Positions 1 through 64,000 of a DNA stretch of 64,000 nt are shown here, one piece after another. The stretch's first letter is position 1; each line of letters opens with the position of its first letter. Source of the DNA: SAR86 cluster bacterium. GTDB lineage: Bacteria > Pseudomonadota > Gammaproteobacteria > Magnimaribacterales > TMED112. Where the stretch lies: NCBI GenBank assembly GCA_003331635.1, contig QOPH01000002.1:68721-132720 (forward strand), given 5' to 3'. The position numbers were made by a program, and so were the translations under genes. The notes below the pieces were generated by a model. The model had not been told where the DNA came from. It ran no database searches and saw only the letters and a program-made list of their open reading frames with translations.

Positions 1-441
1 AAAGTGGGTGAGGATCCAAGAGAAATGAATTTTTATTTGGGTAAGAAACAAATCCCATGGTTTGTTTCTCAAGATTATCAAGATTTATTTGCCAGTCTCT
101 CTTTAATAGAAAAGGCTGCAATTATGTATATTGAACTTGAGTCACTCTCAGAAAAAATTGAGAGTAAGAATATCTTCAATGAGAAAAATTTACTTGTAAT
201 TCCCTTTGAAAAATTAACTAAAGATCCAAACTTTTTCATGTCTGAAATTTGCAAAAGGCTATATATTGCAAATGACAAAAGTTACCAGAAACTTTACAAA
301 AAATTAAAACTACCAAGACCTTCTAACTCAATTGATGAATATAAAACTCTTAAAGATAAGATAATTCAACAAATTGAAAATCATTCTATAAAAAATAATT
401 TAGAGAACCTGATTGGTATTTATGAATCAAAATATTCATAA
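1..441 (+). CDS. 5'-truncated protein, possible sulfotransferase-family C-terminus
   Basis: Frame is open to the window edge; LLVIPFEKLTKDP...MSEICKRL resembles the 'v.YEdL..dP...l..i..fL' segment of sulfotransferases. Confidence 0.4.
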   Translation, partial: KVGEDPREMNFYLGKKQIPWFVSQDYQDLFASLSLIEKAAIMYIELESLSEKIESKNIFNEKNLLVIPFEKLTKDPNFFMSEICKRLYIANDKSYQKLYKKLKLPRPSNSIDEYKTLKDKIIQQIENHSIKNNLENLIGIYESKYS

Positions 442-1075
442 GTTTGATACCGTAGCAAACTGGCAGAATGCTATTTGCAACCATCTTAGTTGTTTTAGCC
501 CAGATGCAAATCTAATAGTTCCTGGAGGTTCTACGCCTATTTTTTTATTCAAAAAATTTTTTAATGAAAAAACATTTAACCAATTGATTTTAAGCGATGA
601 AAGAATTACGAATGATAAGGAGAGAAGTAATTTTCTTACAATATCTTCTTTAACAAATTCTAATATTTTTAAATTATGTGATTTTCCAATTAGTAGCCAT
701 AAAAATATTTCATTACATAAAATCTCCGATGCTTTGAATAAGATCAAACATCCAGATATTGCTTTACTTGGATTAGGTGATGATGGTCACTATGCATCAA
801 TATTTCCCTCAACAGAAGTTATTGAAAATGATGAAAGTAACAATTTGAAAATAATTTCTGCAAAAATTGGTGATAGTTTTGAATATAGGATTACACTTTC
901 AGAAAAATATATTAAGAGAACTAAAGAGATTCTTTTTATTGCTAAAGGTAGGAATAAGTATGATCTAATAAATAAAATTGATAACAAATCTGAAGAGGTC
1001 ATTAATTTACCAATCGGCAAGCTTATAAATAGTTATAATGGGAAACTTAATATAATGTATTGTTTAAATGACTAG
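422..1075 (+). CDS. 6-phosphogluconolactonase / glucosamine-6-P isomerase family protein
   Basis: PGGSTP, SDER, SN, LLGLGDDGHYASIFP and RITLS motifs; ATG at 422 preferred over TTG at 413. Confidence 0.8.
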   Translation: MNQNIHKFDTVANWQNAICNHLSCFSPDANLIVPGGSTPIFLFKKFFNEKTFNQLILSDERITNDKERSNFLTISSLTNSNIFKLCDFPISSHKNISLHKISDALNKIKHPDIALLGLGDDGHYASIFPSTEVIENDESNNLKIISAKIGDSFEYRITLSEKYIKRTKEILFIAKGRNKYDLINKIDNKSEEVINLPIGKLINSYNGKLNIMYCLND

Positions 1076-1994
1076 ACTAAAAGTACATATAACTACCCTT
1101 CCATTTAATAAAGATAACTTGGCTTTTCTTGAAAAGTCATTTGATGTGACAATAAATCCTCTTGGAAGAAAAATTAAGAATGAAGAAGTTTATGAACAAG
1201 TTCACAAAGCAGATTATATTATTGCTGGAACTGAAAAATATAATCAAGAATTACTAAGCAAGTTAGTAAATTTAAAAGGCATATCAAGAGTTGGCATTGG
1301 GATAGATAATATCGATTTAAATATTGCAGCAAAAAATAATATAAAAATTTTTAATACTCCTGAAGAGCCAGCAAAAGGAGTTGCTGAACTTACACTAGCA
1401 TTTATATTAAATTTGTTGAGGGAGATCTCTTCGCATCAACTAAATTTAAATCAAGGCAATTGGGAGAAAACATTAGGTAAATCCCTGAATGAAGCAACTA
1501 TTTCATTAATTGGAGGTGGAAGAGTTGCAAAAAATGTTAGTAAATTTTTATTATCTGCAGGAGTCAAAAAAATAAAAGTTTTTGACATACTTGATTTAAG
1601 TGCTGACCCAGACTGGAAACATGAAAGTATATCTATATGTGAATTTGAAGAATGTCTTAGCAATTCTGATATTGTTTCCCTACATGTGCCTATGAATGAG
1701 AAAAATAAAAATATGATATCTAAAAAAGAACTCTTAGTTATGGGTAAAAACTCATATTTAATAAATGTTAGCAGAGGCGGATTGATTAACGAGGAAGATT
1801 TATATGAAGCTTTAAATTCCAATCTTATTAAAGGTGCAGCTTTAGACGTATTTGCAACTGAACCTTATGAGGGAAGGCTTTTAGACTGTAAAAATCTAAT
1901 TGCAACACCACATGTAGCATCGTCAACGGAATATGTTCGAGATCAAATGGAACGAAAGGCTTGCGAAAATTTAATTAATTTATTGGATGAGTGA
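1068..1994 (+). CDS. D-isomer-specific 2-hydroxyacid dehydrogenase (SerA-like, no ACT domain)
   Basis: RVGIGIDNID, VAELT, IGGGRVA, SLHVP, INVSRGGLINE, LDVFATEP and TPHVAS motifs. Confidence 0.85.
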   Translation: MTRLKVHITTLPFNKDNLAFLEKSFDVTINPLGRKIKNEEVYEQVHKADYIIAGTEKYNQELLSKLVNLKGISRVGIGIDNIDLNIAAKNNIKIFNTPEEPAKGVAELTLAFILNLLREISSHQLNLNQGNWEKTLGKSLNEATISLIGGGRVAKNVSKFLLSAGVKKIKVFDILDLSADPDWKHESISICEFEECLSNSDIVSLHVPMNEKNKNMISKKELLVMGKNSYLINVSRGGLINEEDLYEALNSNLIKGAALDVFATEPYEGRLLDCKNLIATPHVASSTEYVRDQMERKACENLINLLDE

Positions 1995-2619
1995 TATTAA
2001 AGAATTAATTTTTAGATCAAAAATCATCTTTTGGGACTTTGATGGAGTAATTAAAAAATCAAATCAAGTAAAAAATGATGCTTTCTTCAATTTATTTGAA
2101 GATATTACAAAAGAACAAAAAGAGTATATTCTCAATCATCATATTAATAATCAGGGGTTATCAAGATTTAAAAAAATTCCGTATTACATGGAATATTTAG
2201 GTATAGATACAAAAGAAAGTAATGTTCAAGCATATCTAAATAGATTTTCGGAATTAGTATTTGATGGTGTGATCAATTCAGATTGGGTTGAGGGGGTACT
2301 TGAAATATTGAGTAAGTTAGATAAATCGATATTGATTACTGCTACACCACAGGATGAAATTGAAAGAATAATTGAAAAAATTGAAATAGGTAAATTCTTC
2401 AAAAAAGTTTATGGCTCACCAAAAACAAAAATTGAGTGTGTTGAAGATTTTATCGAATCAAAAAATATAAATTTAAATAACTGTCTATTCATCGGTGATT
2501 CAAAATCAGATCTTTTTTGTGCTAATCACTTTGATATGAAGTTTCTTTTCATCAAAAATGAACACAATAAAAACATGATAGTTGATGAGAATATTCCTCA
2601 AGTAGAGAATTTTTTATAG
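1987..2619 (+). CDS. HAD-family phosphatase
   Basis: Motif I WDFDGVI, motif II TAT, K, motif IV IGDSKSD. Confidence 0.85.
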   Translation: MSDIKELIFRSKIIFWDFDGVIKKSNQVKNDAFFNLFEDITKEQKEYILNHHINNQGLSRFKKIPYYMEYLGIDTKESNVQAYLNRFSELVFDGVINSDWVEGVLEILSKLDKSILITATPQDEIERIIEKIEIGKFFKKVYGSPKTKIECVEDFIESKNINLNNCLFIGDSKSDLFCANHFDMKFLFIKNEHNKNMIVDENIPQVENFL

Positions 2620-2658
2620 CTTAGGTTTATTACAACTAGAGTATAATGTTCAGAATTT

Positions 2659-3408
2659 ATGAATAATACAATCTGCATAATACCTGCTAGGATGGGCTCT
2701 TCAAGATTCCCTGGGAAAGCTTTAGAAAAGATTTGTGGTATTGAAATGCTTCATCATTGCTTTATAAGAGCAAAGTTAGCGGAATGCTTTTCCGATATAT
2801 ATATAGCTACTCCAGATCAAGAAATTCATGATTTTAGTAAATCAATTGGCTGCAAATCTATAGATACCAAAGATACTCATACAAGATGTACCGAAAGAAT
2901 AGCTGAAGCAATTACAAAAATTGATGATTCTTTTGAAAATGTTGTTCTTTATCAAGGAGATGAGCCTTTATTTTCTCCTGAGATTTTAAAAATGCTTGCA
3001 AATTACATTTCGAATAATACTGACAGAACAGTTACTCTTATGGATGAAATTTCAGAAGAACAAGCCGAAGATTTAAATAATCCAAAAGTAGTAGTTGATC
3101 TAAATAATTATGCTGCATTCTTTTCTAGAGCTGCAATACCAGGATCTCTTAAAGGTCATAGTGAAAAGTTCTTTAAACATATAGGAGTTGTAGCTTTTAA
3201 AAAGTCTCTTCTGTATGAATATGCCAATATGGCTGAGGGTCCTTTAGAACGTGCAGAAAGTATCGATATGTTAAGGTTCATTGAACATAGTATTCCAATT
3301 AAAATGCTTTTATGTGAATCTAAAACAATAGGAGTTGATACGCCTAAAGATTTGGAAGATGTAGAAAAGCTTATGGTCAATGACAGTTATTATTTAGGGT
3401 ATAAATAA
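2659..3408 (+). CDS. kdsB: KdsB-like CMP-ulosonate (3-deoxy-manno-octulosonate) cytidylyltransferase
   Basis: IIPARMGSSRFPGKAL, QGDEP, HIGV, LERAESIDMLR and GVDTPKDL motifs; true substrate may not be Kdo. Confidence 0.8.
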   Translation: MNNTICIIPARMGSSRFPGKALEKICGIEMLHHCFIRAKLAECFSDIYIATPDQEIHDFSKSIGCKSIDTKDTHTRCTERIAEAITKIDDSFENVVLYQGDEPLFSPEILKMLANYISNNTDRTVTLMDEISEEQAEDLNNPKVVVDLNNYAAFFSRAAIPGSLKGHSEKFFKHIGVVAFKKSLLYEYANMAEGPLERAESIDMLRFIEHSIPIKMLLCESKTIGVDTPKDLEDVEKLMVNDSYYLGYK

Positions 3409-3409
3409 A

Positions 3410-4288
3410 ATGGCAAAAAAGGTATTAGTTGTAGGTGGCTCAGGTTTCTTAGGAAGCCATGTTGCAGATGAACTTACTGAGAAAGGTTATGAAGTAACTA
3501 TATTCGATCAGAAAAAATCAACCTGGATAAATGATAATCAGAAATTTATAGAAAGCGACTTACTTGACAGAGAACATGTAATTAAATGTCTAGAAGGATT
3601 TAACTTTGTCATTCATTTTGCAGGTATTGCAGATATTGGAGAATCAAAAGAAAAACCGCTTGAAACTATCGAAACAAATATTATTGGAACAGCAAATCTT
3701 CTTGAAGGATGTAGAAAAAATAAAATTGAAAGATTTATTTTTGCCTCATCTGTCTATGTTTTCAGCAAATATGGTTCCTTTTATGGAAAATCAAAACAGG
3801 CCTGTGAATTGCTGATTGAGGAATATCAAAATGAGTTTAGCCTCGACTATATTCATGTTAGATATGGCTCTTTATATGGTCCTAGAGCACAAGAATGGAA
3901 CGGTTTAAAAAAATACATATCAGAAATTATAAAAAATAAACAAATAGATTTTTCAGGAAATGGTGAGGAAAAGAGAGAATATATTCATGTTAAAGATGCT
4001 GCAATTATGACGGCAAGTCTTTTAGAGAGCGATGAAAAAAATATTGCTGTGAATATTACAGGCCATCAAGTTATAAGTACCTTAGATTTATTTAAATTAA
4101 TCTTTGAGGTGCTGCAACTTGAAGAGAAGATTAATTTATCAAAAGAATCAAATGTTGTTTCTCATTACAAAATTAGTCCATACAGTTTTCAACCTAAAGA
4201 ATCAAAGAAACTTGTTCCTAAAAAATTTATAGATATTGGCCAAGGAGTATTAGAAATAATTCATGAAATAGAGGATTCTAAGAATTAG
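3410..4288 (+). CDS. NAD-dependent nucleotide-sugar epimerase/dehydratase (extended SDR)
   Basis: GGSGFLG, FASS, YGKSK (YxxxK), YGP and REYIHVKD motifs. Confidence 0.88.
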   Translation: MAKKVLVVGGSGFLGSHVADELTEKGYEVTIFDQKKSTWINDNQKFIESDLLDREHVIKCLEGFNFVIHFAGIADIGESKEKPLETIETNIIGTANLLEGCRKNKIERFIFASSVYVFSKYGSFYGKSKQACELLIEEYQNEFSLDYIHVRYGSLYGPRAQEWNGLKKYISEIIKNKQIDFSGNGEEKREYIHVKDAAIMTASLLESDEKNIAVNITGHQVISTLDLFKLIFEVLQLEEKINLSKESNVVSHYKISPYSFQPKESKKLVPKKFIDIGQGVLEIIHEIEDSKN

Positions 4289-4742
4289 ATTTTCTTATTT
4301 CCAAAACATAATCACTACAAACACCAAAAATTTCTTCATCTAATTTTATTTTTGAAACTTCCATATCCCATTCAGGCATCACCAAAATAGAGTTTTTCAG
4401 AAGTTTTTTTCCAGGATAAACCCATACAAAATTCTTAGAAGTTAGTGTGTAGTCATCTTCTTGATGCCAAAAATAATTTGCATCTTGAAATAAGTTGATA
4501 TGTTTTAGTGCCTCTAAATCTTTACAATGAATCCAAAACCTATCAATGCTGCCAAGTAAAAAGTCTTTTGATATTGGATATTGATTATAATCATGTCCCA
4601 AGAAAAGGTTATCATTCTCATCACATCTAAGATCAATTTCAACATCGAAACCTTTTCCTAAAGCCTCATAAATTTGATCAGGATTATTTTCTTTATCTTT
4701 GTCAGGTCCTTGAAACAGACCCCGATGAGCTATGAATTTCAA
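4278..4742 (-). CDS. Small glycerophosphodiester phosphodiesterase-like (GDPD/PLC-like) protein
   Basis: IAHRG...EN...DVEIDL, LGHD, WIHCKD and VCSD motifs; 154 aa. Confidence 0.7.
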   Translation of the reverse strand: MKFIAHRGLFQGPDKDKENNPDQIYEALGKGFDVEIDLRCDENDNLFLGHDYNQYPISKDFLLGSIDRFWIHCKDLEALKHINLFQDANYFWHQEDDYTLTSKNFVWVYPGKKLLKNSILVMPEWDMEVSKIKLDEEIFGVCSDYVLEIRKSNS

Positions 4743-6109
4743 TTTTTAAAGTGATTATGATAAAAATCTAAATCTTCAGGTGTACCTAAGCCCCACATTT
4801 CTTCAACATCATAAACTTTTATCTTTTTCTTATCTTCAATAGCTTGATTAAAGACAGGGCAAACATAGAATTCGTTATTTACACGTATGTCCTTTTGTAT
4901 CATATCTTCAGCATATTTCACATAATCAGATCCTTTGCCCCAATAATAAACCCCAACAGTTGCATCTTCAGAAATCACTTGCTTTTCTGCAACTTCAGTT
5001 ACAAATCCGTCGTCACCTGATTTTGCATAAGACCATTTTGGATGAGTTGCCTTAAAAGTTAAGATTCCTCCGTCTACTTTGCTTTCAGACATGTTATACA
5101 TGGTGTTTGAAGCATTCCATTTTATATACTGATCAGAATTAGCTATAACTAATGGATTGTCATTGTTTATAAATTCTTTAGCTAATAGTGTTGTGCAAGC
5201 TGCACCCTCAGTAACTCCGCTTATTTCAATTACCTCACAATTAGGTCTTATGGCTTTCAAAAATGATTTCATATTATATTTTTCATTATGTTCTTTCTGA
5301 ATAATGAATATGAATCTACCCTCTATAGCTAACGACTCAACAACAACCTGTATCATTGGTTTGCCAAAAACTTCTATTAACGGTTTAGGAAATGTATATC
5401 CTGCTTGTGCAAACCTTGAGCCTGCACCAGCGCATGGAATAAGAACATTTATATTAGGATCAGTCCAAATTTGATTCATGCTGCTATTATCAAACTTTTT
5501 AAGATAATTTGGTAGATTCTTCTCGACAAGATCTCTAGGGTTTTTAACGGCAAATAGATTTGCTCCAGAATCTAGCGCTCCTTTTCTTCCAACAAAGGAA
5601 TCCTCAATTATTACTGTTTGTTTGGGTGTAACTCCTGCTTTTAGCATGCACTGCCAATACATCTCAGGATAAGGTTTGGGAAATTTTACATCATCATTAC
5701 TTACAAAATAATCGACATCATTTATTACATCAATTTTCTGGAGCATTTTTTCTACTGTTGATCGAATACTATTACTTGCGACCATTACCATATAATCCTT
5801 CGAAACCTCCTTAACGAGCTCTGTAATACCCTCAATTCTGATATCAATCTCATCAAGCACTTCAATAGTTCTTGTTTGCTTCTCTTCCCATATTTCTTTA
5901 AAAAACTTTTTATCTAAAGCTTTTTCTTCATTAAGAATCTCAAGCTTTCTTTTAGTTGGAAGTCCATCATATTTTTCAAGATGCTCCTCGTAAGTGATAG
6001 ATATATTAAATTTAGCTAATGATTTATTAAGTGCTTCGAAATGAAGCATTTTAGACTCCATTAGAACGCCATCAAGGTCGAAAATAACTAATATATCTTG
6101 GTTTTTCAT
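4739..6109 (-). CDS. Fusion of HAD phosphatase and sugar-phosphate nucleotidyltransferase-like domain
   Basis: N-half FDLDGVL, ASNS, KPYP, IEDS; C-half PCAGAGSRF..PKPLI, NSDQ, EK and LGTPEDL. Confidence 0.85.
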   Translation of the reverse strand: MKNQDILVIFDLDGVLMESKMLHFEALNKSLAKFNISITYEEHLEKYDGLPTKRKLEILNEEKALDKKFFKEIWEEKQTRTIEVLDEIDIRIEGITELVKEVSKDYMVMVASNSIRSTVEKMLQKIDVINDVDYFVSNDDVKFPKPYPEMYWQCMLKAGVTPKQTVIIEDSFVGRKGALDSGANLFAVKNPRDLVEKNLPNYLKKFDNSSMNQIWTDPNINVLIPCAGAGSRFAQAGYTFPKPLIEVFGKPMIQVVVESLAIEGRFIFIIQKEHNEKYNMKSFLKAIRPNCEVIEISGVTEGAACTTLLAKEFINNDNPLVIANSDQYIKWNASNTMYNMSESKVDGGILTFKATHPKWSYAKSGDDGFVTEVAEKQVISEDATVGVYYWGKGSDYVKYAEDMIQKDIRVNNEFYVCPVFNQAIEDKKKIKVYDVEEMWGLGTPEDLDFYHNHFKN

Positions 6110-6183
6110 AGAATTTGGTAATTATATTGAACTTTCTGATTAATACAATTTAATTAGAACTTAACATATAATATTCGACTATC

Positions 6184-7152
6184 GTGAAATTTGGTCTAAT
6201 TATCCAAGGCCCTCTATTATCAATAGGTAGAGGTGTAAGTTCGTACAAAAAAAAGGCAGAAACGAGCGAAAACGAAATCATTAAACACCAATGTGATGAA
6301 ACAATAATTTCTAATATTGAAAGCTATGGAAATTTATTCGAGAAAATAATTATTTCTACTTGGAAAGGTGAAAAGATCTCAAAAAAATTATCAGAATATA
6401 TAAAGTCTAAAAATAATGTTGAAATCTATCAATTTTCCAAAAGCGATGTTCCAGAGCTGCCAAAATTAAAAGTGCCATCTTCATGGAGCAAAGAGATGAG
6501 CTCTATTATGAATGTAAACAATAATTTAAATCAGTACACAGGATGTAAGTTGGGGTTGGTGAAATTAGAGAATATTGATTTTGTTATAAGAGTAAGGACT
6601 GATCAAGAAATTAATATACAAAAATTAAAGGAATTTATATTAGAAAACCCAAAAAAAATCGTAGTTCCTGGAATATTTTTTGAAAATTATATGTATCAAA
6701 TTGCGGATTTTTATTTTGGTGGTAGTTATAAAAATATTCTTAATTTTTTTGAAGCATGTTCAAAAAATATTTTTGATTTTTCCCCACATATTAATCCAAT
6801 ATCTTGTCTAGCAAATAGTAAATACCTTGATGAATTAAATATGAATTCTGAGGTACTTTATTATTCAAAAGAGTCTTTTCAGTACAAAATTATGCAAAAT
6901 TTCGTAATTAGTAAGGCATTGTTGCCAAGTCCCAGCAACATTTATCAAAAAATTTCTTGGCGAGGAGAAAAGGCTGGAACAGAATGGGAAAATCAAAATA
7001 AAAACATATACTTCTATGAAAATTTCTCAGATATTAAACAATTGGTATTACCTAAGTCTAATAGAATAATAGATTCGAAACTTTATAGCTCTAAATCAAA
7101 CTTTTTTACTAAAGTACTAAGAAGATTAATTAAATTAGAATTATTCAAATGA
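6184..7152 (+). CDS. WavE-like LPS synthesis protein
   Basis: GTG start; IIQGP, IIISTW, N..NQ...GL, RVRTD and ADFYFGG pattern typical of WavE. Confidence 0.55.
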   Translation: MKFGLIIQGPLLSIGRGVSSYKKKAETSENEIIKHQCDETIISNIESYGNLFEKIIISTWKGEKISKKLSEYIKSKNNVEIYQFSKSDVPELPKLKVPSSWSKEMSSIMNVNNNLNQYTGCKLGLVKLENIDFVIRVRTDQEINIQKLKEFILENPKKIVVPGIFFENYMYQIADFYFGGSYKNILNFFEACSKNIFDFSPHINPISCLANSKYLDELNMNSEVLYYSKESFQYKIMQNFVISKALLPSPSNIYQKISWRGEKAGTEWENQNKNIYFYENFSDIKQLVLPKSNRIIDSKLYSSKSNFFTKVLRRLIKLELFK

Positions 7153-8894
7153 AAGAATATTTAATACGTATTTACTCGTTACTTTATGAAGATAAAAAAA
7201 GACTGCCATTACTGCTTATACTGTTTTTACTTACTTCATTTTTTGATGCGTTAAGCCTAGCGATTTTATTTCCATTTATACAAATACTTGTGAATTTTCA
7301 GGATTTTCAATCTAGTTATGGATGGTTTTTTGAGAGCATAAACCTTACTTCGAAATCGGAAATTATTACATTCTTAGGCATTACACTTGTTTCACTATTC
7401 ATTATTAAAGCTTTTGCTTCAATCTTGGTTAACTGGGCCATTTTAAGAATAACCTACAATAGACAAGCAAAGATTAAGACATCTCTACTACATAAATACC
7501 TTAATATGCATTACAGAAAGTATATAGAAGGAAATAGTGCCAGATACATTCAGATGATTCAAACAATGAGTATGCAATTCATTAAAGTTTTACAAGGATT
7601 TTTAAGGCTTCTTTCAGATGGTCTTATTTTTCTTTCGATAGTAATTGTTTTAGCTATTGTTGAAGGCCCACTTTTAATTTATGTCGGCGGCATGATGTTA
7701 GTTCTTCTTTTAATATATGACATTTTTTTCAAAAAACTATTAGATAGCCAAAGTAGAGCTATTACTGACTCTAGTGTGCAAGTAACAAAAACAGTAAATG
7801 AATCAATCCAAGGTCTTAAAGAAATTAAGATTCTTGGAAAACAGAACTTTTTTGAAGATATTCTTAAGGAAAATGTAGACATTTATGCAAAAAATAATAT
7901 TTATGCTGATCTAATAAGAACACAGCCAAAACACATTATTGAGTTGATATTTGTAATTGCTTTTACTTTGGCAGTTGTGTTCTTTACTCCATTACAAAAC
8001 GATTTTCAGAGCTTAATACCCACACTTGGAGTATTTCTCTTTGCAGCAATTAGGTTAATGCCTACCCTTAATCAAATGCTTGCTTCTGTAAATGTTCTTA
8101 GAATAGGCTACTATCCCACAACCCTTCTTTTTGAGGACATGACTACAAAACAAGACCTTGAAGAAGATGATTATAAAGCAAATATCTTAAAAGATGGATT
8201 CACCTCCATGCTGTTGAAAAATGTATTTTTCTCATATAAAAATGACAAAGAGCATCAATTAAATGGTATTTCATTACAGGTTGATAAAAATAAATCGATA
8301 GGTCTTTTTGGTCAATCTGGATCAGGAAAAACAACTCTTGTCGACGTGATGTTAGGTCTACTAGAGCCAAGTAAAGGCGAGATTCATTTAAATAACAAAA
8401 TTGTAAAAAATAATAAAGAATTTAGAAATTTAGTGGCATATATTCCACAAGATATTTTCATAATTAACGACTCAGTAAAAAACAATATAACTTTAACTGG
8501 GAGGGATGAAGTTATTGATGATGTTTTATTAGAAGATGTAGTATTGAGATCAAGACTTAAAGAGGTTGTCAATAATCTCCCTGAGGGAATTAATACAAAT
8601 ATTGGAGAAAGAGGAGTAAAGCTTTCTGGAGGTCAAAAACAAAGAATTGCTATAGCTCGAGCACTCTATAACAAAAGAGAAGTTCTTATTATGGATGAGG
8701 CAACTAGTGCTTTGGATAATAATACGGAAAAAGAAATAATTGATGAAATAAGAAAGCTAAAAGGTAAAGTTACTATGGTAGTAATAGCCCATAGGCTTAC
8801 AACACTACAGCACTGTGATGAAATTTATGAAATTAGTAATGGAAGAATTAGCGAAAAATATAACTATGAAGACATAAGTAAAAGTAAAAAATAA
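7149..8894 (+). CDS. ABC transporter permease/ATPase fusion (PglK/MsbA-like glycan flippase)
   Basis: N-terminal TM helices; Walker A GQSGSGKT, LSGGQKQR signature, MDEATSALD and IAHR. Confidence 0.88.
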   Translation: MKEYLIRIYSLLYEDKKRLPLLLILFLLTSFFDALSLAILFPFIQILVNFQDFQSSYGWFFESINLTSKSEIITFLGITLVSLFIIKAFASILVNWAILRITYNRQAKIKTSLLHKYLNMHYRKYIEGNSARYIQMIQTMSMQFIKVLQGFLRLLSDGLIFLSIVIVLAIVEGPLLIYVGGMMLVLLLIYDIFFKKLLDSQSRAITDSSVQVTKTVNESIQGLKEIKILGKQNFFEDILKENVDIYAKNNIYADLIRTQPKHIIELIFVIAFTLAVVFFTPLQNDFQSLIPTLGVFLFAAIRLMPTLNQMLASVNVLRIGYYPTTLLFEDMTTKQDLEEDDYKANILKDGFTSMLLKNVFFSYKNDKEHQLNGISLQVDKNKSIGLFGQSGSGKTTLVDVMLGLLEPSKGEIHLNNKIVKNNKEFRNLVAYIPQDIFIINDSVKNNITLTGRDEVIDDVLLEDVVLRSRLKEVVNNLPEGINTNIGERGVKLSGGQKQRIAIARALYNKREVLIMDEATSALDNNTEKEIIDEIRKLKGKVTMVVIAHRLTTLQHCDEIYEISNGRISEKYNYEDISKSKK

Positions 8895-9763
8895 TGAGAG
8901 CCCTCTGTTACATTCAAAAAAAATACTATAAATGGAAGATTGATCTAATAGCAGATGATTTATTTAAAGGCGAAAAGAAAAATTGTGAAATTGAAATAGT
9001 TTATCCAGAAAATTTTTCATTAAATGCTCTTACCAAAAAGAAGAAATATGATTTTCTAGTTGGCTGCAATGTTGATGATTTTAAATTCCAGCTACTATAT
9101 AAATGTTTAAATTTCGACAAATTTATTACCTTTGATGAGGGGCAAAGAAGTATAAATGAAAATGATAAATATTATTCCAAGAGTTTTTCTTTTGAAAATC
9201 AAAAAAAGTTTTATTTTTTGAATAAAATTTGCGGCTTTCCATTACCATTTGGAAAGCTCTTAGAGAAAAGTGATAAACACTATTCGTTTTTTGATCCAAA
9301 AATTTTTAATCATCCTATTAAATCAACTACATTTCTTAAGAAGAAAAAAATTACGAAAAAGATTACAAAGATATTCTTTGGAGTAAGTAGCAATTGGGTT
9401 TTTAGTCATAGAGAAGATCTTTTGAATAAACCAAAAATCATAGAGAAGAAAATAAATGAAGCAGCTTTGAAAATAAATAAACTATGTCCTGATCTATATA
9501 TCCCCCACCCAAGAGAAGATGAGAGAATACTAGAATTACTTAATGAGAATATTACCATTGTAAATTGTCCAAATGGAAGTGAGGATTTTGTTAATAAATT
9601 AGCTTTAAGTAATGAAATTGAGGTATTTACAGAAAAATCAGGGGTAGTTTTTGATCTTAACAAAAAAATAAAAATTTCATTTATTGATTTATTTAATAGG
9701 TTTAGTAAATCCGAATACGACAAGTTTAAAAACCAATATAAAGAATTTAAGAAAAGCAATTAA
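8894..9763 (+). CDS. Putative CMP-sugar (sialyl/ulosonyl) transferase, GT52-like
   Basis: TFDEG (D/E-D/E-G motif) and YIPHPRE (HP motif), characteristic of bacterial sialyltransferases. Confidence 0.6.
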   Translation: MRALCYIQKKYYKWKIDLIADDLFKGEKKNCEIEIVYPENFSLNALTKKKKYDFLVGCNVDDFKFQLLYKCLNFDKFITFDEGQRSINENDKYYSKSFSFENQKKFYFLNKICGFPLPFGKLLEKSDKHYSFFDPKIFNHPIKSTTFLKKKKITKKITKIFFGVSSNWVFSHREDLLNKPKIIEKKINEAALKINKLCPDLYIPHPREDERILELLNENITIVNCPNGSEDFVNKLALSNEIEVFTEKSGVVFDLNKKIKISFIDLFNRFSKSEYDKFKNQYKEFKKSN

Positions 9764-9769
9764 ATCAAA

Positions 9770-10648
9770 ATGTTAGGTATAAATAGTAAAAAAAATATTC
9801 AATTTCCCCTACAAAAACAAGGCACACCAAGTGTAGTAGTTTTAGAGGACTTTTTTGATGAAGAATTTATTAGAGAAGCAAATAATGATTTTGAAGAGTT
9901 TATAAAAAAATCATCTGAGGTCGATTTTCTTAGTTTTGGAGAAACACGAAAAAATTTATCTTCAAGAGGGTCTAGGTATGAGGAAATTGTTAAATCGTCA
10001 AAATCTATCAGAAAAATTTGTGAATATATTAAGTCTGAGGAATTCTTTAAAAAATGTATTAAAAATTCGACTGAAGCATTCAATAAAAAAGGATTAAAAA
10101 TTAAAATTCCAAAATTCAATCAAAATTCCTATGACTCCTTAAGGTTTGCTAAAAAATTCTCTATCTTATGGGCGTTAAATAAGCTTCGTTTTGTTTTGTT
10201 TCAAATTCCCTATTTTGGAGACTTATTTGAGAAATTAAGTTTATCTTTGTTTGGAAACGTAGCTCCTACTATTGATGTTGCACAGTCTGAAATGGGTTAC
10301 GAAGTTGGAATGCATACTGATAGTAGATTTAAACTCATGGCTGGGATTATTTATTTAAATACAATAAAAGATGATAGTGATGGAGAAACAGAGTTTTGGA
10401 GCTCCGAAGGTCTTTCAAACCTTGAAAATCAAAAAAGATATCCAGATAAAGAGGATATAGTTAATTCCAAACTTTTGATGAGTGTTAAGCCTAAGGCCGG
10501 AAGAACTGTTTTATTCATAAACTCAAACGATTCTTATCATAGTGTTAAGAAATTTAAAGGAGATAAAAGGAACATCATATATTTTTCCTTTTCTGTACCT
10601 ATTTTAGATAATATCTGGGAAACAGACTTTAAAGTTAAATCTCTTTAA
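9770..10648 (+). CDS. 2-oxoglutarate/Fe(II)-dependent oxygenase
   Basis: HTD...IIYLN...G.TEFW...YHSV...KR, giving the HxD...H facial triad plus the 2OG-binding Arg. Confidence 0.8.
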   Translation: MLGINSKKNIQFPLQKQGTPSVVVLEDFFDEEFIREANNDFEEFIKKSSEVDFLSFGETRKNLSSRGSRYEEIVKSSKSIRKICEYIKSEEFFKKCIKNSTEAFNKKGLKIKIPKFNQNSYDSLRFAKKFSILWALNKLRFVLFQIPYFGDLFEKLSLSLFGNVAPTIDVAQSEMGYEVGMHTDSRFKLMAGIIYLNTIKDDSDGETEFWSSEGLSNLENQKRYPDKEDIVNSKLLMSVKPKAGRTVLFINSNDSYHSVKKFKGDKRNIIYFSFSVPILDNIWETDFKVKSL

Positions 10649-11471
10649 TTGCTTCAAGCATGTGTTGATGAACAATATCCTCTTTTCCTACCAGATTGTT
10701 TGCTAAACAAAAGCCTATGACTGCTTGCATAAGATTCATTCGTGAGCCGTCAATACAATTTAGAGAAAGAGAGCTTGCATCTCTTAATAGTTTTGAAGGA
10801 CTGTTTATATAATTAACATCGAATAACAGAGCTTCTTTGTTAATTGAACTTAATTGACTAGCTGAAAGAATAGAATCTTCGTTATTTCCATCTTTACCTA
10901 TAGAGGTGCAATTTATAAGAACATCGTAGTTTTCTATATCAAGATTAAGTGAACCATAATCTTTAAAATTCATCCCAAAATCTGTAAATAAACTAGAAAT
11001 TTCCTGATTTCTTCCATAAACATCTACATCAAAATTTTTATTTTGATTAGAAAGTTGATAGCACAATGATTTTGAAACTCCTCCAGTTCCAAGAATGCAT
11101 ACCCTTTGAATATCTAAATCTTTTTTTACGGAACTAATTGATTCGAGTAAAGCTAAGGTATCAGTATTAGCTGCTGTAAACTTGCCTTCAGAATTAAAGA
11201 AACAATTTTTTGGTTCAATAAAACTACCGCTATCATCTGCAAAATAATTTGCGACAACTTCTTTAAGTGGTGCTGCTACCGCTCCACCAATAAAATCAGT
11301 TTTTGTTATTTCTGAATCTAAGAATTCTATTGCATCACTTTCATGCTCTATATCTACAGCTGTCATTTCTGCATCAATATTGAGTGCATTAAAAGCAGCA
11401 TTCCATAAAATAGGAGAACGAGCACCCTTTGAAACATCTTTCCCTATTATTGCCGCCCTCTTCATCTTCAA
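10635..11471 (-). CDS. Shikimate dehydrogenase (AroE)-like oxidoreductase, divergent
   Basis: SPILWN, PLK, NTD, GTGGV, NCTSIG, DVNY and DG..M...Q motifs. Confidence 0.8.
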   Translation of the reverse strand: MKMKRAAIIGKDVSKGARSPILWNAAFNALNIDAEMTAVDIEHESDAIEFLDSEITKTDFIGGAVAAPLKEVVANYFADDSGSFIEPKNCFFNSEGKFTAANTDTLALLESISSVKKDLDIQRVCILGTGGVSKSLCYQLSNQNKNFDVDVYGRNQEISSLFTDFGMNFKDYGSLNLDIENYDVLINCTSIGKDGNNEDSILSASQLSSINKEALLFDVNYINSPSKLLRDASSLSLNCIDGSRMNLMQAVIGFCLANNLVGKEDIVHQHMLEAIKEI

Positions 11472-12343
11472 ATTACCTCTTTAGAAACTGCTTTTGCAAC
11501 GTTATCCATTTTTTTCATAAGAGAATTAAACGTATCGAAGTTGATTGGTTGCAAAGGATCGACTGCAGAATTTTCTGGATCTGGATGAACTTCTAACATT
11601 ATTGAATCAGCTCCAGATGCAATTGATGCAAGTGTCATTGGTTCAACCCAATCACGCCAGAAGGTTGCATGGGATGGGTCTGTAGCAACTGGAATATTTG
11701 TTATTTCTTGTGTTGCTGGAACAACTTGTAAATCCAATGAAAATCTAGAAGTTGCTCTATGAGTATGTGGAATTGACATTCCTCTCTCACATAAAATTAA
11801 TTTTGTACAGCCTTCCTTAAGAGCGTACTCAGCTGCTCCCAACCAATCTCTTAATGAGGCACCATAATGTCGTTTAAGCATTATAGGGAAACCTGTCTTT
11901 GCTGATTCTACTATTAGAGGATAATTTTGCATGTTTCTAGATCCAATCTGCAGGATATCCGTAGCATCGCATACTGCATCTAAATGTTTTTCTTCCATAA
12001 CTTCAGTTATGACAGGTATTTCAGCCTCCTCTCTGGCTGATTTTAACCACTTCAGACCATCTAAGCCTGTTTCTGTATATTTCTCATTTCTATAAGGAAA
12101 ACTTAAAGGTTTAAAAGCTCCACCTCTTAGAAAAGTAGCACCTGAAGCTTTTACTGACTTCGCAGTTTCTATAATGAGTTCTTCTGACTCAACCATGTTT
12201 GGACCTGCCATAACAGGAATTTTTTTACCATTAAAAACAACACCTGCTATTTCGAAAGGTTCTTTTGAAAAATTGGCTACTAAAGGTATTTTCGACTTTA
12301 TATCCTCTTCAGTTATATCTTTTCCGGGAAACTTGTTATACAT
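11468..12343 (-). CDS. Type I-beta DAHP synthase / KDO8P synthase family PEP-aldolase, divergent active site
   Basis: AGPN, LRGGAFKP, QIGSRNMQN, LCERG, DPSH and EVHPDP motifs; no regulatory domain. Confidence 0.85.
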   Translation of the reverse strand: MYNKFPGKDITEEDIKSKIPLVANFSKEPFEIAGVVFNGKKIPVMAGPNMVESEELIIETAKSVKASGATFLRGGAFKPLSFPYRNEKYTETGLDGLKWLKSAREEAEIPVITEVMEEKHLDAVCDATDILQIGSRNMQNYPLIVESAKTGFPIMLKRHYGASLRDWLGAAEYALKEGCTKLILCERGMSIPHTHRATSRFSLDLQVVPATQEITNIPVATDPSHATFWRDWVEPMTLASIASGADSIMLEVHPDPENSAVDPLQPINFDTFNSLMKKMDNVAKAVSKEVI

Positions 12344-13397
12344 CTTGCCCTAGTTTAGCCGATCTAACATCATCAGAAAAAGAAATTATTGAATTATTCT
12401 CCACAGATGAATATAAAGCATGAATATATTTTATTGAATCTAAACTGGATTCTGCACTTGTAGGAAAAATAATTTTTCCGGAATCATTAAAATTTTTACT
12501 AATTTCTTTAAGCATATGATGATGACCGTTACCATAACCATTTTTTACAGTTTCTGAGTTTTCTTTAAGTTCATTTGATAGCTCCACTCCATCAAGCTTA
12601 ACTCTTGTAAGCTCATTTAAAGCGATGCCTCCAACTGAAATTTGATATTTATCAGTTACCACTTCTAATGATGCTGAAAAATCTTCAGGTCTCACAGCGG
12701 TCGTCGCTTCAATTGTAAAAAATCCACCCTTTAAAAGTGTTCCAGACGCAACAAAAGTATCCTCAGCCTCAAGTTTATTATTGATATTTCCAGAGAAACC
12801 AGATAAAAATTGTGGAGGGCCAAATAAATAAAATAGAGCATCAATATGGTGTATTGCTTGTTGGCTAATTACTCCACCATCTGTTTTCCATCTCCCGTGC
12901 CATTCATCATTATAATAATCTTGAAACCTACACCACTGCAATTTAACACTTGCTGAAATGATTTTTCCAAAATCATTTTGTAAAAAGAGATTTTCAATAT
13001 ATTTAATTGGTTTATTCAATCTGTTTTGAAATACACCTCCGTAAAGAACATTTTTTTCTTTAGCAAGTGCCATATTTGCAACAACATCCTCTACGTTAAG
13101 ACCTATAGGTTTTTCACACAGAACATTAACTCCATTTTGTAAAAGTACCTTTGAGTTTTCTGCATGACTACCTGATGGAGTAGTAATTATGGCAATATCA
13201 ACATCATCTTTGCTTACCTCATCTATTGAAGCAAAGGTCTTACCTGAATTCTCTTTTTCCCATTTGCTCCTTGATTCTGCATACTGGTCCACACCTACAG
13301 AAAAAATATATTCATCAGATAAATTTTCTTTAATGACTTCAGCATAATGTTGAGCTGCTCGCCCTAAACCTATGAAAGCTAGTTTTAATTTACTCAA
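12336..13397 (-). CDS. Gfo/Idh/MocA NAD(P) oxidoreductase (WlbA/WbpB-like sugar dehydrogenase)
   Basis: IGLG, TPSGSH, CEKP, FQNR and W.R...YY...W.G.W..DGG....QAIHHID motifs. Confidence 0.82.
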   Translation of the reverse strand: MSKLKLAFIGLGRAAQHYAEVIKENLSDEYIFSVGVDQYAESRSKWEKENSGKTFASIDEVSKDDVDIAIITTPSGSHAENSKVLLQNGVNVLCEKPIGLNVEDVVANMALAKEKNVLYGGVFQNRLNKPIKYIENLFLQNDFGKIISASVKLQWCRFQDYYNDEWHGRWKTDGGVISQQAIHHIDALFYLFGPPQFLSGFSGNINNKLEAEDTFVASGTLLKGGFFTIEATTAVRPEDFSASLEVVTDKYQISVGGIALNELTRVKLDGVELSNELKENSETVKNGYGNGHHHMLKEISKNFNDSGKIIFPTSAESSLDSIKYIHALYSSVENNSIISFSDDVRSAKLGQDV

Positions 13398-14715
13398 ATT
13401 TCACCTCAAATTTACTCATTTCTTCTTCAGTGCTTATTTCAATCATATCAGCTTGATTAAGTTGGGGAATAAGATTTACCCTTTTTTTTAAAAAATTCCC
13501 ATTCCTTAAATCTGATGCATTAAGTGTGCACCCAAAACCAAATGGACAAATCATCACTGATGATTCCTCCAATTCTCTTGGCAATAGCTGATTATTTATT
13601 GCTATTTCGCTTTCCTCTCCTCTTGTAAAACATATTCTTTTTTCTTCATGGCTATAAAGTGTTGGTAGAAATGCTGATTCGTAAAAACTATCTACCAAAT
13701 TTTTAAAACTACTCTGATCTCTAAAAGGGTAGTTAACAGAAGAAAGAGTAATGGAATTAGGTATATATTTTTGATTTTCAAAATCTAAAAGACAATCCTT
13801 TAATACATCATTTAAGGAGGTGTCATAGTCTTTTGTGCCTCTATCAAAAATATCGAGTCCAGATTCTTCTGCTTGCTTCAAAGCCTTTTTATCGATTCCA
13901 CAAAATACTATGTCTTCAAAAACCGAACTTTTTTTTGCATCACTTATAACTTTTCGCAAAAGACCAAGACGAAAGTCGTCATATTTTTCTCTATCAAAAA
14001 TAATAAGTATGTCTTTTGTTTTTCCTTTATATTCACAAAGATTTTCACTCTTAAATTCGTCTGCTTCCATTATTTGAACAATTTTTTTAGCTCTTTTTTT
14101 ATCTGCTTCCTGATGTATGCCATGATGATGAAAAACTACTGCATCCGGCTCATATACAATCTTGAGTTTATTCTTTATGACTTCTTTTCCCCAAATTCTG
14201 TCCTCAATATTAGTCACTTCATCATCAAAACGAAATTTCTCCCAGGTTTTTCTTGTGAATGCTGAGTTGGCATTGTGAAAAAAAGAATCCTTTTCCTGAA
14301 CTCTCTTATCATTTCCAAATGTCAAAAATAAATCCCTTTTATCGAGATAATGTGATGAACTTGTGGGTACTTGCTTTCCATAAACACCCGCAATTTTTTC
14401 ATCTTCTAAATCATTTACTAAATTTTTAAGCCAATCTTTCTCTTTGGGAATGCAGTGCGCAGACAAACATATCAGATAATCTCCTGAAGAGTTTTCAATT
14501 CCATAATTAATTGCGTTTCCTGGTTTAAATTCTTTGAGGGTAACTACTTTTACATTCCATTCTTTTGCTTTTTCAACAGTCTTGTCTGTGGAACAGTTAT
14601 CTACAATAATTACCTCAAAATTTTTGTAATCCTGTTTGAAAATTGCATTTAAACAAATAGAAATCCATTTTTCTTCATTCTTCGTTCTAATTATTATGGA
14701 AGCTTTTTTCATCAT
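13390..14715 (-). CDS. GT2 glycosyltransferase fused to a degenerate NeuA-like cytidylyltransferase domain
   Basis: N-terminal SIIIRTKNEE, VDNCSTD, FHNANSA, IED; C-terminal AKKSSVFEDIV...NYPFRD...IEIST resembles the NeuA fold. Confidence 0.7.
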   Translation of the reverse strand: MMKKASIIIRTKNEEKWISICLNAIFKQDYKNFEVIIVDNCSTDKTVEKAKEWNVKVVTLKEFKPGNAINYGIENSSGDYLICLSAHCIPKEKDWLKNLVNDLEDEKIAGVYGKQVPTSSSHYLDKRDLFLTFGNDKRVQEKDSFFHNANSAFTRKTWEKFRFDDEVTNIEDRIWGKEVIKNKLKIVYEPDAVVFHHHGIHQEADKKRAKKIVQIMEADEFKSENLCEYKGKTKDILIIFDREKYDDFRLGLLRKVISDAKKSSVFEDIVFCGIDKKALKQAEESGLDIFDRGTKDYDTSLNDVLKDCLLDFENQKYIPNSITLSSVNYPFRDQSSFKNLVDSFYESAFLPTLYSHEEKRICFTRGEESEIAINNQLLPRELEESSVMICPFGFGCTLNASDLRNGNFLKKRVNLIPQLNQADMIEISTEEEMSKFEVKFE

Positions 14716-15446
14716 ATTTTCTCTGGTATCGGAGGTAAATTTTCAAAATCATTCTCTTTGATCCATTCGGCTGCCTTATTAGCTAAAAATAAATCAAAAT
14801 CGTTATGTATGTCTAATGCTGAAAAGCTTCTATTATCTGTTATCAGCTTAACATTGTCACCAATTCTACGCCCATTCCTCCAAAGGTTTGAACGAGATGC
14901 ACAAGCTAACCCAGTATCTTCCCTGTATGATTTTCTTCTAACTTGTCTACTCTCATAAATACTCATCCATTCTTTAAGACGTGTTGGATTATTATCAATA
15001 ACCTCCCAAAAGTTTTTGTGAGTTTCATTAGCGACGAATACACTCTCCAATTCATTATTTTCTTCAAGTGCATCTATAGCATGATCTATCCATCCATCTC
15101 TTCTGAATAAATCAGTACATGTTAAAAAAACGCATATATCGAAGCTTTGTTTAAATATTTTTTCTGACTCCAATAAAGAATACTTTAATGTCTCCTCAGT
15201 GGTTGTTAAATCACCTGAAACATCACTAGTACGCAAAAAGGGAACTTCTGCACCATATTTTAATGCAACCTCTCTTATGTCTTTATCGTCTGTAGAAACA
15301 ACTATTTTCGAAAGTTTTTTAGATCTTTTAGCTGCCTCGATTGGCCATGCAATTAAAGGATGACCCAAGAATTCTCTTAAATTCTTTTTCTCAAGCCCCT
15401 TAGAGCCTCCCCTTGCAGGGATTATTGCTATACTATTACTCTGCAT
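14712..15446 (-). CDS. Acylneuraminate (CMP-ulosonate) cytidylyltransferase, NeuA-like
   Basis: IIPARGGSKGLEKKN, VSTDD, EVPFLR and LDIH..FD motifs. Confidence 0.88.
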   Translation of the reverse strand: MQSNSIAIIPARGGSKGLEKKNLREFLGHPLIAWPIEAAKRSKKLSKIVVSTDDKDIREVALKYGAEVPFLRTSDVSGDLTTTEETLKYSLLESEKIFKQSFDICVFLTCTDLFRRDGWIDHAIDALEENNELESVFVANETHKNFWEVIDNNPTRLKEWMSIYESRQVRRKSYREDTGLACASRSNLWRNGRRIGDNVKLITDNRSFSALDIHNDFDLFLANKAAEWIKENDFENLPPIPEKI

Positions 15447-15462
15447 TAAAGGTAGATTTTAC

Positions 15463-16629
15463 ATGATAAGTATAGTAATTCCATCTAGAAATGATGACAT
15501 TGAAGTTTTTCAAAAAACTATTAACGCAATAAAAAAACAAACTGTATTGCCAAAAGAAATTATTATTGTTGATTCAAGTACTGATAATTCAATAAAAAAC
15601 TTTTTACAAAAGCAAAAATTAAAGCTGATTAATCTTATTTACAAAAAAATTGATGGGTCATTTGCAGGAAAAAGTACAAATATTGGAATGTCTCTTGCAA
15701 CACAAAAGTTTATTGGTTTGCTTGATACCAAAACAATTCCAAATGATACATGGATAGAAAAATACATAAAACAATTGGAAAGAGATAACTCAGATTTGAT
15801 TTTTGGAAATACAAAATTCTTCTCTAAAAATAGATTTCAAAAAATACTAAGAATTCTTTCATATGGTGATGCATCACATGAAACAGTACCTGGAACTATA
15901 TTTAAACGCAGTAAATTCGGCAAAAAAATGTTTTTCATTGAAAATGTCAGATCATCATATGATATTGAGTGGAGGGAGAGACAAAAAACTCTTTTGAAAA
16001 CTTCTTTGGGTAATGAGATTGAAATAGAGTATGGAGAATTTCCAAATTCATTCTTGGATGCTGCAAAAAAATACTTTATTTATAGTTTTTATACTGCAAT
16101 TGTAAATGTTCAAAAGGATGCGAAAGATCTATATTTATCAATTTTTATAATTTTATCCGCATTAGTCATACCAAGATGGAATTTTTTTCTTGAAGGCTGG
16201 GATGAGAATCCGCTCTATATTGCAGATGTAACAAAAAAATACTTTTTATCACTATTGGTAATTTTTTTGAGTTTTTTAATTGCAACAAGATTTTTTCCTA
16301 AGCAAGTAGAAAATAGGCTTCCATTTATTACTCTTAAATACACAGTTTTTCTTTTTATCTTTCTTTCTGTTTTTAATTGGAATGCAGTAGTAGCTGACTG
16401 GGTAGAGGATGCTGTTTTTTACATTCCACATATCACGAAAATTTTTGTGGTTTTAGTTTTGATTTCCTCTGTATTGGTTAGGGGACTTTTTAAACCAGTA
16501 AGCAACAAAGTTAAATTAAATTATCTTCTTCCCTTTAGGTGGTTATTTATTGGCACTATTGGGCTAATACTCGATATTGTTAAAGCTCCTGGTTACATAA
16601 TAGGTTCCTTGATTTCAAAATTTAGATAA
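15463..16629 (+). CDS. GT2 glycosyltransferase with C-terminal transmembrane helices
   Basis: SIVIPSRND, IIIVDSSTD, LLD; hydrophobic C-terminal half. Confidence 0.75.
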   Translation: MISIVIPSRNDDIEVFQKTINAIKKQTVLPKEIIIVDSSTDNSIKNFLQKQKLKLINLIYKKIDGSFAGKSTNIGMSLATQKFIGLLDTKTIPNDTWIEKYIKQLERDNSDLIFGNTKFFSKNRFQKILRILSYGDASHETVPGTIFKRSKFGKKMFFIENVRSSYDIEWRERQKTLLKTSLGNEIEIEYGEFPNSFLDAAKKYFIYSFYTAIVNVQKDAKDLYLSIFIILSALVIPRWNFFLEGWDENPLYIADVTKKYFLSLLVIFLSFLIATRFFPKQVENRLPFITLKYTVFLFIFLSVFNWNAVVADWVEDAVFYIPHITKIFVVLVLISSVLVRGLFKPVSNKVKLNYLLPFRWLFIGTIGLILDIVKAPGYIIGSLISKFR

Positions 16630-17344
16630 AACTTTTTATATCAAGAAATTCTGATTCAATGTTGTAAGATTTTGAAATTCTTTTTGGCATTTTTAATGCT
16701 TTAATTTTCAAGCTCTTTGAAAATGAATTCATAAATCTTAAGAAATTAAGTGGGCTCCCATTTAAGTCATTTTTATACTCTTGTAATTGTTGGATTATGG
16801 AATCTTTCACAATAAAAATACTCTGATCTGCTAGCCCCTCGTCCCAATTTATTTCTGCTCTATTATCAATTGAGAGATGAATATCATTAACAAACTCAGA
16901 ATTTTCTTTGAGCACATATTTTACATATGGATTTTTATCAAATATTAAGGGTACAAAAATATCAGCATCCTCAGAAATATTTAAATGCTTTTCAAATGCA
17001 GATATTGAATCAATAATAAAAGTATCGCCCCAACACACAAATATTAGACTACCATTTGCTTTAAAGCTACTTAACCCATCTAAAACAGCTTGTCCATCTC
17101 CTGAACCTGACTCACTTTCAATGAATTTAATCTTTGATAAAAAATGATCCTCAATATTTTTGTTGAACAATTCTTTTGAAGATTTATCTTTAGGTATTGG
17201 TATTATTATTGTTTCAAAATACTTATTAACTTCCTCTAAAAGGTAATTTATCGCTGCTCTACCATTAATTTTTAGTAGTTGCTTTGGTACTGATGATTTC
17301 ATTCTTGTTGATTTTCCAGCACATGGAATAATAATTTTTCTCAA
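16622..17344 (-). CDS. Nucleotidyltransferase (GlmU-N/IspD-like NTP transferase)
   Basis: IIIPCAGKSTRMKS..PKQL, GSGDG and WGD motifs; TTG at 17344 gives a TTGA overlap with the upstream stop (ORF track start is 17359). Confidence 0.75.
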   Translation of the reverse strand: MRKIIIPCAGKSTRMKSSVPKQLLKINGRAAINYLLEEVNKYFETIIIPIPKDKSSKELFNKNIEDHFLSKIKFIESESGSGDGQAVLDGLSSFKANGSLIFVCWGDTFIIDSISAFEKHLNISEDADIFVPLIFDKNPYVKYVLKENSEFVNDIHLSIDNRAEINWDEGLADQSIFIVKDSIIQQLQEYKNDLNGSPLNFLRFMNSFSKSLKIKALKMPKRISKSYNIESEFLDIKSFI

Positions 17345-19533
17345 GAATCTGATCTCCATTTCGAGCTATTTGCTCCCATTATTAATGATGAAATTTTTAA
17401 ATTATCATGTTTGCCTGAATCAATAGATTCAAAATCTTCAGCGAGTATTTCTTTAAGATCTAATTGATATAATTCACTCATATTCAACCTTATGTACCTA
17501 GAATCTTGTTTTGATGGAGAATTTGAGATAATTACATCAAAAAGTTCAGGTACCTGAAAATTAAGTTTTCCCTTTTGATTTAAATAAAACCTTGCCTGTT
17601 TAATTTGATCTGCTGCTGTAAATTCTGGTGTTTCATTGTCATGATCGATATTTGTTATAAAAAACTTTTGTGCTGAAGATTTTGAAATCTCTTCAGTTAA
17701 TCCTTTTGTCCAATAAGTTGGATATAAACTGCTGTATTGAGTTCCAGGACCATATATTATTATGTCAGCTTTTCGAACTGCTGAAGCAGTATCTTGGCTT
17801 AGGTCAGGGAATGGTGATGATATATTTTCGAGAAATTGTTTTTTCTTAATAAGCCCTGTTAAAGATTCAAATTGTTTCTCCTCTTCTTCTGATAATGGAT
17901 ATGTTTTATAAAAAATTTCAAAAATTGGTGTTTTTCCCTCATAACCTACAATTTCTGACTCGTCTTTCAGAAGCTTTCCATCCTCTGTAAGGCCAAAAAG
18001 ATAACCAGCTTCTGATGAATTAAAGAAAACCTCATTTGGCAAATTGAAAGCATCTCTCACCATAAGTTCAACTTTCTTTATATCCCCATATTTATGCTCT
18101 AGAGAACCATAAATAATATTAGATAAGGCAAAATCTTGAAATTCTAATGTTTTATTCTGCTTTTCAGAAATTTTTTTAAAATGTGAGAGCGAATCACTAA
18201 TTATCTCTTGCATCTGATAATTCATTTTTTGGTAATAAGGGAAAAATTTTGATTTATAATTTTGATTATCAATAAGCTTAGAAATATCATTTTTAAAATC
18301 AAGAAAGTCACATGACGTACGGCTTTTAAAAAAATCGAGCCCCTCTCCTTCAGGATAATAAAATTCATATTGAGTCTCTTGGACTTTTCTTAAATCAGAG
18401 GGTCCTAAAATTTTGTAATCAAAAAAAGCTCTTATTGCGCCAGTTGAGAGGCCATCGTCATAAGCATTAATAATATTTGTTAAATCTAAATTAACGTCAT
18501 TTAGTTTTGAAAACTCTCTAAGTCCATCACATAGGTTTATCGAACCCCTTCCTCCTGAAAATACAACTACATTCAAACCATTTTGATTAATATCATAAAA
18601 TCCTTTTTTTCCTTGAATGCCATGAAGATATCCTTTGAAAAAATAACGAAGATTTATAAAAAAATTGTGATAGTTAGAATGAAAGAATAAAAAAAATAAG
18701 CCTGCAGTAAACTTTAAATTATGAGCAAGCAAATATAAAAACCACCCAACCGAGAATGATTTGAAGTTCTTTTTAAGAAATAATAATGATCCCCTTGTAG
18801 AGTAATATAACCATTGTTTATTTGCATATTTATTTTTGCTACCTGTTTTAGTATCGTGATAACCAATAGCTTTCGGAGTAAAGCGATGAATATTTTTTGC
18901 CTTTATAGATCTGTACATCAGATCGTGATCGTCGTAATAGAGAAAGTAATCTTTATCAAACCAACCAATTTCTTTTTCTATTTTTCTGGAAATTAACACC
19001 ATACATCCATTTAGGGCATCAAGCGTTCTAACTTCAGAGAATTTTTCGTGATTAGTCTCATTAACACCAATACCCTTTGCTATTGCATAGTAAGGTTTTA
19101 AGTCGGCACCAATAGCATGTAATGTATTCTTATTTTGAAAATAAAATACTTTTCCACCTACAAAAGTATGTTTTTCTGATTTTTCTGCTTCATTAACTAA
19201 CTCAGCAACACAATCTTTATCAAGTACTACATCTTCATCCATTTTTAGCATGTATTTCCAATCCTCATGAATAACCTTTAAGGCTTCAATATATGAACCT
19301 GATGAACCAGAATTTAATTTTAAATCTAGAAGTTTTATTTTTTTGTTATCTATTTCCCTAGAAAATATTTTTTTAATTTCAGATACTGTTCCATCATTAG
19401 AGTTATTGTCTACAACAATTACCTCAAATGAATCCTCTGGATAATTTTGCGAAAGAATAGATTGAATACTTTCATTGATTATGTACTTTCTGTTATAACT
19501 TGCTACAACGATGCTAACGAAAGGTTTTTTCAT
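17341..19533 (-). CDS. Fusion of GT2 glycosyltransferase and CofD/YvcK (UPF0052)-like domain
   Basis: GT2: SIVVASYNR, VDNNSND, DED, FLYYDDHD; C-half: VVFSGGRGS, YDDGLSTG, PSDLRK and ADIIIYGPGTQYSSLYP. Confidence 0.8.
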   Translation of the reverse strand: MKKPFVSIVVASYNRKYIINESIQSILSQNYPEDSFEVIVVDNNSNDGTVSEIKKIFSREIDNKKIKLLDLKLNSGSSGSYIEALKVIHEDWKYMLKMDEDVVLDKDCVAELVNEAEKSEKHTFVGGKVFYFQNKNTLHAIGADLKPYYAIAKGIGVNETNHEKFSEVRTLDALNGCMVLISRKIEKEIGWFDKDYFLYYDDHDLMYRSIKAKNIHRFTPKAIGYHDTKTGSKNKYANKQWLYYSTRGSLLFLKKNFKSFSVGWFLYLLAHNLKFTAGLFFLFFHSNYHNFFINLRYFFKGYLHGIQGKKGFYDINQNGLNVVVFSGGRGSINLCDGLREFSKLNDVNLDLTNIINAYDDGLSTGAIRAFFDYKILGPSDLRKVQETQYEFYYPEGEGLDFFKSRTSCDFLDFKNDISKLIDNQNYKSKFFPYYQKMNYQMQEIISDSLSHFKKISEKQNKTLEFQDFALSNIIYGSLEHKYGDIKKVELMVRDAFNLPNEVFFNSSEAGYLFGLTEDGKLLKDESEIVGYEGKTPIFEIFYKTYPLSEEEEKQFESLTGLIKKKQFLENISSPFPDLSQDTASAVRKADIIIYGPGTQYSSLYPTYWTKGLTEEISKSSAQKFFITNIDHDNETPEFTAADQIKQARFYLNQKGKLNFQVPELFDVIISNSPSKQDSRYIRLNMSELYQLDLKEILAEDFESIDSGKHDNLKISSLIMGANSSKWRSDS

Positions 19534-20726
19534 TTTGAAAGCTCCTCATAAATTGAAGTATATAACTTTAATCCTGACTTTAATGAAAATTCTTTTTTGC
19601 CAATTTCAATACACTTTAAATTCAATTTCTCTTTATTATTATTTGGATTTACAAATTCGAAAACTTTATCTATGTCATCCTTAGCAAAATTTGTAATAAT
19701 TCCACAGCCTTGATTAGTTAAGTATTCAATATCATTGTTAAACGCATTGCATATAATTGGGACTCCGCACATAAGAACCTCGCCTATTTTTGTAGGCATA
19801 GAGGCTTTAACTGAAAAGTTTTCATTCAAATAAAATATACATGCATTAAAGTTATTAATTTGATTAACTAGCTCTTTCTTATCTCTTATAAATTTAATTG
19901 AAAGCCTTTCAAGATCTTTGAATCCAACCTCTCTAGCTACACTCATTATCTTAGATTCAGGGGTTGAAGAATATATGTCTAGGTAAGCATTTTTATGTTT
20001 TCGAGAAAACAAATTGAAAAAATTTAAAACTTTTTGAAAATTGTATGCTGTATCGAGAGTTCCCAAATAACCGAATCTTATAGTTTGATCCTCATCTTTT
20101 TTTATTTTTTTAAATACATTTTCATCAGCACATGTTCTGATTGTTGTGATGACTTTTTGACTTACCTTATGTTCTTTTACTAAAAATTCTCGTGAATGAT
20201 CTGTTAAGGTTATTATTTTATCTGCACTTTTCAAAAGTTTTTTTTCAATGGCTTTAAAGAAAATATACTTATATCCCGATCTGTTCCATCCAGCTCTATC
20301 AGCTTTTTCGTCAGCCCAAAAGCCTCTCATATCGAAAATTAATTTGAATTTAAAGATTTTTTTTAAAATTAATAATGGAATACCCAATAAGTAGCCTCTT
20401 AAATGAATAATGCCAATTCTATTAAAAGATAGAATCAGAATTAGATTACTTAACAAAATAAATAAGTCATAAAGAGTTGCTAATGTAGTTGGACTTTTAT
20501 GGTAAATACTTTTTATCCATTTAATTCCTGAATTTTTTATTATTTTTGAAACCGCTGATACTCTTTTAGTGTCTTTAAGATCATATGGTTTTTCAAATGA
20601 ATAAAGAATAAAGTTATAACTTTTTGCAAGTCCTAAAACATAATTGAGAACTTGTGATGACCCTAAAGGCTCTAAAACACCGTCATAGGATAAATAAAGT
20701 ATTTTTTTATTTGTATCTTTCAACAT
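19530..20726 (-). CDS. GT4 glycosyltransferase
   Basis: YLSYDGVLEPLGSSQV, FDMRGFW and SMPTKIGE..CGVPII motifs. Confidence 0.85.
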   Translation of the reverse strand: MLKDTNKKILYLSYDGVLEPLGSSQVLNYVLGLAKSYNFILYSFEKPYDLKDTKRVSAVSKIIKNSGIKWIKSIYHKSPTTLATLYDLFILLSNLILILSFNRIGIIHLRGYLLGIPLLILKKIFKFKLIFDMRGFWADEKADRAGWNRSGYKYIFFKAIEKKLLKSADKIITLTDHSREFLVKEHKVSQKVITTIRTCADENVFKKIKKDEDQTIRFGYLGTLDTAYNFQKVLNFFNLFSRKHKNAYLDIYSSTPESKIMSVAREVGFKDLERLSIKFIRDKKELVNQINNFNACIFYLNENFSVKASMPTKIGEVLMCGVPIICNAFNNDIEYLTNQGCGIITNFAKDDIDKVFEFVNPNNNKEKLNLKCIEIGKKEFSLKSGLKLYTSIYEELSK

Positions 20727-22665
20727 ACCAAGAATTGAATTGAATTAAACTCCACAACTTGTGTTCATGATTTTTCTTACCATCTAAATGCTCACTTAGA
20801 AATTTTTCTACAACCTGTTGATTAAAAAAACCATGGGTATCATTTATATCTTTTGACAACATTTCTTTAGTCCATTTATTTAAATCTGTTTGCATCCATT
20901 TTGAGATTGGCACTCCAAATCCTTGTTTAGGCCTCTCTATTAATTCTCTTGGAAGATAATTAGAAATTAGGTCTTTTAAAATAATTTTAGAATTACTACC
21001 TTTTATTTTGAATTTTTCTGGAATTGAATACGCATATTCAATTACATCTTTATCTAAAAAAGGTACTCTTGTTTCTAAACTGTGAAACATTGCTGCTCTA
21101 TCAACTTTACATAAAATATCGTCAACCATATATGTTTTAAAATCGGTGTACATCATTTTCTCAATGAAACCTTTAGTGCTAAATTCATTGAAAATGTCTT
21201 CATAATGACAGTCAGGTTGATTATTAACTAAAATTTCATCATCACTTTTCCATTCTCTTATCATTGAACTGTAATAGTTATATTGAGAATCAATATGTTT
21301 TATTTTTTCAAATGCTTTATCAGCCCTTTGTGAAAGATTACCTGAGAAAAAGCCTTTTAGAATGGTTGAGAAAACAATTTCAAAAAGTTGTTTGCCGCCA
21401 CTACTTAGTATACCTAATAAAACTTTTCTAATTGCATAAGGAAGCAAGTAAAAGATTTTTAAATACCTACTAGCAATTATATATCTGTTGTAACCACCAA
21501 AAAGTTCATCTCCACAATCTCCTGTAAGTACAACTTTTACATCCTGACTAGCAATTTTTGAAATCATCATTGTTGGAATTTGTGAGCTATCAGCAAAAGG
21601 CTCAGTATAGGCTTTACTTAATGATTTGATTATTTCTTGCGTCTCTTTTGTAGAGCAAATTACTGTTTTGTGATCAGTTTTAAGATATTTAGCAATCTTT
21701 TCAGCATGAATAGACTCGTCATATTCACTAAATTCGAAACCTATAGTAAATGTTTTTGTGTCTTTATTAGCTTTTGACATTAGTGATGCAACTAGGGTTG
21801 AATCTATTCCTCCGGATAGAAAACATCCTAATGGCACATCAGACAATTGTTGTAGTTTTATCGCATTAGAGAGCTTTTGATTTAAGGTTTGTTTAACATC
21901 TGAGTATTTAATGCCTACATCTAACGTTTTTGCTTCATGTAAAGTCCAAAACTCTTTTAAAGAAACTGAATCTTGTTCACAAAAATCCCTAAAAGTATCA
22001 AAATTCTTTAATTTTAATTGGTCCAGTTTTATGCTGATTGAAGTTGCAGAAGGTACTTTAAAAATATTTTTAAATATTGTTTTAGGTGCAGGTACATACC
22101 CAAAATTTAAATATTCCATTAATGCTTTTTCACAAATAATTTTTTGAAATGAACCAATATCCTCAAAAGTACTAAGATCTGAAGAGGCAGCGAATACTCC
22201 TTCAAAACAGCAAATATAAAGCGGCTTTTCACCAGCTCTATCTCTAGCTAAATGAATTTCATTATTCAATTTGTCGTAAATTGAAAAACTAAACATTCCG
22301 TTAAGATTTTTAAGGGTTTCATCTAACCCAAATTTATCAATCATGCAGATAAGGGTTTCAGTATCAGAGGTAGTTTTAAAACTAAAATCTTTTAAAAAAT
22401 TTTTCCTGAGATCCAGATGATTATAAATCTCGCCATTATAAGTTAATGCGTATCTTTCTGAATGAAATGGTTGATTAGATCTCTCATTTAAATCTAAGAT
22501 TGAAAGTCTTCTATGTCCTAAAGCAACAAATGCATCTTCAATAGGGAAAATACTAACTCCAGAAGCATCTGGACCTCTATGTTTTATTTTTTGCATTGAA
22601 AGATTTACTTCTTGCTCAGATTGAGGAAATCTTCTATCTGAATAAGAGAAATAAATTCCACACAT
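20707..22665 (-). CDS. asnB: Asparagine synthase (glutamine-hydrolysing)-family amidotransferase, probably sugar amidation
   Basis: N-terminal MCGI, HRGPD, HRRLSILD, NGEIYN, LSGGIDS, GDCGDELFGGY and KVDRAAM..SLETRVPFLD. Confidence 0.9.
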   Translation of the reverse strand: MCGIYFSYSDRRFPQSEQEVNLSMQKIKHRGPDASGVSIFPIEDAFVALGHRRLSILDLNERSNQPFHSERYALTYNGEIYNHLDLRKNFLKDFSFKTTSDTETLICMIDKFGLDETLKNLNGMFSFSIYDKLNNEIHLARDRAGEKPLYICCFEGVFAASSDLSTFEDIGSFQKIICEKALMEYLNFGYVPAPKTIFKNIFKVPSATSISIKLDQLKLKNFDTFRDFCEQDSVSLKEFWTLHEAKTLDVGIKYSDVKQTLNQKLSNAIKLQQLSDVPLGCFLSGGIDSTLVASLMSKANKDTKTFTIGFEFSEYDESIHAEKIAKYLKTDHKTVICSTKETQEIIKSLSKAYTEPFADSSQIPTMMISKIASQDVKVVLTGDCGDELFGGYNRYIIASRYLKIFYLLPYAIRKVLLGILSSGGKQLFEIVFSTILKGFFSGNLSQRADKAFEKIKHIDSQYNYYSSMIREWKSDDEILVNNQPDCHYEDIFNEFSTKGFIEKMMYTDFKTYMVDDILCKVDRAAMFHSLETRVPFLDKDVIEYAYSIPEKFKIKGSNSKIILKDLISNYLPRELIERPKQGFGVPISKWMQTDLNKWTKEMLSKDINDTHGFFNQQVVEKFLSEHLDGKKNHEHKLWSLIQFNSWYVERYK

Positions 22666-23762
22666 TACAAAATTCCTTCATAATTGTTGAAAATTTTTTG
22701 GTCACTGAATTTTTTTCTTATTAAATTAACTGATTCCTCTCCCATTTTTTTTATAATTTCAGGTTTTTCAATGAATTTATTTATTGCTTTTTCAATAGAT
22801 TCACTAGACTTTGATTCTATTAAAAATCCATTTACTCCATTAATCAAACATTCCCTGCAACCAGGTACATCTGATAAGATCAAAGGGAGTCCAGCACACA
22901 TTGCCTCTAAAGCTGACCTAGGCAGCCCCTCTCTATATGAGGGCAAAATAAAAACATCTGATTTTGAGTAAATATTTTTAATTTCTTCATGGCTTAATTT
23001 ATTTATTACCTGTACAGAATCCATATTTTTTAAATTTTCAAAAGCATTTCCTCCGATAGAAGCTATATTTTCTCTATCATCAGGTGAAATGATTGTAAAT
23101 TCTGCTTTGTTTCCAACTGATTGAATTGCAGCACACAATTCATTTATACCCTTATCTTCTATAAGCCTACCTACGAAAATAAACTTCAATTTATCTCTAA
23201 AGTTATTATGTTTTCGCATGTTAAAATCATTTTCATCTATTCCGTTTCCATAGATAATTTCAATATTTTTTTCTTGAATAAAACCTGATTTATTAATTAA
23301 TTTTCTATCATCAGGATTTTGAAAAATAAACTTTGAGTCAAGAATTGAAAAAATTCTTAGGGCAATATTTATTGCAATCCTTGCAATCCTTGCTTTAAAA
23401 GAATTATTGATAAAAGAGTATCCCAAGCCAGAAAAAATTAAATATTTTTTTGCCTTGCTAAACAAAGAAGGAATAACCCCCAAAGCAATTGGCTTAAACG
23501 AAATAAAAAAAATGTGAGTTGGATCAATTCTCTTTACTAATAAGTTAAGTTCAAGAGAAGTCTTCAGATTCTTAAAAATATTCATACTTTTTCTGCCTAT
23601 ATCTAAGTGATGAATATTTTTTGAATCAATTTTAAATCCAGTTGTATTTGTTATCAGATGAATATCATTTTCCCGTGCTAGATGTTTTAAAAGATTAAAT
23701 CTGTGAGTTAAATAAAATTCATAATTATTTATAACAAATATAATCTTATTTTGATTTTTCAT
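22665..23762 (-). CDS. GT4 glycosyltransferase (PglA-like)
   Basis: FQNPDD, FVGRLIEDKG, PSYREGLP...EAM and DVPGC motifs; ATG at 23762 preferred. Confidence 0.87.
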   Translation of the reverse strand: MKNQNKIIFVINNYEFYLTHRFNLLKHLARENDIHLITNTTGFKIDSKNIHHLDIGRKSMNIFKNLKTSLELNLLVKRIDPTHIFFISFKPIALGVIPSLFSKAKKYLIFSGLGYSFINNSFKARIARIAINIALRIFSILDSKFIFQNPDDRKLINKSGFIQEKNIEIIYGNGIDENDFNMRKHNNFRDKLKFIFVGRLIEDKGINELCAAIQSVGNKAEFTIISPDDRENIASIGGNAFENLKNMDSVQVINKLSHEEIKNIYSKSDVFILPSYREGLPRSALEAMCAGLPLILSDVPGCRECLINGVNGFLIESKSSESIEKAINKFIEKPEIIKKMGEESVNLIRKKFSDQKIFNNYEGIL

Positions 23763-24915
23763 TCTCTTGGCTAAATTGTTGATTTTGAATGTAAAGAAAG
23801 GCAAAAAGAAATGGATAGATTGTTGTGAATCTATATCTGCTTAATGTTCCAAGATTGGAAATTGTATAGGCATAAAAACTCAGAGTAACCAAAAGGCCTA
23901 AAAGAAGAAAAATACCGGTTAAAACCTTGTTCTTATCCCCTTTAAAGATATCTTGAAATAATTTATAAACTATAAAAAGAATAAAAATATTTTCAAAGAA
24001 TATTATTATGCCTAAGCCTCCTGTTTGCCATGGAAATGGCCTTACTAGTGAACCAACAAGTGCTTTGGCGGTTGTCCAAACAAAATCAAGATATTCTGTT
24101 GCCACGATGCCCCTATTGACTATAAATCGATCTATTCCAGCCTCTAAAGCAAACGCATTTCTGTAAAGATTTAAAAATGGTATGTATTCATCAAAAAAGA
24201 TAAAGCTTCCTAAAAGTATTAAAGAAATTAAAACAAGTAAACCTGTAATTGATTTATCTATTCGAAAAACTAAAACGCCGAAAAACATTATTAGAAGTGC
24301 AATACTATTTTGAATTTTGAAAATAAAAATTAAAAAAATACATAATAGTGAAACTAAATATTTCTTTTCAATTAGTGATATAAGAGAAATTACTGTAAAA
24401 AATATTATAAGAACCTCTCTTAAAGAAACCGAGCTATAAAGGATGAAACTTGGCAAAAGAAGTAATGCCAATATTTCCCATGATTTAATCTTATTTCTTA
24501 AATATATATAAATTAAAAGGGTGTATATCTGATTTGCAAAAGCTACAGATGTTATAGTCAGATTTGAAAATAATGGAACAAATGAAAAAAATATTGATGA
24601 CAGATTTGTAACTGAATTTCTAACAGCATCATAATTACTTAAACCAATCTCTGGAAGTCCGTCAGCTCTAATTTCATTTAGAGTATTCGTGTAAATGTAT
24701 TGATCTGGCATGTATAGTGGATCAAATAAGACATAATTGCCAAAGAAAGGTGTTAGAAAATATAAACACCAAAAAATGAAGTATTTCTCTTCAACTAATT
24801 TTAACCTTGTAAGAATAATTAAAATTCCCACAACACAAAGATAATTTGCTATTTCCGAAATAAAAAAAAGGCTTGAAAATTCGTTTATAAATTCTGAATT
24901 TCCTGTATTGAACAT
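23746..24915 (-). CDS. Multi-TM membrane protein, probable O-antigen polymerase (Wzy-like)
   Basis: About 10 hydrophobic segments; D..Y, LRE, RPFPW and N.GT..RYR motifs; adjacent to wzz. Confidence 0.55.
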   Translation of the reverse strand: MFNTGNSEFINEFSSLFFISEIANYLCVVGILIILTRLKLVEEKYFIFWCLYFLTPFFGNYVLFDPLYMPDQYIYTNTLNEIRADGLPEIGLSNYDAVRNSVTNLSSIFFSFVPLFSNLTITSVAFANQIYTLLIYIYLRNKIKSWEILALLLLPSFILYSSVSLREVLIIFFTVISLISLIEKKYLVSLLCIFLIFIFKIQNSIALLIMFFGVLVFRIDKSITGLLVLISLILLGSFIFFDEYIPFLNLYRNAFALEAGIDRFIVNRGIVATEYLDFVWTTAKALVGSLVRPFPWQTGGLGIIIFFENIFILFIVYKLFQDIFKGDKNKVLTGIFLLLGLLVTLSFYAYTISNLGTLSRYRFTTIYPFLFAFLYIQNQQFSQENEKSK

Positions 24916-25812
24916 TTAAGAGACTAGAATTCTCTTTCTAATGTACAGAACAAGCACTGAAAGCATAAAGCCTATAAAAGTAAAGCCTAAATAAATGAAC
25001 TGCAAGTTAATGAAGTCTGGATTTTTCGATCTTCTTGGCTGTTCAAGTACTTCTATAGAGTAAAAATTATCTTGCTCCACAAGACTCTCATTAAGGAGTT
25101 GTTCTTTAAGAAGACCTATCATTGCATTCTTAATTTCAACATCTGAAACACTTACAATTTTATCTGATAAAAAAACAATTTTGTTTGTATTTTTACTTCG
25201 CTCTCTCTGTTTGATGCTGTCATCAGTTACTCTTATTAAATCTGCTAACAAGGTCTCATATAAGTCAGGATTTCCGGTAGAAATTGTGAATCGCAATAAA
25301 TTTTGCTCCTCGGTCAGATCCTCTAAATCTACTTCTGATTTTATATGGTTTCTTAAATCTACAAAGTTAATCTCATTGTTTAAATCATATCCAATGATCC
25401 ATGATTTAATAACATCCCATAATTTTGGATTTCTTTTGAATGTCTCAGATTTTGTATCGAAGTTTGAAGAAAAAATTTTCTGATCGTATCCTTTTTCCCA
25501 TAATTTCTCTGCAACTTCAGTTGAAAAAACAATATTATAAAAATCCCAGAAATTATTACCTGCTCCTCCACCAGTTATAAGGCTAAGAACTGAACTGCTG
25601 CTTGGCAAAGAGGCGTTTCCACTTTCATCTTTAAGTTTTACGTCAGCAATGATTTGATATTTTGGTGAAAGAGAAAAAGAATAAATAAGAGAAATAAATA
25701 AAAAACCAGCTGTTGAATATAAAACAAATTTGTAGTTTTCTTTAATAAGATTCAGTAAATTGTTTAATATTTTCCCAATTTGGGTATTGCTTAGAAAGTT
25801 ATCCATTTCCAT
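24916..25812 (-). CDS. wzz: Wzz-like polysaccharide chain-length determinant
   Basis: Two terminal TM helices, PxY motif after TM1, helical periplasmic region, Pro-containing segment before TM2. Confidence 0.7.
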   Translation of the reverse strand: MEMDNFLSNTQIGKILNNLLNLIKENYKFVLYSTAGFLFISLIYSFSLSPKYQIIADVKLKDESGNASLPSSSSVLSLITGGGAGNNFWDFYNIVFSTEVAEKLWEKGYDQKIFSSNFDTKSETFKRNPKLWDVIKSWIIGYDLNNEINFVDLRNHIKSEVDLEDLTEEQNLLRFTISTGNPDLYETLLADLIRVTDDSIKQRERSKNTNKIVFLSDKIVSVSDVEIKNAMIGLLKEQLLNESLVEQDNFYSIEVLEQPRRSKNPDFINLQFIYLGFTFIGFMLSVLVLYIRKRILVS

Positions 25813-25831
25813 AACTGATTATAGTAAGTAA

Positions 25832-26911
25832 TTATTTAAATTCTTCCAAATATAATTTTGCACACTTTTCAATGGAGAATTCGTTTGCTCTCTTCATTAA
25901 CACCTCTTTATCAATAGGGTTCAGAATTTTTTCAATAACTGCATTCGCCATTTGTTCCTCATCGCCCATTGGAATAAGATTGCCAAATTCTCCATTATTT
26001 AAGATTTCTTTTGGGCCATGTGGGGTGTCTGTAGAAACAACATTTGTACCACAAGATAAGGCTTCTGCTATAACAAGTGCAAATCCCTCAACCTCCGATG
26101 AATGGACGAATAGGTCTGATGATGCCATGTATGGGTAAACATCTTTTTTGAAACCTAATAGTTCAACATCATTTTCCATATCGAGTTTTTTAATTACATC
26201 ATTAATTTCTTCTCTCATTGGTCCGTCTCCCAAAATAAATAATTTGAGATCTTTATAGTTCTTCAACTTAAGTATGGATAAAGCTTTAATGATAGTTATA
26301 AAGTCTTTTCTTTGTTTTAAAGTTCCAGCTGCAAGAATTACCTTTTTATTGGTATTAAAAAGAGTTTTCTTATTATCTTTTAGGTTTTTAGGTATTGGAA
26401 TGCCGTTGTAAATGACCTTAAATTTGTTATTTGGAAGGATAGTAATTTTTTTTATGGAATTTTCCACTCCTTTGGAGACTGAAATCAGTTTATTAGCAAA
26501 AATATATGAAATTGTTTTAGAAAATCCTATAGAAAATAAAGAATGACCTAATAATTTGGCAAAAATCTTCTCATATGCACAATGCTCAACAAGAAAAATC
26601 TTCGATTGTGAGCCTGAAAGTAACTTCGCTAAAATTGTGACTGTTGTTACTGGCCACATTGCTGCGACTATTTTTTGTGGATTTATTGCTCTAATAGTTT
26701 TTATTAAAGGGTTAAGGGAAAAAAGGATTCTCTTACAATCAAGATCTATAACTTTAATTTTTTGGTCTATTAAATTGATTAAAGGACCTTTTTTTTCAAG
26801 AGCACAAAAGATAACTTCATGCCCAGATTTAGCCCACTCATTTGCAAGATTCACATGAATTCGCTCTGCTCCTCCGCCTTCAAAGTTTGGTAGAACAACT
26901 AAAATTTTCAT
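25832..26911 (-). CDS. GT4 glycosyltransferase (PglJ/WabH-like)
   Basis: GGGAER, IYNG, SEVEGFALVIAEA and STD.PHGPKEIL motifs. Confidence 0.88.
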   Translation of the reverse strand: MKILVVLPNFEGGGAERIHVNLANEWAKSGHEVIFCALEKKGPLINLIDQKIKVIDLDCKRILFSLNPLIKTIRAINPQKIVAAMWPVTTVTILAKLLSGSQSKIFLVEHCAYEKIFAKLLGHSLFSIGFSKTISYIFANKLISVSKGVENSIKKITILPNNKFKVIYNGIPIPKNLKDNKKTLFNTNKKVILAAGTLKQRKDFITIIKALSILKLKNYKDLKLFILGDGPMREEINDVIKKLDMENDVELLGFKKDVYPYMASSDLFVHSSEVEGFALVIAEALSCGTNVVSTDTPHGPKEILNNGEFGNLIPMGDEEQMANAVIEKILNPIDKEVLMKRANEFSIEKCAKLYLEEFK

Positions 26912-26922
26912 AAGTCTTTAAT

Positions 26923-27009
26923 TGGTGCCCAGGGCCGGACTTGAACCGGCACAGAGTTGCCTCCGAGGGATTTTAAGTCCCTTGTGTCTACCAATTTCAC
27001 CACCTGGGC
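26923..27009 (-). tRNA. tRNA-Leu(UAA)
   Basis: GCCCAGG...CCTGGGC-A-CCA acceptor stem, anticodon arm AGGGA-CTTAAAA-TCCCT, long variable arm, GGTTCAAGTCC T-arm. Confidence 0.97.
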
Positions 27010-27028
27010 TAAAAAAGATATAGACAAA

Positions 27029-27898
27029 TTATTCAGAATCTTTTACTACTGCCCTACCTAGAAGTTTCTCCCAATCTTTTTCTGGTCTAACTTCTAAATT
27101 AGTTTTCCATGCACCCTTGAGAACATTTAAGTCTATATTCTTCATATTGCCAAAATGTATTAATGCCTGAATATCTTTAGGAAAACAGCTTCCACCAAAG
27201 CCATATTTTCCATCATGTCCCGGAACATTTGTATGAGAGTGACCTACTCTTCCATCTCTCACAAAACCCTCAACTACTGTATCCCAATCAGCATCAACTT
27301 CATCTGAAAGTTTTTTCATTTCGTTTAAAAAAGACACCTTTGTTGCAAAAAAAGTATTGCATACATATTTGATTAACTCGGCAGTTTCGTAGTTTGTTTC
27401 TATAATAGAAACAGATTGTCCAAACCTATCTCGGTAGAGTTCAGCTACCTCTTTTGTATCTCTTTCAGAGCCTCCTAAGACATATCTACTTTGAGTTATA
27501 AAATCAAACGATGCACTTCTTTCAGTTAAAAATTCAGGATTAAATACAAATCTCAGCTTTGGAAATTTATCTTGAATCATTCTTGATGTTCCTGGAACAA
27601 TTGTTGATCTCAAGAGAAATATTGTATTTTTTGCTGAATTCTCATTTATCTGATTATCAATACTAGATATACAATCAAGAACCATATCAAGGTTTATTGA
27701 ACCATCTTCATTACTTGGAGTTGGGACTGAAATAAATACAAATTTTGAATCATTTACAACTTCATCAAGAGTGTTTATTGTACGTGTGGGATCCTTATCG
27801 AAGATTTTTACCTCTGACTCATATCCAGTATGTGGAGAGAAACCCTGAGCTACAGCTGTCCCCACAAACCCTTTTCCTATAATGCCTATCTTATTCAT
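27029..27898 (-). CDS. UDP-glucose/GDP-mannose dehydrogenase family protein, short form
   Basis: GKGFVG, VPTP, RSTIVPGT, NPEFL, AELIKY..N and GFGGSCFPKD (catalytic Cys); lacks the C-terminal domain. Confidence 0.85.
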   Translation of the reverse strand: MNKIGIIGKGFVGTAVAQGFSPHTGYESEVKIFDKDPTRTINTLDEVVNDSKFVFISVPTPSNEDGSINLDMVLDCISSIDNQINENSAKNTIFLLRSTIVPGTSRMIQDKFPKLRFVFNPEFLTERSASFDFITQSRYVLGGSERDTKEVAELYRDRFGQSVSIIETNYETAELIKYVCNTFFATKVSFLNEMKKLSDEVDADWDTVVEGFVRDGRVGHSHTNVPGHDGKYGFGGSCFPKDIQALIHFGNMKNIDLNVLKGAWKTNLEVRPEKDWEKLLGRAVVKDSE

Positions 27899-27952
27899 GA
27901 ATCGTGTATTTTAATCCCTTTTTCTCTCTTTTTGAAATTTTATTGTTAAAAT

Positions 27953-29725
27953 ATGGGCGATTGGAAAAATATGCAAAAATTTAGAATTCTGTTGATATCA
28001 CTTTTAATTTTAATTTCTCTAGGAGTGCTATTTTTTCTAGCTGACAAGGAGATTAGAAATAAAGAAGAATCAGGTCTCACTTATCAAATTTCGAGGCTCA
28101 TTCCAGAGAGTGTAAAGGACTTTTTGAAAGAAACTCTTTTTGCAAAGTCGGCTTTAGAAAGCAAAATAGAAGTTTTAGAAAAGGAAAAACTTCTAACTGC
28201 GCAGGAGAATATAACTCTATATACAAATATTTCTCAAATTTTGAGGAGCTCGTCTGTGAGCAATATATCTGCGCCCCTCCAATCTGAGGAAAATATTGAA
28301 GAACTTGTAAATGTCAAAAAATTTAAAATAGATTTTCTAAGTAATGGAAAATCACTTTTTAGCAAGGCTTCAGCATACCTTGAAACTATTGATGAAAATG
28401 TATTGATTGTCTCCGCAGATGGAGTTGTTGGATATTTTAATATTAATCAATTAGAAACAAACAAATTAAGTATTACTTCGATACCAACCAATATCGAGAG
28501 TTTTATTGACTATGCTGAGTTCTATACCCAATCCTTTTTAGGAATAAAAGATGTTTACATCAACGATGACAATGTTTATTTATCTTATACGAAGCAACTA
28601 AAAGAAGATTGCTTTAATATTTCAATACTCAAGGCGAAAGTAGATTACAAAAAACTTATTTTTAATGATTTTTTTTCAGTGGTTGAATGTACTACAAGAA
28701 CATCAATCTACGATGATAATATGCATCATGCTGGTGGCAGAATTATTTCATTAAATGACACATTTTTAGTTTTAACAGTTGGAGATTTTGGAAATTATGA
28801 AGCAGTACAAGATGATAATTCTTACTTTGGTAAAATCATAAAAATTAATATTGATACAAAAAACTATTCAATAATCTCAAAAGGACATAGAAATCCACAA
28901 GGATTAGCTTTAGACGATGTCTCAAATACAATTATAAGCACTGAACATGGCCCCTATGGCGGTGATGAAATTAATTTAATTGATTTGGGGGCACCAGAGC
29001 CTGAAAATTTTGGCTGGCCTGTATCATCATATGGTGAACATAACAGCTTAGGAAAGGTTGAGATCAATTCAAGTCTTTATGCTAGAGCTCCACTTAATAA
29101 GTCTCATGTAAATTATGGTTTTAAAGAGCCTGCAAAATTCTATGTTCCCTCAATAGGTATAAGCGAAGTAATTTTTGCTCCAGAAAATACTTTATTTAAT
29201 GACAATGAAAGAAGAATTATTGTCTCCTCTATGGGCTATACACATGAGGGGTTTGATTTAGATGATTTCACCTTACACATTTTTAAAGGAGATTATAAAA
29301 ATGGACTTCAGCAGGATGTAAAAATAAGAATTGGTGAGAGGATAAGGGATATAAAATATGTAAAAAGCATTGGAAAATACATAATGTTTTTAGAAAACTC
29401 TCCAGCGATTGCTTTATTGTCTAAAAAAGAATTATTAGAAGATAAAATAACAAACCTAATATCAAGAAGTGGTAAAGAAATATATTTAAGATACTGTGCT
29501 GCCTGTCATACAAATGGGTTTGCTGGATCGCCTTTGTTAAAAGACGAAGCGGAATGGGATTTAAGATTATCATACAGAGGTCGAGAGCAATTAATCTACA
29601 ACTCATTTTATGGTTATAAGGCAATGCCTGCTAAAGGTGGTTGTGGCGACTGTTCCTATGAAGAAATAGAAAAATCAGTTGACTATATATTGAATTTTAA
29701 AGACCCTGGACCTACTGGAGGCTGA
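27953..29725 (+). CDS. Membrane-anchored PQQ-dependent glucose/sorbosone dehydrogenase with C-terminal cytochrome c5
   Basis: N-terminal TM; HHAGGRI, GHRNPQGL, EHGP.GGDEIN, NFGWP; C-terminal CAACH and AMPAKGGCGDCS. Confidence 0.8.
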   Translation: MGDWKNMQKFRILLISLLILISLGVLFFLADKEIRNKEESGLTYQISRLIPESVKDFLKETLFAKSALESKIEVLEKEKLLTAQENITLYTNISQILRSSSVSNISAPLQSEENIEELVNVKKFKIDFLSNGKSLFSKASAYLETIDENVLIVSADGVVGYFNINQLETNKLSITSIPTNIESFIDYAEFYTQSFLGIKDVYINDDNVYLSYTKQLKEDCFNISILKAKVDYKKLIFNDFFSVVECTTRTSIYDDNMHHAGGRIISLNDTFLVLTVGDFGNYEAVQDDNSYFGKIIKINIDTKNYSIISKGHRNPQGLALDDVSNTIISTEHGPYGGDEINLIDLGAPEPENFGWPVSSYGEHNSLGKVEINSSLYARAPLNKSHVNYGFKEPAKFYVPSIGISEVIFAPENTLFNDNERRIIVSSMGYTHEGFDLDDFTLHIFKGDYKNGLQQDVKIRIGERIRDIKYVKSIGKYIMFLENSPAIALLSKKELLEDKITNLISRSGKEIYLRYCAACHTNGFAGSPLLKDEAEWDLRLSYRGREQLIYNSFYGYKAMPAKGGCGDCSYEEIEKSVDYILNFKDPGPTGG

Positions 29726-29789
29726 GAACGGAATCGAACCGATGTTAACGGAGTTGCAGTCCGCTGCATAACCACTCTGCCACTCAGCC
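29716..29789 (-). tRNA. tRNA-Cys(GCA)
   Basis: GGCTGAG...CTCAGCC-T-CCA (U73 discriminator), anticodon loop CTGCAAC, GGTTCGATTCC T-arm. Confidence 0.97.
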
Positions 29790-29798
29790 AGATTAGAG

Positions 29799-29807
29799 AT
29801 TATAGCA
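29799..29807 (-). promoter_or_regulatory. Extended -10 promoter element for tRNA-Cys
   Basis: TGCTATAAT (TGn-TATAAT) 9 nt upstream of the mature tRNA 5' end. Confidence 0.6.
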
Positions 29808-29809
29808 AA

Positions 29810-31177
29810 TTAGTAATTATAAGAATCCTCTTTAAAAGGTCCTTCTTGTTCAACCCCAATGTAATCTGCTTGTTCTTTTGTTAATTTTGTTAGAGTTCCA
29901 CCAAAACCTTTTACCATTAAAGAAGCAACTTCTTCATCTAAATATTTTGGAAGAACTTTTACTGATACTTTTTTCAATTTTTCTTCTTTTGATAAATTTG
30001 CAAACTTATCTTTATATAGAAAAATCTGAGCGAGTACTTGGTTACAAAAGGACCCGTCCATTACTCTACTGGGATGCCCAGTGGCAAGTGCTAAATTAGC
30101 TAATCTACCTTCCGCTAAAAGTATAAGGTAATCCCCTTCCCCTCTGATAACTTTGTGCACACCTTCTTTAATTTCGTACCATTCATATTTTTTTAAGTAT
30201 TTAACATCTATTTCATTATCGAAATGGCCGATGTTGCAAACCACACATGAGGATTTTAATGCATCAAGCATTAAGCCATTTAAAACTCCAGTATTACCTG
30301 TAGCTGTGACTACTAGATCATATTTTTTTAGCAAATCCTTATTGATATCAGAGGCATTATTGCTAATTTCTCCATTCTTATATGCTGACACAATTGAGAA
30401 TCCATCAAAGCATGCCTGCATTGCACAAATAGGATCGGTTTCAGCTACATCCACAATCATCTTTTGTTGATTTAATGAATCAGCAGATCCTTTACCCACA
30501 TCTCCATATCCTATAACTAACGCTTTCTTTCCGGATAGAAGCATATCAGTACCTCTTTTTATAGCATCATCTAAACTATGACGGCACCCATATTTGTTAT
30601 CGTTTTTTGATTTAGTTATTGAGTCATTTACATTTATTGCAGGCACTGCTAATTTTCCTTTTTTTAATAAATCTTTAAGTCTATGAACGCCTGTAGTAGT
30701 TTCTTCAGAAATTCCATGAATCTTCTCAAGCATTTCTGGGTAATCTTTATGAATCTTTGCTGTTAAATCTCCACCATCATCTAAAATCATATTTGCATCC
30801 CAAGCTTGGCCATTTTTGAGAATTGTTTGCTCTATACACCAATCATATTCTTCTTCTGTTTCCCCCTTCCATGCAAACACTGGAATACCCTTATCTGCAA
30901 TAGCCGCAGCAGCATGATCTTGGGTCGAAAAAATATTACAAGATGACCATCTAACTTCTGCTCCTAAATCAATTAATGTTTCGATTAATACAGCTGTTTG
31001 AATTGTCATGTGTATGCATCCTAGAATCTTAGCTCCCTGCAAGGGCTGTTCTTCTTTGTACTGCTCTCTAAGATGCATTAAAGCCGGCATTTCGTCTTGA
31101 GCAAGCAATATTTCTTGTCTACCAAACTCAGCTAAATTAATGTCTTTAACTTTATAGTCTTTATTCATTTCCGTCAT
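29810..31177 (-). CDS. ahcY: S-adenosylhomocysteine hydrolase
   Basis: [38 protein letters not shown] and GHPSRVM motifs; start could be 31168. Confidence 0.96.
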
Positions 31178-31937
31178 AGTACTTTATTCTTTCAATATCT
31201 TCCTCTGAGTTTTCTTCACCAAATTGAATTTCAATAATTCTACATTCTTCTTTGTAAGGATTAAACAATTGATGCCATTCTTCTTTTTTTACACTAAATG
31301 TATCAAATGTATTAAGTGGTATTTCATCGACTTTGGAATGATCATTTTTATGAAAATTTACACAACATTTTCCTTCTGAAACAAACCAAATTTCACTTCT
31401 TTTGAAGTGTTTCTGGAGGCTCATTCCTTTTCCAGGTTTAATAATAAGTTCCTTTAATTTTATTTTTTTATCTTGATATAAATTAAAGAACTCACCCCAA
31501 ATCCTTTTTTCAGATAACCCTTTCCATTGCTTTAGAATTTTACTGCTCGAATTAATTTTACTTTCACCACCAACACCAAACTTTAATGATATATCCTTAA
31601 CCTGCATTTCAGGGATATTTCCTGAATTTCTATCACCTCCATTACAAAAAATTATTTCATCTTTAGGGAATTTTAATTTTATTTGCTCAAGTGCATTAAT
31701 GCAGCTTCCAGCCTCGTCATCTTCAAAGGAGACTACCTCATCAACAAAACTAAAGGAACTCAACACACTCAGTCTTTCTTGGTACGGCATAAAAGGCTTT
31801 CCTTTTTTCAATGTAAGCCAATTATCTGAATTTAATGCCACTATTAAATAATCACCAATATTTTTTGCAGCTTTTAAATATTCAATATGACCAGAATGAA
31901 CAGGATCAAAGCCACCACTAACAACAGATATTTTCAT
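31161..31937 (-). CDS. Fusion of cytidylyltransferase-like (TagD/RfaE-type HxGH) domain and mannose-6-P-isomerase-like cupin
   Basis: [20 protein letters not shown] and SSS; C-terminal RIWG..., SLQKH..RSE.W, WHQL.N and IEIQ.G....EEDIER; ATGA overlap with the metK stop. Confidence 0.82.
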
Positions 31938-33055
31938 TTTAAGTTTTTGGTTTTTTCCCAACTAAAATTTTGATCTTCTCTTCCAAAATGACCATATTTT
32001 GCAGTATTAAGATATATTGGATTTAAAAGACTTAAATTAGAAATAATTCCTTGAGGTGTAAGATCAAAGTTTTTGTTTATTATTTTATTAATTTCTTCAA
32101 GTGGAATTTTTTCACTCTCAAAGGTATTTGTGTAAATAGATACTGGATTTTCAACTCCAATTGCATAAGAAACTTGAACTTCACAATAATCGCATAAATT
32201 TTCATTGACTAATGTTTTTGCAACTTGTCGCATTGCATATGCTGCAGATCTATCTACTTTTGAAGGGTCTTTTCCAGAAAATGCTCCACCTCCATGTCTT
32301 GCCATTCCACCATAACTATCTACAATAATTTTTCTTCCTGTCATGCCGCAATCTCCAACTGGACCCCCGATGGTAAATTGACCAGCAGGATTTATTAAGA
32401 ATTCAGTATCATCATCTATTAATTCGTAAGGGATAACTTTTTTTATTATTTCTTCTAAAATAAATTCTCTTAAGTCCCTAAGATCAAAGCTTGGGCAATG
32501 TTGTGCTGAAAATACAATTGCGGAAATCCTCTCAGGTTCATAGTTATCAGAGTATTGTACCGAGACTTGAGATTTGGCATCTGGCCAAAGTTGACTATTT
32601 ATATTCCTTATAGTTTTATGTTTTTGCATCAGGTTATGTGCTAACGAAATTGGAAGTGGCATTAATTCTTTTGTTTCCTTACAAGCGTAGCCAAACATTA
32701 ACCCTTGATCACCTGAGCCTAAAATTTCACCTTTTGATATTCCCTGATGAATATCTTCACTTTGTTTACCAACTAAATTTTTAAAATTAATTGACTCATG
32801 ACTAAATCCCATTTCTTTATTGTCATATCCAATATCTTTAATTACTGATTCGGCAACCTCTTTATAATTAATATCAGCTTTTGAAGTAATTTCGCCTCCA
32901 ACTATGACATGATTATTTTTGATCATAGTTTCACAGGCAACTCTGGAGTGTTTATCTTGTTTTATACACTCATCTAAAATTGCATCTGAAATTTGATCAC
33001 AGATTTTATCTGGATGTCCCTCAGAAACAGATTCAGATGTAAAAATATATGACAT
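31934..33055 (-). CDS. metK: S-adenosylmethionine synthetase
   Basis: FTSESVSEGHPDK, GSGDQG, GRKIIVDSYG and GGGAFSGKDPSKVDRS motifs. Confidence 0.97.
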   Translation of the reverse strand: MSYIFTSESVSEGHPDKICDQISDAILDECIKQDKHSRVACETMIKNNHVIVGGEITSKADINYKEVAESVIKDIGYDNKEMGFSHESINFKNLVGKQSEDIHQGISKGEILGSGDQGLMFGYACKETKELMPLPISLAHNLMQKHKTIRNINSQLWPDAKSQVSVQYSDNYEPERISAIVFSAQHCPSFDLRDLREFILEEIIKKVIPYELIDDDTEFLINPAGQFTIGGPVGDCGMTGRKIIVDSYGGMARHGGGAFSGKDPSKVDRSAAYAMRQVAKTLVNENLCDYCEVQVSYAIGVENPVSIYTNTFESEKIPLEEINKIINKNFDLTPQGIISNLSLLNPIYLNTAKYGHFGREDQNFSWEKTKNLK

Positions 33056-34992
33056 TAAAGACCCTCAATTTTTATACCTTTTATTGAAAGCGTGTCTTTA
33101 TTTATCTTCTTCATTATTTCATCAATTTCTTTATCTGTTGGACTTTTAGTTGATGATTGAAATTTAAACCTATAACCCACTTTAAGAATATTTATTTTTT
33201 TGTTATCAAAATAATCAAAAACAAATGCTTCCTGAAGCAATTTGAAAGATTTCACATTTTTTTCAATTTTTTTCTCAAGATTTTTTAAAATATTTAAATT
33301 TTCTAAACTATATGACATGTCTCTATATGAAGCTGGATGATCAGAAATGCCGACATATTTTTGAGAAGGCACTGAAAGAGAATCAATATCAATTTCAAAA
33401 GAATAAACTGGGGTTTTAACTTTTGATTTTAAGAAATTTTTTGACAGTTTACCTATCCTGCCTATATTTGTTCCTTTAAAGATAATTGTTTCTCGGAAAT
33501 CATAATTTTCAGACGAGGATGAAGAAAATGTTAGTGCAACATTCATTGTTTCACTAAAAATTGTTTTTAAAAGTCCTTTAAGATAACCATAATCCAACAT
33601 TGAGTTGAATTCTTTATGATTTTTATTAATTCGACCTGAAACAATAAGACTTAGCTTCTTAGATACTCCTGATTTTGTGTAAATATCGGAGAATTCAAAA
33701 AATTTTATCGAATCCTTTTGTCTATTTTGATTATAAACGAGATTATCTTTTAAAGATTTTGTTAAACATACGCGCATCTTTGATCTTTGCTTATCTAATG
33801 GATTGTCTACAACAATTGCTGATTCATCATTATTATCATTGAATGGAAAATTTATCACCTCAAAGAAACCATTATTAACAAGATAATTCCTGCAAATTAA
33901 TTCAAAACTTCTATCTAAGGTTTTTGCTTTCACTGGAAGCTTTAAAGCTTTGGAAGGTATATTGTTGTACCCAACCACTCTAGTGATTTCTTCAGCTAAA
34001 TCATTAATTTGGTCAATATCAGATCTGTGAGCAGGAACAGCAACTTTTTTTCCATTAGTAAATCCTAGTGAACTAAGAATAGCCTTTTGTTCTTTTTCAT
34101 TTATATCGCAACCAATAATCTCATTAAGCTTCTTTGAATCATAAGCCACACTTTTTGTGTTATTTTTTTTATTTTCAGAAATAAATTTAAGTGACCTAAT
34201 TTCAGCATGATCATCGATTATTTTAATAAATCTTCTCAAAACATTTTCTTGTCCTAGAAAATCAACACCTCTTTCAAATTTATAAGCTGCTTCAGAATTA
34301 AGGTTATATTTTCTAGCCTGACCTAAAATTTCTTCTGGTTTAAAATACGCGCATTCAATCAGAACTTTATATGTGTTTTTGCCACAAGATGTACTTGCGC
34401 CTCCCATTACTCCTGCAAGGCTTATTACTTTGCTGTCAAGAGTAAAAACTAAATCATTTTTTTCTATTTCGATTTCTTCATTAAGTAATGTCAAAAACTT
34501 AGATTTCTTTTTGTTTTTTTCTAAAACAAATATTCCATTCATTTTTTCTGCATCAAAGCAATGTGTCGGTTGTCCACTTTCATAGGCAAGGTAGTTTGAA
34601 ATATCTGTAAAAAAATTATTCTTGTTAATTTTTAAACTTTTAAAATAATTTTCTAAGTAGTTTTCATAAGGCTTTATTTTGCCTACTATTTCAACTTCTA
34701 AAAATGAGATATTTGGACAAAGATCTTTTGTTTTATTTTTAAAATTTAAATTTAGTTTCTGAATTTTTTTTGTAAATATTGGCTTTTCAATTTTTGCCTT
34801 GTAAAAATAGTTTAAATCCCTCGCCAAACCTTTCAAGGAAAGACAATCGCCCCTATTTGGAGTAATTTCAAAATCTAAAATACCTTTATTAAGTTCGTGT
34901 TCATGACCAAGTTGGAAAAGCCTTTCTGATAATTCTGATATTTTCGGTTTATTTTTAAAATACTCCAAAAGTTGTTGAGCAATAATTTTCAT
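33055..34992 (-). CDS. pheT: Phenylalanine-tRNA ligase beta subunit, lacking the B2 OB-fold
   Basis: EITPNRGDCLS, GQPTHCFD, LAGVMGG, FERGVD, RSDI...DLAEE and a C-terminal FDX-ACB domain; 645 aa. Confidence 0.93.
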   Translation of the reverse strand: MKIIAQQLLEYFKNKPKISELSERLFQLGHEHELNKGILDFEITPNRGDCLSLKGLARDLNYFYKAKIEKPIFTKKIQKLNLNFKNKTKDLCPNISFLEVEIVGKIKPYENYLENYFKSLKINKNNFFTDISNYLAYESGQPTHCFDAEKMNGIFVLEKNKKKSKFLTLLNEEIEIEKNDLVFTLDSKVISLAGVMGGASTSCGKNTYKVLIECAYFKPEEILGQARKYNLNSEAAYKFERGVDFLGQENVLRRFIKIIDDHAEIRSLKFISENKKNNTKSVAYDSKKLNEIIGCDINEKEQKAILSSLGFTNGKKVAVPAHRSDIDQINDLAEEITRVVGYNNIPSKALKLPVKAKTLDRSFELICRNYLVNNGFFEVINFPFNDNNDESAIVVDNPLDKQRSKMRVCLTKSLKDNLVYNQNRQKDSIKFFEFSDIYTKSGVSKKLSLIVSGRINKNHKEFNSMLDYGYLKGLLKTIFSETMNVALTFSSSSSENYDFRETIIFKGTNIGRIGKLSKNFLKSKVKTPVYSFEIDIDSLSVPSQKYVGISDHPASYRDMSYSLENLNILKNLEKKIEKNVKSFKLLQEAFVFDYFDNKKINILKVGYRFKFQSSTKSPTDKEIDEIMKKINKDTLSIKGIKIEGL

Positions 34993-35711
34993 TTAAATTG
35001 TCTTAAAAAATCTAAGTTTGATTTGTAAAATTCTCGGATATCCTTAACACCATATCTAAGCATAGCAATCCTTTCTATACCCAAACCAAAAGCTAAACCA
35101 GAGAATTTTTTTGAATCTATTTTACAATTACTAAGAACTTTTGGATTTACAATCCCACAACCTAAAATCTCAAGCCATTTTCTCCCAAAAAGTATATCCA
35201 CTTCAGCAGATGGTTCTGTGAATGGAAAGTAGGAGGGTCTAAATCGTATTTTTATTTTTTCTCCAAATAAAGATGAGCAAATTTTATAAATAAGGTCTTT
35301 TAAATGAGCAAAACTCACACCTTGGTCAATATAAATACCTTCAATTTGATGGAACATTGGCAAATGAGTAGAGTCATCATCTTTTCTATATACTTTGCCA
35401 GGCGATATGAATGATATGGGAGGTTTGTTTCTTAACATACACCTCACTTGCACAGGAGAAGTATGAGTTCTTAAAACATTTTTCTTACCACCAACATAAA
35501 AGGTATCATGCATTTCTCTAGCAGGATGTGTGGCAGGTATATTGAGCATATCGAAGTTGTTTTTTTCACTTTCTATTTCAGGTCCTTCAGCAACTTCAAA
35601 GCCAAATGACGTAAGTAATTTTATAAGTTCGAACTTCACTTGATTTATTGGGTGGATAGAGCCTAATTCTCTATCTAAAGTTGGTATGTAAATATCCTTT
35701 GGTTCTGACAT
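34989..35711 (-). CDS. pheS: Phenylalanine-tRNA ligase alpha subunit, lacking the N-terminal arm
   Basis: GSIHP, NFDMLN..HPAREMHDTFY, LRTHTS, FHQIEG, YFPFTEPS and GLAFGLGIER motifs; 240 aa. Confidence 0.95.
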   Translation of the reverse strand: MSEPKDIYIPTLDRELGSIHPINQVKFELIKLLTSFGFEVAEGPEIESEKNNFDMLNIPATHPAREMHDTFYVGGKKNVLRTHTSPVQVRCMLRNKPPISFISPGKVYRKDDDSTHLPMFHQIEGIYIDQGVSFAHLKDLIYKICSSLFGEKIKIRFRPSYFPFTEPSAEVDILFGRKWLEILGCGIVNPKVLSNCKIDSKKFSGLAFGLGIERIAMLRYGVKDIREFYKSNLDFLRQFK

Positions 35712-36058
35712 TAATCTATAGCAGTTTTCACAACTTTTTCAAAAGTTGCTTTATCCTGTATAGCTAACTCTGAGAGCATCTTTCTGTCAAGTTCTATGCC
35801 CTTTTTATTTAGTCCATCTATGAATTTTGAATATGAATATCCTAGGTTTCTCACTTCTGCATTGATTCGAGTAATCCAAAGCCTTCTAAAATCTCTTTTT
35901 CTATTTTTTCTGTCTCTATAGGCATATTGCATTGATTTAATTAGCGATTGCTTTGCTGTTTTAAAGAGCCTAGATCTTGCACCATAATGACCTTTAGTTT
36001 TCGCCAAAACAGCTTTATGTTTTTTTGATGCTAAGTTTCCTTTAGTTGTTCTTGGCAT
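35711..36058 (-). CDS. rplT: 50S ribosomal protein L20
   Basis: [21 protein letters not shown] and DRKMLSELA. Confidence 0.97.
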
Positions 36059-36249
36059 TATGCCTCCAATAATTTATTGATGACTTTAAGATTTGCACCT
36101 TCTAAATTAGATGTTCCTCTAGCATGTCTTTTTTTCTTAGTTGAGTGTTTTGACAATATATGATTTCTTCCAGACGAGCGCATTTTGAGACCCGAGCCGG
36201 TCGCTTTAAACCTTTTCTTCGCACTAGAATGATTCTTTAATTTTGTCAT
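36058..36249 (-). CDS. rpmI: 50S ribosomal protein L35
   Basis: [15 protein letters not shown] and H...K...KKR; lies between infC and rplT. Confidence 0.93.
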
Positions 36250-36785
36250 TTCATTTTCTTTGATGTCAGTAAAGCACTATATGTTCTATTCTCAAACTTC
36301 GGCTCTACTAAGACAGTTGCAATATCTTCGGTTTCTTTAATGATACTGTCAAGCAAACTCTTACCAAAAGAAGTATTTCCAAGCTCTCTTCCTCTGAATA
36401 CTACAGATATTTTTACGTTAGCTCTTTTTTCTAGAAAACCAAGGATTTTTTTAAGTTTCACGTCTATATCTCCTTTATCGATATTAGGACGCATTTTTAT
36501 CTCTTTCTGCTCAATTCTCTTTTGATTTTTTTTGGCCGCTGACTGTTTCTTCTTTTGATCAAATTTATACTTCCCATAATCAATTATCTTTGCAACACAT
36601 GGCTCTTTATCAAATGTAATCTGTAGAAGATCTAATCCCTCGTTTTTGGCAAGATTAATTGCCTCATCTTTACTATAGGTACCCAACTTTTCACCTGAAC
36701 TTGAAATGACTGTTAATTTATTAGCCCTAATAAACTGATTTACAGGCGCTGGTGGTGGCTTTCTTCTTCTTTGTGGTCTCAAAAT
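36246..36785 (-). CDS. infC: Translation initiation factor IF-3 (probable AUU start)
   Basis: [27 protein letters not shown] and FRGRE; in-frame ATT at 36785 directly precedes the TTG at 36782. Confidence 0.94.
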
Positions 36786-36885
36786 TGTTTTAGATTATAA
36801 AAGACTGGATGCATGCTGATTAGCAACTGGAACAATTTAATTCAAATTTCATAGAAATGTGATATTAACTGATTAAATAATTTTA

Positions 36886-37320
36886 TCAAGAGTTGATTTC
36901 CCACAGCGACTCAGGGACTTTCATCGTTTTAATCTCAAGAGCGTTTCCACTTGGGTCTCTAATAAAAAAAGTTTCTTGCTCTCTATCATCATCTTTAAAT
37001 CTTAAATAAGGTTTATCAAGGTAATTATGCTGATCGCTTCCATCAATTCTTTTTTTAACTTCATCAAAAGCATCTCTAGAAAGATGAATTCCAAAATGAG
37101 GAACACATACTTTTCCCATGTCAACATGATGTCGTTGGGTGGATTTTATTTCATCTTGATATTGAGCTTCATGTAAAGTTAGCTCATTGCCCCAAAAATT
37201 AATGTCTAGCCATTTACCATCTTCAAAATTTCCTGATTCGCATCCAAGAAAGTCACAGTAAAATAACCTTGCTTCTTCTATAGATCTTACAGCTATCGCT
37301 AAATGAAATCTTGCACTCAT
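36886..37320 (-). CDS. VOC/glyoxalase-family protein
   Basis: FHLAI, FY...LGC, VPHFG and FIRDPSGNALEIK motifs. Confidence 0.85.
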   Translation of the reverse strand: MSARFHLAIAVRSIEEARLFYCDFLGCESGNFEDGKWLDINFWGNELTLHEAQYQDEIKSTQRHHVDMGKVCVPHFGIHLSRDAFDEVKKRIDGSDQHNYLDKPYLRFKDDDREQETFFIRDPSGNALEIKTMKVPESLWEINS

Positions 37321-37322
37321 AC

Positions 37323-39074
37323 TTAATTATAGATTTCTTCTAAAGAAGTTTGTATTTTTTTTGCAATCTTTATGTTGAGACCTAACTCTTCCGATACCTC
37401 TTTAGCTGAATATTTTGTTAAATTTTCAAGAGTTACATAATTTTTATAAATCTTATCGATTGTTTTAGGTCCTATTCCATCAATATCCTGTAAAAAATGT
37501 TTAGTTAGATTTTTTCTTTTTACTGACCTAAAGTTCTTGAGAGCAAACCTATGAGCTTCATCTCTGAGATCAAGAAAAATCTTTGAAATTGAATTGTTAG
37601 TTCTAAACTCAATTCTCTTATCCTCATAGAATAGATTCTCAATACCATATTTTCTTTTTTCACCTTTTCCAACCGATACAAATTTAGCTTTTACATTTTT
37701 TAAATTTTTCTTAATGTAATTTAAATGTGTTTTGCCGCCATCGATTAGAATTAAATTCACTTCGAAATTATTTTTTAGATATTTCTTAATTCCGAACAAC
37801 AATGCCTCGAGATCTGATTCAGAATTTTTTATTGGGACTCTGAAAAATCTATACTTCGACTTATCAGGACCTGAAGAATTGAAAAATACGCAGGATACAG
37901 TTTGTATGTCTCCAGCGCCTCCACTTACGTCAAAACCTACCATACCAATATTATTAGTATCTAAATTTAAGTTATTTTTCATAAACTCCATCGAAGATTC
38001 GTATTTTAGACCTCTCTGCAACCTCAAACTTAGCAGATTTCGGGCATTTCTATTTGCCATTTCAGCCCACTTAACTTTTTTACCACCAGAAGGCTTAGTA
38101 AAGGTTATGTGTGGAAAAAATGGAGAATTAATTTCTTCTCCTGCAAAAACAATCTCTTTTATTTGTGGGTTTGCAAGAACTAAACGACTTATAAATTCCT
38201 CAATAATTTCTTTAGAATTTTTTTCGAGTTTGTTTTTAAATGAGTATTTTTTAATATTTGAAAAGGAGTTTTTTATCACATCTATTACAACAAACGAAAC
38301 CTCATCACCTTCACAGGCCATGCCTATCACTTTTATTTGATCACCACCAGAAAAAATAATTTGGGTTTCCTCAACTCTTTTTAGCGCTTCAATTTTCCTT
38401 TTAATTTCTCCAGCTTTCTCGAAATTTTCTATTTGTGAGTAAAAGTTCATTTCAGATCTTAACTTTGAAATAATCTTTGAAAAATTTCCTTTAAGTGCTT
38501 CTTTTGCACCAAAAACATCTTGTTCATAATCTCGTTTCTCTATCAAACCAACACAAGGGCCTGAACATTTTCCAATTTGATATTGAAGACATGCCCTAGA
38601 TCTATTGGAGAAAAATACATCATTACACGTTCGTAAATTAAATATTTTTTGCATTTCGCTTATAGCAAGCCTTGTAGCACTAGCACTAGTAAAAGGCCCA
38701 AAAAGATTTTTTTCAGTTTTTCTTGTTCTTTTAAAAAAAATTCCAGGAAAATCATGTTTTTCAGAGAGCTCTATATAGGGAAATGTTTTATCGTCCCTCA
38801 AAAGTATATTAAAAGGAGGTTGTTCAGTTTTTATTAAATTTTGTTCAAGTAATAATGCTTCTGTCTCATTATTAGTTTCAATAAAATCCATACCAGTAAT
38901 CTGGTTTACAAGCTTTTGTGTTTTAAATTCTTTGATTGATTTTCCAAAGTAAGTTTTTACCCTTTTTTTAAGTGATTTTGCTTTACCTATATACAGAGTC
39001 TTCTTATTTTTAAAAAATCTATAGACGCCTGGGGAGTCAGGGAATTCAGATGCTTTTTGATTTAAAACATTCAC
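37323..39074 (-). CDS. uvrC: Excinuclease ABC subunit C
   Basis: GIY-YIG (GVYRF..LYIGKAK), N..LRDDK.FPY, Cys cluster, IDGG, RDEAHRFA and HhH (GIGPK). Confidence 0.95.
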   Translation of the reverse strand: MNVLNQKASEFPDSPGVYRFFKNKKTLYIGKAKSLKKRVKTYFGKSIKEFKTQKLVNQITGMDFIETNNETEALLLEQNLIKTEQPPFNILLRDDKTFPYIELSEKHDFPGIFFKRTRKTEKNLFGPFTSASATRLAISEMQKIFNLRTCNDVFFSNRSRACLQYQIGKCSGPCVGLIEKRDYEQDVFGAKEALKGNFSKIISKLRSEMNFYSQIENFEKAGEIKRKIEALKRVEETQIIFSGGDQIKVIGMACEGDEVSFVVIDVIKNSFSNIKKYSFKNKLEKNSKEIIEEFISRLVLANPQIKEIVFAGEEINSPFFPHITFTKPSGGKKVKWAEMANRNARNLLSLRLQRGLKYESSMEFMKNNLNLDTNNIGMVGFDVSGGAGDIQTVSCVFFNSSGPDKSKYRFFRVPIKNSESDLEALLFGIKKYLKNNFEVNLILIDGGKTHLNYIKKNLKNVKAKFVSVGKGEKRKYGIENLFYEDKRIEFRTNNSISKIFLDLRDEAHRFALKNFRSVKRKNLTKHFLQDIDGIGPKTIDKIYKNYVTLENLTKYSAKEVSEELGLNIKIAKKIQTSLEEIYN

Positions 39075-40336
39075 TATAAAAACTTCTTAGTATTTTTTTT
39101 GCCAAGTTCAACTCCAAACTGATCAAAAGCATTTGTACTATATTGAATGCTGTTAAAAATCGATTTATTTTCCCAAAGAGCGAACAGTTGTCCAATGCAG
39201 TAAGGTGTTAAATCATCTAATTCAACTACTGTTACTGGCTGTTTTCTTGTCGATAAATGTGGATTTTCTACGTTATTAGAAATTTCTATCTCTGGATTTC
39301 TTAATGAATGAACTTGGGCTTTCATTTGTTTATAGTTTAGATTATCTGTTTTTTCTGCTATGAAGTAAGTATTAATATATTCAGAGCCTTGAAAAAGACT
39401 TTGAAAAAACGAATGCTGGCATTTTGGTCCATATCCACCAAATAATAAATAAGTGTTATTTTTTACCAACTCATTATTAATATTGAAAGATTTTCCATTA
39501 GACTCCATCTCTATTTGCTGAGCAAATTCAAAAAAGTTTCTTAACTTGAAATCATAATTTAAAACTACAATGGAATTAGAAGATTTTCTAATGAGAACAT
39601 CACTAATGCTTAACAATAAAGCAGGATTATTCTCATTATCTAGACAAATTTTATCCATTTTTAAACCGCCATCTAAAAATGAATTGAAACCCTCCTTCCC
39701 AATTAAAATTGGTAATACTATATTTACTGGACTCCATGCTGAAAATCTTCCACCTGTATCATTATTGAGTTTCAAAATATTATTTTTAGGAATACCGAAA
39801 TTAGTAGCTGCACTCATATTAGATGTAATTGCAAACGTATTTTTTAATACTCTTTTTCCACATACCTTGTTGTATGAGTCTAAAGTTTCTAATGTTGAAA
39901 AAGATTTTGAAGCAATTACTGCTATATCACTGTCTGAAACTTTAATACTTTCAAATTCTTCAGGGTCACTACCAGTAATAAAATGAAATTTATTATTACC
40001 TTTATCTTTATAAAGATCATAAAAAATTTTTGGTGCTATATTTGATCCACCAATTCCAAAAAAATAAACATTTGCCTCAGAATTACGAATATCCTCAGCA
40101 AAATTTAATAATTCAGCATGATGTTTTAGGAACTCCTCTTCGGTTCGCTTCTTATAATTAAAATGTGATGCGGCTTTATTTTCAGTAAAATTACAAATGG
40201 AGCCATCATATATTTCATTAAATTTTTTGACTAATGAACTATCATTAAAAGTCGAATTTTCCTCAAGATTAAATTCAATTTCAATATTTTCAAATTTACC
40301 TTTTTTGAATTTATTTGAATTTTTTAAGATACTCAT
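39074..40336 (-). CDS. pgi: Glucose-6-phosphate isomerase, short form
   Basis: GIGGS, SKSFSTLET, GGRFS, QQIEMESNGKS, QHSFFQ and FDQFGVELGK motifs; 420 aa. Confidence 0.9.
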   Translation of the reverse strand: MSILKNSNKFKKGKFENIEIEFNLEENSTFNDSSLVKKFNEIYDGSICNFTENKAASHFNYKKRTEEEFLKHHAELLNFAEDIRNSEANVYFFGIGGSNIAPKIFYDLYKDKGNNKFHFITGSDPEEFESIKVSDSDIAVIASKSFSTLETLDSYNKVCGKRVLKNTFAITSNMSAATNFGIPKNNILKLNNDTGGRFSAWSPVNIVLPILIGKEGFNSFLDGGLKMDKICLDNENNPALLLSISDVLIRKSSNSIVVLNYDFKLRNFFEFAQQIEMESNGKSFNINNELVKNNTYLLFGGYGPKCQHSFFQSLFQGSEYINTYFIAEKTDNLNYKQMKAQVHSLRNPEIEISNNVENPHLSTRKQPVTVVELDDLTPYCIGQLFALWENKSIFNSIQYSTNAFDQFGVELGKKNTKKFL

Positions 40337-40986
40337 AAATATTTTTTATATTCTTCTGATGGATTTTCAGAATTGATTATTGGCCTTCCAACAACTATAA
40401 AATCTGCACCGTTCGCATATGCTGCTTTAGATGACATTATTCTTTTTTGATCATCTGAAACATCATCATTTCTTATTCCAGGAACAACTTTAATAAGGTT
40501 ATTATCAGTAATTTTAGCAAGCTCATGAGAGCTACATACTATTCCATGCGTTTTTGTATCTGTTATAACTTTGAGAAGCATTTCGAATTGTTTTTCAAAA
40601 TCATTGTCATACAGTCTTGAAACATCACGCCTATCTAAACTTGTTAAAAGGCTCACAGCAAGGATCTTTATATCATTTGACTGGTCGAGAGCTGCATTTA
40701 TCATTTCAACTCCTCCTTGGGAATGAATTGTGGTCATTTTTATATTAAATTTCTGAATTTCTTTAATCGATTTAGCGACTGTATTTGGAATATCATGTAG
40801 TTTTAAATCCAAAAAAATTTCAAAACCTTGCTCGCTTAAATAGTCTAGAACTTCTTTTCCGTGTGCAATATATAACTGAAGACCTACTTTCATTAAGCAT
40901 AATTTTGGATCAAAAAAAGCACTTAGTTTCTTAACAAGATTTAAGTCATCTGTATCTAGAGCAATTATCAGCCTTTTAGAAATCAT
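40333..40986 (-). CDS. pyrF: Orotidine-5'-phosphate decarboxylase
   Basis: IIALD, KVG, FLDLKLHDIPNT, PGIR, DDQKR and VVGRPI motifs. Confidence 0.96.
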   Translation of the reverse strand: MISKRLIIALDTDDLNLVKKLSAFFDPKLCLMKVGLQLYIAHGKEVLDYLSEQGFEIFLDLKLHDIPNTVAKSIKEIQKFNIKMTTIHSQGGVEMINAALDQSNDIKILAVSLLTSLDRRDVSRLYDNDFEKQFEMLLKVITDTKTHGIVCSSHELAKITDNNLIKVVPGIRNDDVSDDQKRIMSSKAAYANGADFIVVGRPIINSENPSEEYKKYL

Positions 40987-41019
40987 AAGAAAAATTGTAT
41001 TTTAAAGAGTCTTTGAAAT

Positions 41020-42333
41020 CTAGGAAAGAAGAGTTAATGAAATTCTCTCCCTCTCTGAGTCCATCCCACTAATAGAGACATTTATAGCTTGCCCCTCTTT
41101 ATAGACTTCTTCTATTGATTGAGTGCCTGTATCGATTTCAGAGTGGTGAATAAGGCCATCTATTCCTCCCTCAAGATCAACGAATATTCCAAAATCTGTG
41201 ACCGACTTAATCTTTAACCCTTCTAAAACATCACCATTATTATGTTTATCCTCAAAGGCTTTCCATGGATTTTCGGAAGTATGTTTTTTACTCAAAGATA
41301 TCTTTTTTTCTTCCATATCAATTTCCATAATTTTTACTTCAATCTTATCGCCTTTATTTAATATAGAAGACGGGTCAATATTTTTATTTTTCCAATCTAA
41401 GTCTGTAATATGTACTAACCCCTCAATGTGTTCTTCAAGTTTTACAAAACAACCATAATCAGTGGTCAATGTTACCTCTCCTTCAATGACTTGCCCTACA
41501 TGATATTTTGTTTCAAGTTCTTTCCATGGGTCTTCTGTAAGTTGTTTCAAACCTAGAGAAACTCTCATTTTTTCTTTATCGAATGACAAGACCAAAAATT
41601 CCATTTTCTCACCAACTTTCAAAACGTCTTTTGGTTGAGCGACACGCTTCCACGACAAATCAGTAATATGTAAAAGACCATCCATGCCACCTAAATCTAC
41701 GAATGCTCCATAGTCAGTTAGATTCTTAACTGTTCCTTCAATTTTTTCTCCCTCTTTTATAACCTTAAGGAGCCTTTCTCTTTCTTCAGAATTTTGCTCT
41801 TGTAGAACTGCTTTTCTTGAAAGAACAATATTTGTTCTTTTCTTTTCAAACTTCATCACTTTAAATTCAAGAGTTTGTCCGGTTAAATCTGGATAGTCCT
41901 TACCACCTTTTGGATCTATAAGAGATCCTGGTAAAAAGGCTTTTATTAAATCAACAAAGACAGTAAAACCACCTTTCACTTTATTGGTGACCTTTGCCTC
42001 AACATATTCACCATCACTATGAGCTTTCTCAATCTTGTCCCAGGTTTCTTGTTTTCGTGCCTTTTCACGTGAAAGCCTAATTTCTCCGAATCCATCATCA
42101 AGTGCATCAAGAATGACTTCTGTTTCATCTCCTACTTCTATTTCGATACCATTTTTGTGATCTTCAAATTCTTCCAGTGGAACAAGCCCATCAGATTTAA
42201 AACCTACATCAAGTGTTACCCATTTTTTTCCAATTTCTAAAACGCTTGCTTTCACAAGTGAACCCTGGACTAAATTGAACTCGCTAAAACTCTTATCAAT
42301 TAAATCTTTTAAAACTTTTTCAGTATCTTTCAT
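41020..42333 (-). CDS. rpsA: 30S ribosomal protein S1 (five S1 repeats)
   Basis: KSDG, AFLPGS, DYGAFVDLGG.DGLLHITDLSW and EGLVH repeats; downstream of cmk. Confidence 0.95.
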   Translation of the reverse strand: MKDTEKVLKDLIDKSFSEFNLVQGSLVKASVLEIGKKWVTLDVGFKSDGLVPLEEFEDHKNGIEIEVGDETEVILDALDDGFGEIRLSREKARKQETWDKIEKAHSDGEYVEAKVTNKVKGGFTVFVDLIKAFLPGSLIDPKGGKDYPDLTGQTLEFKVMKFEKKRTNIVLSRKAVLQEQNSEERERLLKVIKEGEKIEGTVKNLTDYGAFVDLGGMDGLLHITDLSWKRVAQPKDVLKVGEKMEFLVLSFDKEKMRVSLGLKQLTEDPWKELETKYHVGQVIEGEVTLTTDYGCFVKLEEHIEGLVHITDLDWKNKNIDPSSILNKGDKIEVKIMEIDMEEKKISLSKKHTSENPWKAFEDKHNNGDVLEGLKIKSVTDFGIFVDLEGGIDGLIHHSEIDTGTQSIEEVYKEGQAINVSISGMDSERERISLTLLS

Positions 42334-42961
42334 TTATTAATTCTTGTATAACTTCTAAGGTTTCCTCAACGCTTTTGGAAGTGTTATCAATGAGAAGGGA
42401 ATCTTCTGATTCTCTTAAAGGTGAAACTTCTCGATTACTATCTTTAAAGTCTCTTGCCTCAATCTCACTTTTAAGTTTTGAGATATTAACCTTTTGTCCT
42501 GCATTTCTCAACTGATTTGCCCTTCTATTAACTCTTTCATTAATATTTGCGGTAAGAAAAATTTTTACTTTTGAATCTGGAAAAACTCTAGTAGACATAT
42601 CTCTACCCTCAGCAACAAGACCAGGTTCCTTAAGATAAGATTTTTGTATTTGTAACAAACGCTCCCTCACATCAATTTTTTGAGATAATTCAGATGATAG
42701 AGTAGTTATATCAGGACCTCTTATAATATTTGTAATTTTATTTCCATTGAAGGTAATTTCTTCAAAATCTTCGTCATAGGAATGTTCGATATTAATAATT
42801 TCCTCTTCTATATTCTTAAAACCTTCAGAGAATAAGTAAGCGAAACATCTATATATGAGACCACTATCAAGATAATTCCATTTCTTTTTTATAGCTAAAG
42901 CTTTTGAAAGTGCTCCTTTACCTGAACCTGATGGACCATCTATTGTTACTATTGGTACCAT
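42320..42961 (-). CDS. cmk: Cytidylate kinase
   Basis: IDGPSGSGKG, DSG.IYR, EGRD and RD..D..R..SPL motifs. Confidence 0.95.
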   Translation of the reverse strand: MVPIVTIDGPSGSGKGALSKALAIKKKWNYLDSGLIYRCFAYLFSEGFKNIEEEIINIEHSYDEDFEEITFNGNKITNIIRGPDITTLSSELSQKIDVRERLLQIQKSYLKEPGLVAEGRDMSTRVFPDSKVKIFLTANINERVNRRANQLRNAGQKVNISKLKSEIEARDFKDSNREVSPLRESEDSLLIDNTSKSVEETLEVIQELINERY

Positions 42962-44130
42962 TTTTTTAATAATTCAAAAAAATTTGGGAAAGAAGTTTTT
43001 ACACATCTTTTATCATCAATGTATATTTTTTTCTTATCTTTAAGAGAGGCTATCATAAAGCTCATTGCAATTCTGTGATCTCCTTGAGTCTCGATTTCAA
43101 CAGGGCTATTACTTTCATTCAACTCAGGAATTATATCAAATCCGTCATCATACTCATTGATGGTTGTGTTTGGATTAAATTTTTTAATGTTTGATAACAA
43201 TAGACTTATTCTATCCGATTCTTTGTGCCTTAGTTCTTTAGCATCTCTTATCGTTGTTTTTCCTGTTGCAAACATAGCTAGCACGCCAATAAGAGGAATC
43301 TCATCAATTAGATTTGGTATTTTGTCTCCATAAATTTCAACACCCTTAAGCTTTTGCTCACAATTAACCATAATATCAGCTCTAGGTTCATTTGATTTTG
43401 TCGATTTATTTTTTAAAGAGACTGTTGCTCCCATTTCTTCAAGTATATTCAAAAAGGCTATCCTAGTTGGATTGACGCCTACATTTTCTAAGATTATTGA
43501 TTTGTTTGTAAGCAGATTAGCTGTCAGTAGATACGCTGCTGAAGAAAAATCTGTTGGGATATCAATGAATTTCTTTTGAATTTTTTTTCTACCATCAAAA
43601 ATTATTTTATTTTCTTTCCTCGTAATATCAGCTCCGCATTCTTCAAGAATTCTTTCTGTATGGTCTCTTGAAGGAATTATCTCTGTAATTTCAATTTTTG
43701 ATTGAGAGGTTAAAGCTGCCAGCAACATGCATGATTTAATCTGTGCGCTTGGGATATTTAAAGTGAATTCAAAATTATCCTTCAAGGAAGACTTAGAAAT
43801 ATCAATTGGTGCATACCTATCTGCACGCAATTTAATGTTTGCTCCCATACTATTAAGAGGACCTACTATTCTATCCATAGGTCTTGATGAAAGTGAGGTA
43901 TCGCCCTTTAAAATACATTCCTTGCCTGTTCCTGCTATGTATCCAGTTAACAATCTCATTCCCGTACCAGAATTTCCAAGATCTAAGACTATTTTTTCAT
44001 CACTCTCTGAAAATTCCTTTGCAGCTTTCAAAGTGCCCTTTATGTCCTCGCCAATTGTATCTTTATTAAAATCTAGACCTAGGATTGCACATCTCTGTGC
44101 TATTGATTTATCTACAGGTAACTCAATCAC
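42949..44130 (-). CDS. aroA: EPSP synthase
   Basis: DKSIAQR, GNSGTGMRL, GD.SLSSRPM, SAQIKS, RDHTE, ELRHKESDR and DHRIAM motifs. Confidence 0.95.
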   Translation of the reverse strand: MIELPVDKSIAQRCAILGLDFNKDTIGEDIKGTLKAAKEFSESDEKIVLDLGNSGTGMRLLTGYIAGTGKECILKGDTSLSSRPMDRIVGPLNSMGANIKLRADRYAPIDISKSSLKDNFEFTLNIPSAQIKSCMLLAALTSQSKIEITEIIPSRDHTERILEECGADITRKENKIIFDGRKKIQKKFIDIPTDFSSAAYLLTANLLTNKSIILENVGVNPTRIAFLNILEEMGATVSLKNKSTKSNEPRADIMVNCEQKLKGVEIYGDKIPNLIDEIPLIGVLAMFATGKTTIRDAKELRHKESDRISLLLSNIKKFNPNTTINEYDDGFDIIPELNESNSPVEIETQGDHRIAMSFMIASLKDKKKIYIDDKRCVKTSFPNFFELLKKWYQ

Positions 44131-44849
44131 TTCAAATATTTATTTACTTTTTCCACTAAGAAATCCAGATTTTCTTTATTGTCTGAAAAGATTTCATCCC
44201 ACAAATTTTTATCTGATTCTGATAAGCGTAATATTTCTTTTAGACTGTCCCCAGATAAACGTTTGTAATCAATTTTTTCTTCCTCAAGAATTTTTTTATA
44301 GATAAAGCTGAAATAATGGGGGAAATGACTTAAAAATGCGTATATTTTATTATGCTCATCTATATCCATGTATGTGACTTTTGCTCCAATTGAATTCCAG
44401 AATAATTCGATTTTATCTGATAAAAATTTATTAGGATTTGATATGACTATTACTTCTTTATTTTTAAAAAGTTTACCATCTGAGTATTGAGGACCTGTAT
44501 TATGACTTCCACAAATTGGGTGAGAAGAAATAAAATTTTCTGGCATATTATATTTTTTTAAAAAGTTCTTTGAACTTGAAATTTCTGTAATTATTGAACT
44601 TGGGTATTTTTTTGAAACCTCTTTAATCTTATCAGGAACTGATTTTTGTCGTGAACAAATAATAATCAAATCAAACTCTCTATCTCCTACTTCATCAAGA
44701 GAGCTATATATATTTTTATAAATATCTCGTTCTTTTAAGAAATCTTTAAATGGCGAGTACTCCTCAACACAAAGGGTGTTTCTATTCCCTACAGCTAAAG
44801 CAATCGAGGTGCCCATAAATCCTGAGCCAATGATTAAAATATTTTTCAT
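44127..44849 (-). CDS. tyrA: Prephenate/arogenate dehydrogenase
   Basis: IGSGFMGTS, SSK, HPICGS and H...A.LSHFPH motifs; position before aroA. Confidence 0.85.
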   Translation of the reverse strand: MKNILIIGSGFMGTSIALAVGNRNTLCVEEYSPFKDFLKERDIYKNIYSSLDEVGDREFDLIIICSRQKSVPDKIKEVSKKYPSSIITEISSSKNFLKKYNMPENFISSHPICGSHNTGPQYSDGKLFKNKEVIVISNPNKFLSDKIELFWNSIGAKVTYMDIDEHNKIYAFLSHFPHYFSFIYKKILEEEKIDYKRLSGDSLKEILRLSESDKNLWDEIFSDNKENLDFLVEKVNKYLK

Positions 44850-45109
44850 TTCTCTTGGTGTTTTAAGGAGGTTTTTAAAATTATATTAAAAACAGCTTTT
44901 AAATCCTCAACTGGATAATTGGTTTTAAGTAATGCTAATTTTTCCATTATTTGATCATGTCTTTCCTGATCAAAAAAATCTCTACTATTATTTTTTTTGA
45001 ATTTTCCTATCTCAGCGGAAATTAACAACCTAGATTCCAATAAGCTCACAATTTCCATATCAATAGAATCTATTTCCTCTCTCAGTAATGCTAAATCAGT
45101 TTCATCCAT
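44846..45109 (-). CDS. Stand-alone AroQ chorismate mutase
   Basis: L..LREEIDSIDMEIVSLL..R......IG..K.......D.ER; ATG at 45109. Confidence 0.85.
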   Translation of the reverse strand: MDETDLALLREEIDSIDMEIVSLLESRLLISAEIGKFKKNNSRDFFDQERHDQIMEKLALLKTNYPVEDLKAVFNIILKTSLKHQEK

Positions 45110-46184
45110 ATTTTTTTTCAAAATCAATCATATACTGCCCTAAGCGCTCAACATGCTCAAACTCAAGAGGATTATATATACTTGCTCTCATTCCACCAAC
45201 ACTTCTGTGACCTTTGAGATAAAACAAACCATTTTCTTCAGCGCCTGATAAGAATTTGCTCTCCAGTTCATCATTTTGAAGTGTGAAAATAACATTACAA
45301 ATTGACCTCTGCTCTTTGTATACAGGATTTATATAAAAATCAGAATTATCAATTATTTGATATAGATGATTTGTTTTTTTTATACTATTTTTTTCCATTT
45401 CTCTTACGCCACCATTTTTCTTGTACCAGCTAAATATTTTACCAGCCACGTACCAACCAAAAGTATTTGGGGTATTTAACATTGAATTTTCTTTTGCATG
45501 AGCATCATATTTAAGAATATTTGGAAGGTCTTTATTTGATTTTTCTAGCAATTCTCTCTTTAAGATAATTAATGTGATTCCAGATGGCCCAAAATTTTTT
45601 TGCGCACATGCATATATAAAATCATATTTTTTAATATCTATAGTTTCTGAAAAAAGGCATGATGACATATCAACAAAGAGTGGATAATTAGTCTCTATAT
45701 CATGATTTACCCTTACTCCTTGTATGGTCTCATTTTTACAATAATGAACAATTGAAGTATCTTGAACTATATTCCATTCATCGAAATTTTCTATCTTTGT
45801 GAAATTATTATCTTTTGATGAGGTGCATACATTCACCTCACAAATATTACTTGCTTCCTTAATGGCTTTTGATGACCATGATCCAATTTCAGCGAAGTTT
45901 GCCACTTTTCCAAGATATGAAAAATTTAAAGGAATCATTGAAAACTGCAAAGTGGCACCACCTTGAAGAAAAATCACCTCATAATCGTTCGGTACATTAA
46001 GCAATTCTATAACATCAATTTTTGCTTGGTTTGCGATATCAACGAAAGTTTTATCTCTGTGACTGATTTCAATAATTGATGAACCAATATTTTTATAATT
46101 TAGCAATTCATCTTTAACTTCTTGTAAAACTTCTTGTGGAATTGCTGCTGGTCCAGCACTGAAATTTGCAATCTTACTCTTCAT
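45102..46184 (-). CDS. serC: Phosphoserine aminotransferase
   Basis: [34 protein letters not shown] and [13 protein letters not shown] motifs. Confidence 0.96.
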
Positions 46185-48714
46185 CAAGAGTTTCTTTAAA
46201 TCCTACTGCATCAACAAGACTTTCTTCATCTCTAGTTGATACTACTTTTACTCCTTGAGTATTCCTTCCAATAACACTTATTTGGTCAACCTGTGTTCTT
46301 ATCAATGTTCCGCGGTTTCCAATTAACATAACCTCATCTCCATCAATTACTTGAACTGCTGCTATCATTTTTCCATTTCTTTTTGACGTATTTAGTGCTA
46401 TAACACCTTTTCCGCCTCTTTTTTGCCCACTAAATTCTGAAATATTTGTTCGTTTTCCATAACCATTCTGACTAATGGTTAAAAGTTTAGCCTCAGGAAT
46501 TACTTTCATAATAGAAATCACTTTATCCTCTTTATGAATATTCATTCCCTTTACACCTCTCGTAGATCTTCCCATTGGTCTAACATCAGTCTCATTAAAT
46601 CTTATTGCTTTCCCGGATTCAGAAGCTAAACATATTTCATCGGAACCATTTGTAATTACTGTACCGATAAGTTTATCGCCATCATCTAAATTTATTGCTC
46701 TGAGTCCCGGAGCGTATTTTTTTTCAAAAGCTTTTAAAACTGTTTTCTTCACTACTCCGTTTCTTGTAGCCATTAAAATGTAATGTCCATCTTTATATTC
46801 ATCTACTGGTAAAAAAGAGGTTACTCTTTCATCATCTTCTAAAGGAAGTACATTTGAAATAGGTCTACCTTTTGCAGTCCGAGACATCACCGGTAATTTA
46901 TAGATTTCAAGCCAATGGACTTTACCTTTAGTTGTAAAACAAAGAACTTGAACATGAGTGTTCAGAACTAAAACTTGTTTAATAAAATCTTCATCTCTTA
47001 AAGCTGAAGCTGTTTTTCCAACTCCACCTCTTCGTTGAGATCTGTATTCTGCAAGTTGTTGAGTTTTTACAAACCCATTATTTGATATAGTGAATACTCT
47101 CTCCTCCTCTGGTATTAAATCAGCATCATCAATTGTTAGTCGTTTTTCGATTATTTCAGTTCTTCTTTCATCGCCAAAATCTGATTTAATTTCTTCTAGC
47201 TCTTTTTTTACAACTTTTACAAGAACCGATTCTGTTGAGAGTATCTCTTGAAGTCTTTTGATTTCTTTAATTAGTTCTTCATATTCCTCTTTCAACTTAT
47301 CAGTTTCAAGAGCAGTTAATCGACTTAATCTTAACTCAAGAATTGCTTTAGCTTGAACAACAGACAATTTATATTTTTTTCCGTTGAGACCAAAACCTTT
47401 TTCAAGTCCCTCAGGTTTACATATATCTGGATCAGCTACCTTATCAAGTAAAGGCTTGATTGTATCAGCTGACCAATCTCTTTCGCAAAGCTTCTCAGAG
47501 GCAACCTTAACATTTTCAGATTTTTTTATAATATCAATAACTTCATCTATATTTGCAATTGCAACAATTAACCCCTCAACAACATGCCCTCTCTCTTTTG
47601 CTTGTCTTAATTCAAATAATGATCTGTTTGTTACTACTGTTTTTCTATGTTCAAGAAAAATATTTAGAAGTTCTTCTAAGTTGCATAATTTAGGCCTACC
47701 ATCTACTAAAACAACATTGTTAATTCCAAAAACTTGTTCTAATTGTGTATTTTTAAATAAGTTGTTAAGAACAACTTCTGGGACCTCACCTTTTTTTAAT
47801 TCAATTACAGCTCTAATTCCGTCCTTATCTGATTCATCTCTGATTTCACCTATACCCTCTAGCTTTTTCTCTTTAACTAATTCAGCTATCCTTTCGAGCA
47901 TACGTGCCTTATTCACCATGAATGGTATTTCAGTAATTACGATTGCTTCTTTACCGCCTTTTATTTGTTCAAATGAGGTTTTTGCTCTTGTGTAAACCTT
48001 TCCTTGGCCTGTTCTATATGCTTGTTCAATTCCATCTATACCAGTAATAATTCCACCTAATGGGAAATCAGGACCTTTTACGATTTTAAGCAGGTCTTCA
48101 ATTGTACAACTAGGATTATCAAGAATGTGAATACAAGCATCTAAGATTTCCGTAGCATTATGTGGTGGAATATTAGTTGCCATACCAACTGCAATTCCAG
48201 AAGATCCATTAATCAAAAGATTTGGGACTCTTGTAGGCAAAACATCAGGTATATCTTCAGTCCCATCATAATTTGGAGAGTAGCTAACTGTCTCCTTTTC
48301 AATATCTGCAAGAATTTGGTCAGTAATTTTCTGCATTCTTATTTCTGTATATCTCATTGCTGCAGCTGAATCGCCATCAATACTTCCAAAGTTCCCTTGA
48401 CCCTCCACTAGTGGATAACGAAGTGAAAAATTTTGAGCCATCCTAACAATTGCATCGTAAACAGCAGTATCGCCGTGTGGATGGTATTTCCCTATTACTT
48501 CTCCAACCACTCTTGCAGACTTTTTATAGGGTTTATTATATGTATTTGAGAGCTTATGCATGGCGTATAAAATTCTCCTGTGAACAGGTTTCATTCCATC
48601 TCTAGCATCAGGTAATGCGCGACCGATAATGACGCTCATGGCGTAGTCTAGATATGACTTTTTTAACTCGTCTTTGACGTCTACAGAAAGGACTTCTTTA
48701 GCAAAATCTTGCAC
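46174..48714 (-). CDS. gyrA: DNA gyrase subunit A
   Basis: YAMSVI.GRALPD, HPHGD, AAMRYTE and the GyrA box QRRGGVG; GTG start. Confidence 0.98.
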
Positions 48715-48720
48715 GGGATA

Positions 48721-48729
48721 ATTTTATCA
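48721..48729 (-). promoter_or_regulatory. Extended -10 element directly before the gyrA start (leaderless-type promoter)
   Basis: TGATAAAAT, then 6 nt, then GTG; no Shine-Dalgarno sequence. Confidence 0.5.
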
Positions 48730-48741
48730 TAATAGCTAGTA

Positions 48742-50136
48742 CTAATCTTTAAATTCAGCTACTAATTTGGAGATACTTTCCTTAGCATCACCGAAAAGCA
48801 TTCTGCTATTTTCCTTAAAGAATAAAGGGTTTTGTACCCCTGCGAAACCAGATGACATTGATCTTTTTAAAATAATGACAGTCTTTGCTTTATGAACTTC
48901 TATTATTGGCATTCCATAAATAGGACTACCAGGTTGCTCAGTTGCAGAAGGATTCACAACATCATTAGCACCAATCACTAAGACTACGTCAACAGTATTC
49001 ATTTTCGGATTTATATCTTTTGGTTCTAATAAGTTATCGTAGGGAACATTTGCCTCAGCTAAAAGCACATTCATATGTCCAGGCATTCTGCCAGCTACAG
49101 GATGTATACCGAAATTTATCTCACATCCATTCTCTTCAAGAAGATCTCCAAGTTCTTTTACAACATGTTGTGCTTGAGCAACCGCCATTCCATACCCTGG
49201 TACAACTAATACTGAACTTGCTGATTCTAAAATCAAAAAACTATCCTCAGCACTAATGGGCTTAACCTCTCCCGATACTTCTTGAGCATCGCCCTTAGAG
49301 GCTGCATATCCAACAAAGAAAATATTGTACAAAGATCTATTCATAGATTTTGCCATGATTAAGGTTAGGACAAGTCCAGAAGCTCCAACTAAACATCCAG
49401 CAACAATTAATGCAGTATTCGAAATAACAATTCCTGCAAAAGCAGCTGCGACTCCAGATAATGAATTTAATAATGAAATTACTACAGGCATATCTCCACC
49501 GCCTATTGGTAAAACAAAAAATATTCCAGCAAGAATTGAGACAATAAGTAAGACTATAAATCCATCATTTACAGCTAAAAGAATTGGTCCAAAATTAAAT
49601 AAATCCAGAAAAACAGTTACAGTAAAAACTCCAAGATAAATAAATGATGTAATGAGAAATACTCTGGAAAATTTATCTAAAAATACAGGGGATGATTTTA
49701 AGCTCTCAGATAACTTTAAAAATGCAATCACACTTCCAGAGAAAGTCACACCACCAATAAATACAGTTAAAGAGGTGATCAATATTAAAATATTTATTTC
49801 AGATGTTGATGTAAATTCAGACCATGCCAAAAAGAAAGAGGATAAACCCCCAAAACCATTAAATAATGCAACCATTTCGGGGATTGAGGTCATTTTTACT
49901 CTTAATGCAAACAGGGCACCAATACTTCCACCAAGTAAGATTGCAACTAAAACTAGTATTGGATTAATAATGTTAGTGACAGTAACTAAAATAGCCAAAA
50001 ACATACCTATGGAAGATACAAGATTACCTCTGGCTGCGGAGCTTTCCTGACCCAACATTTTTAGTCCAAAAATAAATAAAATAGCTGCTAAAATGTATCC
50101 AAATTCCTGCAAGAAAATATAATTAAAATCCATCAT
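48742..50136 (-). CDS. pntB: NAD(P) transhydrogenase subunit beta
   Basis: IGGGDMPVVISLLNS, PGYGMAVAQAQH, HPVAGRMPGHMNVLLAEA and GANDVVNP motifs. Confidence 0.96.
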   Translation of the reverse strand: MMDFNYIFLQEFGYILAAILFIFGLKMLGQESSAARGNLVSSIGMFLAILVTVTNIINPILVLVAILLGGSIGALFALRVKMTSIPEMVALFNGFGGLSSFFLAWSEFTSTSEINILILITSLTVFIGGVTFSGSVIAFLKLSESLKSSPVFLDKFSRVFLITSFIYLGVFTVTVFLDLFNFGPILLAVNDGFIVLLIVSILAGIFFVLPIGGGDMPVVISLLNSLSGVAAAFAGIVISNTALIVAGCLVGASGLVLTLIMAKSMNRSLYNIFFVGYAASKGDAQEVSGEVKPISAEDSFLILESASSVLVVPGYGMAVAQAQHVVKELGDLLEENGCEINFGIHPVAGRMPGHMNVLLAEANVPYDNLLEPKDINPKMNTVDVVLVIGANDVVNPSATEQPGSPIYGMPIIEVHKAKTVIILKRSMSSGFAGVQNPLFFKENSRMLFGDAKESISKLVAEFKD

Positions 50137-50405
50137 TTTTTCTTAAACATCCTCAACATTCTATTTGTGACCAGATAACCTCCAACTACATTTATCGATG
50201 CAAATGTAATAGAGCAAAATGCTAAAACTATTTGAAGTGTGTTGCCAGTTTCAAGTGTAAGAGCGCCTACAAGTGTAATTCCACTTATCGCGTTTGCACC
50301 AGACATAAGAGGTGTATGGAGGGTGCTTGGTATTTTTGAAATTAACTCTAAGCCTAAAAAAACTGCCAAGACTAATATAAATATTAGCAATAATATTATT
50401 TCCAT
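50133..50405 (-). CDS. pntAB: NAD(P) transhydrogenase alpha subunit part 2 (membrane)
   Basis: LHTPLMSGANAISG and N.VGGY.VT.RML.MF motifs. Confidence 0.93.
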   Translation of the reverse strand: MEIILLLIFILVLAVFLGLELISKIPSTLHTPLMSGANAISGITLVGALTLETGNTLQIVLAFCSITFASINVVGGYLVTNRMLRMFKKK

Positions 50406-51523
50406 TAATCAAACTCCTTTTTAAGAATTTTTCCGGCACTTACAACAGCAGCACTTTGTAAAATTTCGTCCTCTAGATTTAAATTAAAAGATTTTTTTTC
50501 ATTATCATAAAAATCTGAAATGAGATTGATAAAGTTATTGCTCAAAGCAAAGGATGCATGACTCGAAACATAAGATGGTAAGTTACTTAATCCAACAATA
50601 TTTACACCATTAATATTTTCTATTGAATCAATCTTTGAGCCCTCTACGTTTCCACCAGATTCAATTGCCATATCAAAAACAACACTACCTTCCTTCATTG
50701 CTTTTATTGTGTTTAGATCAATTAATTTTGGAGCAGGCTTTCCAAAGATTTGTGCCGTTGTAATTACGATATCAGATTTCTTACAAACATCTGCTTGTAG
50801 ATTTTTTTGTAATTTAAGTTGTTCTTTTGTTAATTCTTTAGCATAACCTTGCGAAGTTTCACCAGTGTTGCCAAGATCTATCTTAACAAACTTTGCTCCC
50901 AAAGATTTTACTTGCTCCTCAACAATAGGTCTTGTATCAAAAGCTTCCACTTTAGCTCCTAACCTTTTTGCAGTTGCAATAGCTTGCAAACCAGCTACAC
51001 CTACACCTATCACAAAAACATTTGCAGGCTTTAATGTTCCGGCTGCTGTCATCATCATTGGTAAAGCTGCATTTAGTAATTTTGCTGATTCAATTACTGC
51101 TACATATCCGGCCAAGTTAGATTGACTTGATAAAACATCCATTTTTTGAGCTCTAGTTATTCTTGGTATAAATTCCATACTAATGGCAGTATTCCCTCTC
51201 TTTTTAAATTGTTGAAACTGCTCCCTATTGGTAAAAGGATTAAGAAGACCCATAAAAATTGAATTACTTTTCATATCCATGATTTCATCGTCATTCAATT
51301 TTCCTGGAGAAAGCAAAATATCAGATGATCTAATACAGTCATGTCGTGATTTGCTTTTAGCACCAATTTTCTCGAATTTACTATCAGTAGCGCTAATCCC
51401 ATCGCCAGCTCCACTTTCAAAAATGACTTCTATACCCATATCAAGAAGATATTTAATAGTGTCAGGATGAATAGCTGATCTTAAGTCTTTTTTATCGGTT
51501 GATGAAATTGCTCCAAGGATCAT
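50405..51523 (-). CDS. pntAA: NAD(P) transhydrogenase alpha subunit part 1 (NAD-binding)
   Basis: PRITRAQKMDVLSSQ.NLAGY, GVGVAGLQAIATAKRLGA and D.A...GGN motifs. Confidence 0.95.
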   Translation of the reverse strand: MILGAISSTDKKDLRSAIHPDTIKYLLDMGIEVIFESGAGDGISATDSKFEKIGAKSKSRHDCIRSSDILLSPGKLNDDEIMDMKSNSIFMGLLNPFTNREQFQQFKKRGNTAISMEFIPRITRAQKMDVLSSQSNLAGYVAVIESAKLLNAALPMMMTAAGTLKPANVFVIGVGVAGLQAIATAKRLGAKVEAFDTRPIVEEQVKSLGAKFVKIDLGNTGETSQGYAKELTKEQLKLQKNLQADVCKKSDIVITTAQIFGKPAPKLIDLNTIKAMKEGSVVFDMAIESGGNVEGSKIDSIENINGVNIVGLSNLPSYVSSHASFALSNNFINLISDFYDNEKKSFNLNLEDEILQSAAVVSAGKILKKEFD

Positions 51524-51569
51524 AAAAGTTTAAAAGATTTATATTTTGACATTAATTATACTTTAACCA

Positions 51570-52262
51570 ATGGAAAATTTTGACAAATCAGAAATAGAAA
51601 AGTTTAGTTCTTTAGCTGATCAGTGGTGGAATCCATCAGGTAAGTTCAAGCCTCTTCACCTAATTAACCCTCTGAGAGCTGATTACATTTCAAGTAAAGT
51701 TAATTTAAAGAACAAAAAAATTCTAGATGTAGGTTGTGGTGGAGGCATTTTAGCAGAGTCTTTGGCGTTAAAAGGAGCGAATGTGAAGGGAATTGATTTA
51801 GCTGATGGCCCTTTAGAAGTTGCAAAGATCCGGGAGCAAAAAAGAAATCTTGGAATAACTTATGAGAAGATCGAAACTTCTAAACTAATTAAGAAAAAAG
51901 AAAAATTTGATGTAATCACCTGTTTAGAAATGCTAGAGCATGTCCCCGATCCAGAAAAGACCGTTAAAGAATGTTCAGAATTGTTGAATAATAATGGCGA
52001 TATTTTCTTTTCAACAATTAACAGAAATCTAAAAGCATTTACTTTAGCAATTCTTGGAGCTGAATATATATTAAATATACTGCCGAAGGGTACACATGAC
52101 TATGAAAAGCTCATCAAACCCTCAGAGCTCTTAACTTACATAGATAAAGGTGGTTTAGATTTCTCAGAAATTAAAGGTATGACATATATTCCCTTTTTCG
52201 ATATTGTAAAATTATCGAATGATCCATCCGTTAACTACATAATTCATGCCCGAAAAAAATAA
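51570..52262 (+). CDS. ubiG: Ubiquinone biosynthesis O-methyltransferase
   Basis: EIEKF...A..WW...G.FKPLH.INPLR, LDVGCGGG, EMLEHVPDP and PKGTH motifs. Confidence 0.95.
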   Translation: MENFDKSEIEKFSSLADQWWNPSGKFKPLHLINPLRADYISSKVNLKNKKILDVGCGGGILAESLALKGANVKGIDLADGPLEVAKIREQKRNLGITYEKIETSKLIKKKEKFDVITCLEMLEHVPDPEKTVKECSELLNNNGDIFFSTINRNLKAFTLAILGAEYILNILPKGTHDYEKLIKPSELLTYIDKGGLDFSEIKGMTYIPFFDIVKLSNDPSVNYIIHARKK

Positions 52263-52896
52263 AGCGCTAATTTTCGATCTGGATGGAACACTTCTCAATT
52301 CTGCAATCAATTTCCATAAAATTGTTAACGAACTAAAGTCAGAGAAAGGGCAAAAAGAATCTGCATTTGATGATGTTAGAAAATTTTCTTCCCGTGGAGC
52401 ATATCTTGTTTTAAGAAACTGTTTTAAAAATGAAAGTGAAGAAGAAATTAATCATCTAAAAGAAGAGTTTTTAAAACGCTATCATTCTTCAATGGTTGAG
52501 GAAATTAACTTATACCCTGATGTAGATGATTTAGTTAAGAAAATGACAGAAGAAAAAATACCCTGGGGAATAATGACTAATAAATCTAATACATATACTA
52601 CGCCTATAATGCAAAAATTAGGGTGGAACAAACTTACATCTGCGATCATTTGTCCTGAAGATGTATCAGAGGCAAAACCAAGTCCCGAGGGAGTTTTAAA
52701 ATGTTTAGAGATACTAAATGCAGATGCTAAAAAATCATTTTATATTGGTGATCATGAGAGAGATATAATTACCGGTAAAAATGCTGGACTACGAACAATT
52801 GCATGTACTTATGGTTACTTTGAATCAAATCCATTAACTTGGAAGGCTGACTTTTTTGTTAATGAGCCAATCGAACTGCAAGAGTTTTTAAAATGA
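52246..52896 (+). CDS. HAD phosphatase (phosphoglycolate phosphatase/MupP-like)
   Basis: FDLDGTL, TNK, KPSP and IGDHERD motifs; ubiG-HAD-yciK synteny. Confidence 0.85.
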   Translation: MPEKNKALIFDLDGTLLNSAINFHKIVNELKSEKGQKESAFDDVRKFSSRGAYLVLRNCFKNESEEEINHLKEEFLKRYHSSMVEEINLYPDVDDLVKKMTEEKIPWGIMTNKSNTYTTPIMQKLGWNKLTSAIICPEDVSEAKPSPEGVLKCLEILNADAKKSFYIGDHERDIITGKNAGLRTIACTYGYFESNPLTWKADFFVNEPIELQEFLK

Positions 52897-53627
52897 AAAT
52901 ACCAAAATCTAAACTTAGTAAAAATTCCCTCAAAGAAAGGGTAATAGTGGTCACAGGTGCAGGTTCAGGAATTGGAAGGGCTCTTTCTTTTGAGCTCGCT
53001 AAAAATAATGCAGATTTAATTTTATTATCAAGAGATCAGATAAAATTGGATTCTTTACAGGATGAGATTAAAGAGAAATTTGGAATTGAACCTCTTACAG
53101 TTGAATTTGACTTCTTTAAAGCAAAAGAAAAGGACTATAACTTTCTCATTGAAAATCTTATAGATAATTACACAAAAATTGATGGATTAGTTCATGTGGC
53201 TGGAATCCTTGGTTATTTATCTCCATTTACAAGCACATCACCTTCACAGCTTGAAACTGTAATGAAAGTTAATTTTGAAAGTAATTTTCTGCTGACAAAG
53301 GTTTTGATGCCATTGTTAGAAAAGTCAGAGTGTCCATCAGTAATATTTACGTCTTCAGGAGTTGGAAGAAAAGGACGAGCGTTTTGGACATCCTACTCAA
53401 TCTCAAAATTTGCTGTAGAGGGATTAATGCAAGTACTCGCAGATGAATATGAAGGTAGAGTTAAATTTAATACCTTTAACCCAGGTCCAACAAGAACTAA
53501 AATGAGAGCACAGGCCTTTCCTGCTGAGGATCCTCTAACATTAAAGAGCCCCCAAGATGTTGCGGAAAGTTATTTATGGCTTCTATCAGAAGAATGTAAT
53601 GAAACAGGAAAAGGTTATGAATATTGA
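52893..53627 (+). CDS. yciK: YciK-family short-chain dehydrogenase
   Basis: TGAGSGIG, TSSGVGRKGRA.W..YSISK and NPG.TRT.MRAQAFP.ED motifs. Confidence 0.85.
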   Translation: MKIPKSKLSKNSLKERVIVVTGAGSGIGRALSFELAKNNADLILLSRDQIKLDSLQDEIKEKFGIEPLTVEFDFFKAKEKDYNFLIENLIDNYTKIDGLVHVAGILGYLSPFTSTSPSQLETVMKVNFESNFLLTKVLMPLLEKSECPSVIFTSSGVGRKGRAFWTSYSISKFAVEGLMQVLADEYEGRVKFNTFNPGPTRTKMRAQAFPAEDPLTLKSPQDVAESYLWLLSEECNETGKGYEY

Positions 53628-53856
53628 AGATTTGATTGACTCCCTCAAAAAAGGTGTAGTGAATATTACTTTTAAAAAAATTGACTCTGGCGAGATAAGA
53701 AAAATGCCCTCAACTCTTAAACAAGATCTAATGCCAGACGGTACAAAAATTCAAAGCATTTCATCTAACAGTGACACCATAATGGTATGGTCGCTTGATA
53801 AAAAGGCGTGGAGAGATATAAGAGTTGATACTATAAGCTCTTGGGAAGCTGTATAG
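53617..53856 (+). CDS. Small SH3/WYL-like beta-barrel protein (DUF2693-like)
   Basis: L..GVV.ITFKK.D.GEIR.M..TL...VW.LDKKAWRDIR pattern; ATG at 53617. Confidence 0.65.
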   Translation: MNIEDLIDSLKKGVVNITFKKIDSGEIRKMPSTLKQDLMPDGTKIQSISSNSDTIMVWSLDKKAWRDIRVDTISSWEAV

Positions 53857-54595
53857 AGTATTTTTTTAAAAAACTTTCAATATCTTTTTTTGAAAGATTT
53901 TTCCATTGCCCTTTTTTCAGTGTATCTGGTAAAAAAATTGAGCCAAATCTTACTCTTATAAGTCTATTAACGGTCAACTTTTGTGTTTCCCAGAGTTTTC
54001 GAACTTCCCTATTTTTTCCTGAAAAAATACATACATAGAACCAATTATTTTTTGATGATCCAGATTTTTTTACTGGCGCTATATCAGAGAAACTGCAAAG
54101 CTCTCCCCCAATTTTTACACCTTCAACTAAATTTGATATTTTTTTATCTGTAGTTTCTCCATAAACTCTACATAAGTACTCTCTATCAATACCTGAGCTT
54201 GGATGCATCAATACATTTACTAAGTCGCCGTTGTTTGAGAATAAAATTAATCCTGAAGTATTTATATCAAGACGGCCAACCATAATCCACTTGCCATTTT
54301 TTCTTTCAGGCAAATGATTAAATACGTTGTCATGAGATTCCTTATTGGAATTTGAACAAATTTGTCCTACAGGCTTATGATAAATTAAGATTTCTGTCCT
54401 TGGATTTAAGTCAACAATAATTTCTTCGCCATTTACATTAAGCACGTCACCGTCAGAAACAAAATCTGTAAATCTTGCATTTTTTTTATTTAAAAGAATT
54501 TTTGAACTTTTGAAGAAATCATCTGTATCTCTTCTATTTGTTAAACCTAAGTTAGAAAGGTATTTGCCAATCTTTTCTTTAGACTTCTTTCTCAT
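53831..54595 (-). CDS. rluB: 23S rRNA pseudouridine synthase (RluB-like)
   Basis: S4 domain, HKP.G, VGRLDINTSGL, MHPS, REY and GKNREVR motifs; downstream of scpAB. Confidence 0.88.
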   Translation of the reverse strand: MRKKSKEKIGKYLSNLGLTNRRDTDDFFKSSKILLNKKNARFTDFVSDGDVLNVNGEEIIVDLNPRTEILIYHKPVGQICSNSNKESHDNVFNHLPERKNGKWIMVGRLDINTSGLILFSNNGDLVNVLMHPSSGIDREYLCRVYGETTDKKISNLVEGVKIGGELCSFSDIAPVKKSGSSKNNWFYVCIFSGKNREVRKLWETQKLTVNRLIRVRFGSIFLPDTLKKGQWKNLSKKDIESFLKKYSIQLPKSL

Positions 54596-55160
54596 CAACC
54601 TGATCTATCTTCACCTCTAATGCTAGCTCAGGACTAATATCGATTGGATCTGGCAATTCGGGTAGTTTTGGTAAATCATCTAAATTTTTCATTGAGAAAT
54701 CATCTAAAAATTTGTTAGTAGTTATAAAAAGAGCAGGTCTTCCAGGAACATCTCTATATCCTTTAATTTTAATCCAGCCTTGATCAATTAGAAGTTTGAT
54801 AACATTTGTAGCAACATTAACACCTCTAATATCCTCAATATCTCCTCTAGTGACAGGCTGCATATAGGCAATTATAGAAAGTGTTTCAAGAGTTGCTTTA
54901 GAGAGTCTTAATGATTTAATTTCCCATAATTTGGCAATATCCTCTGAAAATTCTTGTTTAATTTGCAATCTGTAGCCATTAGAAACTTCTACTAAATTAC
55001 TAGGTCTATTTTCATATTCTTTTTGAAGTTTGAAAATTGCATTCAAGATCTCTGACTCCTCTTCTTCCGAAGAAATTTCTAACATTTCTTTGAAATCAAT
55101 TATTGATAGAGGTCTATTAGCAGCTAAAAGTAGTGCTTCAATTCTTGATTTAATATCCAT
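54579..55160 (-). CDS. scpB: SMC-Scp complex subunit ScpB
   Basis: IEALL, LS.ATLETLSIIAY.QPVTR.DIE.IRGV and PGRP..F.TT..FL motifs. Confidence 0.95.
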   Translation of the reverse strand: MDIKSRIEALLLAANRPLSIIDFKEMLEISSEEEESEILNAIFKLQKEYENRPSNLVEVSNGYRLQIKQEFSEDIAKLWEIKSLRLSKATLETLSIIAYMQPVTRGDIEDIRGVNVATNVIKLLIDQGWIKIKGYRDVPGRPALFITTNKFLDDFSMKNLDDLPKLPELPDPIDISPELALEVKIDQVDEKEV

Positions 55161-55957
55161 TAATGAACAGCCTCCTCAGAGCTTTTGAAATAAACTTCAC
55201 TAAACTGCTCTGCCTGTACGATTTCAATGTAACCTTTTTTATTTAATTCAAGCCCTGCGACTAAAATTACAGAAACAGCTAATTTAGACTCCCCTTTTTG
55301 AACGAGTTCTGGTAACGAGATAAAATCTCTATCTTTCAATAAATTTAAAATTTGTTTCATTTTTGATTCAACAGTTATATTTTCAAAAGTAATCTTATGG
55401 CTTTGCAGCCTATCCATCTCTGATAAGAGATTTTTTAATGCAAATGCTAAATCAGCTTTCTCATAATTATTTTTTGGTTTTGGAAGTTCAAATTCTGGTA
55501 TTTTAGCGGACGCAGGAAAAATGTCTCTATCAATTCTAGGCATTGAGTCAATTTCCAAAGATATATCCTTAAACCTCTTATACTCTTGAAGTCTTCGAAT
55601 TAATTCTGCTTTCGGATCATCTTCTTCCTCTTCATTTATTTCTTCACGTGGTAAAAGAATTCTTGATTTTACTTCAGCCAGATATGCAGCCATTGCCAAA
55701 TAATCTCCAGCAAGTTCATATTCAAAGTCTTCCATCATATCTATGTATGCTATATATTGATCTGTGATTTCAACTAGATTTACCTCTAAAATATCAAGGT
55801 TTTTTCTTTGTACAAGATACAAAAGAAAATCCATTGGGCCCGAAAAAACATCAAGGAGAAGTAGCAGGGCTTTTGGAGGTATATATAAATTTTCTGGAAG
55901 AGAGTCTACGGTACTCCCTTTTACTTTTGGTAAAGCTATTTCCTGAGCTATCTCCAT
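55160..55957 (-). CDS. scpA: Segregation/condensation protein A (kleisin)
   Basis: LYIPP, F.GP.D.LLYL, YL.MAA.L..KSR.LLP and L..RL.EY motifs. Confidence 0.92.
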   Translation of the reverse strand: MEIAQEIALPKVKGSTVDSLPENLYIPPKALLLLLDVFSGPMDFLLYLVQRKNLDILEVNLVEITDQYIAYIDMMEDFEYELAGDYLAMAAYLAEVKSRILLPREEINEEEEDDPKAELIRRLQEYKRFKDISLEIDSMPRIDRDIFPASAKIPEFELPKPKNNYEKADLAFALKNLLSEMDRLQSHKITFENITVESKMKQILNLLKDRDFISLPELVQKGESKLAVSVILVAGLELNKKGYIEIVQAEQFSEVYFKSSEEAVH

Positions 55958-56092
55958 ACACTACATATTGTATATAAAAATCAATTTAAATACTAAATAT
56001 TGTGTTTTAATTTTTTTTTGGACTTTTTTTTAAAAATAACACCATAAGTAAACATAATCTTAATTAGTAGGGTAAAATTTACCTTCTTAAAC

Positions 56093-57145
56093 ATGATGTA
56101 TATAACTGACAATAGCAGAATTTTATCAAGAGAAGAGCTTTCGACTCCTGAAGAGATTACAAATGAGATACCTCTTGATAAAGAGTCCTCAAAATTAATA
56201 TTCGGAGCAAGAAACAATATAAGCAAAATTCTCCATGGTCTAGATGACAGAATTATTGCTGTTGTAGGTCCATGCTCTATCCATGATCCAAAGGCAGCAA
56301 TTGATTATGCAAAAAAATTGAAGCCACTTGCTGAAAAAATTGAAAATGAAGTAGTTGTTATCATGCGAGTATATTTTGAAAAACCTCGTACGACTGTAGG
56401 ATGGAAAGGTTTGATTAATGATCCAAGAATAGATAATTCTTTTAAAATAAATGAAGGGCTAAGAGTTGCTAGGAAGGTCTTGAGAGATATAACGAATGTA
56501 GGTATTCCTGCGGGAACTGAATTTTTAGATCTAATATCTCCACAATATATATCAGACCTTGTTAGTTGGGGAGCTATTGGTGCAAGAACGTCTGAAAGTC
56601 AAGTTCACAGAGAGCTTACATCAGGTCTTTCATGTCCTGTTGGAATAAAAAACTCAACAAATGGAGAGTTTAAAGCAGCTATTGATGGAATGAAGTCTGC
56701 ACAATATCAACATGTTTTTTTAGGAACTACTAAGCAAGGAAAGGTTGCTATATTCAAAACCTCAGGAAATGATGACACACATATAATTTTAAGAGGTGGC
56801 AAGCAGCCAAATTATGAGGCTGAAGATATCCAAAAATGCCTAGAAGAACTTAAAAAATCAGAAGTAAATCAATGTATTATGGTTGATTTTAGTCATGGTA
56901 ACAGCCAAAAAATTCCTGGTAATCAAAAAAAGGTAAGCCAGTCAGTTTGTAAACAAATTGAGACTGGTAATAAAAATATTGTAGGTGTAATGATTGAAAG
57001 TAATATTGAAGAAGGTAATCAAAAAATATCTGATAAAATGGAGTATGGAAAAAGCATTACTGATGCTTGTCTTGGATGGGAAGATACTGAAATTTTATTA
57101 AATGATCTGTCCTCTTCAGTAGAAAAGAGAAGAAATATTGGATAA
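56093..57145 (+). CDS. aroG: DAHP synthase, type I-alpha (housekeeping)
   Basis: VGPCSIHD, RVYFEKPRTTVGWKG, IGARTSESQ.HR, DFSHGNS and SITDAC motifs. Confidence 0.93.
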   Translation: MMYITDNSRILSREELSTPEEITNEIPLDKESSKLIFGARNNISKILHGLDDRIIAVVGPCSIHDPKAAIDYAKKLKPLAEKIENEVVVIMRVYFEKPRTTVGWKGLINDPRIDNSFKINEGLRVARKVLRDITNVGIPAGTEFLDLISPQYISDLVSWGAIGARTSESQVHRELTSGLSCPVGIKNSTNGEFKAAIDGMKSAQYQHVFLGTTKQGKVAIFKTSGNDDTHIILRGGKQPNYEAEDIQKCLEELKKSEVNQCIMVDFSHGNSQKIPGNQKKVSQSVCKQIETGNKNIVGVMIESNIEEGNQKISDKMEYGKSITDACLGWEDTEILLNDLSSSVEKRRNIG

Positions 57146-57941
57146 AAAATTTGCATTTTCGAAGGATATTGCTACAACTATAGGTTTAGAGTGCGCGGTA
57201 ATCTACGAGTTCTTAAAAAATAAAAAAACTAATTACATTTCAATAAGTGAATTAAACGACGAGCTAAATTTTTGGCCTAATCAAAAAATAATTGGGTTCG
57301 TCGCCGAGTTAGATCAAAAGGGCTTAATTAGCTTTGATTTAAAAAGGGGAAGATTAAGCATAAAAAACAAAATTAGTAAAACTAAACTTCAAACTCCAAA
57401 ATCATTTGATAAATCAGAAATGGGGATAAATTGGCAGCCATCAGATGATGTTGTTGAGATTTTGCTTAAAGCAGAAATTAGTGAAGACTTTATTCACAAC
57501 TTAATTCCTGAATTTAGAGTTTATTGGATGGAGAAACCTGGAATTCATGTGTCATATAATTCAAAGTTCATTGAATATGCAAGGTTCAAGTGGGCTCAAT
57601 ACACTGCAGAGGTAGATACTAGAACAAAACCCTTTGTGATTGATGATAGTTGGCAACCATCAGATGAGTGTAGAGAAGTATTATCATTATCTGGAATATC
57701 AGAGGATTTTGCTAATGAAAAAATACTTGATTTTATTTTATATTGGAAACAAGACGGCAGAGCTTTCAATACATGGGATGTAAAATTCTTAAATCATGTA
57801 AAAACTTGTTGGAATAAAGAAGTTGAAAAAATTAAAAAAGAGCCCAAGATTAATATCGATTTTTATGAAGCTGAAGAAAAACCAAAATCAAAGAAATCAA
57901 ACTTAAATCTGAAAAAATACAGAAAAAAATACAATATCTAG
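57138..57941 (+). CDS. DnaT-like ssDNA-binding domain protein with two tandem repeats
   Basis: N-terminal wHTH-like part; repeated WQPSD......L....I.EDF......F..YW.......(Y/W)..KF...; TTG start. Confidence 0.7.
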   Translation: MDKKFAFSKDIATTIGLECAVIYEFLKNKKTNYISISELNDELNFWPNQKIIGFVAELDQKGLISFDLKRGRLSIKNKISKTKLQTPKSFDKSEMGINWQPSDDVVEILLKAEISEDFIHNLIPEFRVYWMEKPGIHVSYNSKFIEYARFKWAQYTAEVDTRTKPFVIDDSWQPSDECREVLSLSGISEDFANEKILDFILYWKQDGRAFNTWDVKFLNHVKTCWNKEVEKIKKEPKINIDFYEAEEKPKSKKSNLNLKKYRKKYNI

Positions 57942-57974
57942 CAACTAAAAATAGTTTTTATTGGTATTAAGAAC

Positions 57975-58973
57975 ATGAATAAGAAAAATATAAGAATGGC
58001 AGCGATTATACTTGGTGGTGTTTTCGTTTGGATGCTTTTAGGACTCTTTGCTCCAAGTGAGAGAGAGCCTGAAATTAGGGATGTTGAAAAACAAACGGTT
58101 CTAACTGTAAATTCAGAAGCTCAAGACTATAGTCTGCCAATAAGTATACAGTCAATTTCAGAGGCATTTTCAAAAGTTGATTTACGATCACAAACATCAG
58201 AGAAGGTTAAAAAAATTCATTTTCTCGATGGTGAGTTTGTGAAAAAAGATCAAGTAATTTGTGAATTAGAACCAGGTCAGAAATTTGCAAACTTTAAAAA
58301 ATCCGAAATACAGTATGAGTCATCAAAAAATCTTTATGGTAAAGGACTTATTTCTGAATCAGGATTAGTGACATCTGAAGCTACATATGAAGCATCAAAG
58401 GTTGATTATGAAAGAACAAAAATCAAAGCCTCTTTTGATGGTTTTGTAGAAAACCTAGCAAAAGAAGGGCAACTTCTTCAGAACGGACAGATATGTGCTT
58501 CTTTAATTTCTTTATCTCCTTTGAAGATTGTAGGAAATGTTTCTGAACTTTTAGTTAACAAAGTAAAAATTGGTCAAAATGTTACTGTGACATTCCTTTC
58601 AGGCGAGGAGTATAAGTCAAATTTAACATTCATAAGCTCTTCAGCTGATAAACAAACAAAAACATTTCAAGTCGAAACTGAAATTGAAAATGTTTCAAAT
58701 CTTATTAAAGACGGTTTAACCGGTACAATGACAATCTTTACTGACCCAGAGAAGGCACACTTTATTCCAACATCAGCATTTTTGCTTGCCGATAATGGAA
58801 ATGTTTCACTAGCATTAGTTATAGATGGAAAAATAGAGATAGTGGTTGTGAATATTCTTAGAGACACAATTGAAGGGGCTTGGGTTAGTGGGCTGCCAAA
58901 CTTATCAAGAATAGTGGTAGCGGGTCAAGGATTCGTTACACAGGGCGAAGAGGTAAATTTTAAGGATAAATAA
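57975..58973 (+). CDS. RND efflux membrane-fusion protein
   Basis: N-terminal TM, G..V.K...I, I.A.FDG, TF.VE and G....SGL.....VV.GQ motifs. Confidence 0.88.
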   Translation: MNKKNIRMAAIILGGVFVWMLLGLFAPSEREPEIRDVEKQTVLTVNSEAQDYSLPISIQSISEAFSKVDLRSQTSEKVKKIHFLDGEFVKKDQVICELEPGQKFANFKKSEIQYESSKNLYGKGLISESGLVTSEATYEASKVDYERTKIKASFDGFVENLAKEGQLLQNGQICASLISLSPLKIVGNVSELLVNKVKIGQNVTVTFLSGEEYKSNLTFISSSADKQTKTFQVETEIENVSNLIKDGLTGTMTIFTDPEKAHFIPTSAFLLADNGNVSLALVIDGKIEIVVVNILRDTIEGAWVSGLPNLSRIVVAGQGFVTQGEEVNFKDK

Positions 58974-61900
58974 TGGGAATTGTTTCAACAGCAGTAACTA
59001 AGTTTAGAACAAGTATCTTAATAATGATTTTTTGTATTCTTGCTGGGATATTAGGTAGAGCAAGTATGCCTATAGCATCAAATCCAAACGTTACATTCCC
59101 ATGGGTTAATGTTGTTGTTACTCTTGCAGGAGCTTCACCAGAAGACATGGCAAGACTTGTTGCAAAACCTATAGAAAATAGATTTTTAAGACTAGAGGGA
59201 CAAGAAGAAGTCTTTTCAGTAAGTGGGCAAAGCTATACCTATGTAAGGGTCAAATATGATATTGATTATGATATTGATCAAGCAATATTAGATGTTGAAA
59301 GAGCCGTTGGAGAGGTAAGAAACCAACTACCTCCTGAAGCAGAAGACCCGAGAGTTGTAGAATATGCTGATAATGATCAACCAATACTTGTCTATAGTAT
59401 TAGTGGCTTTTCAAATTTAAGGGCTGGATATCAAGTTGCCAAGAATATTGAAGAGCGATTAGAAAAAGTTCCAGGTGTTCTGGAAATTTCTGTTGATGGA
59501 GTTCCAGAAGAACTTCTTGAAGTTTCTGTATCAAAGTCAAAACTTGAGGGTCTCGGTGTTACTCTTGGCGAAATTGCTAATGCTGTTAGATTTAACAATG
59601 TATTAATTCCAGCAGGTTTTCAAGATACAGGTTCAGGTAGATTTGCTGTTGAGATTCCAAGTGTTTTTGAAACTAGTGAGGATGTTTATAACCTTCCAAT
59701 CAAAGCATCAGGTTCAAAGGTTGTTAAGCTTGGAGATGTTGCCCAAATAAAAAGAACATTCAAAGATCCCTCTAGTTTTTCAAGAGTAAATGGAAAAGAT
59801 GCAATCACTCTCTCTATTAAAAAAAGAGTTGGATTTAATGAACTTGATATTGCAAATACAGTAAGAGAGCAAATTGATGGCTTTAAATCTGAACTACCTC
59901 AAAAACTTTTAATTACTCCTGGACTAGATACAACCCAGTTTGCTGGGGACATGGTAAATGAATTACAAGGCAATATCATTACCGCTGTTGTTTTGGTGAT
60001 GGTTCTTGTAGTTGCCACTCTAGGTTTAAGAAATGGAATTATAGTAGGAATTGCGATTCCTTTTTCTTTCCTTGTAACTTTTGGAGTCCTTTATTACGTC
60101 CTTGGCTATGAATTTAATTTCCTAGTAATGTTTGGAATGCTGTTAGGTCTTGGCATGTTAATAGATGGTGGAATAGTTATTGTCGAGTACGCAGATAAAT
60201 TAATTGATAAAGGCCAGAACCGATTAGAAGCCTACAAAAATTCTGCTCAAAGAATGTTTACCCCGGTTGTGGCTTCTGTTCTTACAACAGTTGCTGCATT
60301 TACACCATTAATGGTTTGGCCAGGTATGTCTGGTAAATTTATGAGATATTTGCCAATAACTGTTTTTGTTGTTCTGATGGCCTCTTTAGCTTATGCATTA
60401 ATATTTGCACCTGTTATTGGTTCATTATTTGGTAGAAGAAAAAGACAAAAAGATGAATCAAATGATAATGATGATACATTTCTAAAAAGAATATATAAAA
60501 AAGCAATTAACTTTTCTCTTAAAAATCCACTTGAAACAATTGCATATACGTTTTTCTTTGTGATGTTGGTGATTCCCCTAGGAATAGTTGGAAATTATGG
60601 AAAAAGTTTTGTTTACTTTCCAAGTGTTGATCCTTGGATAATTAATGTCAATATTCAGGCGAGAGGGAATATCTCTCCTTATGAAGCAAAAAACATGGCT
60701 TTAGAGGTTGAGGATAAAATTATAGGTCTCAAAGGAGTTGATGATGTTCTAATGACAGTTTCAAATTCTGACTGGGGTGGAGGCTCCGGTGTCGCAAGAG
60801 GATATATTCTTGTTGAAGATCCCAAAACATTAGACATAAGTGGTTTCGAAGTTTTAGACAACATTAGAAATCAGTTTGATGATAATGCAGGTTACAAGGT
60901 GACTGTTAGAGAAGTTCAAGAAGGGCCTGGGCAATTTACAGCACCAGTTGAAATAAGACTTCTTAGTGAAAATAGAGGCTTAATAGATAAAAAGACTCTT
61001 GAGTTGAGAGACTATATTGAAAATAACATTGATGGTTTAACTGGCCTATCAGATACAACTCCAAAATATAAAATTGAATGGAAGTTAGATGTTGATAAAG
61101 AGCGTGCATATCAAGCTGAAATAAATTTATTTGAAATTGGCTCTGCAGTTCAAATGGTTACAAATGGAATATTATTAGGAGAATATCGACCAGATGACTC
61201 ACGCGAAGAAATTGAAATTAGAGCAAGATTTCCTGCAGATCAAAGAACTCTCTCAAGCTTGGATCAAATTTCAGTAAATACAAGAAATGGAGCTGTTCCT
61301 GTTTCAAGTTTTGTTAAAGTTGATGCAAGACAGAATGCAACATCCTTGAATAAAATTGATGGGAAATATTACCACGAGATAAGTGGAATAAATAAACCTG
61401 GATACAACCTCTATGATGAGATATCAAAAATTAAACAATGGATGAAGGATAATGATTTTGAGGATCCTAGAATGGAGGTTAGATTTGGTGGTTTAACTCA
61501 ACAAGGTGATGAGGCTACAAACTTTCTCCTTTTAGCAATGGTAGGAGCATTATTTCTGATGTTCATTATTCTAGTAACCCAATTTAATAGCATATCCCAA
61601 CCTATAATCATTTTGATGTCTGTAATTTTTTCAACTTCTGGAGTCTTCTTGGGACTTACTATTTCACAAGTTGAGCCCTCAACTATAATGACTGGAACGG
61701 CAATAGTAGGTCTAGCTGGAATTGTTGTAAATAACAACATTGTTTTAATAGATACGTATAATCGACTAAAGATAGATTTTCCTGATAAAAATATTGAAGA
61801 GCTAATCACAGAAACTTGCATGAGCAGATTGCGACCTGTTCTTCTTACAACAATTACCACAATATTTGGTCTTATTTTCCTTGCTTCTGGATATAGTATC

Positions 61901-62089
61901 GACTTACTAAATCAAACAGTATATGAGGGAACTTCAACTGTAAAATGGTATCAAGCATTTGGAATCAGCATTTGTTGGGGCTTAGGATTTAGTACGGTGA
62001 TTACACTTATTGCTACCCCTGCTCTTCTTATGATTCTTGAAAAATTTACAAACTGGTCTAAAAATTTACGTGGCGGATATACCAGCTAA
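58973..62089 (+). CDS. RND efflux permease (AcrB/AcrD/AcrF family)
   Basis: 1038 aa with two-repeat TM architecture; GMLIDGGIVIVE, GIVVNNNIVLID and RLRPVLLT motifs. Confidence 0.93.
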   Translation: MGIVSTAVTKFRTSILIMIFCILAGILGRASMPIASNPNVTFPWVNVVVTLAGASPEDMARLVAKPIENRFLRLEGQEEVFSVSGQSYTYVRVKYDIDYDIDQAILDVERAVGEVRNQLPPEAEDPRVVEYADNDQPILVYSISGFSNLRAGYQVAKNIEERLEKVPGVLEISVDGVPEELLEVSVSKSKLEGLGVTLGEIANAVRFNNVLIPAGFQDTGSGRFAVEIPSVFETSEDVYNLPIKASGSKVVKLGDVAQIKRTFKDPSSFSRVNGKDAITLSIKKRVGFNELDIANTVREQIDGFKSELPQKLLITPGLDTTQFAGDMVNELQGNIITAVVLVMVLVVATLGLRNGIIVGIAIPFSFLVTFGVLYYVLGYEFNFLVMFGMLLGLGMLIDGGIVIVEYADKLIDKGQNRLEAYKNSAQRMFTPVVASVLTTVAAFTPLMVWPGMSGKFMRYLPITVFVVLMASLAYALIFAPVIGSLFGRRKRQKDESNDNDDTFLKRIYKKAINFSLKNPLETIAYTFFFVMLVIPLGIVGNYGKSFVYFPSVDPWIINVNIQARGNISPYEAKNMALEVEDKIIGLKGVDDVLMTVSNSDWGGGSGVARGYILVEDPKTLDISGFEVLDNIRNQFDDNAGYKVTVREVQEGPGQFTAPVEIRLLSENRGLIDKKTLELRDYIENNIDGLTGLSDTTPKYKIEWKLDVDKERAYQAEINLFEIGSAVQMVTNGILLGEYRPDDSREEIEIRARFPADQRTLSSLDQISVNTRNGAVPVSSFVKVDARQNATSLNKIDGKYYHEISGINKPGYNLYDEISKIKQWMKDNDFEDPRMEVRFGGLTQQGDEATNFLLLAMVGALFLMFIILVTQFNSISQPIIILMSVIFSTSGVFLGLTISQVEPSTIMTGTAIVGLAGIVVNNNIVLIDTYNRLKIDFPDKNIEELITETCMSRLRPVLLTTITTIFGLIFLASGYSIDLLNQTVYEGTSTVKWYQAFGISICWGLGFSTVITLIATPALLMILEKFTNWSKNLRGGYTS

Positions 62090-62134
62090 CCTTAAATCAA
62101 ATAGTTTTATAAAATTTAAGGTAAAATATTTACC

Positions 62135-62347
62135 ATGGCAAAGTTTGAAGAATCAATTAAAGAACTAGAAAAAATTGTTAAAACACTTGAAGATGATGAT
62201 CCCAGCTTAGAGGATTCATTAAAGAAATTTGAGAAAGGTGTAGCCTTAATAAAAGTGTGTCAAAAGGAACTTGAGACAGCGGAAAATAAAATTAAAGAGC
62301 TTACTGAAAATGGCGATACAAAAATCTTCGACGAAAACAGCTCTTGA
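62135..62347 (+). CDS. xseB: Exodeoxyribonuclease VII small subunit
   Basis: FEE....LE.IV..LE.....LE.SL..FE.G..L...C...L..AE pattern; xseB-ispA-dxs synteny. Confidence 0.95.
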   Translation: MAKFEESIKELEKIVKTLEDDDPSLEDSLKKFEKGVALIKVCQKELETAENKIKELTENGDTKIFDENSS

Positions 62348-63203
62348 TCTTGGTAACTTTGAATCAGTTGTTGATGAAAAACTAAATTCAATATTTCAAA
62401 GGTTAACAAAAAATCAAACCACTATAGACAAATCCATTAGTTACGCCTTATCTAACCCAGGTAAAAGAATTCGACCCACTCTAGTCTTTCTAGTAGGGGA
62501 CTTTTTGGGAATAGAAACATCACGCCTAGAAAGCATTGCTGGTGCAATCGAATTAATACATACTTATTCTTTAGTCCATGATGACCTGCCCTGCATGGAT
62601 GATGATGATTTAAGAAGAGGAAAACCCACCCTCCATAAAAAATTTAATGAATCTACTGCTGTTCTTGCAGGTGATGCGCTACAGACATTAGCCTTTAATT
62701 TAATTCTAGATGATAAAAATTTAAATATTTCTGAAAAACAAGATCTACTTAGTGACTTAGCAAAAAGGATAGGTCCTGAAGGAATGGTTCTAGGACAAAA
62801 TTTAGATATTGAATACGAACAGAAAAATCCAACTTTTGATGAAATCATGAAAATGAATAGATTAAAAACTGGATTATTAATAGAATTTTCAATTTTATCC
62901 TCATTTTATTTAAAAGGAGACTTAACTAAAGATTGGTACCAATTAGCTAAAAATATTGGAATAAGCTTTCAATTAATTGATGATATGCTTGATTTATCAG
63001 AGACTACAGAAAAAATTGGTAAAACAGCAAAAAAAGATCTTGAGAATAATAAAAAAACCATTCCAATATGTTTTGGAATTGACAAAACAATGATTGAGGT
63101 AGATAAATTTAAAGAAAGTACAATGGAAATATGTGAAAAACTTTGTTTAAATAACCATCCTCTATCAGCTTTTATTGATAGTTTGTTTTCAAGAAAATTT
63201 TAA
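62310..63203 (+). CDS. ispA: Farnesyl diphosphate synthase
   Basis: GKRIRP, SLVHDDLPCMDDDDLRRG, GQ.LD, KTG and FQLIDD motifs; ATG at 62310 likely. Confidence 0.93.
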   Translation: MAIQKSSTKTALDLGNFESVVDEKLNSIFQRLTKNQTTIDKSISYALSNPGKRIRPTLVFLVGDFLGIETSRLESIAGAIELIHTYSLVHDDLPCMDDDDLRRGKPTLHKKFNESTAVLAGDALQTLAFNLILDDKNLNISEKQDLLSDLAKRIGPEGMVLGQNLDIEYEQKNPTFDEIMKMNRLKTGLLIEFSILSSFYLKGDLTKDWYQLAKNIGISFQLIDDMLDLSETTEKIGKTAKKDLENNKKTIPICFGIDKTMIEVDKFKESTMEICEKLCLNNHPLSAFIDSLFSRKF

Positions 63204-64000
63204 ATGAAAAAGTTTGATAAATTTCCTTTAAAGGAACCTGTTTCTGAATTTTTAAAAGAAATAAATTCTCCAAAGGACTTAAAAAAGTTAAATCTGGAAC
63301 AGCTCAATATTCTTGCTGATGAATTAAGAGAATTTTTGTTGTATTCAGTCAGTCAGTCTGGAGGACATTTTGGGGCAGGATTAGGTGCGATTGAATTGAC
63401 TATTGCTCTTCACAGTGTCCTTAATCTCCCTGATGACAAGATTGTCTGGGATACAGGACACCAAGCATATCCTCACAAAATTTTGACTGGCCGTAAGGAC
63501 AAAATGCATCTTATGAGGAAACTTAATGGTATTGCTGCCTTTCCATCTATAACTGAATCAGTTTATGACGCAATGAGCGTTGGGCACTCTAGCACTTCAA
63601 TAAGTGCAGCACTTGGAATGAATGAAGCTAACTTAAGTAAAGATAGTAAAAAAAATGTTTTTGCTGTTATTGGTGATGGTGCAATGACAGCAGGTATTGC
63701 TTTTGAGGCAATGATGCATGCTGGTCATCTTGATAATAATCTAAAAATTATTCTAAATGATAATGATATGTCAATTTCTAAAAATAAGGGTGGGCTATCA
63801 GATTATCTTGCCAAAATTTGGGCATCAAAATCATATAAAAAACTTAAATCTAGTGGTAAAAGTGTATTGAACAAACTTCCTTATGCTCTGCATATTTCAA
63901 GAAATTTAAAGGATGGAATTAAGTCGGCAATAATGCCAGGAAATCTTTTTGAGGATATTGGAATTAATTATATTGGTCCAATTGATGGTCATGACATTGA
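63204..64000 (+). CDS. dxs: 1-deoxy-D-xylulose-5-phosphate synthase, 3'-truncated by the window
   Basis: Not in the ORF track; read manually: SGGHFGAGLG.IELT.ALH, WDTGHQAYPHKILTGR, GHSSTSISA, IGDGAMTAG, NDN, YIGPIDGHD. Confidence 0.96.
   Translation, partial: MKKFDKFPLKEPVSEFLKEINSPKDLKKLNLEQLNILADELREFLLYSVSQSGGHFGAGLGAIELTIALHSVLNLPDDKIVWDTGHQAYPHKILTGRKDKMHLMRKLNGIAAFPSITESVYDAMSVGHSSTSISAALGMNEANLSKDSKKNVFAVIGDGAMTAGIAFEAMMHAGHLDNNLKIILNDNDMSISKNKGGLSDYLAKIWASKSYKKLKSSGKSVLNKLPYALHISRNLKDGIKSAIMPGNLFEDIGINYIGPIDGHDI

What the first reader, a model, noticed from the sequence alone, without database searches (positions are those of the whole stretch)
10635..15446. Candidate new CMP-ulosonic-sugar pathway built from repurposed shikimate-pathway enzymes
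Seen: five translationally coupled minus-strand genes inside the glycan island: NeuA-like CMP-transferase, GT2 fused to a pseudo-NeuA domain, Gfo/Idh/MocA oxidoreductase, I-beta DAHP-synthase paralogue and AroE paralogue. No NeuB/NeuC, KdsA or AroB/AroD is visible in the window, and a normal type I-alpha aroG sits at 56093. Established: CMP-transferases activate 2-keto-3-deoxy acids made by PEP-condensing synthases. Inference: the DAHP-synthase paralogue makes a 3-deoxy-ulosonate (possibly heptulosonate/Dha-type or another unusual chain). This would be CMP-activated, oxidised and re-reduced (epimerised) by the Gfo/AroE pair, and then transferred to the surface glycan. I know of no characterised pathway with this gene set.
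Basis: partly seen in the sequence, partly recalled or inferred. Interest (0 to 1): 0.88.

Follow-up and report, generated by a model that had tools for sequence, protein, structure and literature searches.

The report
Mobile cassette for unknown CMP-sugar acid
Five tightly packed genes, shared by gene transfer among many ocean bacteria, probably build and attach a still unidentified acidic surface sugar, using altered copies of two enzymes that normally make aromatic amino acids.

Summary
The five overlapping minus-strand genes are real and have the stated domains. They form a conserved, horizontally spread module. Of 45 other loci carrying the same DAHP-synthase-like clade, 37 hold the cytidylyltransferase, 37 the Gfo oxidoreductase, 37 the AroE-like gene, 26 the two-domain GT2 fusion, and 21 all five. 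None of 35 housekeeping I-beta DAHP-synthase loci holds the first, second or fourth.

The synthase is neofunctionalised. The KPR[ST] motif is KPL[ST]F in 44 of 44 clade rows, there are two 3-residue insertions, and the metal-binding Cys is Asn in 38 of 44. The GT2 fusion lacks DXD, and its C-terminal half is a cytidylyltransferase homologue without the P-loop. Housekeeping aroG, aroB, aroQ, aroE and kdsA lie elsewhere in the genome.

A NeuB/legionaminic-acid cluster with its own cytidylyltransferase lies 11 kb left of the window. It does not explain the cassette, because Denitromonas has the cassette but no NeuB match.

Best reading: a new route to a CMP-activated 3-deoxy-ulosonic acid, with an ElaABC-like oxidise/re-reduce step. 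The sugar's identity is unresolved, and a plain heptulosonate from erythrose 4-phosphate looks unlikely. My literature searches found no description of this gene set.

The parts
14712..15446 (-). Cytidylyltransferase (CMPt, 244 aa), NeuA/PseF-like, with intact IIPARGGSKGLxxKN, VPFLRP, SRQ and REDTG motifs
   Evidence: PF02348 at 1.4e-25. PseF model 119.7 bits against a cut-off of 205.7, KdsB models 50 bits or less. Best solved relative is 9ftb 'NeuA', 3.9e-24. Motifs are invariant in 14 cassette copies.
14065..14715 (-). GT2 (GT-A) domain of the fusion protein GT2x, residues about 1-217. DXD is replaced by S-[AG]-H-C. Invariant FFHNANSA, IEDRxW and HxHG.
   Evidence: PF00535 at 1.2e-30. Alignment of 23 copies. 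Aligned to TarS, 'DSDD' falls on 'SAH'. AF2 model has mean pLDDT 88 and pTM 0.86, and its fold neighbours are GT-A transferases.
13390..14043 (-). C-terminal domain of GT2x, residues about 225-441: a cytidylyltransferase-like domain without the CTP-binding loop (a 'dead' synthetase domain). It is especially degenerate in the window's copy.
   Evidence: hhalign against the cassette cytidylyltransferase profile: probability 99.9, E 5e-35, with an 8-column gap at GGSKGLxxKN. Only R68, P106, R108 and a few other columns are invariant.
12336..13397 (-). Gfo/Idh/MocA oxidoreductase (353 aa) of the nucleotide-sugar dehydrogenase type
   Evidence: PF01408, PF02894 and PF22725. Best solved relatives are 3q2i and 3q2k (1.6e-39 and 2e-35, full length). 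I recall these as WlbA UDP-GlcNAcA 3-dehydrogenases. No NCBIfam model comes near its cut-off.
11468..12343 (-). DAHP-synthase-like PEP aldolase (291 aa), founding member here of a distinct clade inside type I-beta
   Evidence: PF00793 at 4.2e-50. TIGR01361 scores 258.1 against a cut-off of 267.75, and NF006421 scores 295.6 against 335. Signature changes against 35 housekeeping enzymes. One clade with SH-aLRT 100.
10635..11471 (-). AroE-like NAD(P)H dehydrogenase (278 aa; the real start may be the ATG two codons in)
   Evidence: PF08501 and PF01488. Best AroE model scores 104.9 bits against a cut-off of 252. Invariant K70, N89, N102-T103-D104, GxGG, D218, Y221 and Q249. PSKGARSP replaces HSxSP.
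7149..8894 (+). ABC exporter (581 aa), possibly associated with the cassette but not part of the core
   Evidence: PF00005 and PF00664. The same protein cluster occurs in 12 of the 45 other cassette-clade loci.

Best explanation
The five genes are a self-contained, horizontally mobile sugar cassette. It makes a CMP-activated 3-deoxy-2-ulosonic acid of unknown structure and hands it to a surface glycan.

Proposed steps:
1. The DAHP-synthase-like enzyme condenses PEP with an aldose. It probably does not hold that aldose by a phosphate as erythrose 4-phosphate is held, and in most copies it probably works without the usual metal site.
2. The NeuA-like cytidylyltransferase makes the CMP-sugar.
3. 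The WlbA/ElaA-like Gfo enzyme oxidises one hydroxyl of the (CMP-)sugar to a ketone.
4. The AroE-like enzyme, using NAD(P)H, reduces it from the other face, which epimerises that carbon. In variant loci an aminotransferase may use the ketone instead.
5. The GT2 fusion transfers the sugar. Its dead cytidylyltransferase domain binds the CMP-sugar or docks on the active synthetase.

Shown here: gene set, conservation, linkage, motif changes, domain homology.
Inferred: every chemical step, their order, the carbon epimerised and the acceptor. My guess for the carbon is C4, because an ulosonate pyranose is an oxa-analogue of quinate.
For: Linkage: of 45 other loci with this synthase clade, the cytidylyltransferase is present in 37, Gfo in 37, AroE-like in 37, the two-domain GT2 in 26, all five in 21 and the four biosynthetic genes in 30. 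Among the 29 loci with enough flank, 18 have all five and 23 have the four. In 35 housekeeping I-beta loci the counts are 0, 0, 0 and 0, with AroE in 2. The usual gene order is CMPt-GT2x-Gfo-synthase-AroE-like.

The synthase clade is one branch (44 rows, SH-aLRT 100). It mixes Pelagibacteraceae, Prochlorococcus, Acidobacteriota, Actinomycetota, SAR324 and others.

Active-site signature: KPL[ST]F in 44 of 44 clade rows against KPR[ST] in 35 of 35 housekeeping rows; two 3-residue insertions; Cys to Asn in 38 of 44, as in this genome's own KdsA (GGVNVIES); the His, Glu and Asp ligand positions are kept.

The cytidylyltransferase has intact motifs. The AroE-like protein keeps the Lys/Asp dyad, the NTD motif and the Gln. 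Gfo is nearest to nucleotide-sugar dehydrogenases.

Precedent: in ElaABC a CMP-transferase, a Gfo enzyme and a reductase are proposed to epimerise C8 of CMP-Leg5,7Ac2 (PMC13656337, passages).

The GT2 domain lacks DXD. This fits a monophosphate (CMP) donor.

Self-sufficiency: in Denitromonas the cassette sits between unrelated genes and GT4/TPR genes, and that genome has no NeuB match.

Housekeeping aroG, aroB, aroQ and aroE exist separately.

Accessory genes at other loci act on keto or hydroxy sugar acids, or decorate sugars: aminotransferase, FMN-dependent 2-hydroxyacid dehydrogenase, LarA-like, MR/MLE, carbamoyl- and methyltransferases.

Contigs from four RNA libraries cover all five genes and bridge each junction. 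This is weak evidence, because DNA carry-over is not excluded.

Docking of the dead domain on the synthetase has weak support only. Score 0.34, best control 0.00. That mark was reached by 58 of 80 solved complexes and 2 of 110 mismatched pairs, but at 0.60 or under by only 7 of those 80 and by both mismatches that passed. The runs agree in at least 81% of contacts and the partner's pLDDT is at least 76. NeuA dimers have been solved, so the pass may come from memory.
Against: No enzyme activity or sugar is known for any member.

No phosphatase belongs to the module, and no KdsC model match was found in this genome, which is 91% complete. A phosphorylated aldose would therefore need an unknown phosphatase.

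GT2 enzymes are not known users of CMP-sugars (recalled), so the transfer step is the weakest link.

A CMP-4-keto-3-deoxy sugar would be prone to elimination of CMP (chemical reasoning).

Some loci keep only the synthase and the AroE-like gene next to a NeuB cluster (L013, L037), which fits a different order of steps or a different role.

NeuB is present in 17 of 21 other cassette genomes checked, so a link to nonulosonic-acid pathways is not excluded.

The roles of the KPR[ST] Arg/Ser and of the Cys-to-Asn swap are recalled from the DAHPS/KDO8PS literature, not tested here.
Confidence: 0.5

Rival explanations
1. The cassette is a branch of a nonulosonic-acid pathway. The DAHP-synthase-like enzyme would condense PEP with the unphosphorylated N-acetylated (6-deoxy)hexose made by the co-resident Leg, Pse or Neu pathway. 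This would give a stereo-variant nine-carbon acid (for example a 4-epimer), which the cassette then activates, epimerises and transfers.
For: A full LegB/LegC/NeuD/NeuB/NeuC cluster lies 11-20 kb left of the cassette. NeuB is found strongly in 4 of 5 and 13 of 16 other cassette genomes, often in the same island. The synthase has lost the phosphate-holding Arg/Ser and gained conserved aromatic residues (F82, Y84, F228, W229, W232). The cytidylyltransferase scores higher on PseF/NeuA than on KdsB models. L013 and L037 carry only the synthase and AroE-like gene beside NeuB.
Against: Denitromonas has all five genes, no NeuB match in 5.2 Mb, and no sugar-precursor genes within 10 kb. Three further genomes show only weak PF03102 hits. 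NeuB is common anyway: 9 of 14 control genomes have it. Many loci are compact five-gene inserts (L012, L019). The Leg cluster has its own cytidylyltransferase, Gfo and SDR.
Confidence: 0.2
2. Same product class but the reverse order. Gfo and the AroE-like enzyme first epimerise a common sugar phosphate, as Gfo-type 3-dehydrogenases do on glucose 6-phosphate (recalled: NtdC). This yields a rare aldose that the synthase then condenses with PEP, and CMP activation comes last.
For: The synthase and AroE-like genes are the most constant neighbours. The conserved Arg inserted in the AroE substrate loop (PSKGARSP) could hold a phosphate. New conserved Arg85 and Lys88 in the synthase insertion could form a displaced phosphate site for a longer substrate.
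Against: Gfo's closest solved relatives are nucleotide-sugar dehydrogenases. ElaABC is proposed to act on the CMP-sugar (PMC13656337). The AroE-like protein keeps residues that I recall as binding a ring carboxylate. No phosphatase is present in the module.
Confidence: 0.15
3. The module makes a carbocyclic or aminoshikimate-like compound rather than a glycosyl donor. Here a DAHP-like product would be cyclised after Gfo-catalysed transient oxidation and reduced by the AroE-like enzyme to a quinate-like acid. This resembles the Gfo (RifL), DAHPS (RifH) and AroE (RifI) set of the AHBA pathway (recalled).
For: The same three enzyme families occur together in the aminoshikimate pathway (recalled). 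The AroE-like protein keeps shikimate/quinate-type catalytic residues. Some loci add an aminotransferase and a radical SAM enzyme.
Against: No dehydroquinate-synthase-like or dehydratase gene appears in any of the 45 loci among the clusters I annotated. The erythrose-4-phosphate phosphate site, which such chemistry needs as a leaving group, is lost. Constant linkage to a cytidylyltransferase and a glycosyltransferase inside glycan islands points to a sugar donor.
Confidence: 0.05
4. Ordinary redundancy: extra aroF and aroE copies serving aromatic amino-acid synthesis, placed in the island by chance.
For: The Pfam families are those of the shikimate pathway. The synthase scores only just under the TIGR01361 cut-off.
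Against: Active-site motifs are changed in all clade members. Linkage to the cytidylyltransferase, Gfo and GT2 is constant, whereas 0 of 35 housekeeping loci have them. A full housekeeping pathway is present. Only 5 of 30 genomes of the genus carry it.
Confidence: 0.02

Closest known systems
[quoted passage not shown] Source: PMC13656337, abstract and passages read.
   Same: A CMP-transferase (ElaB), a Gfo/Idh/MocA oxidase (ElaA) and a nicotinamide-dependent reductase (ElaC) are proposed to invert one carbon of a CMP-ulosonic acid. It is described there as a discrete, horizontally acquired module.
   Different: The reductase there is an SDR, whereas here it is AroE-like. The sugar there comes from a NeuB-type synthase, whereas here the module has its own DAHP-synthase-like enzyme and its own GT2 fusion. 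The cassette's Gfo and cytidylyltransferase are only 28% and 33% identical to the Ela-like pair of the same genome.
Type I-beta DAHP synthase (AroF type; solved: 1vs1, 1zco, 1rzm)
   Same: Same fold and closest sequence family (E 6e-58 to 6e-50). The PEP-side and His/Glu/Asp positions are kept.
   Different: KPR[ST] has become KPL[ST]F. There are two 3-residue insertions. DPSHxTGxR has become DPSHATFWRPWV. The metal Cys is Asn in 38 of 44 rows. It is never found in an aro context.
Kdo pathway (KdsA, KdsC, KdsB, Kdo transferase)
   Same: Same logic: a PEP aldolase makes a 3-deoxy-ulosonate, and a CTP_transf_3 enzyme makes the CMP-sugar. The Asn at the metal-Cys position is as in this genome's KdsA.
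   Different: The synthase scores 296 bits on DAHPS models but 89 on KDO8PS models. There is no KANRS motif, no phosphatase and no isomerase. A redox pair is added. The transferase is GT2-like, not GT30.
Shikimate/quinate dehydrogenase family (AroE, YdiB, HI0607 SdhL, 5-ketofructose reductase 7cok)
   Same: Both Pfam domains are present. The catalytic Lys/Asp, NTD, Gln and GxGG are kept. The family already contains a keto-sugar reductase (7cok is listed).
   Different: Scores are far under every AroE cut-off. A 3-residue 'GAR' insertion sits in the substrate loop, and the Asn of the NVT motif is lost. It is linked to glycan genes.
WlbA/WbpB UDP-GlcNAcA 3-dehydrogenase (3q2i, 3q2k; the names are recalled)
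   Same: Closest solved relatives of the Gfo protein over its full length. These enzymes oxidise a ring hydroxyl of a nucleotide sugar.
   Different: No aminotransferase partner in the core cassette. The nucleotide is presumably CMP, not UDP. NCBIfam gives no equivalog.

Membership tests
Type I-beta DAHP synthase (AroF) | DAHP_synth_1 fold / Pfam PF00793 | tested here: met
   170.6 bits against a cut-off of 25.5
Type I-beta DAHP synthase (AroF) | Reaches the curated equivalog score | tested here: not met
   TIGR01361: 258.1 against 267.75. NF006421: 295.6 against 335.
Type I-beta DAHP synthase (AroF) | KPR[ST] motif (recalled: its Arg and Ser/Thr hold the erythrose-4-phosphate phosphate) | tested here: not met
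   KPLSF in the window. KPL[ST]F in 44 of 44 clade rows against KPR[ST] in 35 of 35 housekeeping rows.
Type I-beta DAHP synthase (AroF) | Metal-binding Cys. DAHPS need a divalent metal (PMC12531865, passage read). | tested here: not met
   AGPNMVES in the window. Asn in 38 and Cys in 6 of 44 clade rows. Cys in 35 of 35 housekeeping rows.
Type I-beta DAHP synthase (AroF) | Condenses PEP with erythrose 4-phosphate; serves the aromatic pathway | not testable with these tools
   Context argues against it: aroG, aroB, aroQ and aroE lie elsewhere, and its partners are glycan genes.
Shikimate dehydrogenase AroE | Both Pfam domains and the catalytic Lys/Asp | tested here: met
   PF08501 and PF01488. 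K70 and D104 are invariant in 30 copies.
Shikimate dehydrogenase AroE | Reaches a curated AroE score | tested here: not met
   Best is 104.9 bits against cut-offs of 200 to 252. A better AroE hit lies at C4:66982.
CMP-ulosonate cytidylyltransferase (CTP_transf_3: NeuA, PseF, LegF, KdsB) | Pfam family and nucleotide-binding motifs | tested here: met
   PF02348 at 90.9 bits. PARGGSKG...KN, RP, SRQ and REDTG are invariant.
CMP-ulosonate cytidylyltransferase (CTP_transf_3: NeuA, PseF, LegF, KdsB) | Membership of a named equivalog (PseF, KdsB) | tested here: not met
   PseF: 119.7 against 205.7. KdsB: 38.5 against 155.2.
Glycosyltransferase family 2 | GT-A fold / PF00535 | tested here: met
   107.1 bits. 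Fold neighbours are all GT-A transferases.
Glycosyltransferase family 2 | DXD metal/diphosphate motif | tested here: not met
   S-[AG]-H-C at that place, with S85, H87 and C88 invariant in 23 copies.
ElaABC-type CMP-sugar epimerase module | CMP-transferase plus Gfo/Idh/MocA oxidase in one operon | tested here: met
.
ElaABC-type CMP-sugar epimerase module | SDR reductase (ElaC) and a NeuB-derived legionaminic acid substrate | tested here: not met
   The reductase is AroE-like. The cassette occurs in a genome without a NeuB match. A true Ela-like trio lies in the Leg cluster left of the window.
Kdo pathway | KDO8P synthase with a KANRS motif, plus KdsC and KdsD | tested here: not met
   KDO8PS models score 89 bits or less against cut-offs of 242 or more. 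KANRS is present only in the separate KdsA at C1. No phosphatase or isomerase is in the module.

The most novel reading that the evidence does not exclude
The DAHP-synthase-like clade is a fourth kind of alpha-carboxyketose synthase. It would be mostly metal-independent and take an aldose that is not held by the usual phosphate site. Together with an AroE-derived keto-sugar reductase, it would make a class of ulosonic acid not yet described in any glycan. The GT2 fusion would be the first GT2-derived, DXD-less transferase for a CMP-sugar, using a dead synthetase domain to receive the labile donor. Because the cassette sits in the variable glycan islands of SAR11, Prochlorococcus and other abundant plankton, this sugar would be a common but unseen surface determinant in the ocean.
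Probability: 0.3. Interest if true: 0.85.

Novelty: new variant of a known kind. Interest (0 to 1): 0.75.

Why it matters
Three reasons.

1. Enzymology. This is a well-defined clade inside the DAHP synthases that has dropped the erythrose-4-phosphate site and, in most members, the metal Cys. DAHP synthases are held to need a metal (PMC12531865, passage). An AroE relative has also been recruited to sugar chemistry.

2. Glycobiology. The cassette would be a new source of CMP-activated acidic sugars beside Kdo and the nonulosonic acids, with a possible new type of transferase.

3. Ecology. The module is patchy within a genus (5 of 30 genomes). It is shared across phyla, including Pelagibacteraceae and Prochlorococcus. 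Near-identical DNA turns up in marine metagenome runs of at least 10 studies. That is the pattern expected of surface structures under phage and grazer selection.

Cultured carriers make it testable: Denitromonas iodatirespirans IR-12, Prochlorococcus marinus MIT 9302, and Candidatus Pelagibacter strains HTCC9565 and HIMB1483.

Tried and rejected
Literature. Ten full-text searches found no paper that describes this gene set. The terms combined DAHP synthase or 3-deoxy-7-phosphoheptulonate synthase, shikimate dehydrogenase, cytidylyltransferase, glycosyltransferase, ulosonic, heptulosonic or nonulosonic acid, O-antigen, Pelagibacter, and the KPRS/KANRS motifs. Subscription journals are mostly not held, so this does not prove it is unpublished.

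Plasmid and phage collections (tblastn). Only housekeeping-like matches were found, all under 45% identity, and no member of the clade.

Fold search of the GT2x model. It returned only GT-A transferases, led by two-domain polymerases, and gave no functional lead for the fusion.

ESM Atlas query with the AroE-like protein. It returned only generic shikimate-dehydrogenase clusters.

Plus-strand ORFs of the GC-rich Denitromonas locus had almost no Pfam hits: only the last of the ten matched a family, OEP. They were the wrong strand, and the minus-strand ORFs were then annotated.

The KdsC model was not found in the own genome, which is 91% complete. I draw no conclusion from this.

In one search some bins of the laid stretch had no cover in some RNA runs. 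Three odd joints or loose ends appeared (about 9195-9219, 12373-12390, 15374-15391). I draw nothing from the holes and did not follow the joints.

The idea that the product is Dha or DAH could not be tested. I rank it low only because of the lost motif.

I considered a structure prediction of the synthase but did not run it. Without ligands it would not add to the alignment.

Full report
WHAT IS THERE.

The finding's coordinates are exact. Five minus-strand ORFs (14712-15446, 13390-14715, 12336-13397, 11468-12343, 10635-11471) overlap by 4, 8, 8 and 4 nt. The last start may instead be an ATG two codons in.

Pfam gives, in order of transcription:
- a CTP_transf_3 cytidylyltransferase
- a 441-aa protein whose first 156 residues are Glycos_transf_2
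- a Gfo/Idh/MocA oxidoreductase
- a DAHP_synth_1 protein
- a protein with both shikimate-dehydrogenase domains

None of the five reaches the curated score of any NCBIfam model. The synthase is just under (258.1 against 267.75 for TIGR01361). The AroE-like protein is far under (104.9 against 252).

The genes lie in a large glycan island with GT1, GT2, GT4 and GT52 transferases, Wzz, an ABC exporter, AsnB and more. The genome is small (1.0 Mb, 7 contigs, 91% complete, about 30% G+C).

THE HOUSEKEEPING GENES ARE SEPARATE.
- aroG at window 56093-57145 passes TIGR00034 by a wide margin.
- aroB is at C2:160029.
- aroQ is at C6:8051.
- A better AroE is at C4:66982.
- A KdsA with KANRS is at C1:287837.

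So the cassette copies are extra.

THE MODULE RECURS.

The synthase has thousands of database relatives. The best 120 clusters are all at least 56% identical, and the named ones are Neomarinimicrobiota, Pelagibacter and other marine groups.

The loci split cleanly:
- 45 loci hold a synthase 48-72% identical to the window's.
- 35 loci hold one 39-48% identical (Clostridia, Bacteroidales and the like).

In the 45, tblastn finds these partners:

| Partner | Loci |
|---|---|
| cytidylyltransferase | 37 |
| Gfo | 37 |
| AroE-like | 37 |
| two-domain GT2 | 26 |
| plain GT2 match | 6 |
| all five genes | 21 |
| four biosynthetic genes | 30 |

Many of these contigs are short. Among the 29 with at least 6 kb left and 3 kb right of the synthase, 18 have all five and 23 have the four. 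In the 35 housekeeping loci the counts are 0, 0, 0, 0 and 0 for the cytidylyltransferase, Gfo and the GT2 classes, and 2 for AroE.

I split the groups by identity rank, not by partners, so this contrast is not circular.

Gene order is mostly the window's. All-against-all clustering of 1793 ORFs found no sixth gene as constant as these. The next most frequent were short antisense ORFs, an epimerase family and the ABC exporter, in 12 other loci.

A maximum-likelihood tree was built from 80 rows (quick search, LG+G4). The two truncated rows L047 and L071 were dropped, and the genome's own KdsA was the outgroup.
- All 44 cassette synthases fall on one branch (SH-aLRT 100).
- A subclade of 6 comes from Acidobacteriota, Gemmatimonadota, Nitrospirota and Planctomycetota.
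- A subclade of 38 interleaves Pelagibacteraceae, Prochlorococcus, Actinomycetota, SAR324 and various Pseudomonadota.

That is horizontal spread.

Within the window's own genus only 5 of 30 species genomes have it, at 98-100% identity. Of the other 25, 24 show only KdsA at 24-28% and one has no match at all.

No clade member is on a plasmid or phage record.

THE SYNTHASE IS CHANGED WHERE THE ALDOSE BINDS.

Compared with the 35 housekeeping enzymes (see also the PDB alignments):

| Feature | Cassette clade | Housekeeping |
|---|---|---|
| Motif after K-P | KPL[ST]F in 44 of 44 | KPR[ST] in 35 of 35 |
| First 3-residue insertion | PYRxxKY in every row covering it | absent |
| Second 3-residue insertion | ERGVSVPHTHR in every row covering it | absent |
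| Motif after DPSH | DPSHATFWRPWV | DPSHxTGxR |
| Motif around the Asp | AVDPLQP | LSDGxQS |
| Metal-site residue | Asn in 38, Cys in the 6 deep-branching rows | Cys in 35 of 35 |

The His, Glu and Asp positions stay.

From memory of the DAHPS/KDO8PS literature, the Arg and Ser/Thr of KPR[ST] hold the phosphate of erythrose 4-phosphate. KDO8PS has KANRS instead. An Asn at the Cys position marks metal-independent KDO8PS. The genome's own KdsA indeed reads GGVNVIES and KANRS.

PMC12531865 (passages) states that DAHPS have an absolute metal requirement, while metal-independent KDO8PS exist.

I infer a different aldose, not held by the usual phosphate site, and probably no metal in most members. 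I cannot tell the chain length. New conserved Arg85 and Lys88 in the first insertion could equally be a displaced phosphate site.

THE OTHER FOUR PROTEINS.

Cytidylyltransferase. It has all its motifs. It is nearer to PseF/NeuA than to KdsB.

AroE-like protein. It keeps the Lys/Asp dyad, Asn89, NTD, GxGG, Tyr221 and Gln249. It has a three-residue insertion with a near-invariant Arg in the substrate loop (PSKGARSP). Most copies have an Arg after the second strand, which I recall as an NADP(H) mark. The family already includes a keto-sugar reductase (7cok, 5-ketofructose reductase).

Gfo protein. It aligns over its full length with 3q2i and 3q2k (1.6e-39 and 2e-35). I recall these as the WlbA UDP-GlcNAcA 3-dehydrogenases of Thoden and Holden 2011. 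That paper was not held. PMC13656337 describes WlbA as a nucleotide-sugar dehydrogenase of this family.

GT2 fusion.
- Its GT2 half is very conserved but has S-[AG]-H-C where DXD should be.
- Its C-terminal half matches the cassette cytidylyltransferase profile (probability 99.9, E 5e-35).
- That half lacks the GGSKG...KN loop and most catalytic motifs. The window's copy is the most degenerate.
- The AF2 model is confident (pLDDT 88, pTM 0.86).

HOW IT MOST LIKELY WORKS.

The logic of Kdo and nonulosonic-acid pathways is a PEP aldolase followed by a CTP_transf_3 enzyme. That logic fits the constant linkage of the synthase with the cytidylyltransferase.

For the redox pair there is now a direct precedent. 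In ElaABC a CMP-transferase, a Gfo/Idh/MocA enzyme and an SDR are proposed to oxidise and re-reduce C8 of CMP-legionaminic acid. The evidence there is from structures, docking and mutants (PMC13656337). Here an AroE-like reductase would replace the SDR.

Two lines of reasoning point to the same carbon:
- A 3-deoxy-ulosonate pyranose is an oxa-analogue of quinate, so the carbon that quinate/shikimate dehydrogenases act on maps to C4.
- C4 is also the position that a '3-dehydrogenase' of an aldose nucleotide would hit.

So C4 epimerisation is my guess. It is inference only.

The missing DXD fits a monophosphate donor. The dead synthetase domain may receive the labile CMP-sugar or dock on the active enzyme. 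A complex prediction gave only weak support (0.34 against 0.00 for the controls, with the caveats given under evidence).

Accessory genes at other loci suggest a keto or hydroxy sugar acid that different lineages decorate:
- carbamoyltransferase
- radical SAM/SPASM enzyme
- class I/II aminotransferase between the synthase and the AroE-like gene
- FMN-dependent 2-hydroxyacid dehydrogenase
- LarA-like protein
- MR/MLE enolase-superfamily protein
- methyltransferases
- PMT_2 transferases

THE NeuB QUESTION.

It does. C2:53900-63200 encodes LegB, LegC, NeuD, NeuB, NeuC, a CBS-nucleotidyltransferase, and then a Gfo, a cytidylyltransferase and a PtmA-like SDR. That is a legionaminic-acid cluster with an Ela-like trio of its own.

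NeuB is also present in 4 of 5 and 13 of 16 other cassette genomes.

But several points argue that the cassette does not simply serve that pathway:
- The Leg cluster needs no further cytidylyltransferase.
- The cassette proteins are only 28% and 33% identical to that trio.
- Denitromonas has the whole cassette with no NeuB match and no precursor genes nearby.

I keep a nonulosonic-acid branch as the main rival (0.2).

EXPRESSION AND OCCURRENCE.

Near-identical DNA (0.99 of sampled words) is in 14 marine DNA runs of 10 studies, some of which may be the source. It is also in 6 metatranscriptome runs at 0.54-0.83 of words.

Contigs of four RNA libraries cover all five genes and bridge every junction, for example 10897-11728, 11709-12503, 12574-13743, 14306-15447 and 12068-13791. 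Contigs cannot show strand or a single transcript, and DNA carry-over is possible.

VERDICT.

The chemistry is plausible with a precedent but untested, and a simple heptulosonate is unlikely. I found no description in print (ten searches).

Noticed in passing
L092 (own genome C2:49000-68720), about 4962-14239; this is 5-15 kb left of the window: A complete legionaminic-acid-type cluster: LegB, LegC, NeuD, NeuB, NeuC and a CBS-nucleotidyltransferase. It is followed by a Gfo (304 aa), a cytidylyltransferase (234 aa) and a PtmA-like SDR. That arrangement matches the ElaA/ElaB/ElaC trio proposed to make 8-epi-legionaminic acid.
   Followed up: partly
window 413-4288 (+): A second small sugar-acid set: a 6-phosphogluconolactonase-like protein, a phosphoglycerate/D-2-hydroxyacid dehydrogenase, a HAD phosphatase, a KdsB-subfamily cytidylyltransferase (NF003952, 236.5 bits against 193) and an SDR epimerase. 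Counting the KdsB-like gene on C1, the genome has four CTP_transf_3 genes, three of them in this island.
   Followed up: partly
window 16622-19533 (-): A GT2 domain fused to a CofD (2-phospho-L-lactate transferase) domain (730 aa), next to an IspD/MobA-like nucleotidyltransferase (245 aa). This hints at a phospho-lactate-like or similar phosphodiester decoration of the glycan.
   Followed up: no
window 8894-10648 (+): A GT52 (sialyltransferase-family) gene and a 2OG-Fe(II) oxygenase lie convergent with the cassette. The oxygenase's end overlaps the AroE-like gene's end by 14 nt. Neither belongs to the conserved module elsewhere.
   Followed up: partly
window 27029-27898 (-): A UDP-glucose/GDP-mannose dehydrogenase ORF of only 289 aa, with N-terminal and central domain hits but no C-terminal domain. 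It may be truncated.
   Followed up: no
window about 9195-9219, 12373-12390 and 15374-15391: RNA-library contigs of runs X17 and X19 carry joints or loose ends at these places. Related populations may have a differently arranged or partly replaced cassette neighbourhood.
   Followed up: no
L034:8116-8946 and L040:8119-8961: A Pelagibacteraceae sub-variant (synthase about 50-54% identical) has a plain 276-280 aa GT2 between the cytidylyltransferase and Gfo, in place of the two-domain fusion.
   Followed up: partly
L013 and L037: Only the synthase and the AroE-like gene are present, directly after an ABC exporter and a NeuB-containing cluster. No cassette cytidylyltransferase, Gfo or GT2 fusion lies within reach.
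   Followed up: no
own genome G000: No match to the KdsC phosphatase model TIGR01670, although a KdsA and two KdsB-type genes are present. The genome is 91% complete.
   Followed up: no

Follow-up and report, generated by a model that had tools for sequence, protein, structure and literature searches.

The question raised by the open reading frame at 11468..12343 of the window (the whole 64,000-nt stretch of SAR86 cluster bacterium DNA that was analyzed) is whether its product does what its database label says, namely catalyze the first step of aromatic amino-acid synthesis. Judged by its sequence, the protein belongs instead to a widespread, uncharacterized offshoot of that family. The gene is part of a five-gene operon, with every gene on the minus strand, overlapping stops and starts, and a cytidylyltransferase gene (14712..15446) in first position. 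The operon is translationally coupled and lies inside a surface-glycan island. The relevant features of the window are as follows:

8894..9763, plus strand: GT52 (sialyltransferase-family) glycosyltransferase (PF07922, E 8e-9), convergent with the operon
10635..11471, minus strand: AroE-family (shikimate-dehydrogenase-like) oxidoreductase, 278 aa (PF08501/PF01488)
11468..12343, minus strand: DAH7PS-I-beta-derived synthase, 291 aa, ATG start, frame open
12336..13397, minus strand: Gfo/Idh/MocA oxidoreductase, 353 aa (PF01408/PF02894), nearest to nucleotide-sugar 3-dehydrogenases
13390..14715, minus strand: two-domain protein, GT2 plus CMP-ulosonate-synthetase-like, 441 aa (PF00535, E 1e-30, aa 6-156)
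14712..15446, minus strand: nonulosonic-acid-type cytidylyltransferase, 244 aa (PF02348, E 1e-25)
56093..57145, plus strand: housekeeping type I-alpha DAHP synthase (AroG-like), 350 aa, GPCSIHD and KPRT motifs (PF00793, 303 bits), outside the cassette

The motifs reported for the synthase by the first-pass annotation were all located in the DNA. AGPNMVES occupies aa 46-53 (window 12185-12208; Asn49 codon AAC, 12197-12199), FKPLSFPYRNEKY occupies aa 77-89 (12077-12115; Leu80 codon TTA, 12104-12106), DPSH and EVH lie at aa 222-225 and 251-253, and the later Asp is Asp262 within VDPLQ. The same annotation had proposed a Cys to Asn replacement at the metal site and loss of the Arg that binds the aldose phosphate. 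HMMER alignment to the solved I-beta DAH7P synthases 1VS1 and 1ZCO confirmed both changes, pairing Asn49 with the Cys of AGPCSVES and Leu80 with the Arg of FKPRTSPY. PMC6362186 gives the ligands of a reference DAH7PS as C36/H206/E232/D243 for the metal, R60/K65/S119/R120/K141/R171 for PEP, and R67/T68/D243 for E4P. The equivalent metal-site residues in the synthase are N49/H225/E251/D262; His, Glu, and Asp are retained, and the divalent-metal site of the Cys-His-Glu-Asp type is broken by Asn49. The PEP ligands are retained in full (R73/K78/S135/R136/K157/R187). At the E4P site the equivalents are L80/S81/D262, and the KPR(T/S) phosphate loop is absent, Leu80 and Ser81 being followed by Phe82 where the family has Ser.

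Unregulated I-beta DAH7PS (Aeropyrum pernix 1VS1, Pyrococcus furiosus 1ZCO, and the core of Thermotoga maritima 1RZM) share fold and size with the synthase (TM 0.81-0.90, 36-42% identity), and their PEP ligands and metal-site His, Glu, and Asp are identical to its own. The synthase differs from them in having Asn for Cys, KPLSF for KPRTS, and KRH for KRG (His159), and in possessing Arg165, a conserved N-terminal KD..D motif, and two 3-residue insertions, one after KPLSFPY and one forming a PHTH loop after ERG (P192-H-T-H195). The first-pass annotation had overlooked the two insertions, His159, Arg165, His193, His195, and the N-terminal motif. It also differs in context, being an accessory enzyme of a glycan island rather than part of the aromatic pathway.

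Membership in the wider family is clear from the PF00793 match (E 4e-50) and a predicted (beta/alpha)8 fold. The closest solved relative is 1VS1 (E 6e-58), which is also the best fold match to the AF2 model (pLDDT 89.8; TM 0.81/0.87). The model is confident apart from the two remodeled loops, where means over 10-residue blocks fall to 63 (aa 81-90) and 60 (aa 191-200). Scores against the I-beta NCBIfam models were nevertheless below cut-off (NF006421, 295.6 vs. 335; TIGR01361, 258.1 vs. 267.75), as were those against NF009933 (244.6 vs. 486) and the kdsA models TIGR01362 (88.2 vs. 314) and NF003543 (89.1 vs. 242). Asn at the metal-Cys position is a feature of class I KDO8PS, a one-residue resemblance that does not amount to membership. 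Of the NeuB-type signatures, PF03102 was marginal (23.1 bits, cut-off 22.1), a SAF domain was absent, and the PseI model TIGR03586 scored 16.2 against a cut-off of 340.

Three PF00793 genes are present in the organism's own genome: the synthase, the I-alpha AroG, and a KdsA with GGVNVIES and with the KANRS motif that the synthase lacks. The earlier suggestion of a paralog, rather than a housekeeping DAHP synthase, is thereby supported, and GPN/KPLS was not seen in an ordinary housekeeping DAHP synthase in anything examined. The genome likewise has two AroE genes, the better-scoring one being on contig 4. Taken with the accessory status of the synthase gene in the genus, the separate AroG speaks indirectly against a role for the synthase in converting E4P and PEP to DAH7P for aromatic biosynthesis.

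The two substitutions characterize an entire clade. GPN and FKPL[ST]FPY were conserved in 120/120 of the best database matches to the synthase (67-99% identity), which come from several phyla. A large sister group retains Cys and already has KP[LM]TFP; among the best 120 relatives of one such protein (P0121), with names including Nitrospira and Nitrospirota, KP[LM]TFP was found in all 120 and Cys in 118. In an IQ-TREE phylogeny of 51 rows, nine Asn and six Cys forms made up one clade (SH-aLRT 99), placed inside the I-beta radiation, and the Asn forms were a single clade nested within the Cys forms (SH-aLRT 99). This nesting implies that the loss of Arg preceded the change of Cys to Asn. Residues K78, P79, F82, P83, K157, R158, H159, R165, H193, T194, H195, H225, H253, and D262 were invariant in an alignment of 19 clade sequences, as were PEP-binding R73, K78, R136, K157, and R187. 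The clade-wide occurrence of KRH, Arg165, and the PHTH insert suggests that the aldose pocket has been rebuilt and not merely lost. The first-pass annotation had envisaged a different aldose, perhaps non-phosphorylated or carboxylated. A different aldose is well supported, because two substitutions are fixed throughout a clade that lives in glycan islands; the specific character proposed for it was not established, since new clade-invariant His and Arg residues (His159, Arg165, His193, and His195) accompany the lost Arg.

Within the genus, clade members were found in 4/29 other species, and in the rest of the order in 0/31. They occurred in 13/301 Pelagibacterales and in 2/400 other genomes of the phylum. 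Searches of plasmid and phage collections matched 27 and 10 records, respectively, none of which is a clade member because all were below 45% identity. A description of the Asn/Leu clade was not found in the literature searched, which lay outside subscription journals and supplements, nor were clade terms found in SAR11 pangenome papers and the SugarBase preprint.

The partner genes point to the chemistry of activated sugar acids. Four nucleotides are shared between the synthase stop and the start of the AroE-like gene. The AroE-like protein scored 104.8 against aroE models with a cut-off of 200.2, and it has a changed substrate loop, GARSP; this motif and the catalytic Lys70 and Asp104 recur in 18-19 of 20 copies of the cassette. 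One solved family member, the 5-ketofructose reductase 7COK (1.7e-11), reduces a keto-sugar. The best solved relatives of the Gfo enzyme are 3Q2I (1.6e-39) and 3Q2K (2e-35), which we take to be WlbA, i.e., UDP-GlcNAcA 3-dehydrogenases. Its match to the NCBIfam UDP-GlcNAc 3-dehydrogenase (E 1.4e-13) was under cut-off, and EKP and other motifs did not vary across 14 copies of the cassette. The closest relatives of the cytidylyltransferase are synthetases of CMP-Pse, CMP-Neu5Ac, and CMP-Kdn; its best solved relative is the CMP-Pse synthetase 9FTB (3.9e-24), with KdsB structures reaching only 1.5e-6, and PseF TIGR03584 scored 119.7 bits (cut-off 205.7). The C-terminal 226 aa of the GT2 fusion had no Pfam match. 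Atlas features gave CTP_transf_3 clusters (0.96), and the AF2 model (pLDDT 66.6) has CMP-Pse, CMP-Kdn, and CMP-Neu5Ac synthetases as its best PDB folds. The nucleotide motif of the window copy is degenerate, reading LIIFDREK vs. AIIPxRGK in relatives. The GT52-like enzyme is a candidate user of the CMP-sugar, tied to the operon by position only. A PEP-condensing synthase, a CTP_transf_3 cytidylyltransferase, and a glycosyltransferase are thus linked here, the combination expected of a CMP-ulosonic-acid cassette. Contigs from four marine RNA libraries covered the operon and bridged its gene junctions; because carried-over DNA may be included, this presence falls short of proof of transcription, and no meaning attaches to bins without coverage.

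Neighborhoods were compared at 21 loci with flanking sequence: the window, six metagenome contigs, 12 Pelagibacterales genomes, and two genomes of the same phylum. The metagenome contigs (L010-L015) were the clade members among 80 loci kept from a search with generic patterns; the remaining loci, L017 aside, had ordinary Cys/Arg DAH7P synthases. A search of genome contigs with a single protein and very specific patterns gave one further locus, L004. An AroE-like gene was within three genes of the synthase at all 21 loci, the WlbA-like Gfo and the CMP-Pse/Neu-type cytidylyltransferase were each present at 16, and the GT2 fusion was present at 13. The five loci that lack Gfo were L012, L014, L015 (the one Cys-type neighborhood inspected), and L114, on contigs of 2.6-6.2 kb, and L119, on a 19.9-kb stretch of a 5-Mb genome. 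The conserved core contained no phosphatase or NDP-sugar hydrolase homolog; on paper, therefore, a Kdo-like route and a Pse/Leg-like route would each have a gap. Two loci count against the reading that we prefer: at L119, only the synthase and AroE-like pair occurred within about 9 kb, adjoined by a histidine kinase and a PhyH dioxygenase, and at L004, a 7.2-kb Pelagibacteraceae contig, the synthase was without AroE-like or Gfo genes and adjoined a NeuB-type synthase.

Our preferred reading, in which we have reasonable though far from complete confidence, is that the synthase is a PEP-dependent maker of an undescribed, CMP-activated 3-deoxy-ulosonic acid and is probably metal-independent. The pathway product is most likely an acidic sugar for the cell surface. 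The synthase would be an aldol-type condensing enzyme (an alpha-carboxyketose synthase) of a clade that split from the type I-beta DAH7P synthases, joining PEP to an aldose that differs from E4P and is not anchored by the usual phosphate site, to give a 3-deoxy-2-ulosonic acid. Redox tailoring of the pyranose ring by the AroE-like and Gfo enzymes would follow condensation, most simply as oxidation and re-reduction (epimerization) at C4. That carbon would correspond to C3 of quinate or shikimate and also to C3 of a hexopyranosyl nucleotide; both the order of steps and C4 as the target of the two oxidoreductases are proposed by analogy only. The cytidylyltransferase would then form the CMP-sugar, which the GT2 fusion or the GT52-like neighbor would transfer to LPS or capsule, with flagellin as the acceptor in other hosts. 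Judging by their position in neighboring active-site loops, H159, R165, H193, and H195 could form a new anion site; were the substrate phosphorylated, the new invariant His and Arg residues could bind its phosphate at a new position.

If Asn-type KDO8P synthases are a guide, the synthase probably works without a divalent metal, as the first-pass annotation had suggested might be so. According to PMC3052366, Cys to Asn is the required metal switch in KDO8PS, and further changes in the Asp loop are needed for good activity. The same paper counts against our reading to the extent that Cys to Asn alone, without loop changes, gave no good activity. A 2025 paper (PMC12531865) still states the metal requirement of DAHPS as absolute.

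An unlikely but serious alternative keeps this core claim and differs in substrate and step order. As in the Pse and Leg pathways, the Gfo and AroE-like enzymes would first tailor an NDP-hexose or NDP-hexuronate by 3-oxidation and re-reduction, the nucleotide would be removed, and the synthase, standing in for a NeuB-type enzyme, would join PEP to the six-carbon aldose thus set free, yielding a nonulosonic (or nonulosaric) acid. The likeness of the Gfo enzyme to the presumed WlbA structures fits this order, as does the function given for WbpB/WlbA in PMC10622841. It is further favored by a cytidylyltransferase of the nine-carbon NulO type rather than the KdsB type, by the lost phosphate Arg together with the missing core phosphatase, and by the UDP-sugar dehydrogenase genes that share the islands (window 27029..27898; L011 528-1706). 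However, the core has no hydrolase of the NeuC/PseG/LegG type, and the sole candidate for nucleotide removal, the GT2 fusion, is absent from 8/21 loci. AroE-family enzymes are not known to act on nucleotide sugars. The tightest link is between the synthase and the AroE-like gene, which at L119 stand without Gfo or cytidylyltransferase nearby. Moreover, NeuB-type synthases are not replaced; they co-occur at 6/21 loci and at L004.

We consider it quite improbable that an E4P-using DAH7P synthase and the AroE-like enzyme feed a shikimate- or quinate-type branch, with AroB and AroD borrowed from primary metabolism, to yield a carbocyclic or aromatic decoration in place of a sugar acid. The pairing of DAHP-synthase and shikimate-dehydrogenase homologs does mimic the shikimate pathway, and dedicated DAHP synthases of secondary metabolism exist, as represented by the BagF/FevY model (E 1.5e-54, well under its cut-off). 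The E4P-phosphate Arg, however, is replaced in all clade members examined, the AroE-like substrate loop is changed to GARSP, the partner genes that recur encode glycosyltransferases and cytidylyltransferases of the CMP-ulosonate type, and no AroB- or AroD-like gene was among the families of the cassette, taken as those common to several of the 21 loci. Scarcely credible is the view that the synthase is a DAHP/KDO8P synthase isozyme that has become redundant or is decaying, or a remnant without catalysis, and that its substitutions reflect loss of function: two residues regarded as essential in characterized DAH7P synthases are indeed missing and the NCBIfam scores are low, but both pseudogene and housekeeping-isozyme readings were rejected on a crude pN/pS of 0.04-0.07 (vs. 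four same-genus copies), motifs identical in 120/120 relatives, conserved synteny, intact PEP ligands, and a confident TIM barrel model.

Under our preferred reading of a CMP-activated ulosonic acid, the synthase resembles two known systems without belonging to either. With class I (Asn-type, metal-independent) KDO8PS, e.g., E. coli KdsA and the organism's own KdsA, it shares Asn in G-x-N-x-x-E-S and the His, Glu, and Asp; the product would likewise presumably be a 3-deoxy-ulosonic acid that is activated with CMP and destined for a surface glycan, and both groups include Cys and Asn forms. In contrast, it is only 20-23% identical to solved KDO8PS in fold alignments, with sequence E-values of 1e-17 or weaker, and it lacks KdsD/KdsC partners and a KdsB-type cytidylyltransferase. 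NeuB-family clusters (Pse/Leg/Neu) likewise set a synthase joining PEP and an aldose beside a cytidylyltransferase of the CMP-NulO type, within flexible islands for glycans or flagellin glycosylation, and, as there, the aldose probably has no canonical phosphate anchor. The synthase is nevertheless of another family, true NeuB genes occupy several of the same islands, and its partners are AroE-like and Gfo enzymes rather than PseB/C/H/G or LegB/C/H/G.

Taken as a whole, we tentatively propose, aware that the full combination may well not hold, that the synthase is the first case of natural metal independence in the DAH7PS lineage, that it represents a second, independent Cys to Asn switch parallel to that of KDO8PS, and that it makes an undescribed surface sugar acid. 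If so, candidate products would include a 4-epimerized 3-deoxy-ulosonic acid, a Dha-like heptulosaric acid, and a nonulosonic acid made without NeuB. A link of the cassette to Dha is only speculation; in a 2012 review (PMC3355719), the activated form of Dha was still described as unidentified. The alpha-carboxyketose synthase superfamily would gain a fourth functional branch besides DAH7PS, KDO8PS, and NeuB, and the clade would supply a series of Cys and Asn forms from nature in which the role of the metal could be studied. Thousands of clade proteins are named "3-deoxy-7-phosphoheptulonate synthase" in databases, and metabolic reconstructions of marine and uncultured organisms therefore count a shikimate enzyme that is probably something else. 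Hypervariable glycan islands are thought to govern phage susceptibility. If our reading is true, the sugar would be displayed by very abundant marine bacteria, both Pelagibacterales and the streamlined 1-Mb lineage studied here, which would matter for recognition by phage and grazers, and the surface chemistry of ocean plankton would gain a CMP-activated acidic sugar.

The DAHP-synthase-like gene of the window (hereafter the synthase) is an open reading frame that matches Pfam DAHP_synth_1 with an E-value of 4e-50 and scores under the curated cut-offs of the NCBIfam type I-beta DAHP synthase models (295.6 vs. 335, 258.1 vs. 267.75 and 244.6 vs. 486). In HMMER alignments with two solved I-beta structures, from Aeropyrum pernix (1VS1; E-value 6e-58) and Pyrococcus furiosus (1ZCO), AGPNMVES of the synthase lay opposite AGPCSVES, and FKPLSFPYRNEKY lay opposite FKPRTSPYS---FQG. 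The positions concerned are as follows:

11468..12343, minus strand: synthase ORF, open, 291 residues
12197-12199, minus strand: codon of Asn49, at the metal-Cys position
12104-12106, minus strand: codon of Leu80, at the E4P-phosphate Arg position

Residue roles were transferred from the excerpt of PMC6362186 that tabulates them for I-beta enzymes. On this mapping, the PEP ligands are complete (R73, K78, S135/R136, K157, R187) and His, Glu and Asp of the metal site are kept (H225, E251, D262), the metal Cys is replaced by Asn49, and the Arg and Thr that bind the E4P phosphate are replaced by Leu80 and Ser81. Since both substitutions were evident in the alignments, including that with the P. 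furiosus enzyme, and in the residue mapping, the first-pass annotation was correct in reporting a Cys to Asn change and loss of the Arg, and the His, Glu and Asp that it listed as retained are indeed present.

Among 5.8 billion proteins, the best 120 matches to the synthase were 67-99% identical to it, and all 120 carried GPN and FKPL[ST]FPY. The sources named included Candidatus Pelagibacter, Pelagibacteraceae, Neomarinimicrobiota and Pseudomonadota, and any label given was always DAHP synthase. When 1.84 billion cluster representatives were scanned in full with HMMER, 6013 matched; within the best 150 of these, both motif patterns were found with Cys and Arg in 102, and 27 more fitted just one pattern, which contained Cys or Arg. 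A few of the scan matches retained the Cys but had KP[LCA]TFP. With one of these few (P0121) as query, KP[LM]TFP was present in all 120 matches listed, Cys was visible in 118, KRH in 117 and PHTH in 113, and the names among them included Nitrospira sp. and Nitrospirota. Phylogenetic analysis with IQ-TREE (LG+C20 PMSF, quick search) was performed on 51 sequences, namely 16 without the Arg, 34 canonical ones sampled at random within a length range of 240-320 residues, and, as outgroup, the host KdsA; the trait columns, a handful of 287, were retained. Nine Asn forms and six Cys forms grouped in one clade (SH-aLRT 99) in which the Asn forms were nested as a single clade (SH-aLRT 99), and P0127, a Cys/Cys-Thr-Tyr sequence, was placed outside. 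A FastTree of 163 rows agreed. Judged from these trees, the two substitutions mark a clade within which the Asn arose. Because Asn forms are nested among Cys forms, a root outside the clade would imply that the Arg loss and other pocket changes came first and the Cys to Asn change later.

In an alignment of 19 sequences, Asn and Cys forms together, the invariant residues included K8, D9 and D14 near the N-terminus, K78, P79, F82 and P83, K157, R158 and H159 (KRG in canonical enzymes), R165, and E186, R187 and G188, the last followed by a three-residue insert with H193, T194 and H195. The AlphaFold model built from this alignment (pLDDT 89.8) superposed on 1VS1 at 1.8 Å. Leaving aside the first ten residues, mean pLDDT per 10-residue block fell under 70 in the two remodelled loops alone (aa 81-90 and aa 191-200). 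Since the new His and Arg residues of the clade are placed at the C-terminal ends of strands 5 and 6, we infer that they line the aldose site. The aldose pocket appears from these conserved positions to be rebuilt, not merely damaged, and it could offer a new binding spot to an anionic group, whether phosphate or carboxylate. Given the new invariant His and Arg residues, the earlier suggestion of a non-phosphorylated aldose is not secure. Metal independence of the synthase can be argued by analogy with KDO8PS, for which the relevant portion of PMC3052366 describes Cys to Asn as the required switch, with further loop changes needed for good activity. For DAHPS, an absolute metal requirement is still stated in a passage of a 2025 paper (PMC12531865).

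Five genes on the minus strand, of which the synthase is the fourth, overlap at their stops and starts. The other members of this operon (the cassette) are:

14712-15446, minus strand: cytidylyltransferase
13390-14715, minus strand: GT2 fusion, a GT2 glycosyltransferase with a CMP-ulosonate-synthetase-like C-terminal domain
12336-13397, minus strand: Gfo/Idh/MocA oxidoreductase
10635-11471, minus strand: AroE-like dehydrogenase

The operon is embedded in a glycan island that extends over 27 kb or more and contains an ABC exporter, GT52-like and Wzz-like genes, several GT1/GT2/GT4 genes and an asparagine-synthase-like amidotransferase. Other genes observed in the window were:

413-4288, plus strand: second acid-activating module (6-phosphogluconolactonase-like, PGDH-like D-2-hydroxyacid dehydrogenase, HAD phosphatase, KdsB-subfamily cytidylyltransferase and NAD epimerase genes)
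4739-6109, minus strand: 456-aa protein joining a beta-phosphoglucomutase-like HAD domain to a sugar-1-phosphate nucleotidyltransferase domain
8894-10648, plus strand: GT52 (sialyltransferase-family) gene and 2OG-Fe(II) oxygenase, convergent with the operon end
17341-19533, minus strand: 730-aa fusion of a GT2 glycosyltransferase and a CofD/YvcK-like domain, an unusual architecture within the glycan island
27029-27898, minus strand: UDP-glucose/GDP-mannose dehydrogenase ORF of just 289 aa, its N-terminal domain matching from profile position 69, which may be truncated or have a miscalled start

The KdsB-subfamily enzyme scored 236.5 bits against NF003952 (above the cut-off of 193), and in a Pelagibacterales genome (L110, 13941-17946) four of the five module families, all but the HAD phosphatase, directly adjoin the cassette. 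Neither the GT52 gene nor the oxygenase had an NCBIfam match. KdoO hydroxylates Kdo, and the oxygenase could by analogy hydroxylate the cassette sugar.

Clade members with flanking DNA were compared at 21 loci: 6 on metagenome contigs, 12 in Pelagibacterales genomes, 2 in genomes of the window's phylum, and that of the window itself. An AroE-like gene occurred at most three genes from the synthase in 21/21 and immediately adjoined it in 19; a Gfo relative and a cytidylyltransferase were each present in 16/21, and the GT2 fusion in 13/21. The five loci without a Gfo relative were four contigs 2.6-6.2 kb long and L119, a 19.9-kb stretch of a 5-Mb genome. L119 fits poorly, as the synthase/AroE-like pair is all of the cassette that it has within about 9 kb. 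Another poor fit was L004, a 7.2-kb Pelagibacteraceae contig on which the synthase lies next to a NeuB-type synthase and a cytidylyltransferase and no AroE-like or Gfo gene was found. At L015, the sole Cys-type locus inspected, an AroE-like gene is downstream as well. In a 4.8-Mb genome of the window's phylum (L120), the synthase, AroE-like, cytidylyltransferase and Gfo genes lie between a flagellin gene (6036-7190) and a gene for a 697-aa TPR protein (13629-15722), a position that suggests flagellin glycosylation in that host. Clade members were found in 13/301 Pelagibacterales genomes and 2/400 other genomes of the window's phylum. Recurrent near the cassette in Pelagibacterales (L105-L108, L116) were a radical-SAM/SPASM protein, a second Gfo-like oxidoreductase and an unannotated 373-aa protein, with an enolase-superfamily protein, FMN-dependent dehydrogenase or DHDPS/NanA-like aldolase in some. 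A carbamoyltransferase was near it in L110 and L013, and NeuB-type synthases in L105, L107, L108, L111, L113 and L115.

The host genome (1.0 Mb, 7 contigs, about 30% G+C, 91% complete) has three PF00793 genes, the synthase and the following two:

56093..57145 of the window: I-alpha AroG-like enzyme, motifs GPCSIHD and KPRT
other contig, between pyrG and eno: KdsA, motifs GGVNVIES and KANRS

It also has four CTP_transf_3 genes and, elsewhere, a second AroE that scores better than that of the cassette. The synthase is a paralogue, and it is accessory: nearly identical copies (98-99% at the amino-acid level) were found in 4/29 other species of the genus and none among 31 genomes from the rest of the order. 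Crude pN/pS against those four copies was 0.04-0.07 (pS 0.11-0.14); the synthase is under strong purifying selection. In a comparison of the cassette (10635-15446) with L006-L009, five species of the genus share 98-99% identity in the synthase protein and differ at 11-14% of synonymous sites. The remaining 25 species of the genus searched lack the cassette, a patchy, flexible-island pattern.

The closest solved relative of the cytidylyltransferase was the Aeromonas CMP-pseudaminic acid synthetase 9FTB (3.9e-24), followed by CMP-Neu5Ac and CMP-Kdn synthetases; KdsB structures reached 1.5e-6 at best, and its score against the PseF model (119.7) was below the cut-off of 205.7. The C-terminal half of the GT2 fusion had no Pfam match; its language-model features resembled CTP_transf_3 clusters (0.96), and its modest structure model (pLDDT 66.6) matched CMP-Pse, CMP-Kdn and CMP-Neu5Ac synthetases. 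Relatives of this half carry an AIIPxRGK motif that is degenerate in the window copy. The Gfo enzyme had as top solved relatives 3Q2I (1.6e-39) and 3Q2K (2e-35), two entries labelled just 'dehydrogenase' and 'oxidoreductase', which we take to be WlbA as solved by Thoden and Holden (2011). PMC10622841, which cites that study as reference 10, describes WbpB/WlbA as oxidising UDP-GlcNAcA at C-3'. The AroE-like enzyme, for which the keto-sugar reductase 7COK is a solved family member, has the catalytic Lys and Asp in 19/20 cassette copies and the substrate-loop GARSP motif in 18/20.

A pathway can be proposed in which the synthase would condense PEP with an aldose, the Gfo and AroE-like enzymes would oxidise and then re-reduce C4, the cytidylyltransferase would activate the sugar, and the GT2 fusion or the GT52-like enzyme would transfer it. 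In its pyranose form, a 3-deoxy-2-ulosonic acid is an oxa-analogue of quinate: C2 (OH and COOH) corresponds to quinate C1, the C3 methylene to quinate C2, and the C4-OH to the quinate C3-OH, where enzymes of the AroE family act. C4 also corresponds to C3 of a hexopyranosyl nucleotide, which WlbA oxidises. Inversion at C4 cannot come from the condensation itself. Alternatively, tailoring might precede condensation, at the NDP-sugar stage, as in the Pse/Leg pathways. The four-step scheme is the simplest, since C4 matches the target carbons of both enzyme families. Each of seventeen runs registered as RNA contained at least 41% of the operon's sampled words, and contigs from four of these runs (four studies; at least 95% identity) cover 25-28 of 30 operon bins and span the AroE-like/synthase, synthase/Gfo and Gfo/GT2 junctions. 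As DNA carry-over is a possible source of these contigs, their presence is a weak hint of expression only.

No published description of the synthase clade was found by full-text searches or term look-ups, which covered the main text of papers mostly outside subscription journals. We regard the clade as a putative fourth branch, by function, within the PEP-aldose condensing enzymes.

Follow-up and report, generated by a model that had tools for sequence, protein, structure and literature searches.

A CofD-like domain fused to a glycosyltransferase: a possible sugar-1-phosphate transferase in a widespread polysaccharide cassette

Why would a glycosyltransferase be fused to a domain resembling CofD, a protein of F420 synthesis, next to a gene for a nucleotidyltransferase? 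Such a pair lies in the window, a 64,000-nucleotide stretch of a SAR86 cluster bacterium (contig QOPH01000002.1). The original prediction applied CofC/CofD logic to a glycan: the nucleotidyltransferase would activate a phospho-acid or similar group, and the CofD-like domain would install it on a sugar. We find that the two genes belong to a widespread polysaccharide cassette (16622-22665); the GT2-CofD protein and its partner represent an unstudied cell-surface sugar-polymer module in many bacterial phyla. We tentatively propose, at somewhat less than even chances, that the CofD-like domain uses an NDP-sugar as donor and attaches its sugar-1-phosphate to a hydroxyl of the glycan.

The locus

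The relevant features are:

16622..17359, minus strand: GlmU-N-terminal-like nucleotidyltransferase (P0002), 245 aa; PF12804 and PF01128; alternative TTG start at 17344
17341..19533, minus strand: GT2-CofD fusion gene; open reading frame of 730 aa
17344..18579, minus strand: CofD/YvcK-fold domain of the fusion, aa 319-730; PF01933
18664..19533, minus strand: GT2 domain of the fusion, about aa 1-290; PF00535 (7-140) and PF13641 (6-229)
19530..20726, minus strand: GT4 glycosyltransferase of the cassette type, 398 aa; weak Pfam GT4 match, cassette GT4 HMM
20707..22665, minus strand: AsnB-type glutamine amidotransferase and cassette member, 652 aa; Pfam Asn_synthase and GATase_6/7

The GT4 gene and the fusion gene overlap by 4 nt. 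At the junction between the fusion and the nucleotidyltransferase (ATGGAGATCAGATTCTTGA), the predicted TTGA overlap arises from an in-frame TTG; from the ATG start, the overlap is 19 nt. (Public gene calls use both starts, and cluster members have 245 or 240 aa.) Because the fusion recurs at full length within the genus (4 of 24 further genomes, 96-98% identity) and in marine metagenome contigs (43-75% identity), its architecture is not a chance open reading frame. Contigs from RNA libraries of three marine runs also bridge the junction with the nucleotidyltransferase gene, although this is a weak indication, as DNA carry-over is possible.

As predicted, the 730-aa protein combines a GT2 domain with a C-terminal UPF0052/CofD domain. 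In Pfam, Glycos_transf_2 matches residues 7-140 (E = 5.8e-22) and GT2_3 reaches about residue 285; the GT2 domain is followed by a hydrophobic linker rich in aromatic residues (about aa 255-315). Asp42 and the Asp99-Glu100-Asp101 motif are invariant among 15 clade members. In split relatives (L003 and L110-L123), a GT2 of the same subtype ("GT2p") is encoded by a separate gene of about 320 codons just upstream of CofD. Canonical cassettes carry a different, GlfT1-like GT2, against which the fused GT2 scores only 43 bits.

Functional residues of the CofD-like domain

Pfam's CofD family (PF01933) matches the protein in two stretches (E = 1.8e-24), and our own HMM of the domain spans residues 319-729. 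All four motifs quoted in the original prediction are present: SGGRGS (326-331), DDGLSTG (359-365), PSDLRK (378-383), and GPGTQYSS (596-603). The invariant motifs are GGRG, NAYDDGxSTG, GPSDxRK, GTQxSSLYP, NIxxDxEtP, and GxH. The AF2 model of the domain (pLDDT 88.6) matches UPF0052/YvcK structures with E values of 1e-15 to 1e-19 (Foldseek), versus about 1e-8 to 1e-9 for CofD/FbiA structures.

Among the putative catalytic residues, the Asp-Asp motif aligns with DDGGSSG in YvcK structures and with NTAED in CofD from M. mazei. Asp359, Asp360, and Asn628 are invariant among clade members and correspond to Asp40, Asp41, and Asn198 of GlmR from Listeria, which are described as predicted catalytic residues (PMC10128056). 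For FbiA, the account is that two Asp hold the catalytic metal and that the hydroxyl attacks the beta-phosphate directly (PMC7253369). The window protein scores 70.9 bits with the YvcK model, against a cutoff of 196, and the genome has no second PF01933 gene. No yvcJ/rapZ or whiA families are among the Pfam matches in the window. Judging from these comparisons, the domain is neither CofD nor a housekeeping YvcK, and it keeps the Asp-Asp and Asn residues implicated in catalysis.

A conserved cassette

Is the nucleotidyltransferase linked to the CofD-like domain in other genomes? We counted nucleotidyltransferases as P0002-type at 95 bits or more; generic ones score at most 53 bits. (The HMM thresholds were set after seeing that the scores were bimodal.) The 80 genome loci come from about a dozen phyla, and at 72 of them a P0002-type gene lies beside the CofD-like gene, on the same strand. 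Five of the eight misses are on contigs that are cut less than 2 kb downstream; the other three (L072, L077, and L080) lack the gene despite full flanks. Within the window's own clade in marine metagenomes, the nucleotidyltransferase follows CofD at all 22 loci with downstream DNA (7 more are truncated). Across 41 related genomes, matches of at least 137 bits occur in exactly those with a CofD-like gene (6/6 versus 0/35), and the next-best matches are GlmU proteins of about 455 aa (at most 118 bits).

The two domains are also fused. We sorted 254 family proteins with our own domain HMMs, with Pfam spot checks on 22. There were 74 CofD::GT2, 21 GT2::CofD, 8 CofD::HAD, and 7 NTP::CofD::GT2 proteins; rarer were CofD::...::NTP (6), HAD::NTP::CofD::GT2 (2), and NTP::CofD (1). 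The orders in other organisms include CofD::HAD::NTP. P0002 aligns with the NTP domains of the fusion proteins at 23-28% identity (E = 1e-9 to 2e-15). These observations support a tightly linked functional pair. The original prediction depended on catalytic Asp residues, on a separation from housekeeping YvcK, and on linkage to the nucleotidyltransferase elsewhere, and we found all three.

The conserved unit is larger than had been predicted: AsnB and a GT4 also belong to it, and most lineages add a HAD enzyme. The canonical order, GT4-CofD-HAD-GT2-NTP, occurs at 47 of 80 loci. The cassette's GT4 family is directly upstream of CofD at 52/80 genome loci and 24/29 metagenome loci, and the AsnB family is within 8 kb on either side at 41/80 and 22/29. 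The window's own GT4 and AsnB score 254 and 558 bits with the cassette HMMs, which were built without window sequences, and AsnB matches Asn_synthase in Pfam (E = 3.8e-99). HAD is linked to the CofD-like gene at 70/80 loci; the HAD proteins are of two subfamilies, beta-phosphoglucomutase-like or Cof-type. We found no cassette HAD in the window's cassette or in the rest of this 91%-complete genome, except for an unrelated-looking HAD_2::NTP_transferase fusion. (This fusion, which lacks CofD, is in the same island.) Overall, the pair is part of a cassette of AsnB-type amidotransferase, GT4, CofD-like protein, HAD, GT2, and nucleotidyltransferase that is conserved in many phyla.

Cassettes are flanked by EpsG/Wzy, Wzx, Wzz/Wzc, Wza, additional glycosyltransferases, and acyl- and methyltransferases. 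The window itself contains Wzz, three GT4 genes, an ABC exporter, and a gene resembling UDP-sugar dehydrogenases. These genes support the predicted setting in polysaccharide synthesis.

The nucleotidyltransferase

Which group does the nucleotidyltransferase activate? P0002 matches NTP_transf_3 (E = 1e-9) and IspD in Pfam. Against the PDB, the profile of its family (A2) matches GlmU structures at 1e-33 over positions 6-245, which includes the sugar-binding half. The next match, IspD (4e-14), and IPCT (2.5e-12) align over the N-terminal half only. The AF2 model of P0002 (pLDDT 89.5) is closest to GlmU and also matches LicC, RmlA, and HddC; LicC ranks fifth, with the highest target coverage of the top ranks (TMt 0.76). 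CofC/FbiD does not appear in the Pfam matches at E <= 0.01, the best 60 PDB profile matches, or the fold matches listed (ranks to 50). So the analogy to CofC is not supported. Given the similarity to the N-terminal domain of GlmU over the full length, the activated group is more likely to be a sugar-1-phosphate than 2-phospholactate, PEP, or 3-phosphoglycerate. Of the proposed CofC/CofD logic, the linked pair is supported but the phospho-acid is not.

A caveat is that P0002 is a divergent member of its family. By itself it matches GlmU and IspD mostly in their N-terminal half, which binds the nucleotide. Also, a glutamate replaces the GlmU-like, uracil-reading glutamine of the canonical family, so the nucleotide and the sugar for P0002 are uncertain.

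Proposed function and alternatives

We propose that a GlmU-like nucleotidyltransferase forms the core of the cassette together with a phosphotransferase of the CofD/YvcK fold, and that both work with GT2 and GT4. The nucleotidyltransferase would convert a sugar-1-phosphate and an NTP, which in the canonical family is probably UTP, to an NDP-sugar; in most lineages, the HAD enzyme would supply or process the sugar-phosphate. A lipid-linked repeat unit would be built by GT4 and the GT2 of the fusion, and a hydroxyl of this unit would attack the sugar-proximal phosphate of the NDP-sugar. As in CofD-type chemistry, NMP would leave, and the sugar-1-phosphate would be retained on the repeat unit via a phosphodiester. 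The AsnB homologue may amidate this repeat unit at a carboxyl, which would probably belong to a uronic acid, and Wzx/Wzy-type genes would export and polymerize the units. Domain identities, folds, conserved residues, linkage, fusions, and the polysaccharide setting are observed; donor, acceptor, and the reaction itself are inferred from them. We found no literature on this clade, no biochemistry of its members, and no glycan structure tied to the cassette. Further points weigh against sugar-1-phosphate transfer. The conserved residues are common to all branches of the superfamily and hence do not discriminate among reactions. For the closest solved relatives (YvcK/GlmR), the published roles are regulation through UDP-GlcNAc binding or an accessory uridylyltransferase activity, and not phosphosugar transfer (PMC7525490, PMC10128056). 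Simple transfer does not explain the HAD enzyme, which the window's cassette also lacks. The divergence of P0002 and the three fully flanked loci without the nucleotidyltransferase count against it as well.

Those relatives suggest that the domain might instead bind NDP-sugars and tune GT2 or AsnB, by sensing or by handover, or might be an accessory nucleotidyltransferase. GlmS, like AsnB, has an N-terminal glutamine amidotransferase domain. GlmR from B. subtilis is reported to bind UDP-GlcNAc and to stimulate GlmS (PMC7525490), and GlmR from Listeria to form UDP-GlcNAc from UTP and GlcNAc-1-phosphate (PMC10128056) with the triad that is invariant in our domain. We nevertheless consider such a role unlikely: the cassette already has a dedicated GlmU-like transferase, AsnB is linked more loosely than the nucleotidyltransferase or HAD, the YvcK score is far below the cutoff and the synteny of YvcK is missing, and enzymes that are fused repeatedly and in varied orders more typically catalyze successive steps. 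A CofC-style activation of a phospho-acid, which the CofD-like domain would put on a sugar, mirrors F420 synthesis as described; together with the cassette's amidotransferase, it could yield a phospho-glyceramide-type decoration, and glyceramide 2-phosphate substituents are reported in bacterial glycans. But given the end-to-end alignment to GlmU's sugar-1-phosphate uridylyltransferase domain, the lack of CofC/FbiD in the searches above, and a CofD-like domain nearer to YvcK than to CofD/FbiA, we see very little chance of this.

The rank of LicC (a CTP:phosphocholine cytidylyltransferase), the matches to IPCT and IspD, and P0002's own bias towards the nucleotide-binding half would fit a CDP- or NDP-alcohol product, with choline, glycerol, ribitol, or inositol as the kind of alcohol. 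In that case the CofD-like domain would represent a new type of phospho-alcohol transferase, akin in function to LicD, TagF, or DIPP synthase. The HAD phosphatases, of which two different subfamilies are attached, would strip a leftover phosphate as in di-myo-inositol-phosphate synthesis. This is quite improbable, as the match of the family profile to GlmU spans the entire domain and is far stronger than that to IspD or IPCT. Finally, the CofD-like, HAD, and nucleotidyltransferase proteins could be a dedicated pathway that makes an unusual NDP-sugar for GT2 or GT4, with no phosphodiester in the polymer. In one form, sugar-6-phosphate would become the free sugar or sugar-1-phosphate and then NDP-sugar, and the CofD-like protein would be an anomeric phosphotransferase or act on the nucleotide-sugar. 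The trio is fused in all orders; HAD subfamilies with known phosphomutases (beta-phosphoglucomutase-like) replace each other, and Cof-type HADs are related to the eukaryotic PMM. The HAD_2::NTP_transferase fusion in the island fits too, and MupP/AmgK/MurU salvage follows the same phosphatase-kinase-uridylyltransferase logic. However, to our knowledge the CofD/YvcK fold has no kinase-like activity, and in the window's clade HAD is dispensable whereas the CofD-like protein and the nucleotidyltransferase are never separated, so we give this route just a small chance.

Comparison with known systems

CofD/FbiA is the 2-phospho-L-lactate or enolpyruvyl transferase of F420 synthesis. The CofD-like domain shares its Pfam family and fold, an N-terminal GGxG loop, the acidic motif (NTAED in M. 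mazei), and an adjacent gene for a nucleotidyltransferase, and the proposed reaction (a hydroxyl attacks the beta-phosphate and NMP is released) would be as described for FbiA. But the structural match is weaker than to YvcK (TMt about 0.6), the window protein has no match to the CofD equivalog (NCBIfam, E <= 0.01), its partner is GlmU-like instead of CofC/FbiD, about 100 aa are inserted in the domain, which is also fused to GT2, and the genes around it make a polysaccharide rather than a cofactor.

The best sequence and fold matches are to YvcK/GlmR/CuvA (UPF0052, TIGR01826; PDB 2hzb, 2o2z, 2ppv, and 2q7x), with the motifs DDGxSxG, PxDxR, GPGxxxxS, and N-x-x-x-Q/D-x-ET in common. YvcK is reported to bind UDP-sugars (PMC7525490). 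Unlike these proteins, the CofD-like gene lacks yvcJ/rapZ-whiA synteny, encodes an extra helical insert, is linked to a private nucleotidyltransferase and usually also to HAD and GT2, and lies within EPS/O-antigen loci (for example, in Prochlorococcus and sphingomonads). The GAK-system CofD-like protein (TIGR04357) is the top NCBIfam match of stand-alone cassette members (110 bits) and is also an uncharacterised side branch of the superfamily, but the window protein is far under its cutoff (47 versus 340 bits) and the gene neighborhoods differ.

The nucleotidyltransferase shares the fold of GlmU's N-terminal uridylyltransferase domain, and its family profile matches this domain over the whole length, including the signatures G-x-G-[ST]-R, PK, Q...G-x-G-x-A, G-D, and a terminal N. 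The protein lacks the acetyltransferase domain with its left-handed helix and is under all GlmU cutoffs; the uracil-reading glutamine is changed in the P0002 subclade, and the genome has a separate GlmU of about 455 aa. Stealth, LicD, and TagF-type transferases use NDP-activated donors, release NMP, and form phosphodiester links in capsules or teichoic acids. Their folds and families are unrelated to the CofD-like domain, and none was detected in the cassette, but their reaction is the same as the one we propose.

A GT2-CofD fusion with an overlapping NTP transferase

The original prediction described a GT2-CofD fusion whose gene overlaps that of an NTP transferase, and both the ORFs and the Pfam domains bear this out:

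17341-19533, minus strand: GT2-CofD fusion, 730 aa; Pfam GT2 in the N-terminal half and CofD in the C-terminal half
16622-17359, minus strand: P0002, the NTP transferase partner of the fusion, 245 aa; Pfam NTP_transf_3 (MobA-like) and IspD matches

In the 730-aa protein, PF00535 lies at residues 7-140 (E = 5.8e-22) and PF01933 (CofD) in the C-terminal half (E = 1.8e-24). (An HMM made from the CofD domain covers residues 319-729.) All four motifs that the prediction had quoted are present in the protein, and the acidic DxD-type motif of the GT2 domain, D99-E100-D101, is invariant in 15 sequences. The ATG start of the small gene is 19 nt inside the large gene, and an in-frame TTG gives a TTGA overlap; both starts are in use among public gene calls. 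This is the only PF01933 gene in the window's genome.

Four marine RNA libraries, each from a different study, contain contigs that match parts of 16622-20726 at 95% identity or above and leave other parts uncovered. The junction between the fusion and the NTP transferase is bridged by contigs in three runs, and the junction between the GT4 and the fusion by one. We take this coverage as a hint of expression, as DNA carry-over is possible and a contig is no proof of a single transcript.

The CofD-like gene and the NTP transferase are linked across genomes

The predicted coupling between the NTP transferase and the CofD-like gene extends to other genomes. A genome scan with an alignment of the CofD domain, using one genome per species, confirmed 121 stretches, and we analyzed the best 80 of these 121 loci. 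We searched the ORFs at the 80 loci with an HMM built from P0002 and the NTP domains of fused proteins. A strong match (at least 95 bits) was found at 72 loci, in every case on the strand of the CofD-like gene and usually 1.4-2.6 kb downstream of it. Other NTP transferases at the 80 loci scored at most 53 bits. Five of the eight loci without a strong match end less than 2 kb downstream; the other three (L072, L077, and L080) have full flanks.

Pfam and NCBIfam matches of the neighbors revealed a recurring order: AsnB-type amidotransferase, GT4 (about 400 aa), CofD-like protein, HAD_2, GT2, and NTP transferase. We call this the cassette. The HAD_2 is nearest to the beta-phosphoglucomutase family and the canonical GT2 is nearest to GlfT1, both below cutoff. 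With thresholds that were fixed after inspecting the bimodal score lists, family HMMs placed an HAD at 70 of these best 80 loci, a GT2 at 60, a GT4 at 52, and AsnB at 41, besides the 72 with the NTP transferase. The order GT4-CofD-HAD-GT2-NTP is seen in 47 of the 80.

Homologues of the CofD part come as GT2+CofD, CofD+GT2, CofD+HAD, NTP+CofD+GT2, HAD+NTP+CofD+GT2, or stand-alone proteins of about 405 aa, with domain orders that we checked by Pfam. We kept 254 of 271 stored proteins with a near-complete CofD domain; the other 17 had no domain or an envelope of under 300 aa.

Table. Domain architectures of 254 CofD-like proteins. The length range of the homologues, 401-1278 aa, biases this sample of fusions.
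Architecture: proteins (of 254)
Stand-alone CofD: 118
CofD::GT2: 74
GT2::CofD: 21
CofD::unassigned extension: 16 (five spot-checked: one weak Hydrolase_3 match, four with CofD only)
CofD::Cof-type HAD: 8
NTP::CofD::GT2: 7
CofD::...::NTP: 6
HAD_2::NTP::CofD::GT2: 2
NTP::CofD: 1
Unknown::CofD::NTP: 1

The fused NTP domains can be aligned with P0002. Because opposite domain orders occur and the GT2 subtypes differ, the fusions arose more than once.

Flanking genes at 14 loci encode EpsG/Wzy-like polymerases, Wzx flippases, Wzz/Wzc, and Wza, along with extra GT4s and GT2s, acyltransferases, methyltransferases, and sugar-nucleotide enzymes. Overall, a CofD-like protein and a GlmU-like NTP transferase, usually with an HAD and a GT2, firmly constitute a conserved and often fused unit in polysaccharide loci. 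The unit is carried by bacteria from about a dozen phyla, among them the window's streamlined genus and the abundant marine Prochlorococcus. Others are sphingomonads, Caulobacterales, Burkholderiales, Methylococcales, Magnetococcales, Geomonas, Bacteriovoracaceae, Myxococcota, Synechococcus, Chitinophagales, Gemmatimonadota, Terriglobia, Calditrichaceae, and Clostridia. With a cutoff of E ≤ 1e-3, there are about 1,600 matching representatives at 50% identity, a count that includes more distant superfamily members.

Some loci depart from the usual arrangement. Two loci of the CofD::GT2 type are without GT4 or AsnB and have different neighbors (L065, at 2598-6578 and 14065-16107, and L079, at 1020-6570). 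One of them, from Calditrichaceae, has three LtaS/sulfatase-family membrane proteins; the other, from a gammaproteobacterium, has a pstSCAB-phoU phosphate-uptake operon. These neighbors hint at a link to phosphate-containing envelope modifications. In a locus from Magnetococcales (L075, 10024-14637), CofD::GT2 is separated from HAD-NTP by three genes, which encode a 681-aa protein with no Pfam match, a radical SAM enzyme, and a methyltransferase. Methyltransferases are also found within the cassette at L008, L009, L040, and L061.

The window's clade and its glycan island

We also scanned metagenomes, using aligned GT2::CofD proteins as the query, and obtained 31 loci, or 29 once two weak GT2-only matches were excluded. 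The order in this clade is AsnB, GT4, GT2, CofD, NTP. About half of the 29 loci have GT2 and CofD as a fusion and the remainder have them as separate genes; some of the separate CofD genes have a C-terminal Cof-type HAD. The NTP transferase follows CofD in all 22 loci with downstream DNA (the other seven are cut off within or before CofD). Of the 29, 24 have the GT4 and 22 have AsnB. With HMMs made without the window's sequences, its GT4 scored 254 bits and its AsnB 558 bits. Its GT2 domain, with only 43 bits, is of another subtype than the canonical cassette GT2.

Within the genus, 4 of 24 other genomes have the full fusion at 96-98% identity (L084-L087, in genomes G017, G005, G013, and G020), so that, with the window's own, five species-level genomes carry a near-identical GT2::CofD. 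One more of the 24 has a split form that is 32% identical, and the fusion was not found in the remaining 19. Such a distribution, patchy yet near-identical in sequence, is consistent with exchange of a surface-glycan island. Across 40 related genomes and the window's, the NTP family profile reached at least 137 bits in exactly the six carriers of the CofD-like gene, adjoining that gene. The best matches in the other related genomes were to the housekeeping GlmU (about 455 aa), at no more than 118 bits.

The window's island runs from about base 1 to about 27.9 kb. It includes Wzz, three further GT4/GT2 genes, a UDP-sugar dehydrogenase-like gene, an ABC exporter, a GT52, and two cytidylyltransferases, with housekeeping genes beyond it. 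The HAD is absent from the window's cassette. Across the 91%-complete genome, the best score for a cassette-type HAD was 95.8 bits, versus at least 126 for cassette members, and the genome yielded no Cof-type HAD like those fused to CofD. Either the cassette can do without the HAD step, or this step is provided in trans. The 95.8-bit score comes from a 456-aa fusion of a beta-phosphoglucomutase-like HAD_2 and a PF00483 NTP transferase (4739-6109, minus strand). This protein could supply the missing step in trans, or it could be an independent mutase and nucleotidyltransferase for another sugar.

Several other genes of the island stand out:

10635-15446, minus strand: shikimate-dehydrogenase-like protein, DAHP/KDO8P-synthase-like protein (291 aa, below equivalog cutoffs), GFO/IDH/MocA oxidoreductase, GT2, and PseF-like cytidylyltransferase
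7149-10648: ABC exporter with a fused membrane domain (581 aa), GT52 (sialyltransferase-like), and 2OG-Fe(II) oxygenase
27029-27898, minus strand: UDP-glucose/GDP-mannose dehydrogenase-family ORF (289 aa), with the N-terminal and central domains and without the C-terminal UDP-binding domain
27953-29725, plus strand: glucose/sorbosone dehydrogenase (GSDH), at the island border

The first run resembles a pathway for making a CMP-activated 3-deoxy-ulosonic acid of an unusual type. (The housekeeping DAHP synthase is separate, at 56093-57145.) The trio around the exporter points to a second glycan, which would be ABC-dependent and capped with an ulosonic acid. The dehydrogenase ORF may be truncated or a variant. 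A GSDH also lies near the cassette of a Prochlorococcus (L047, 2335-3738, plus strand), which may be a coincidence.

PF02397 is absent from the window's genome, which has two PF00953 genes. One of these, of the WecA/MraY family, is on the window's contig, 21 kb upstream of the window, so the genome has a conventional initiating enzyme available. We dropped the idea of a novel initiating phosphoglycosyl transferase, as none is needed.

The NTP transferase resembles GlmU and not CofC

The original prediction treated the NTP transferase as an analog of CofC that activates a phospho-acid. The AlphaFold-type model of P0002 (pLDDT 89.5) matches the N-terminal part of GlmU first, followed by LicC, RmlA, HddC, KdsB, and IPCT. 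Similarly, the family profile aligns with GlmU from S. pneumoniae (E = 1.2e-33, positions 6-245 to residues 4-238), and the nucleotide loop and the PK, Q...GxGxA, GD, and terminal N signatures are all aligned. (The subclade of P0002 is divergent, with E in place of the GlmU-like Q.) The next families in this comparison to the PDB matched in the N-terminal half only: IspD (4e-14) and IPCT (2.5e-12). CofC/FbiD (PF01983) was absent from the Pfam matches with E ≤ 0.01, from the best 60 PDB profile matches, and from the fold matches listed to rank 50. Because the match to GlmU is end to end and CofC/FbiD is absent from these matches, the CofC analogy fails at the family level. Judging by the family profile, the NTP transferase is more likely to activate a sugar-1-phosphate than a phospho-acid.

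What reaction might the CofD-like domain catalyze?

The AlphaFold model of fusion residues 310-730 (pLDDT 88.6) is most similar in Foldseek to the UPF0052/YvcK structures 2hzb, 2o2z, 2ppv, and 2q7x (E of 1e-15 to 1e-19, TMt of 0.73-0.81). Aligned to 2hzb, the domain places its DD (in DDGLSTG) opposite DDGGSSG and its N (in ITNID) opposite CNVMTQ, so the D40/D41/N198 triad of YvcK/GlmR (Listeria numbering) is present. The DD motif also aligns with NTAED of M. mazei CofD (D360 corresponds to the D of NTAED). D359, D360, D380 (which sits in GPSD), and N628 are invariant within the clade. According to three reports, the uridylyltransferase activity of Listeria GlmR is predicted to depend on D40, D41, and N198 as catalytic residues (PMC10128056); B. 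subtilis GlmR binds UDP-GlcNAc via Y265 and R301 (PMC7525490); and in FbiA, Asp45 and Asp57 hold the catalytic metal and the hydroxyl of Fo attacks the beta-phosphate directly (PMC7253369). The phmmer alignment of the CofD-like domain with 2hzb did not extend into the C-terminal region. The residues of the domain are compatible with catalysis, though they are common to the whole superfamily. Predictions of a complex between the CofD-like domain and the NTP transferase, from their family alignments, gave scores of 0.00, 0.38, and 0.00, where the mark is 0.32.

In the most economical mechanism, the NTP transferase would form an NDP-sugar, and the CofD-like domain would then attach its sugar-1-phosphate part to the repeat unit at a hydroxyl, with release of NMP. 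We propose this tentatively and give it somewhat less than an even chance. The CofD/YvcK superfamily has one well-understood reaction (in F420 synthesis) and one much-debated branch (YvcK/GlmR). For a third branch, its obligate linkage to a sugar-nucleotide-forming enzyme and to glycosyltransferases, and the repeated fusions with them, point to transferase chemistry on nucleotide sugars. The YvcK-like fold and the shared triad also bring to mind a GlmR-like sensor of NDP-sugars, or an accessory uridylyltransferase; set beside the linkage and the fusions, this role seems unlikely.

The GlmU-like family profile bears on the choice of donor. Given this profile, the phospho-acid originally predicted is less likely to be the activated group than a sugar-1-phosphate is, and we now consider such a donor, which the CofC/CofD analogy had brought to mind, very improbable. 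A phospho-alcohol donor would surprise us too. We would be about equally surprised if the cassette were a route to a private NDP-sugar, with the CofD-like protein acting on the nucleotide sugar.

Beyond the transfer of sugar-1-phosphate itself, it is possible, if rather doubtful, that the cassette's CofD/YvcK proteins are a new family of soluble sugar-1-phosphate transferases, unrelated to Stealth, LicD, TagF, or the polyprenyl-phosphate phosphoglycosyl transferases. They would receive NDP-sugar channelled from a dedicated GlmU-like enzyme and would place phosphodiester-linked sugars into exopolysaccharides or O-antigens. If so, the long-enigmatic YvcK branch would gain its first clear transferase chemistry, and bacterial surface glycans a new enzyme family for phosphodiester links. 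The surface-glycan islands of marine bacteria shape recognition by phages and grazers, and the proposal would explain a conserved gene block in the variable islands of abundant marine bacteria. The cassette would also be a marker for predicting phosphorylated polysaccharides from genomes. Even with other chemistry, it is a well-delimited target.

Comparison to known families

Among the papers listed by our literature searches, none dealt with the GT2-CofD architecture, the cassette, or the clade. A literature search for UPF0052 with glycosyltransferase returned only the YvcK UDP-sugar paper. As far as the accessible text goes, the Rubrivivax psc1 cluster has no CofD gene and "glyceramide 2-phosphate" appears only in synthetic chemistry. 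A plasmid search gave only an unrelated CofD-family gene from Acaryochloris and a GAK-type gene, and a protein atlas only generic "gluconeogenesis factor/CofD" clusters.

P0002 shares with GlmU the full length of the pyrophosphorylase domain and its signature motifs, but at 245 aa it is without the hexapeptide (C-terminal acetyltransferase) domain, and it scores just 42.8 bits against the GlmU equivalog (TIGR01173, cutoff 366.85). Similarly, the fusion has the PF01933 domain and the fold of CofD/FbiA, but the fold matches to 3c3d and 6uw1 are poorer than those to YvcK (E of about 1e-8 to 1e-9, TMt of about 0.6), and its partner is like the N-terminal part of GlmU instead of a CofC/FbiD-type guanylyltransferase. 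No CofD equivalog is among the NCBIfam matches of the fusion at E ≤ 0.01. The N-terminal 72 aa of the CofD-like domain give E = 0.72 against M. mazei CofD (phmmer).

Nor does the fusion group with housekeeping YvcK, which would have spoken against the original prediction. It scores 70.9 bits against YvcK/GlmR (TIGR01826), far below the curated cutoff of 196; stand-alone cassette members score 96 bits. Pfam matches of the ORFs across the 64-kb window include no yvcJ/rapZ or whiA families, and in contrast to the yvcJ/rapZ and whiA synteny of YvcK/GlmR, the neighbors are GT4, AsnB, and the NTP transferase. Against the GAK CofD-like family of NCBIfam, the fusion scores 47 bits (cutoff 340), and every curated NCBIfam cutoff is far above its scores. 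We regard the cassette-type CofD as a functionally new branch within a known superfamily.
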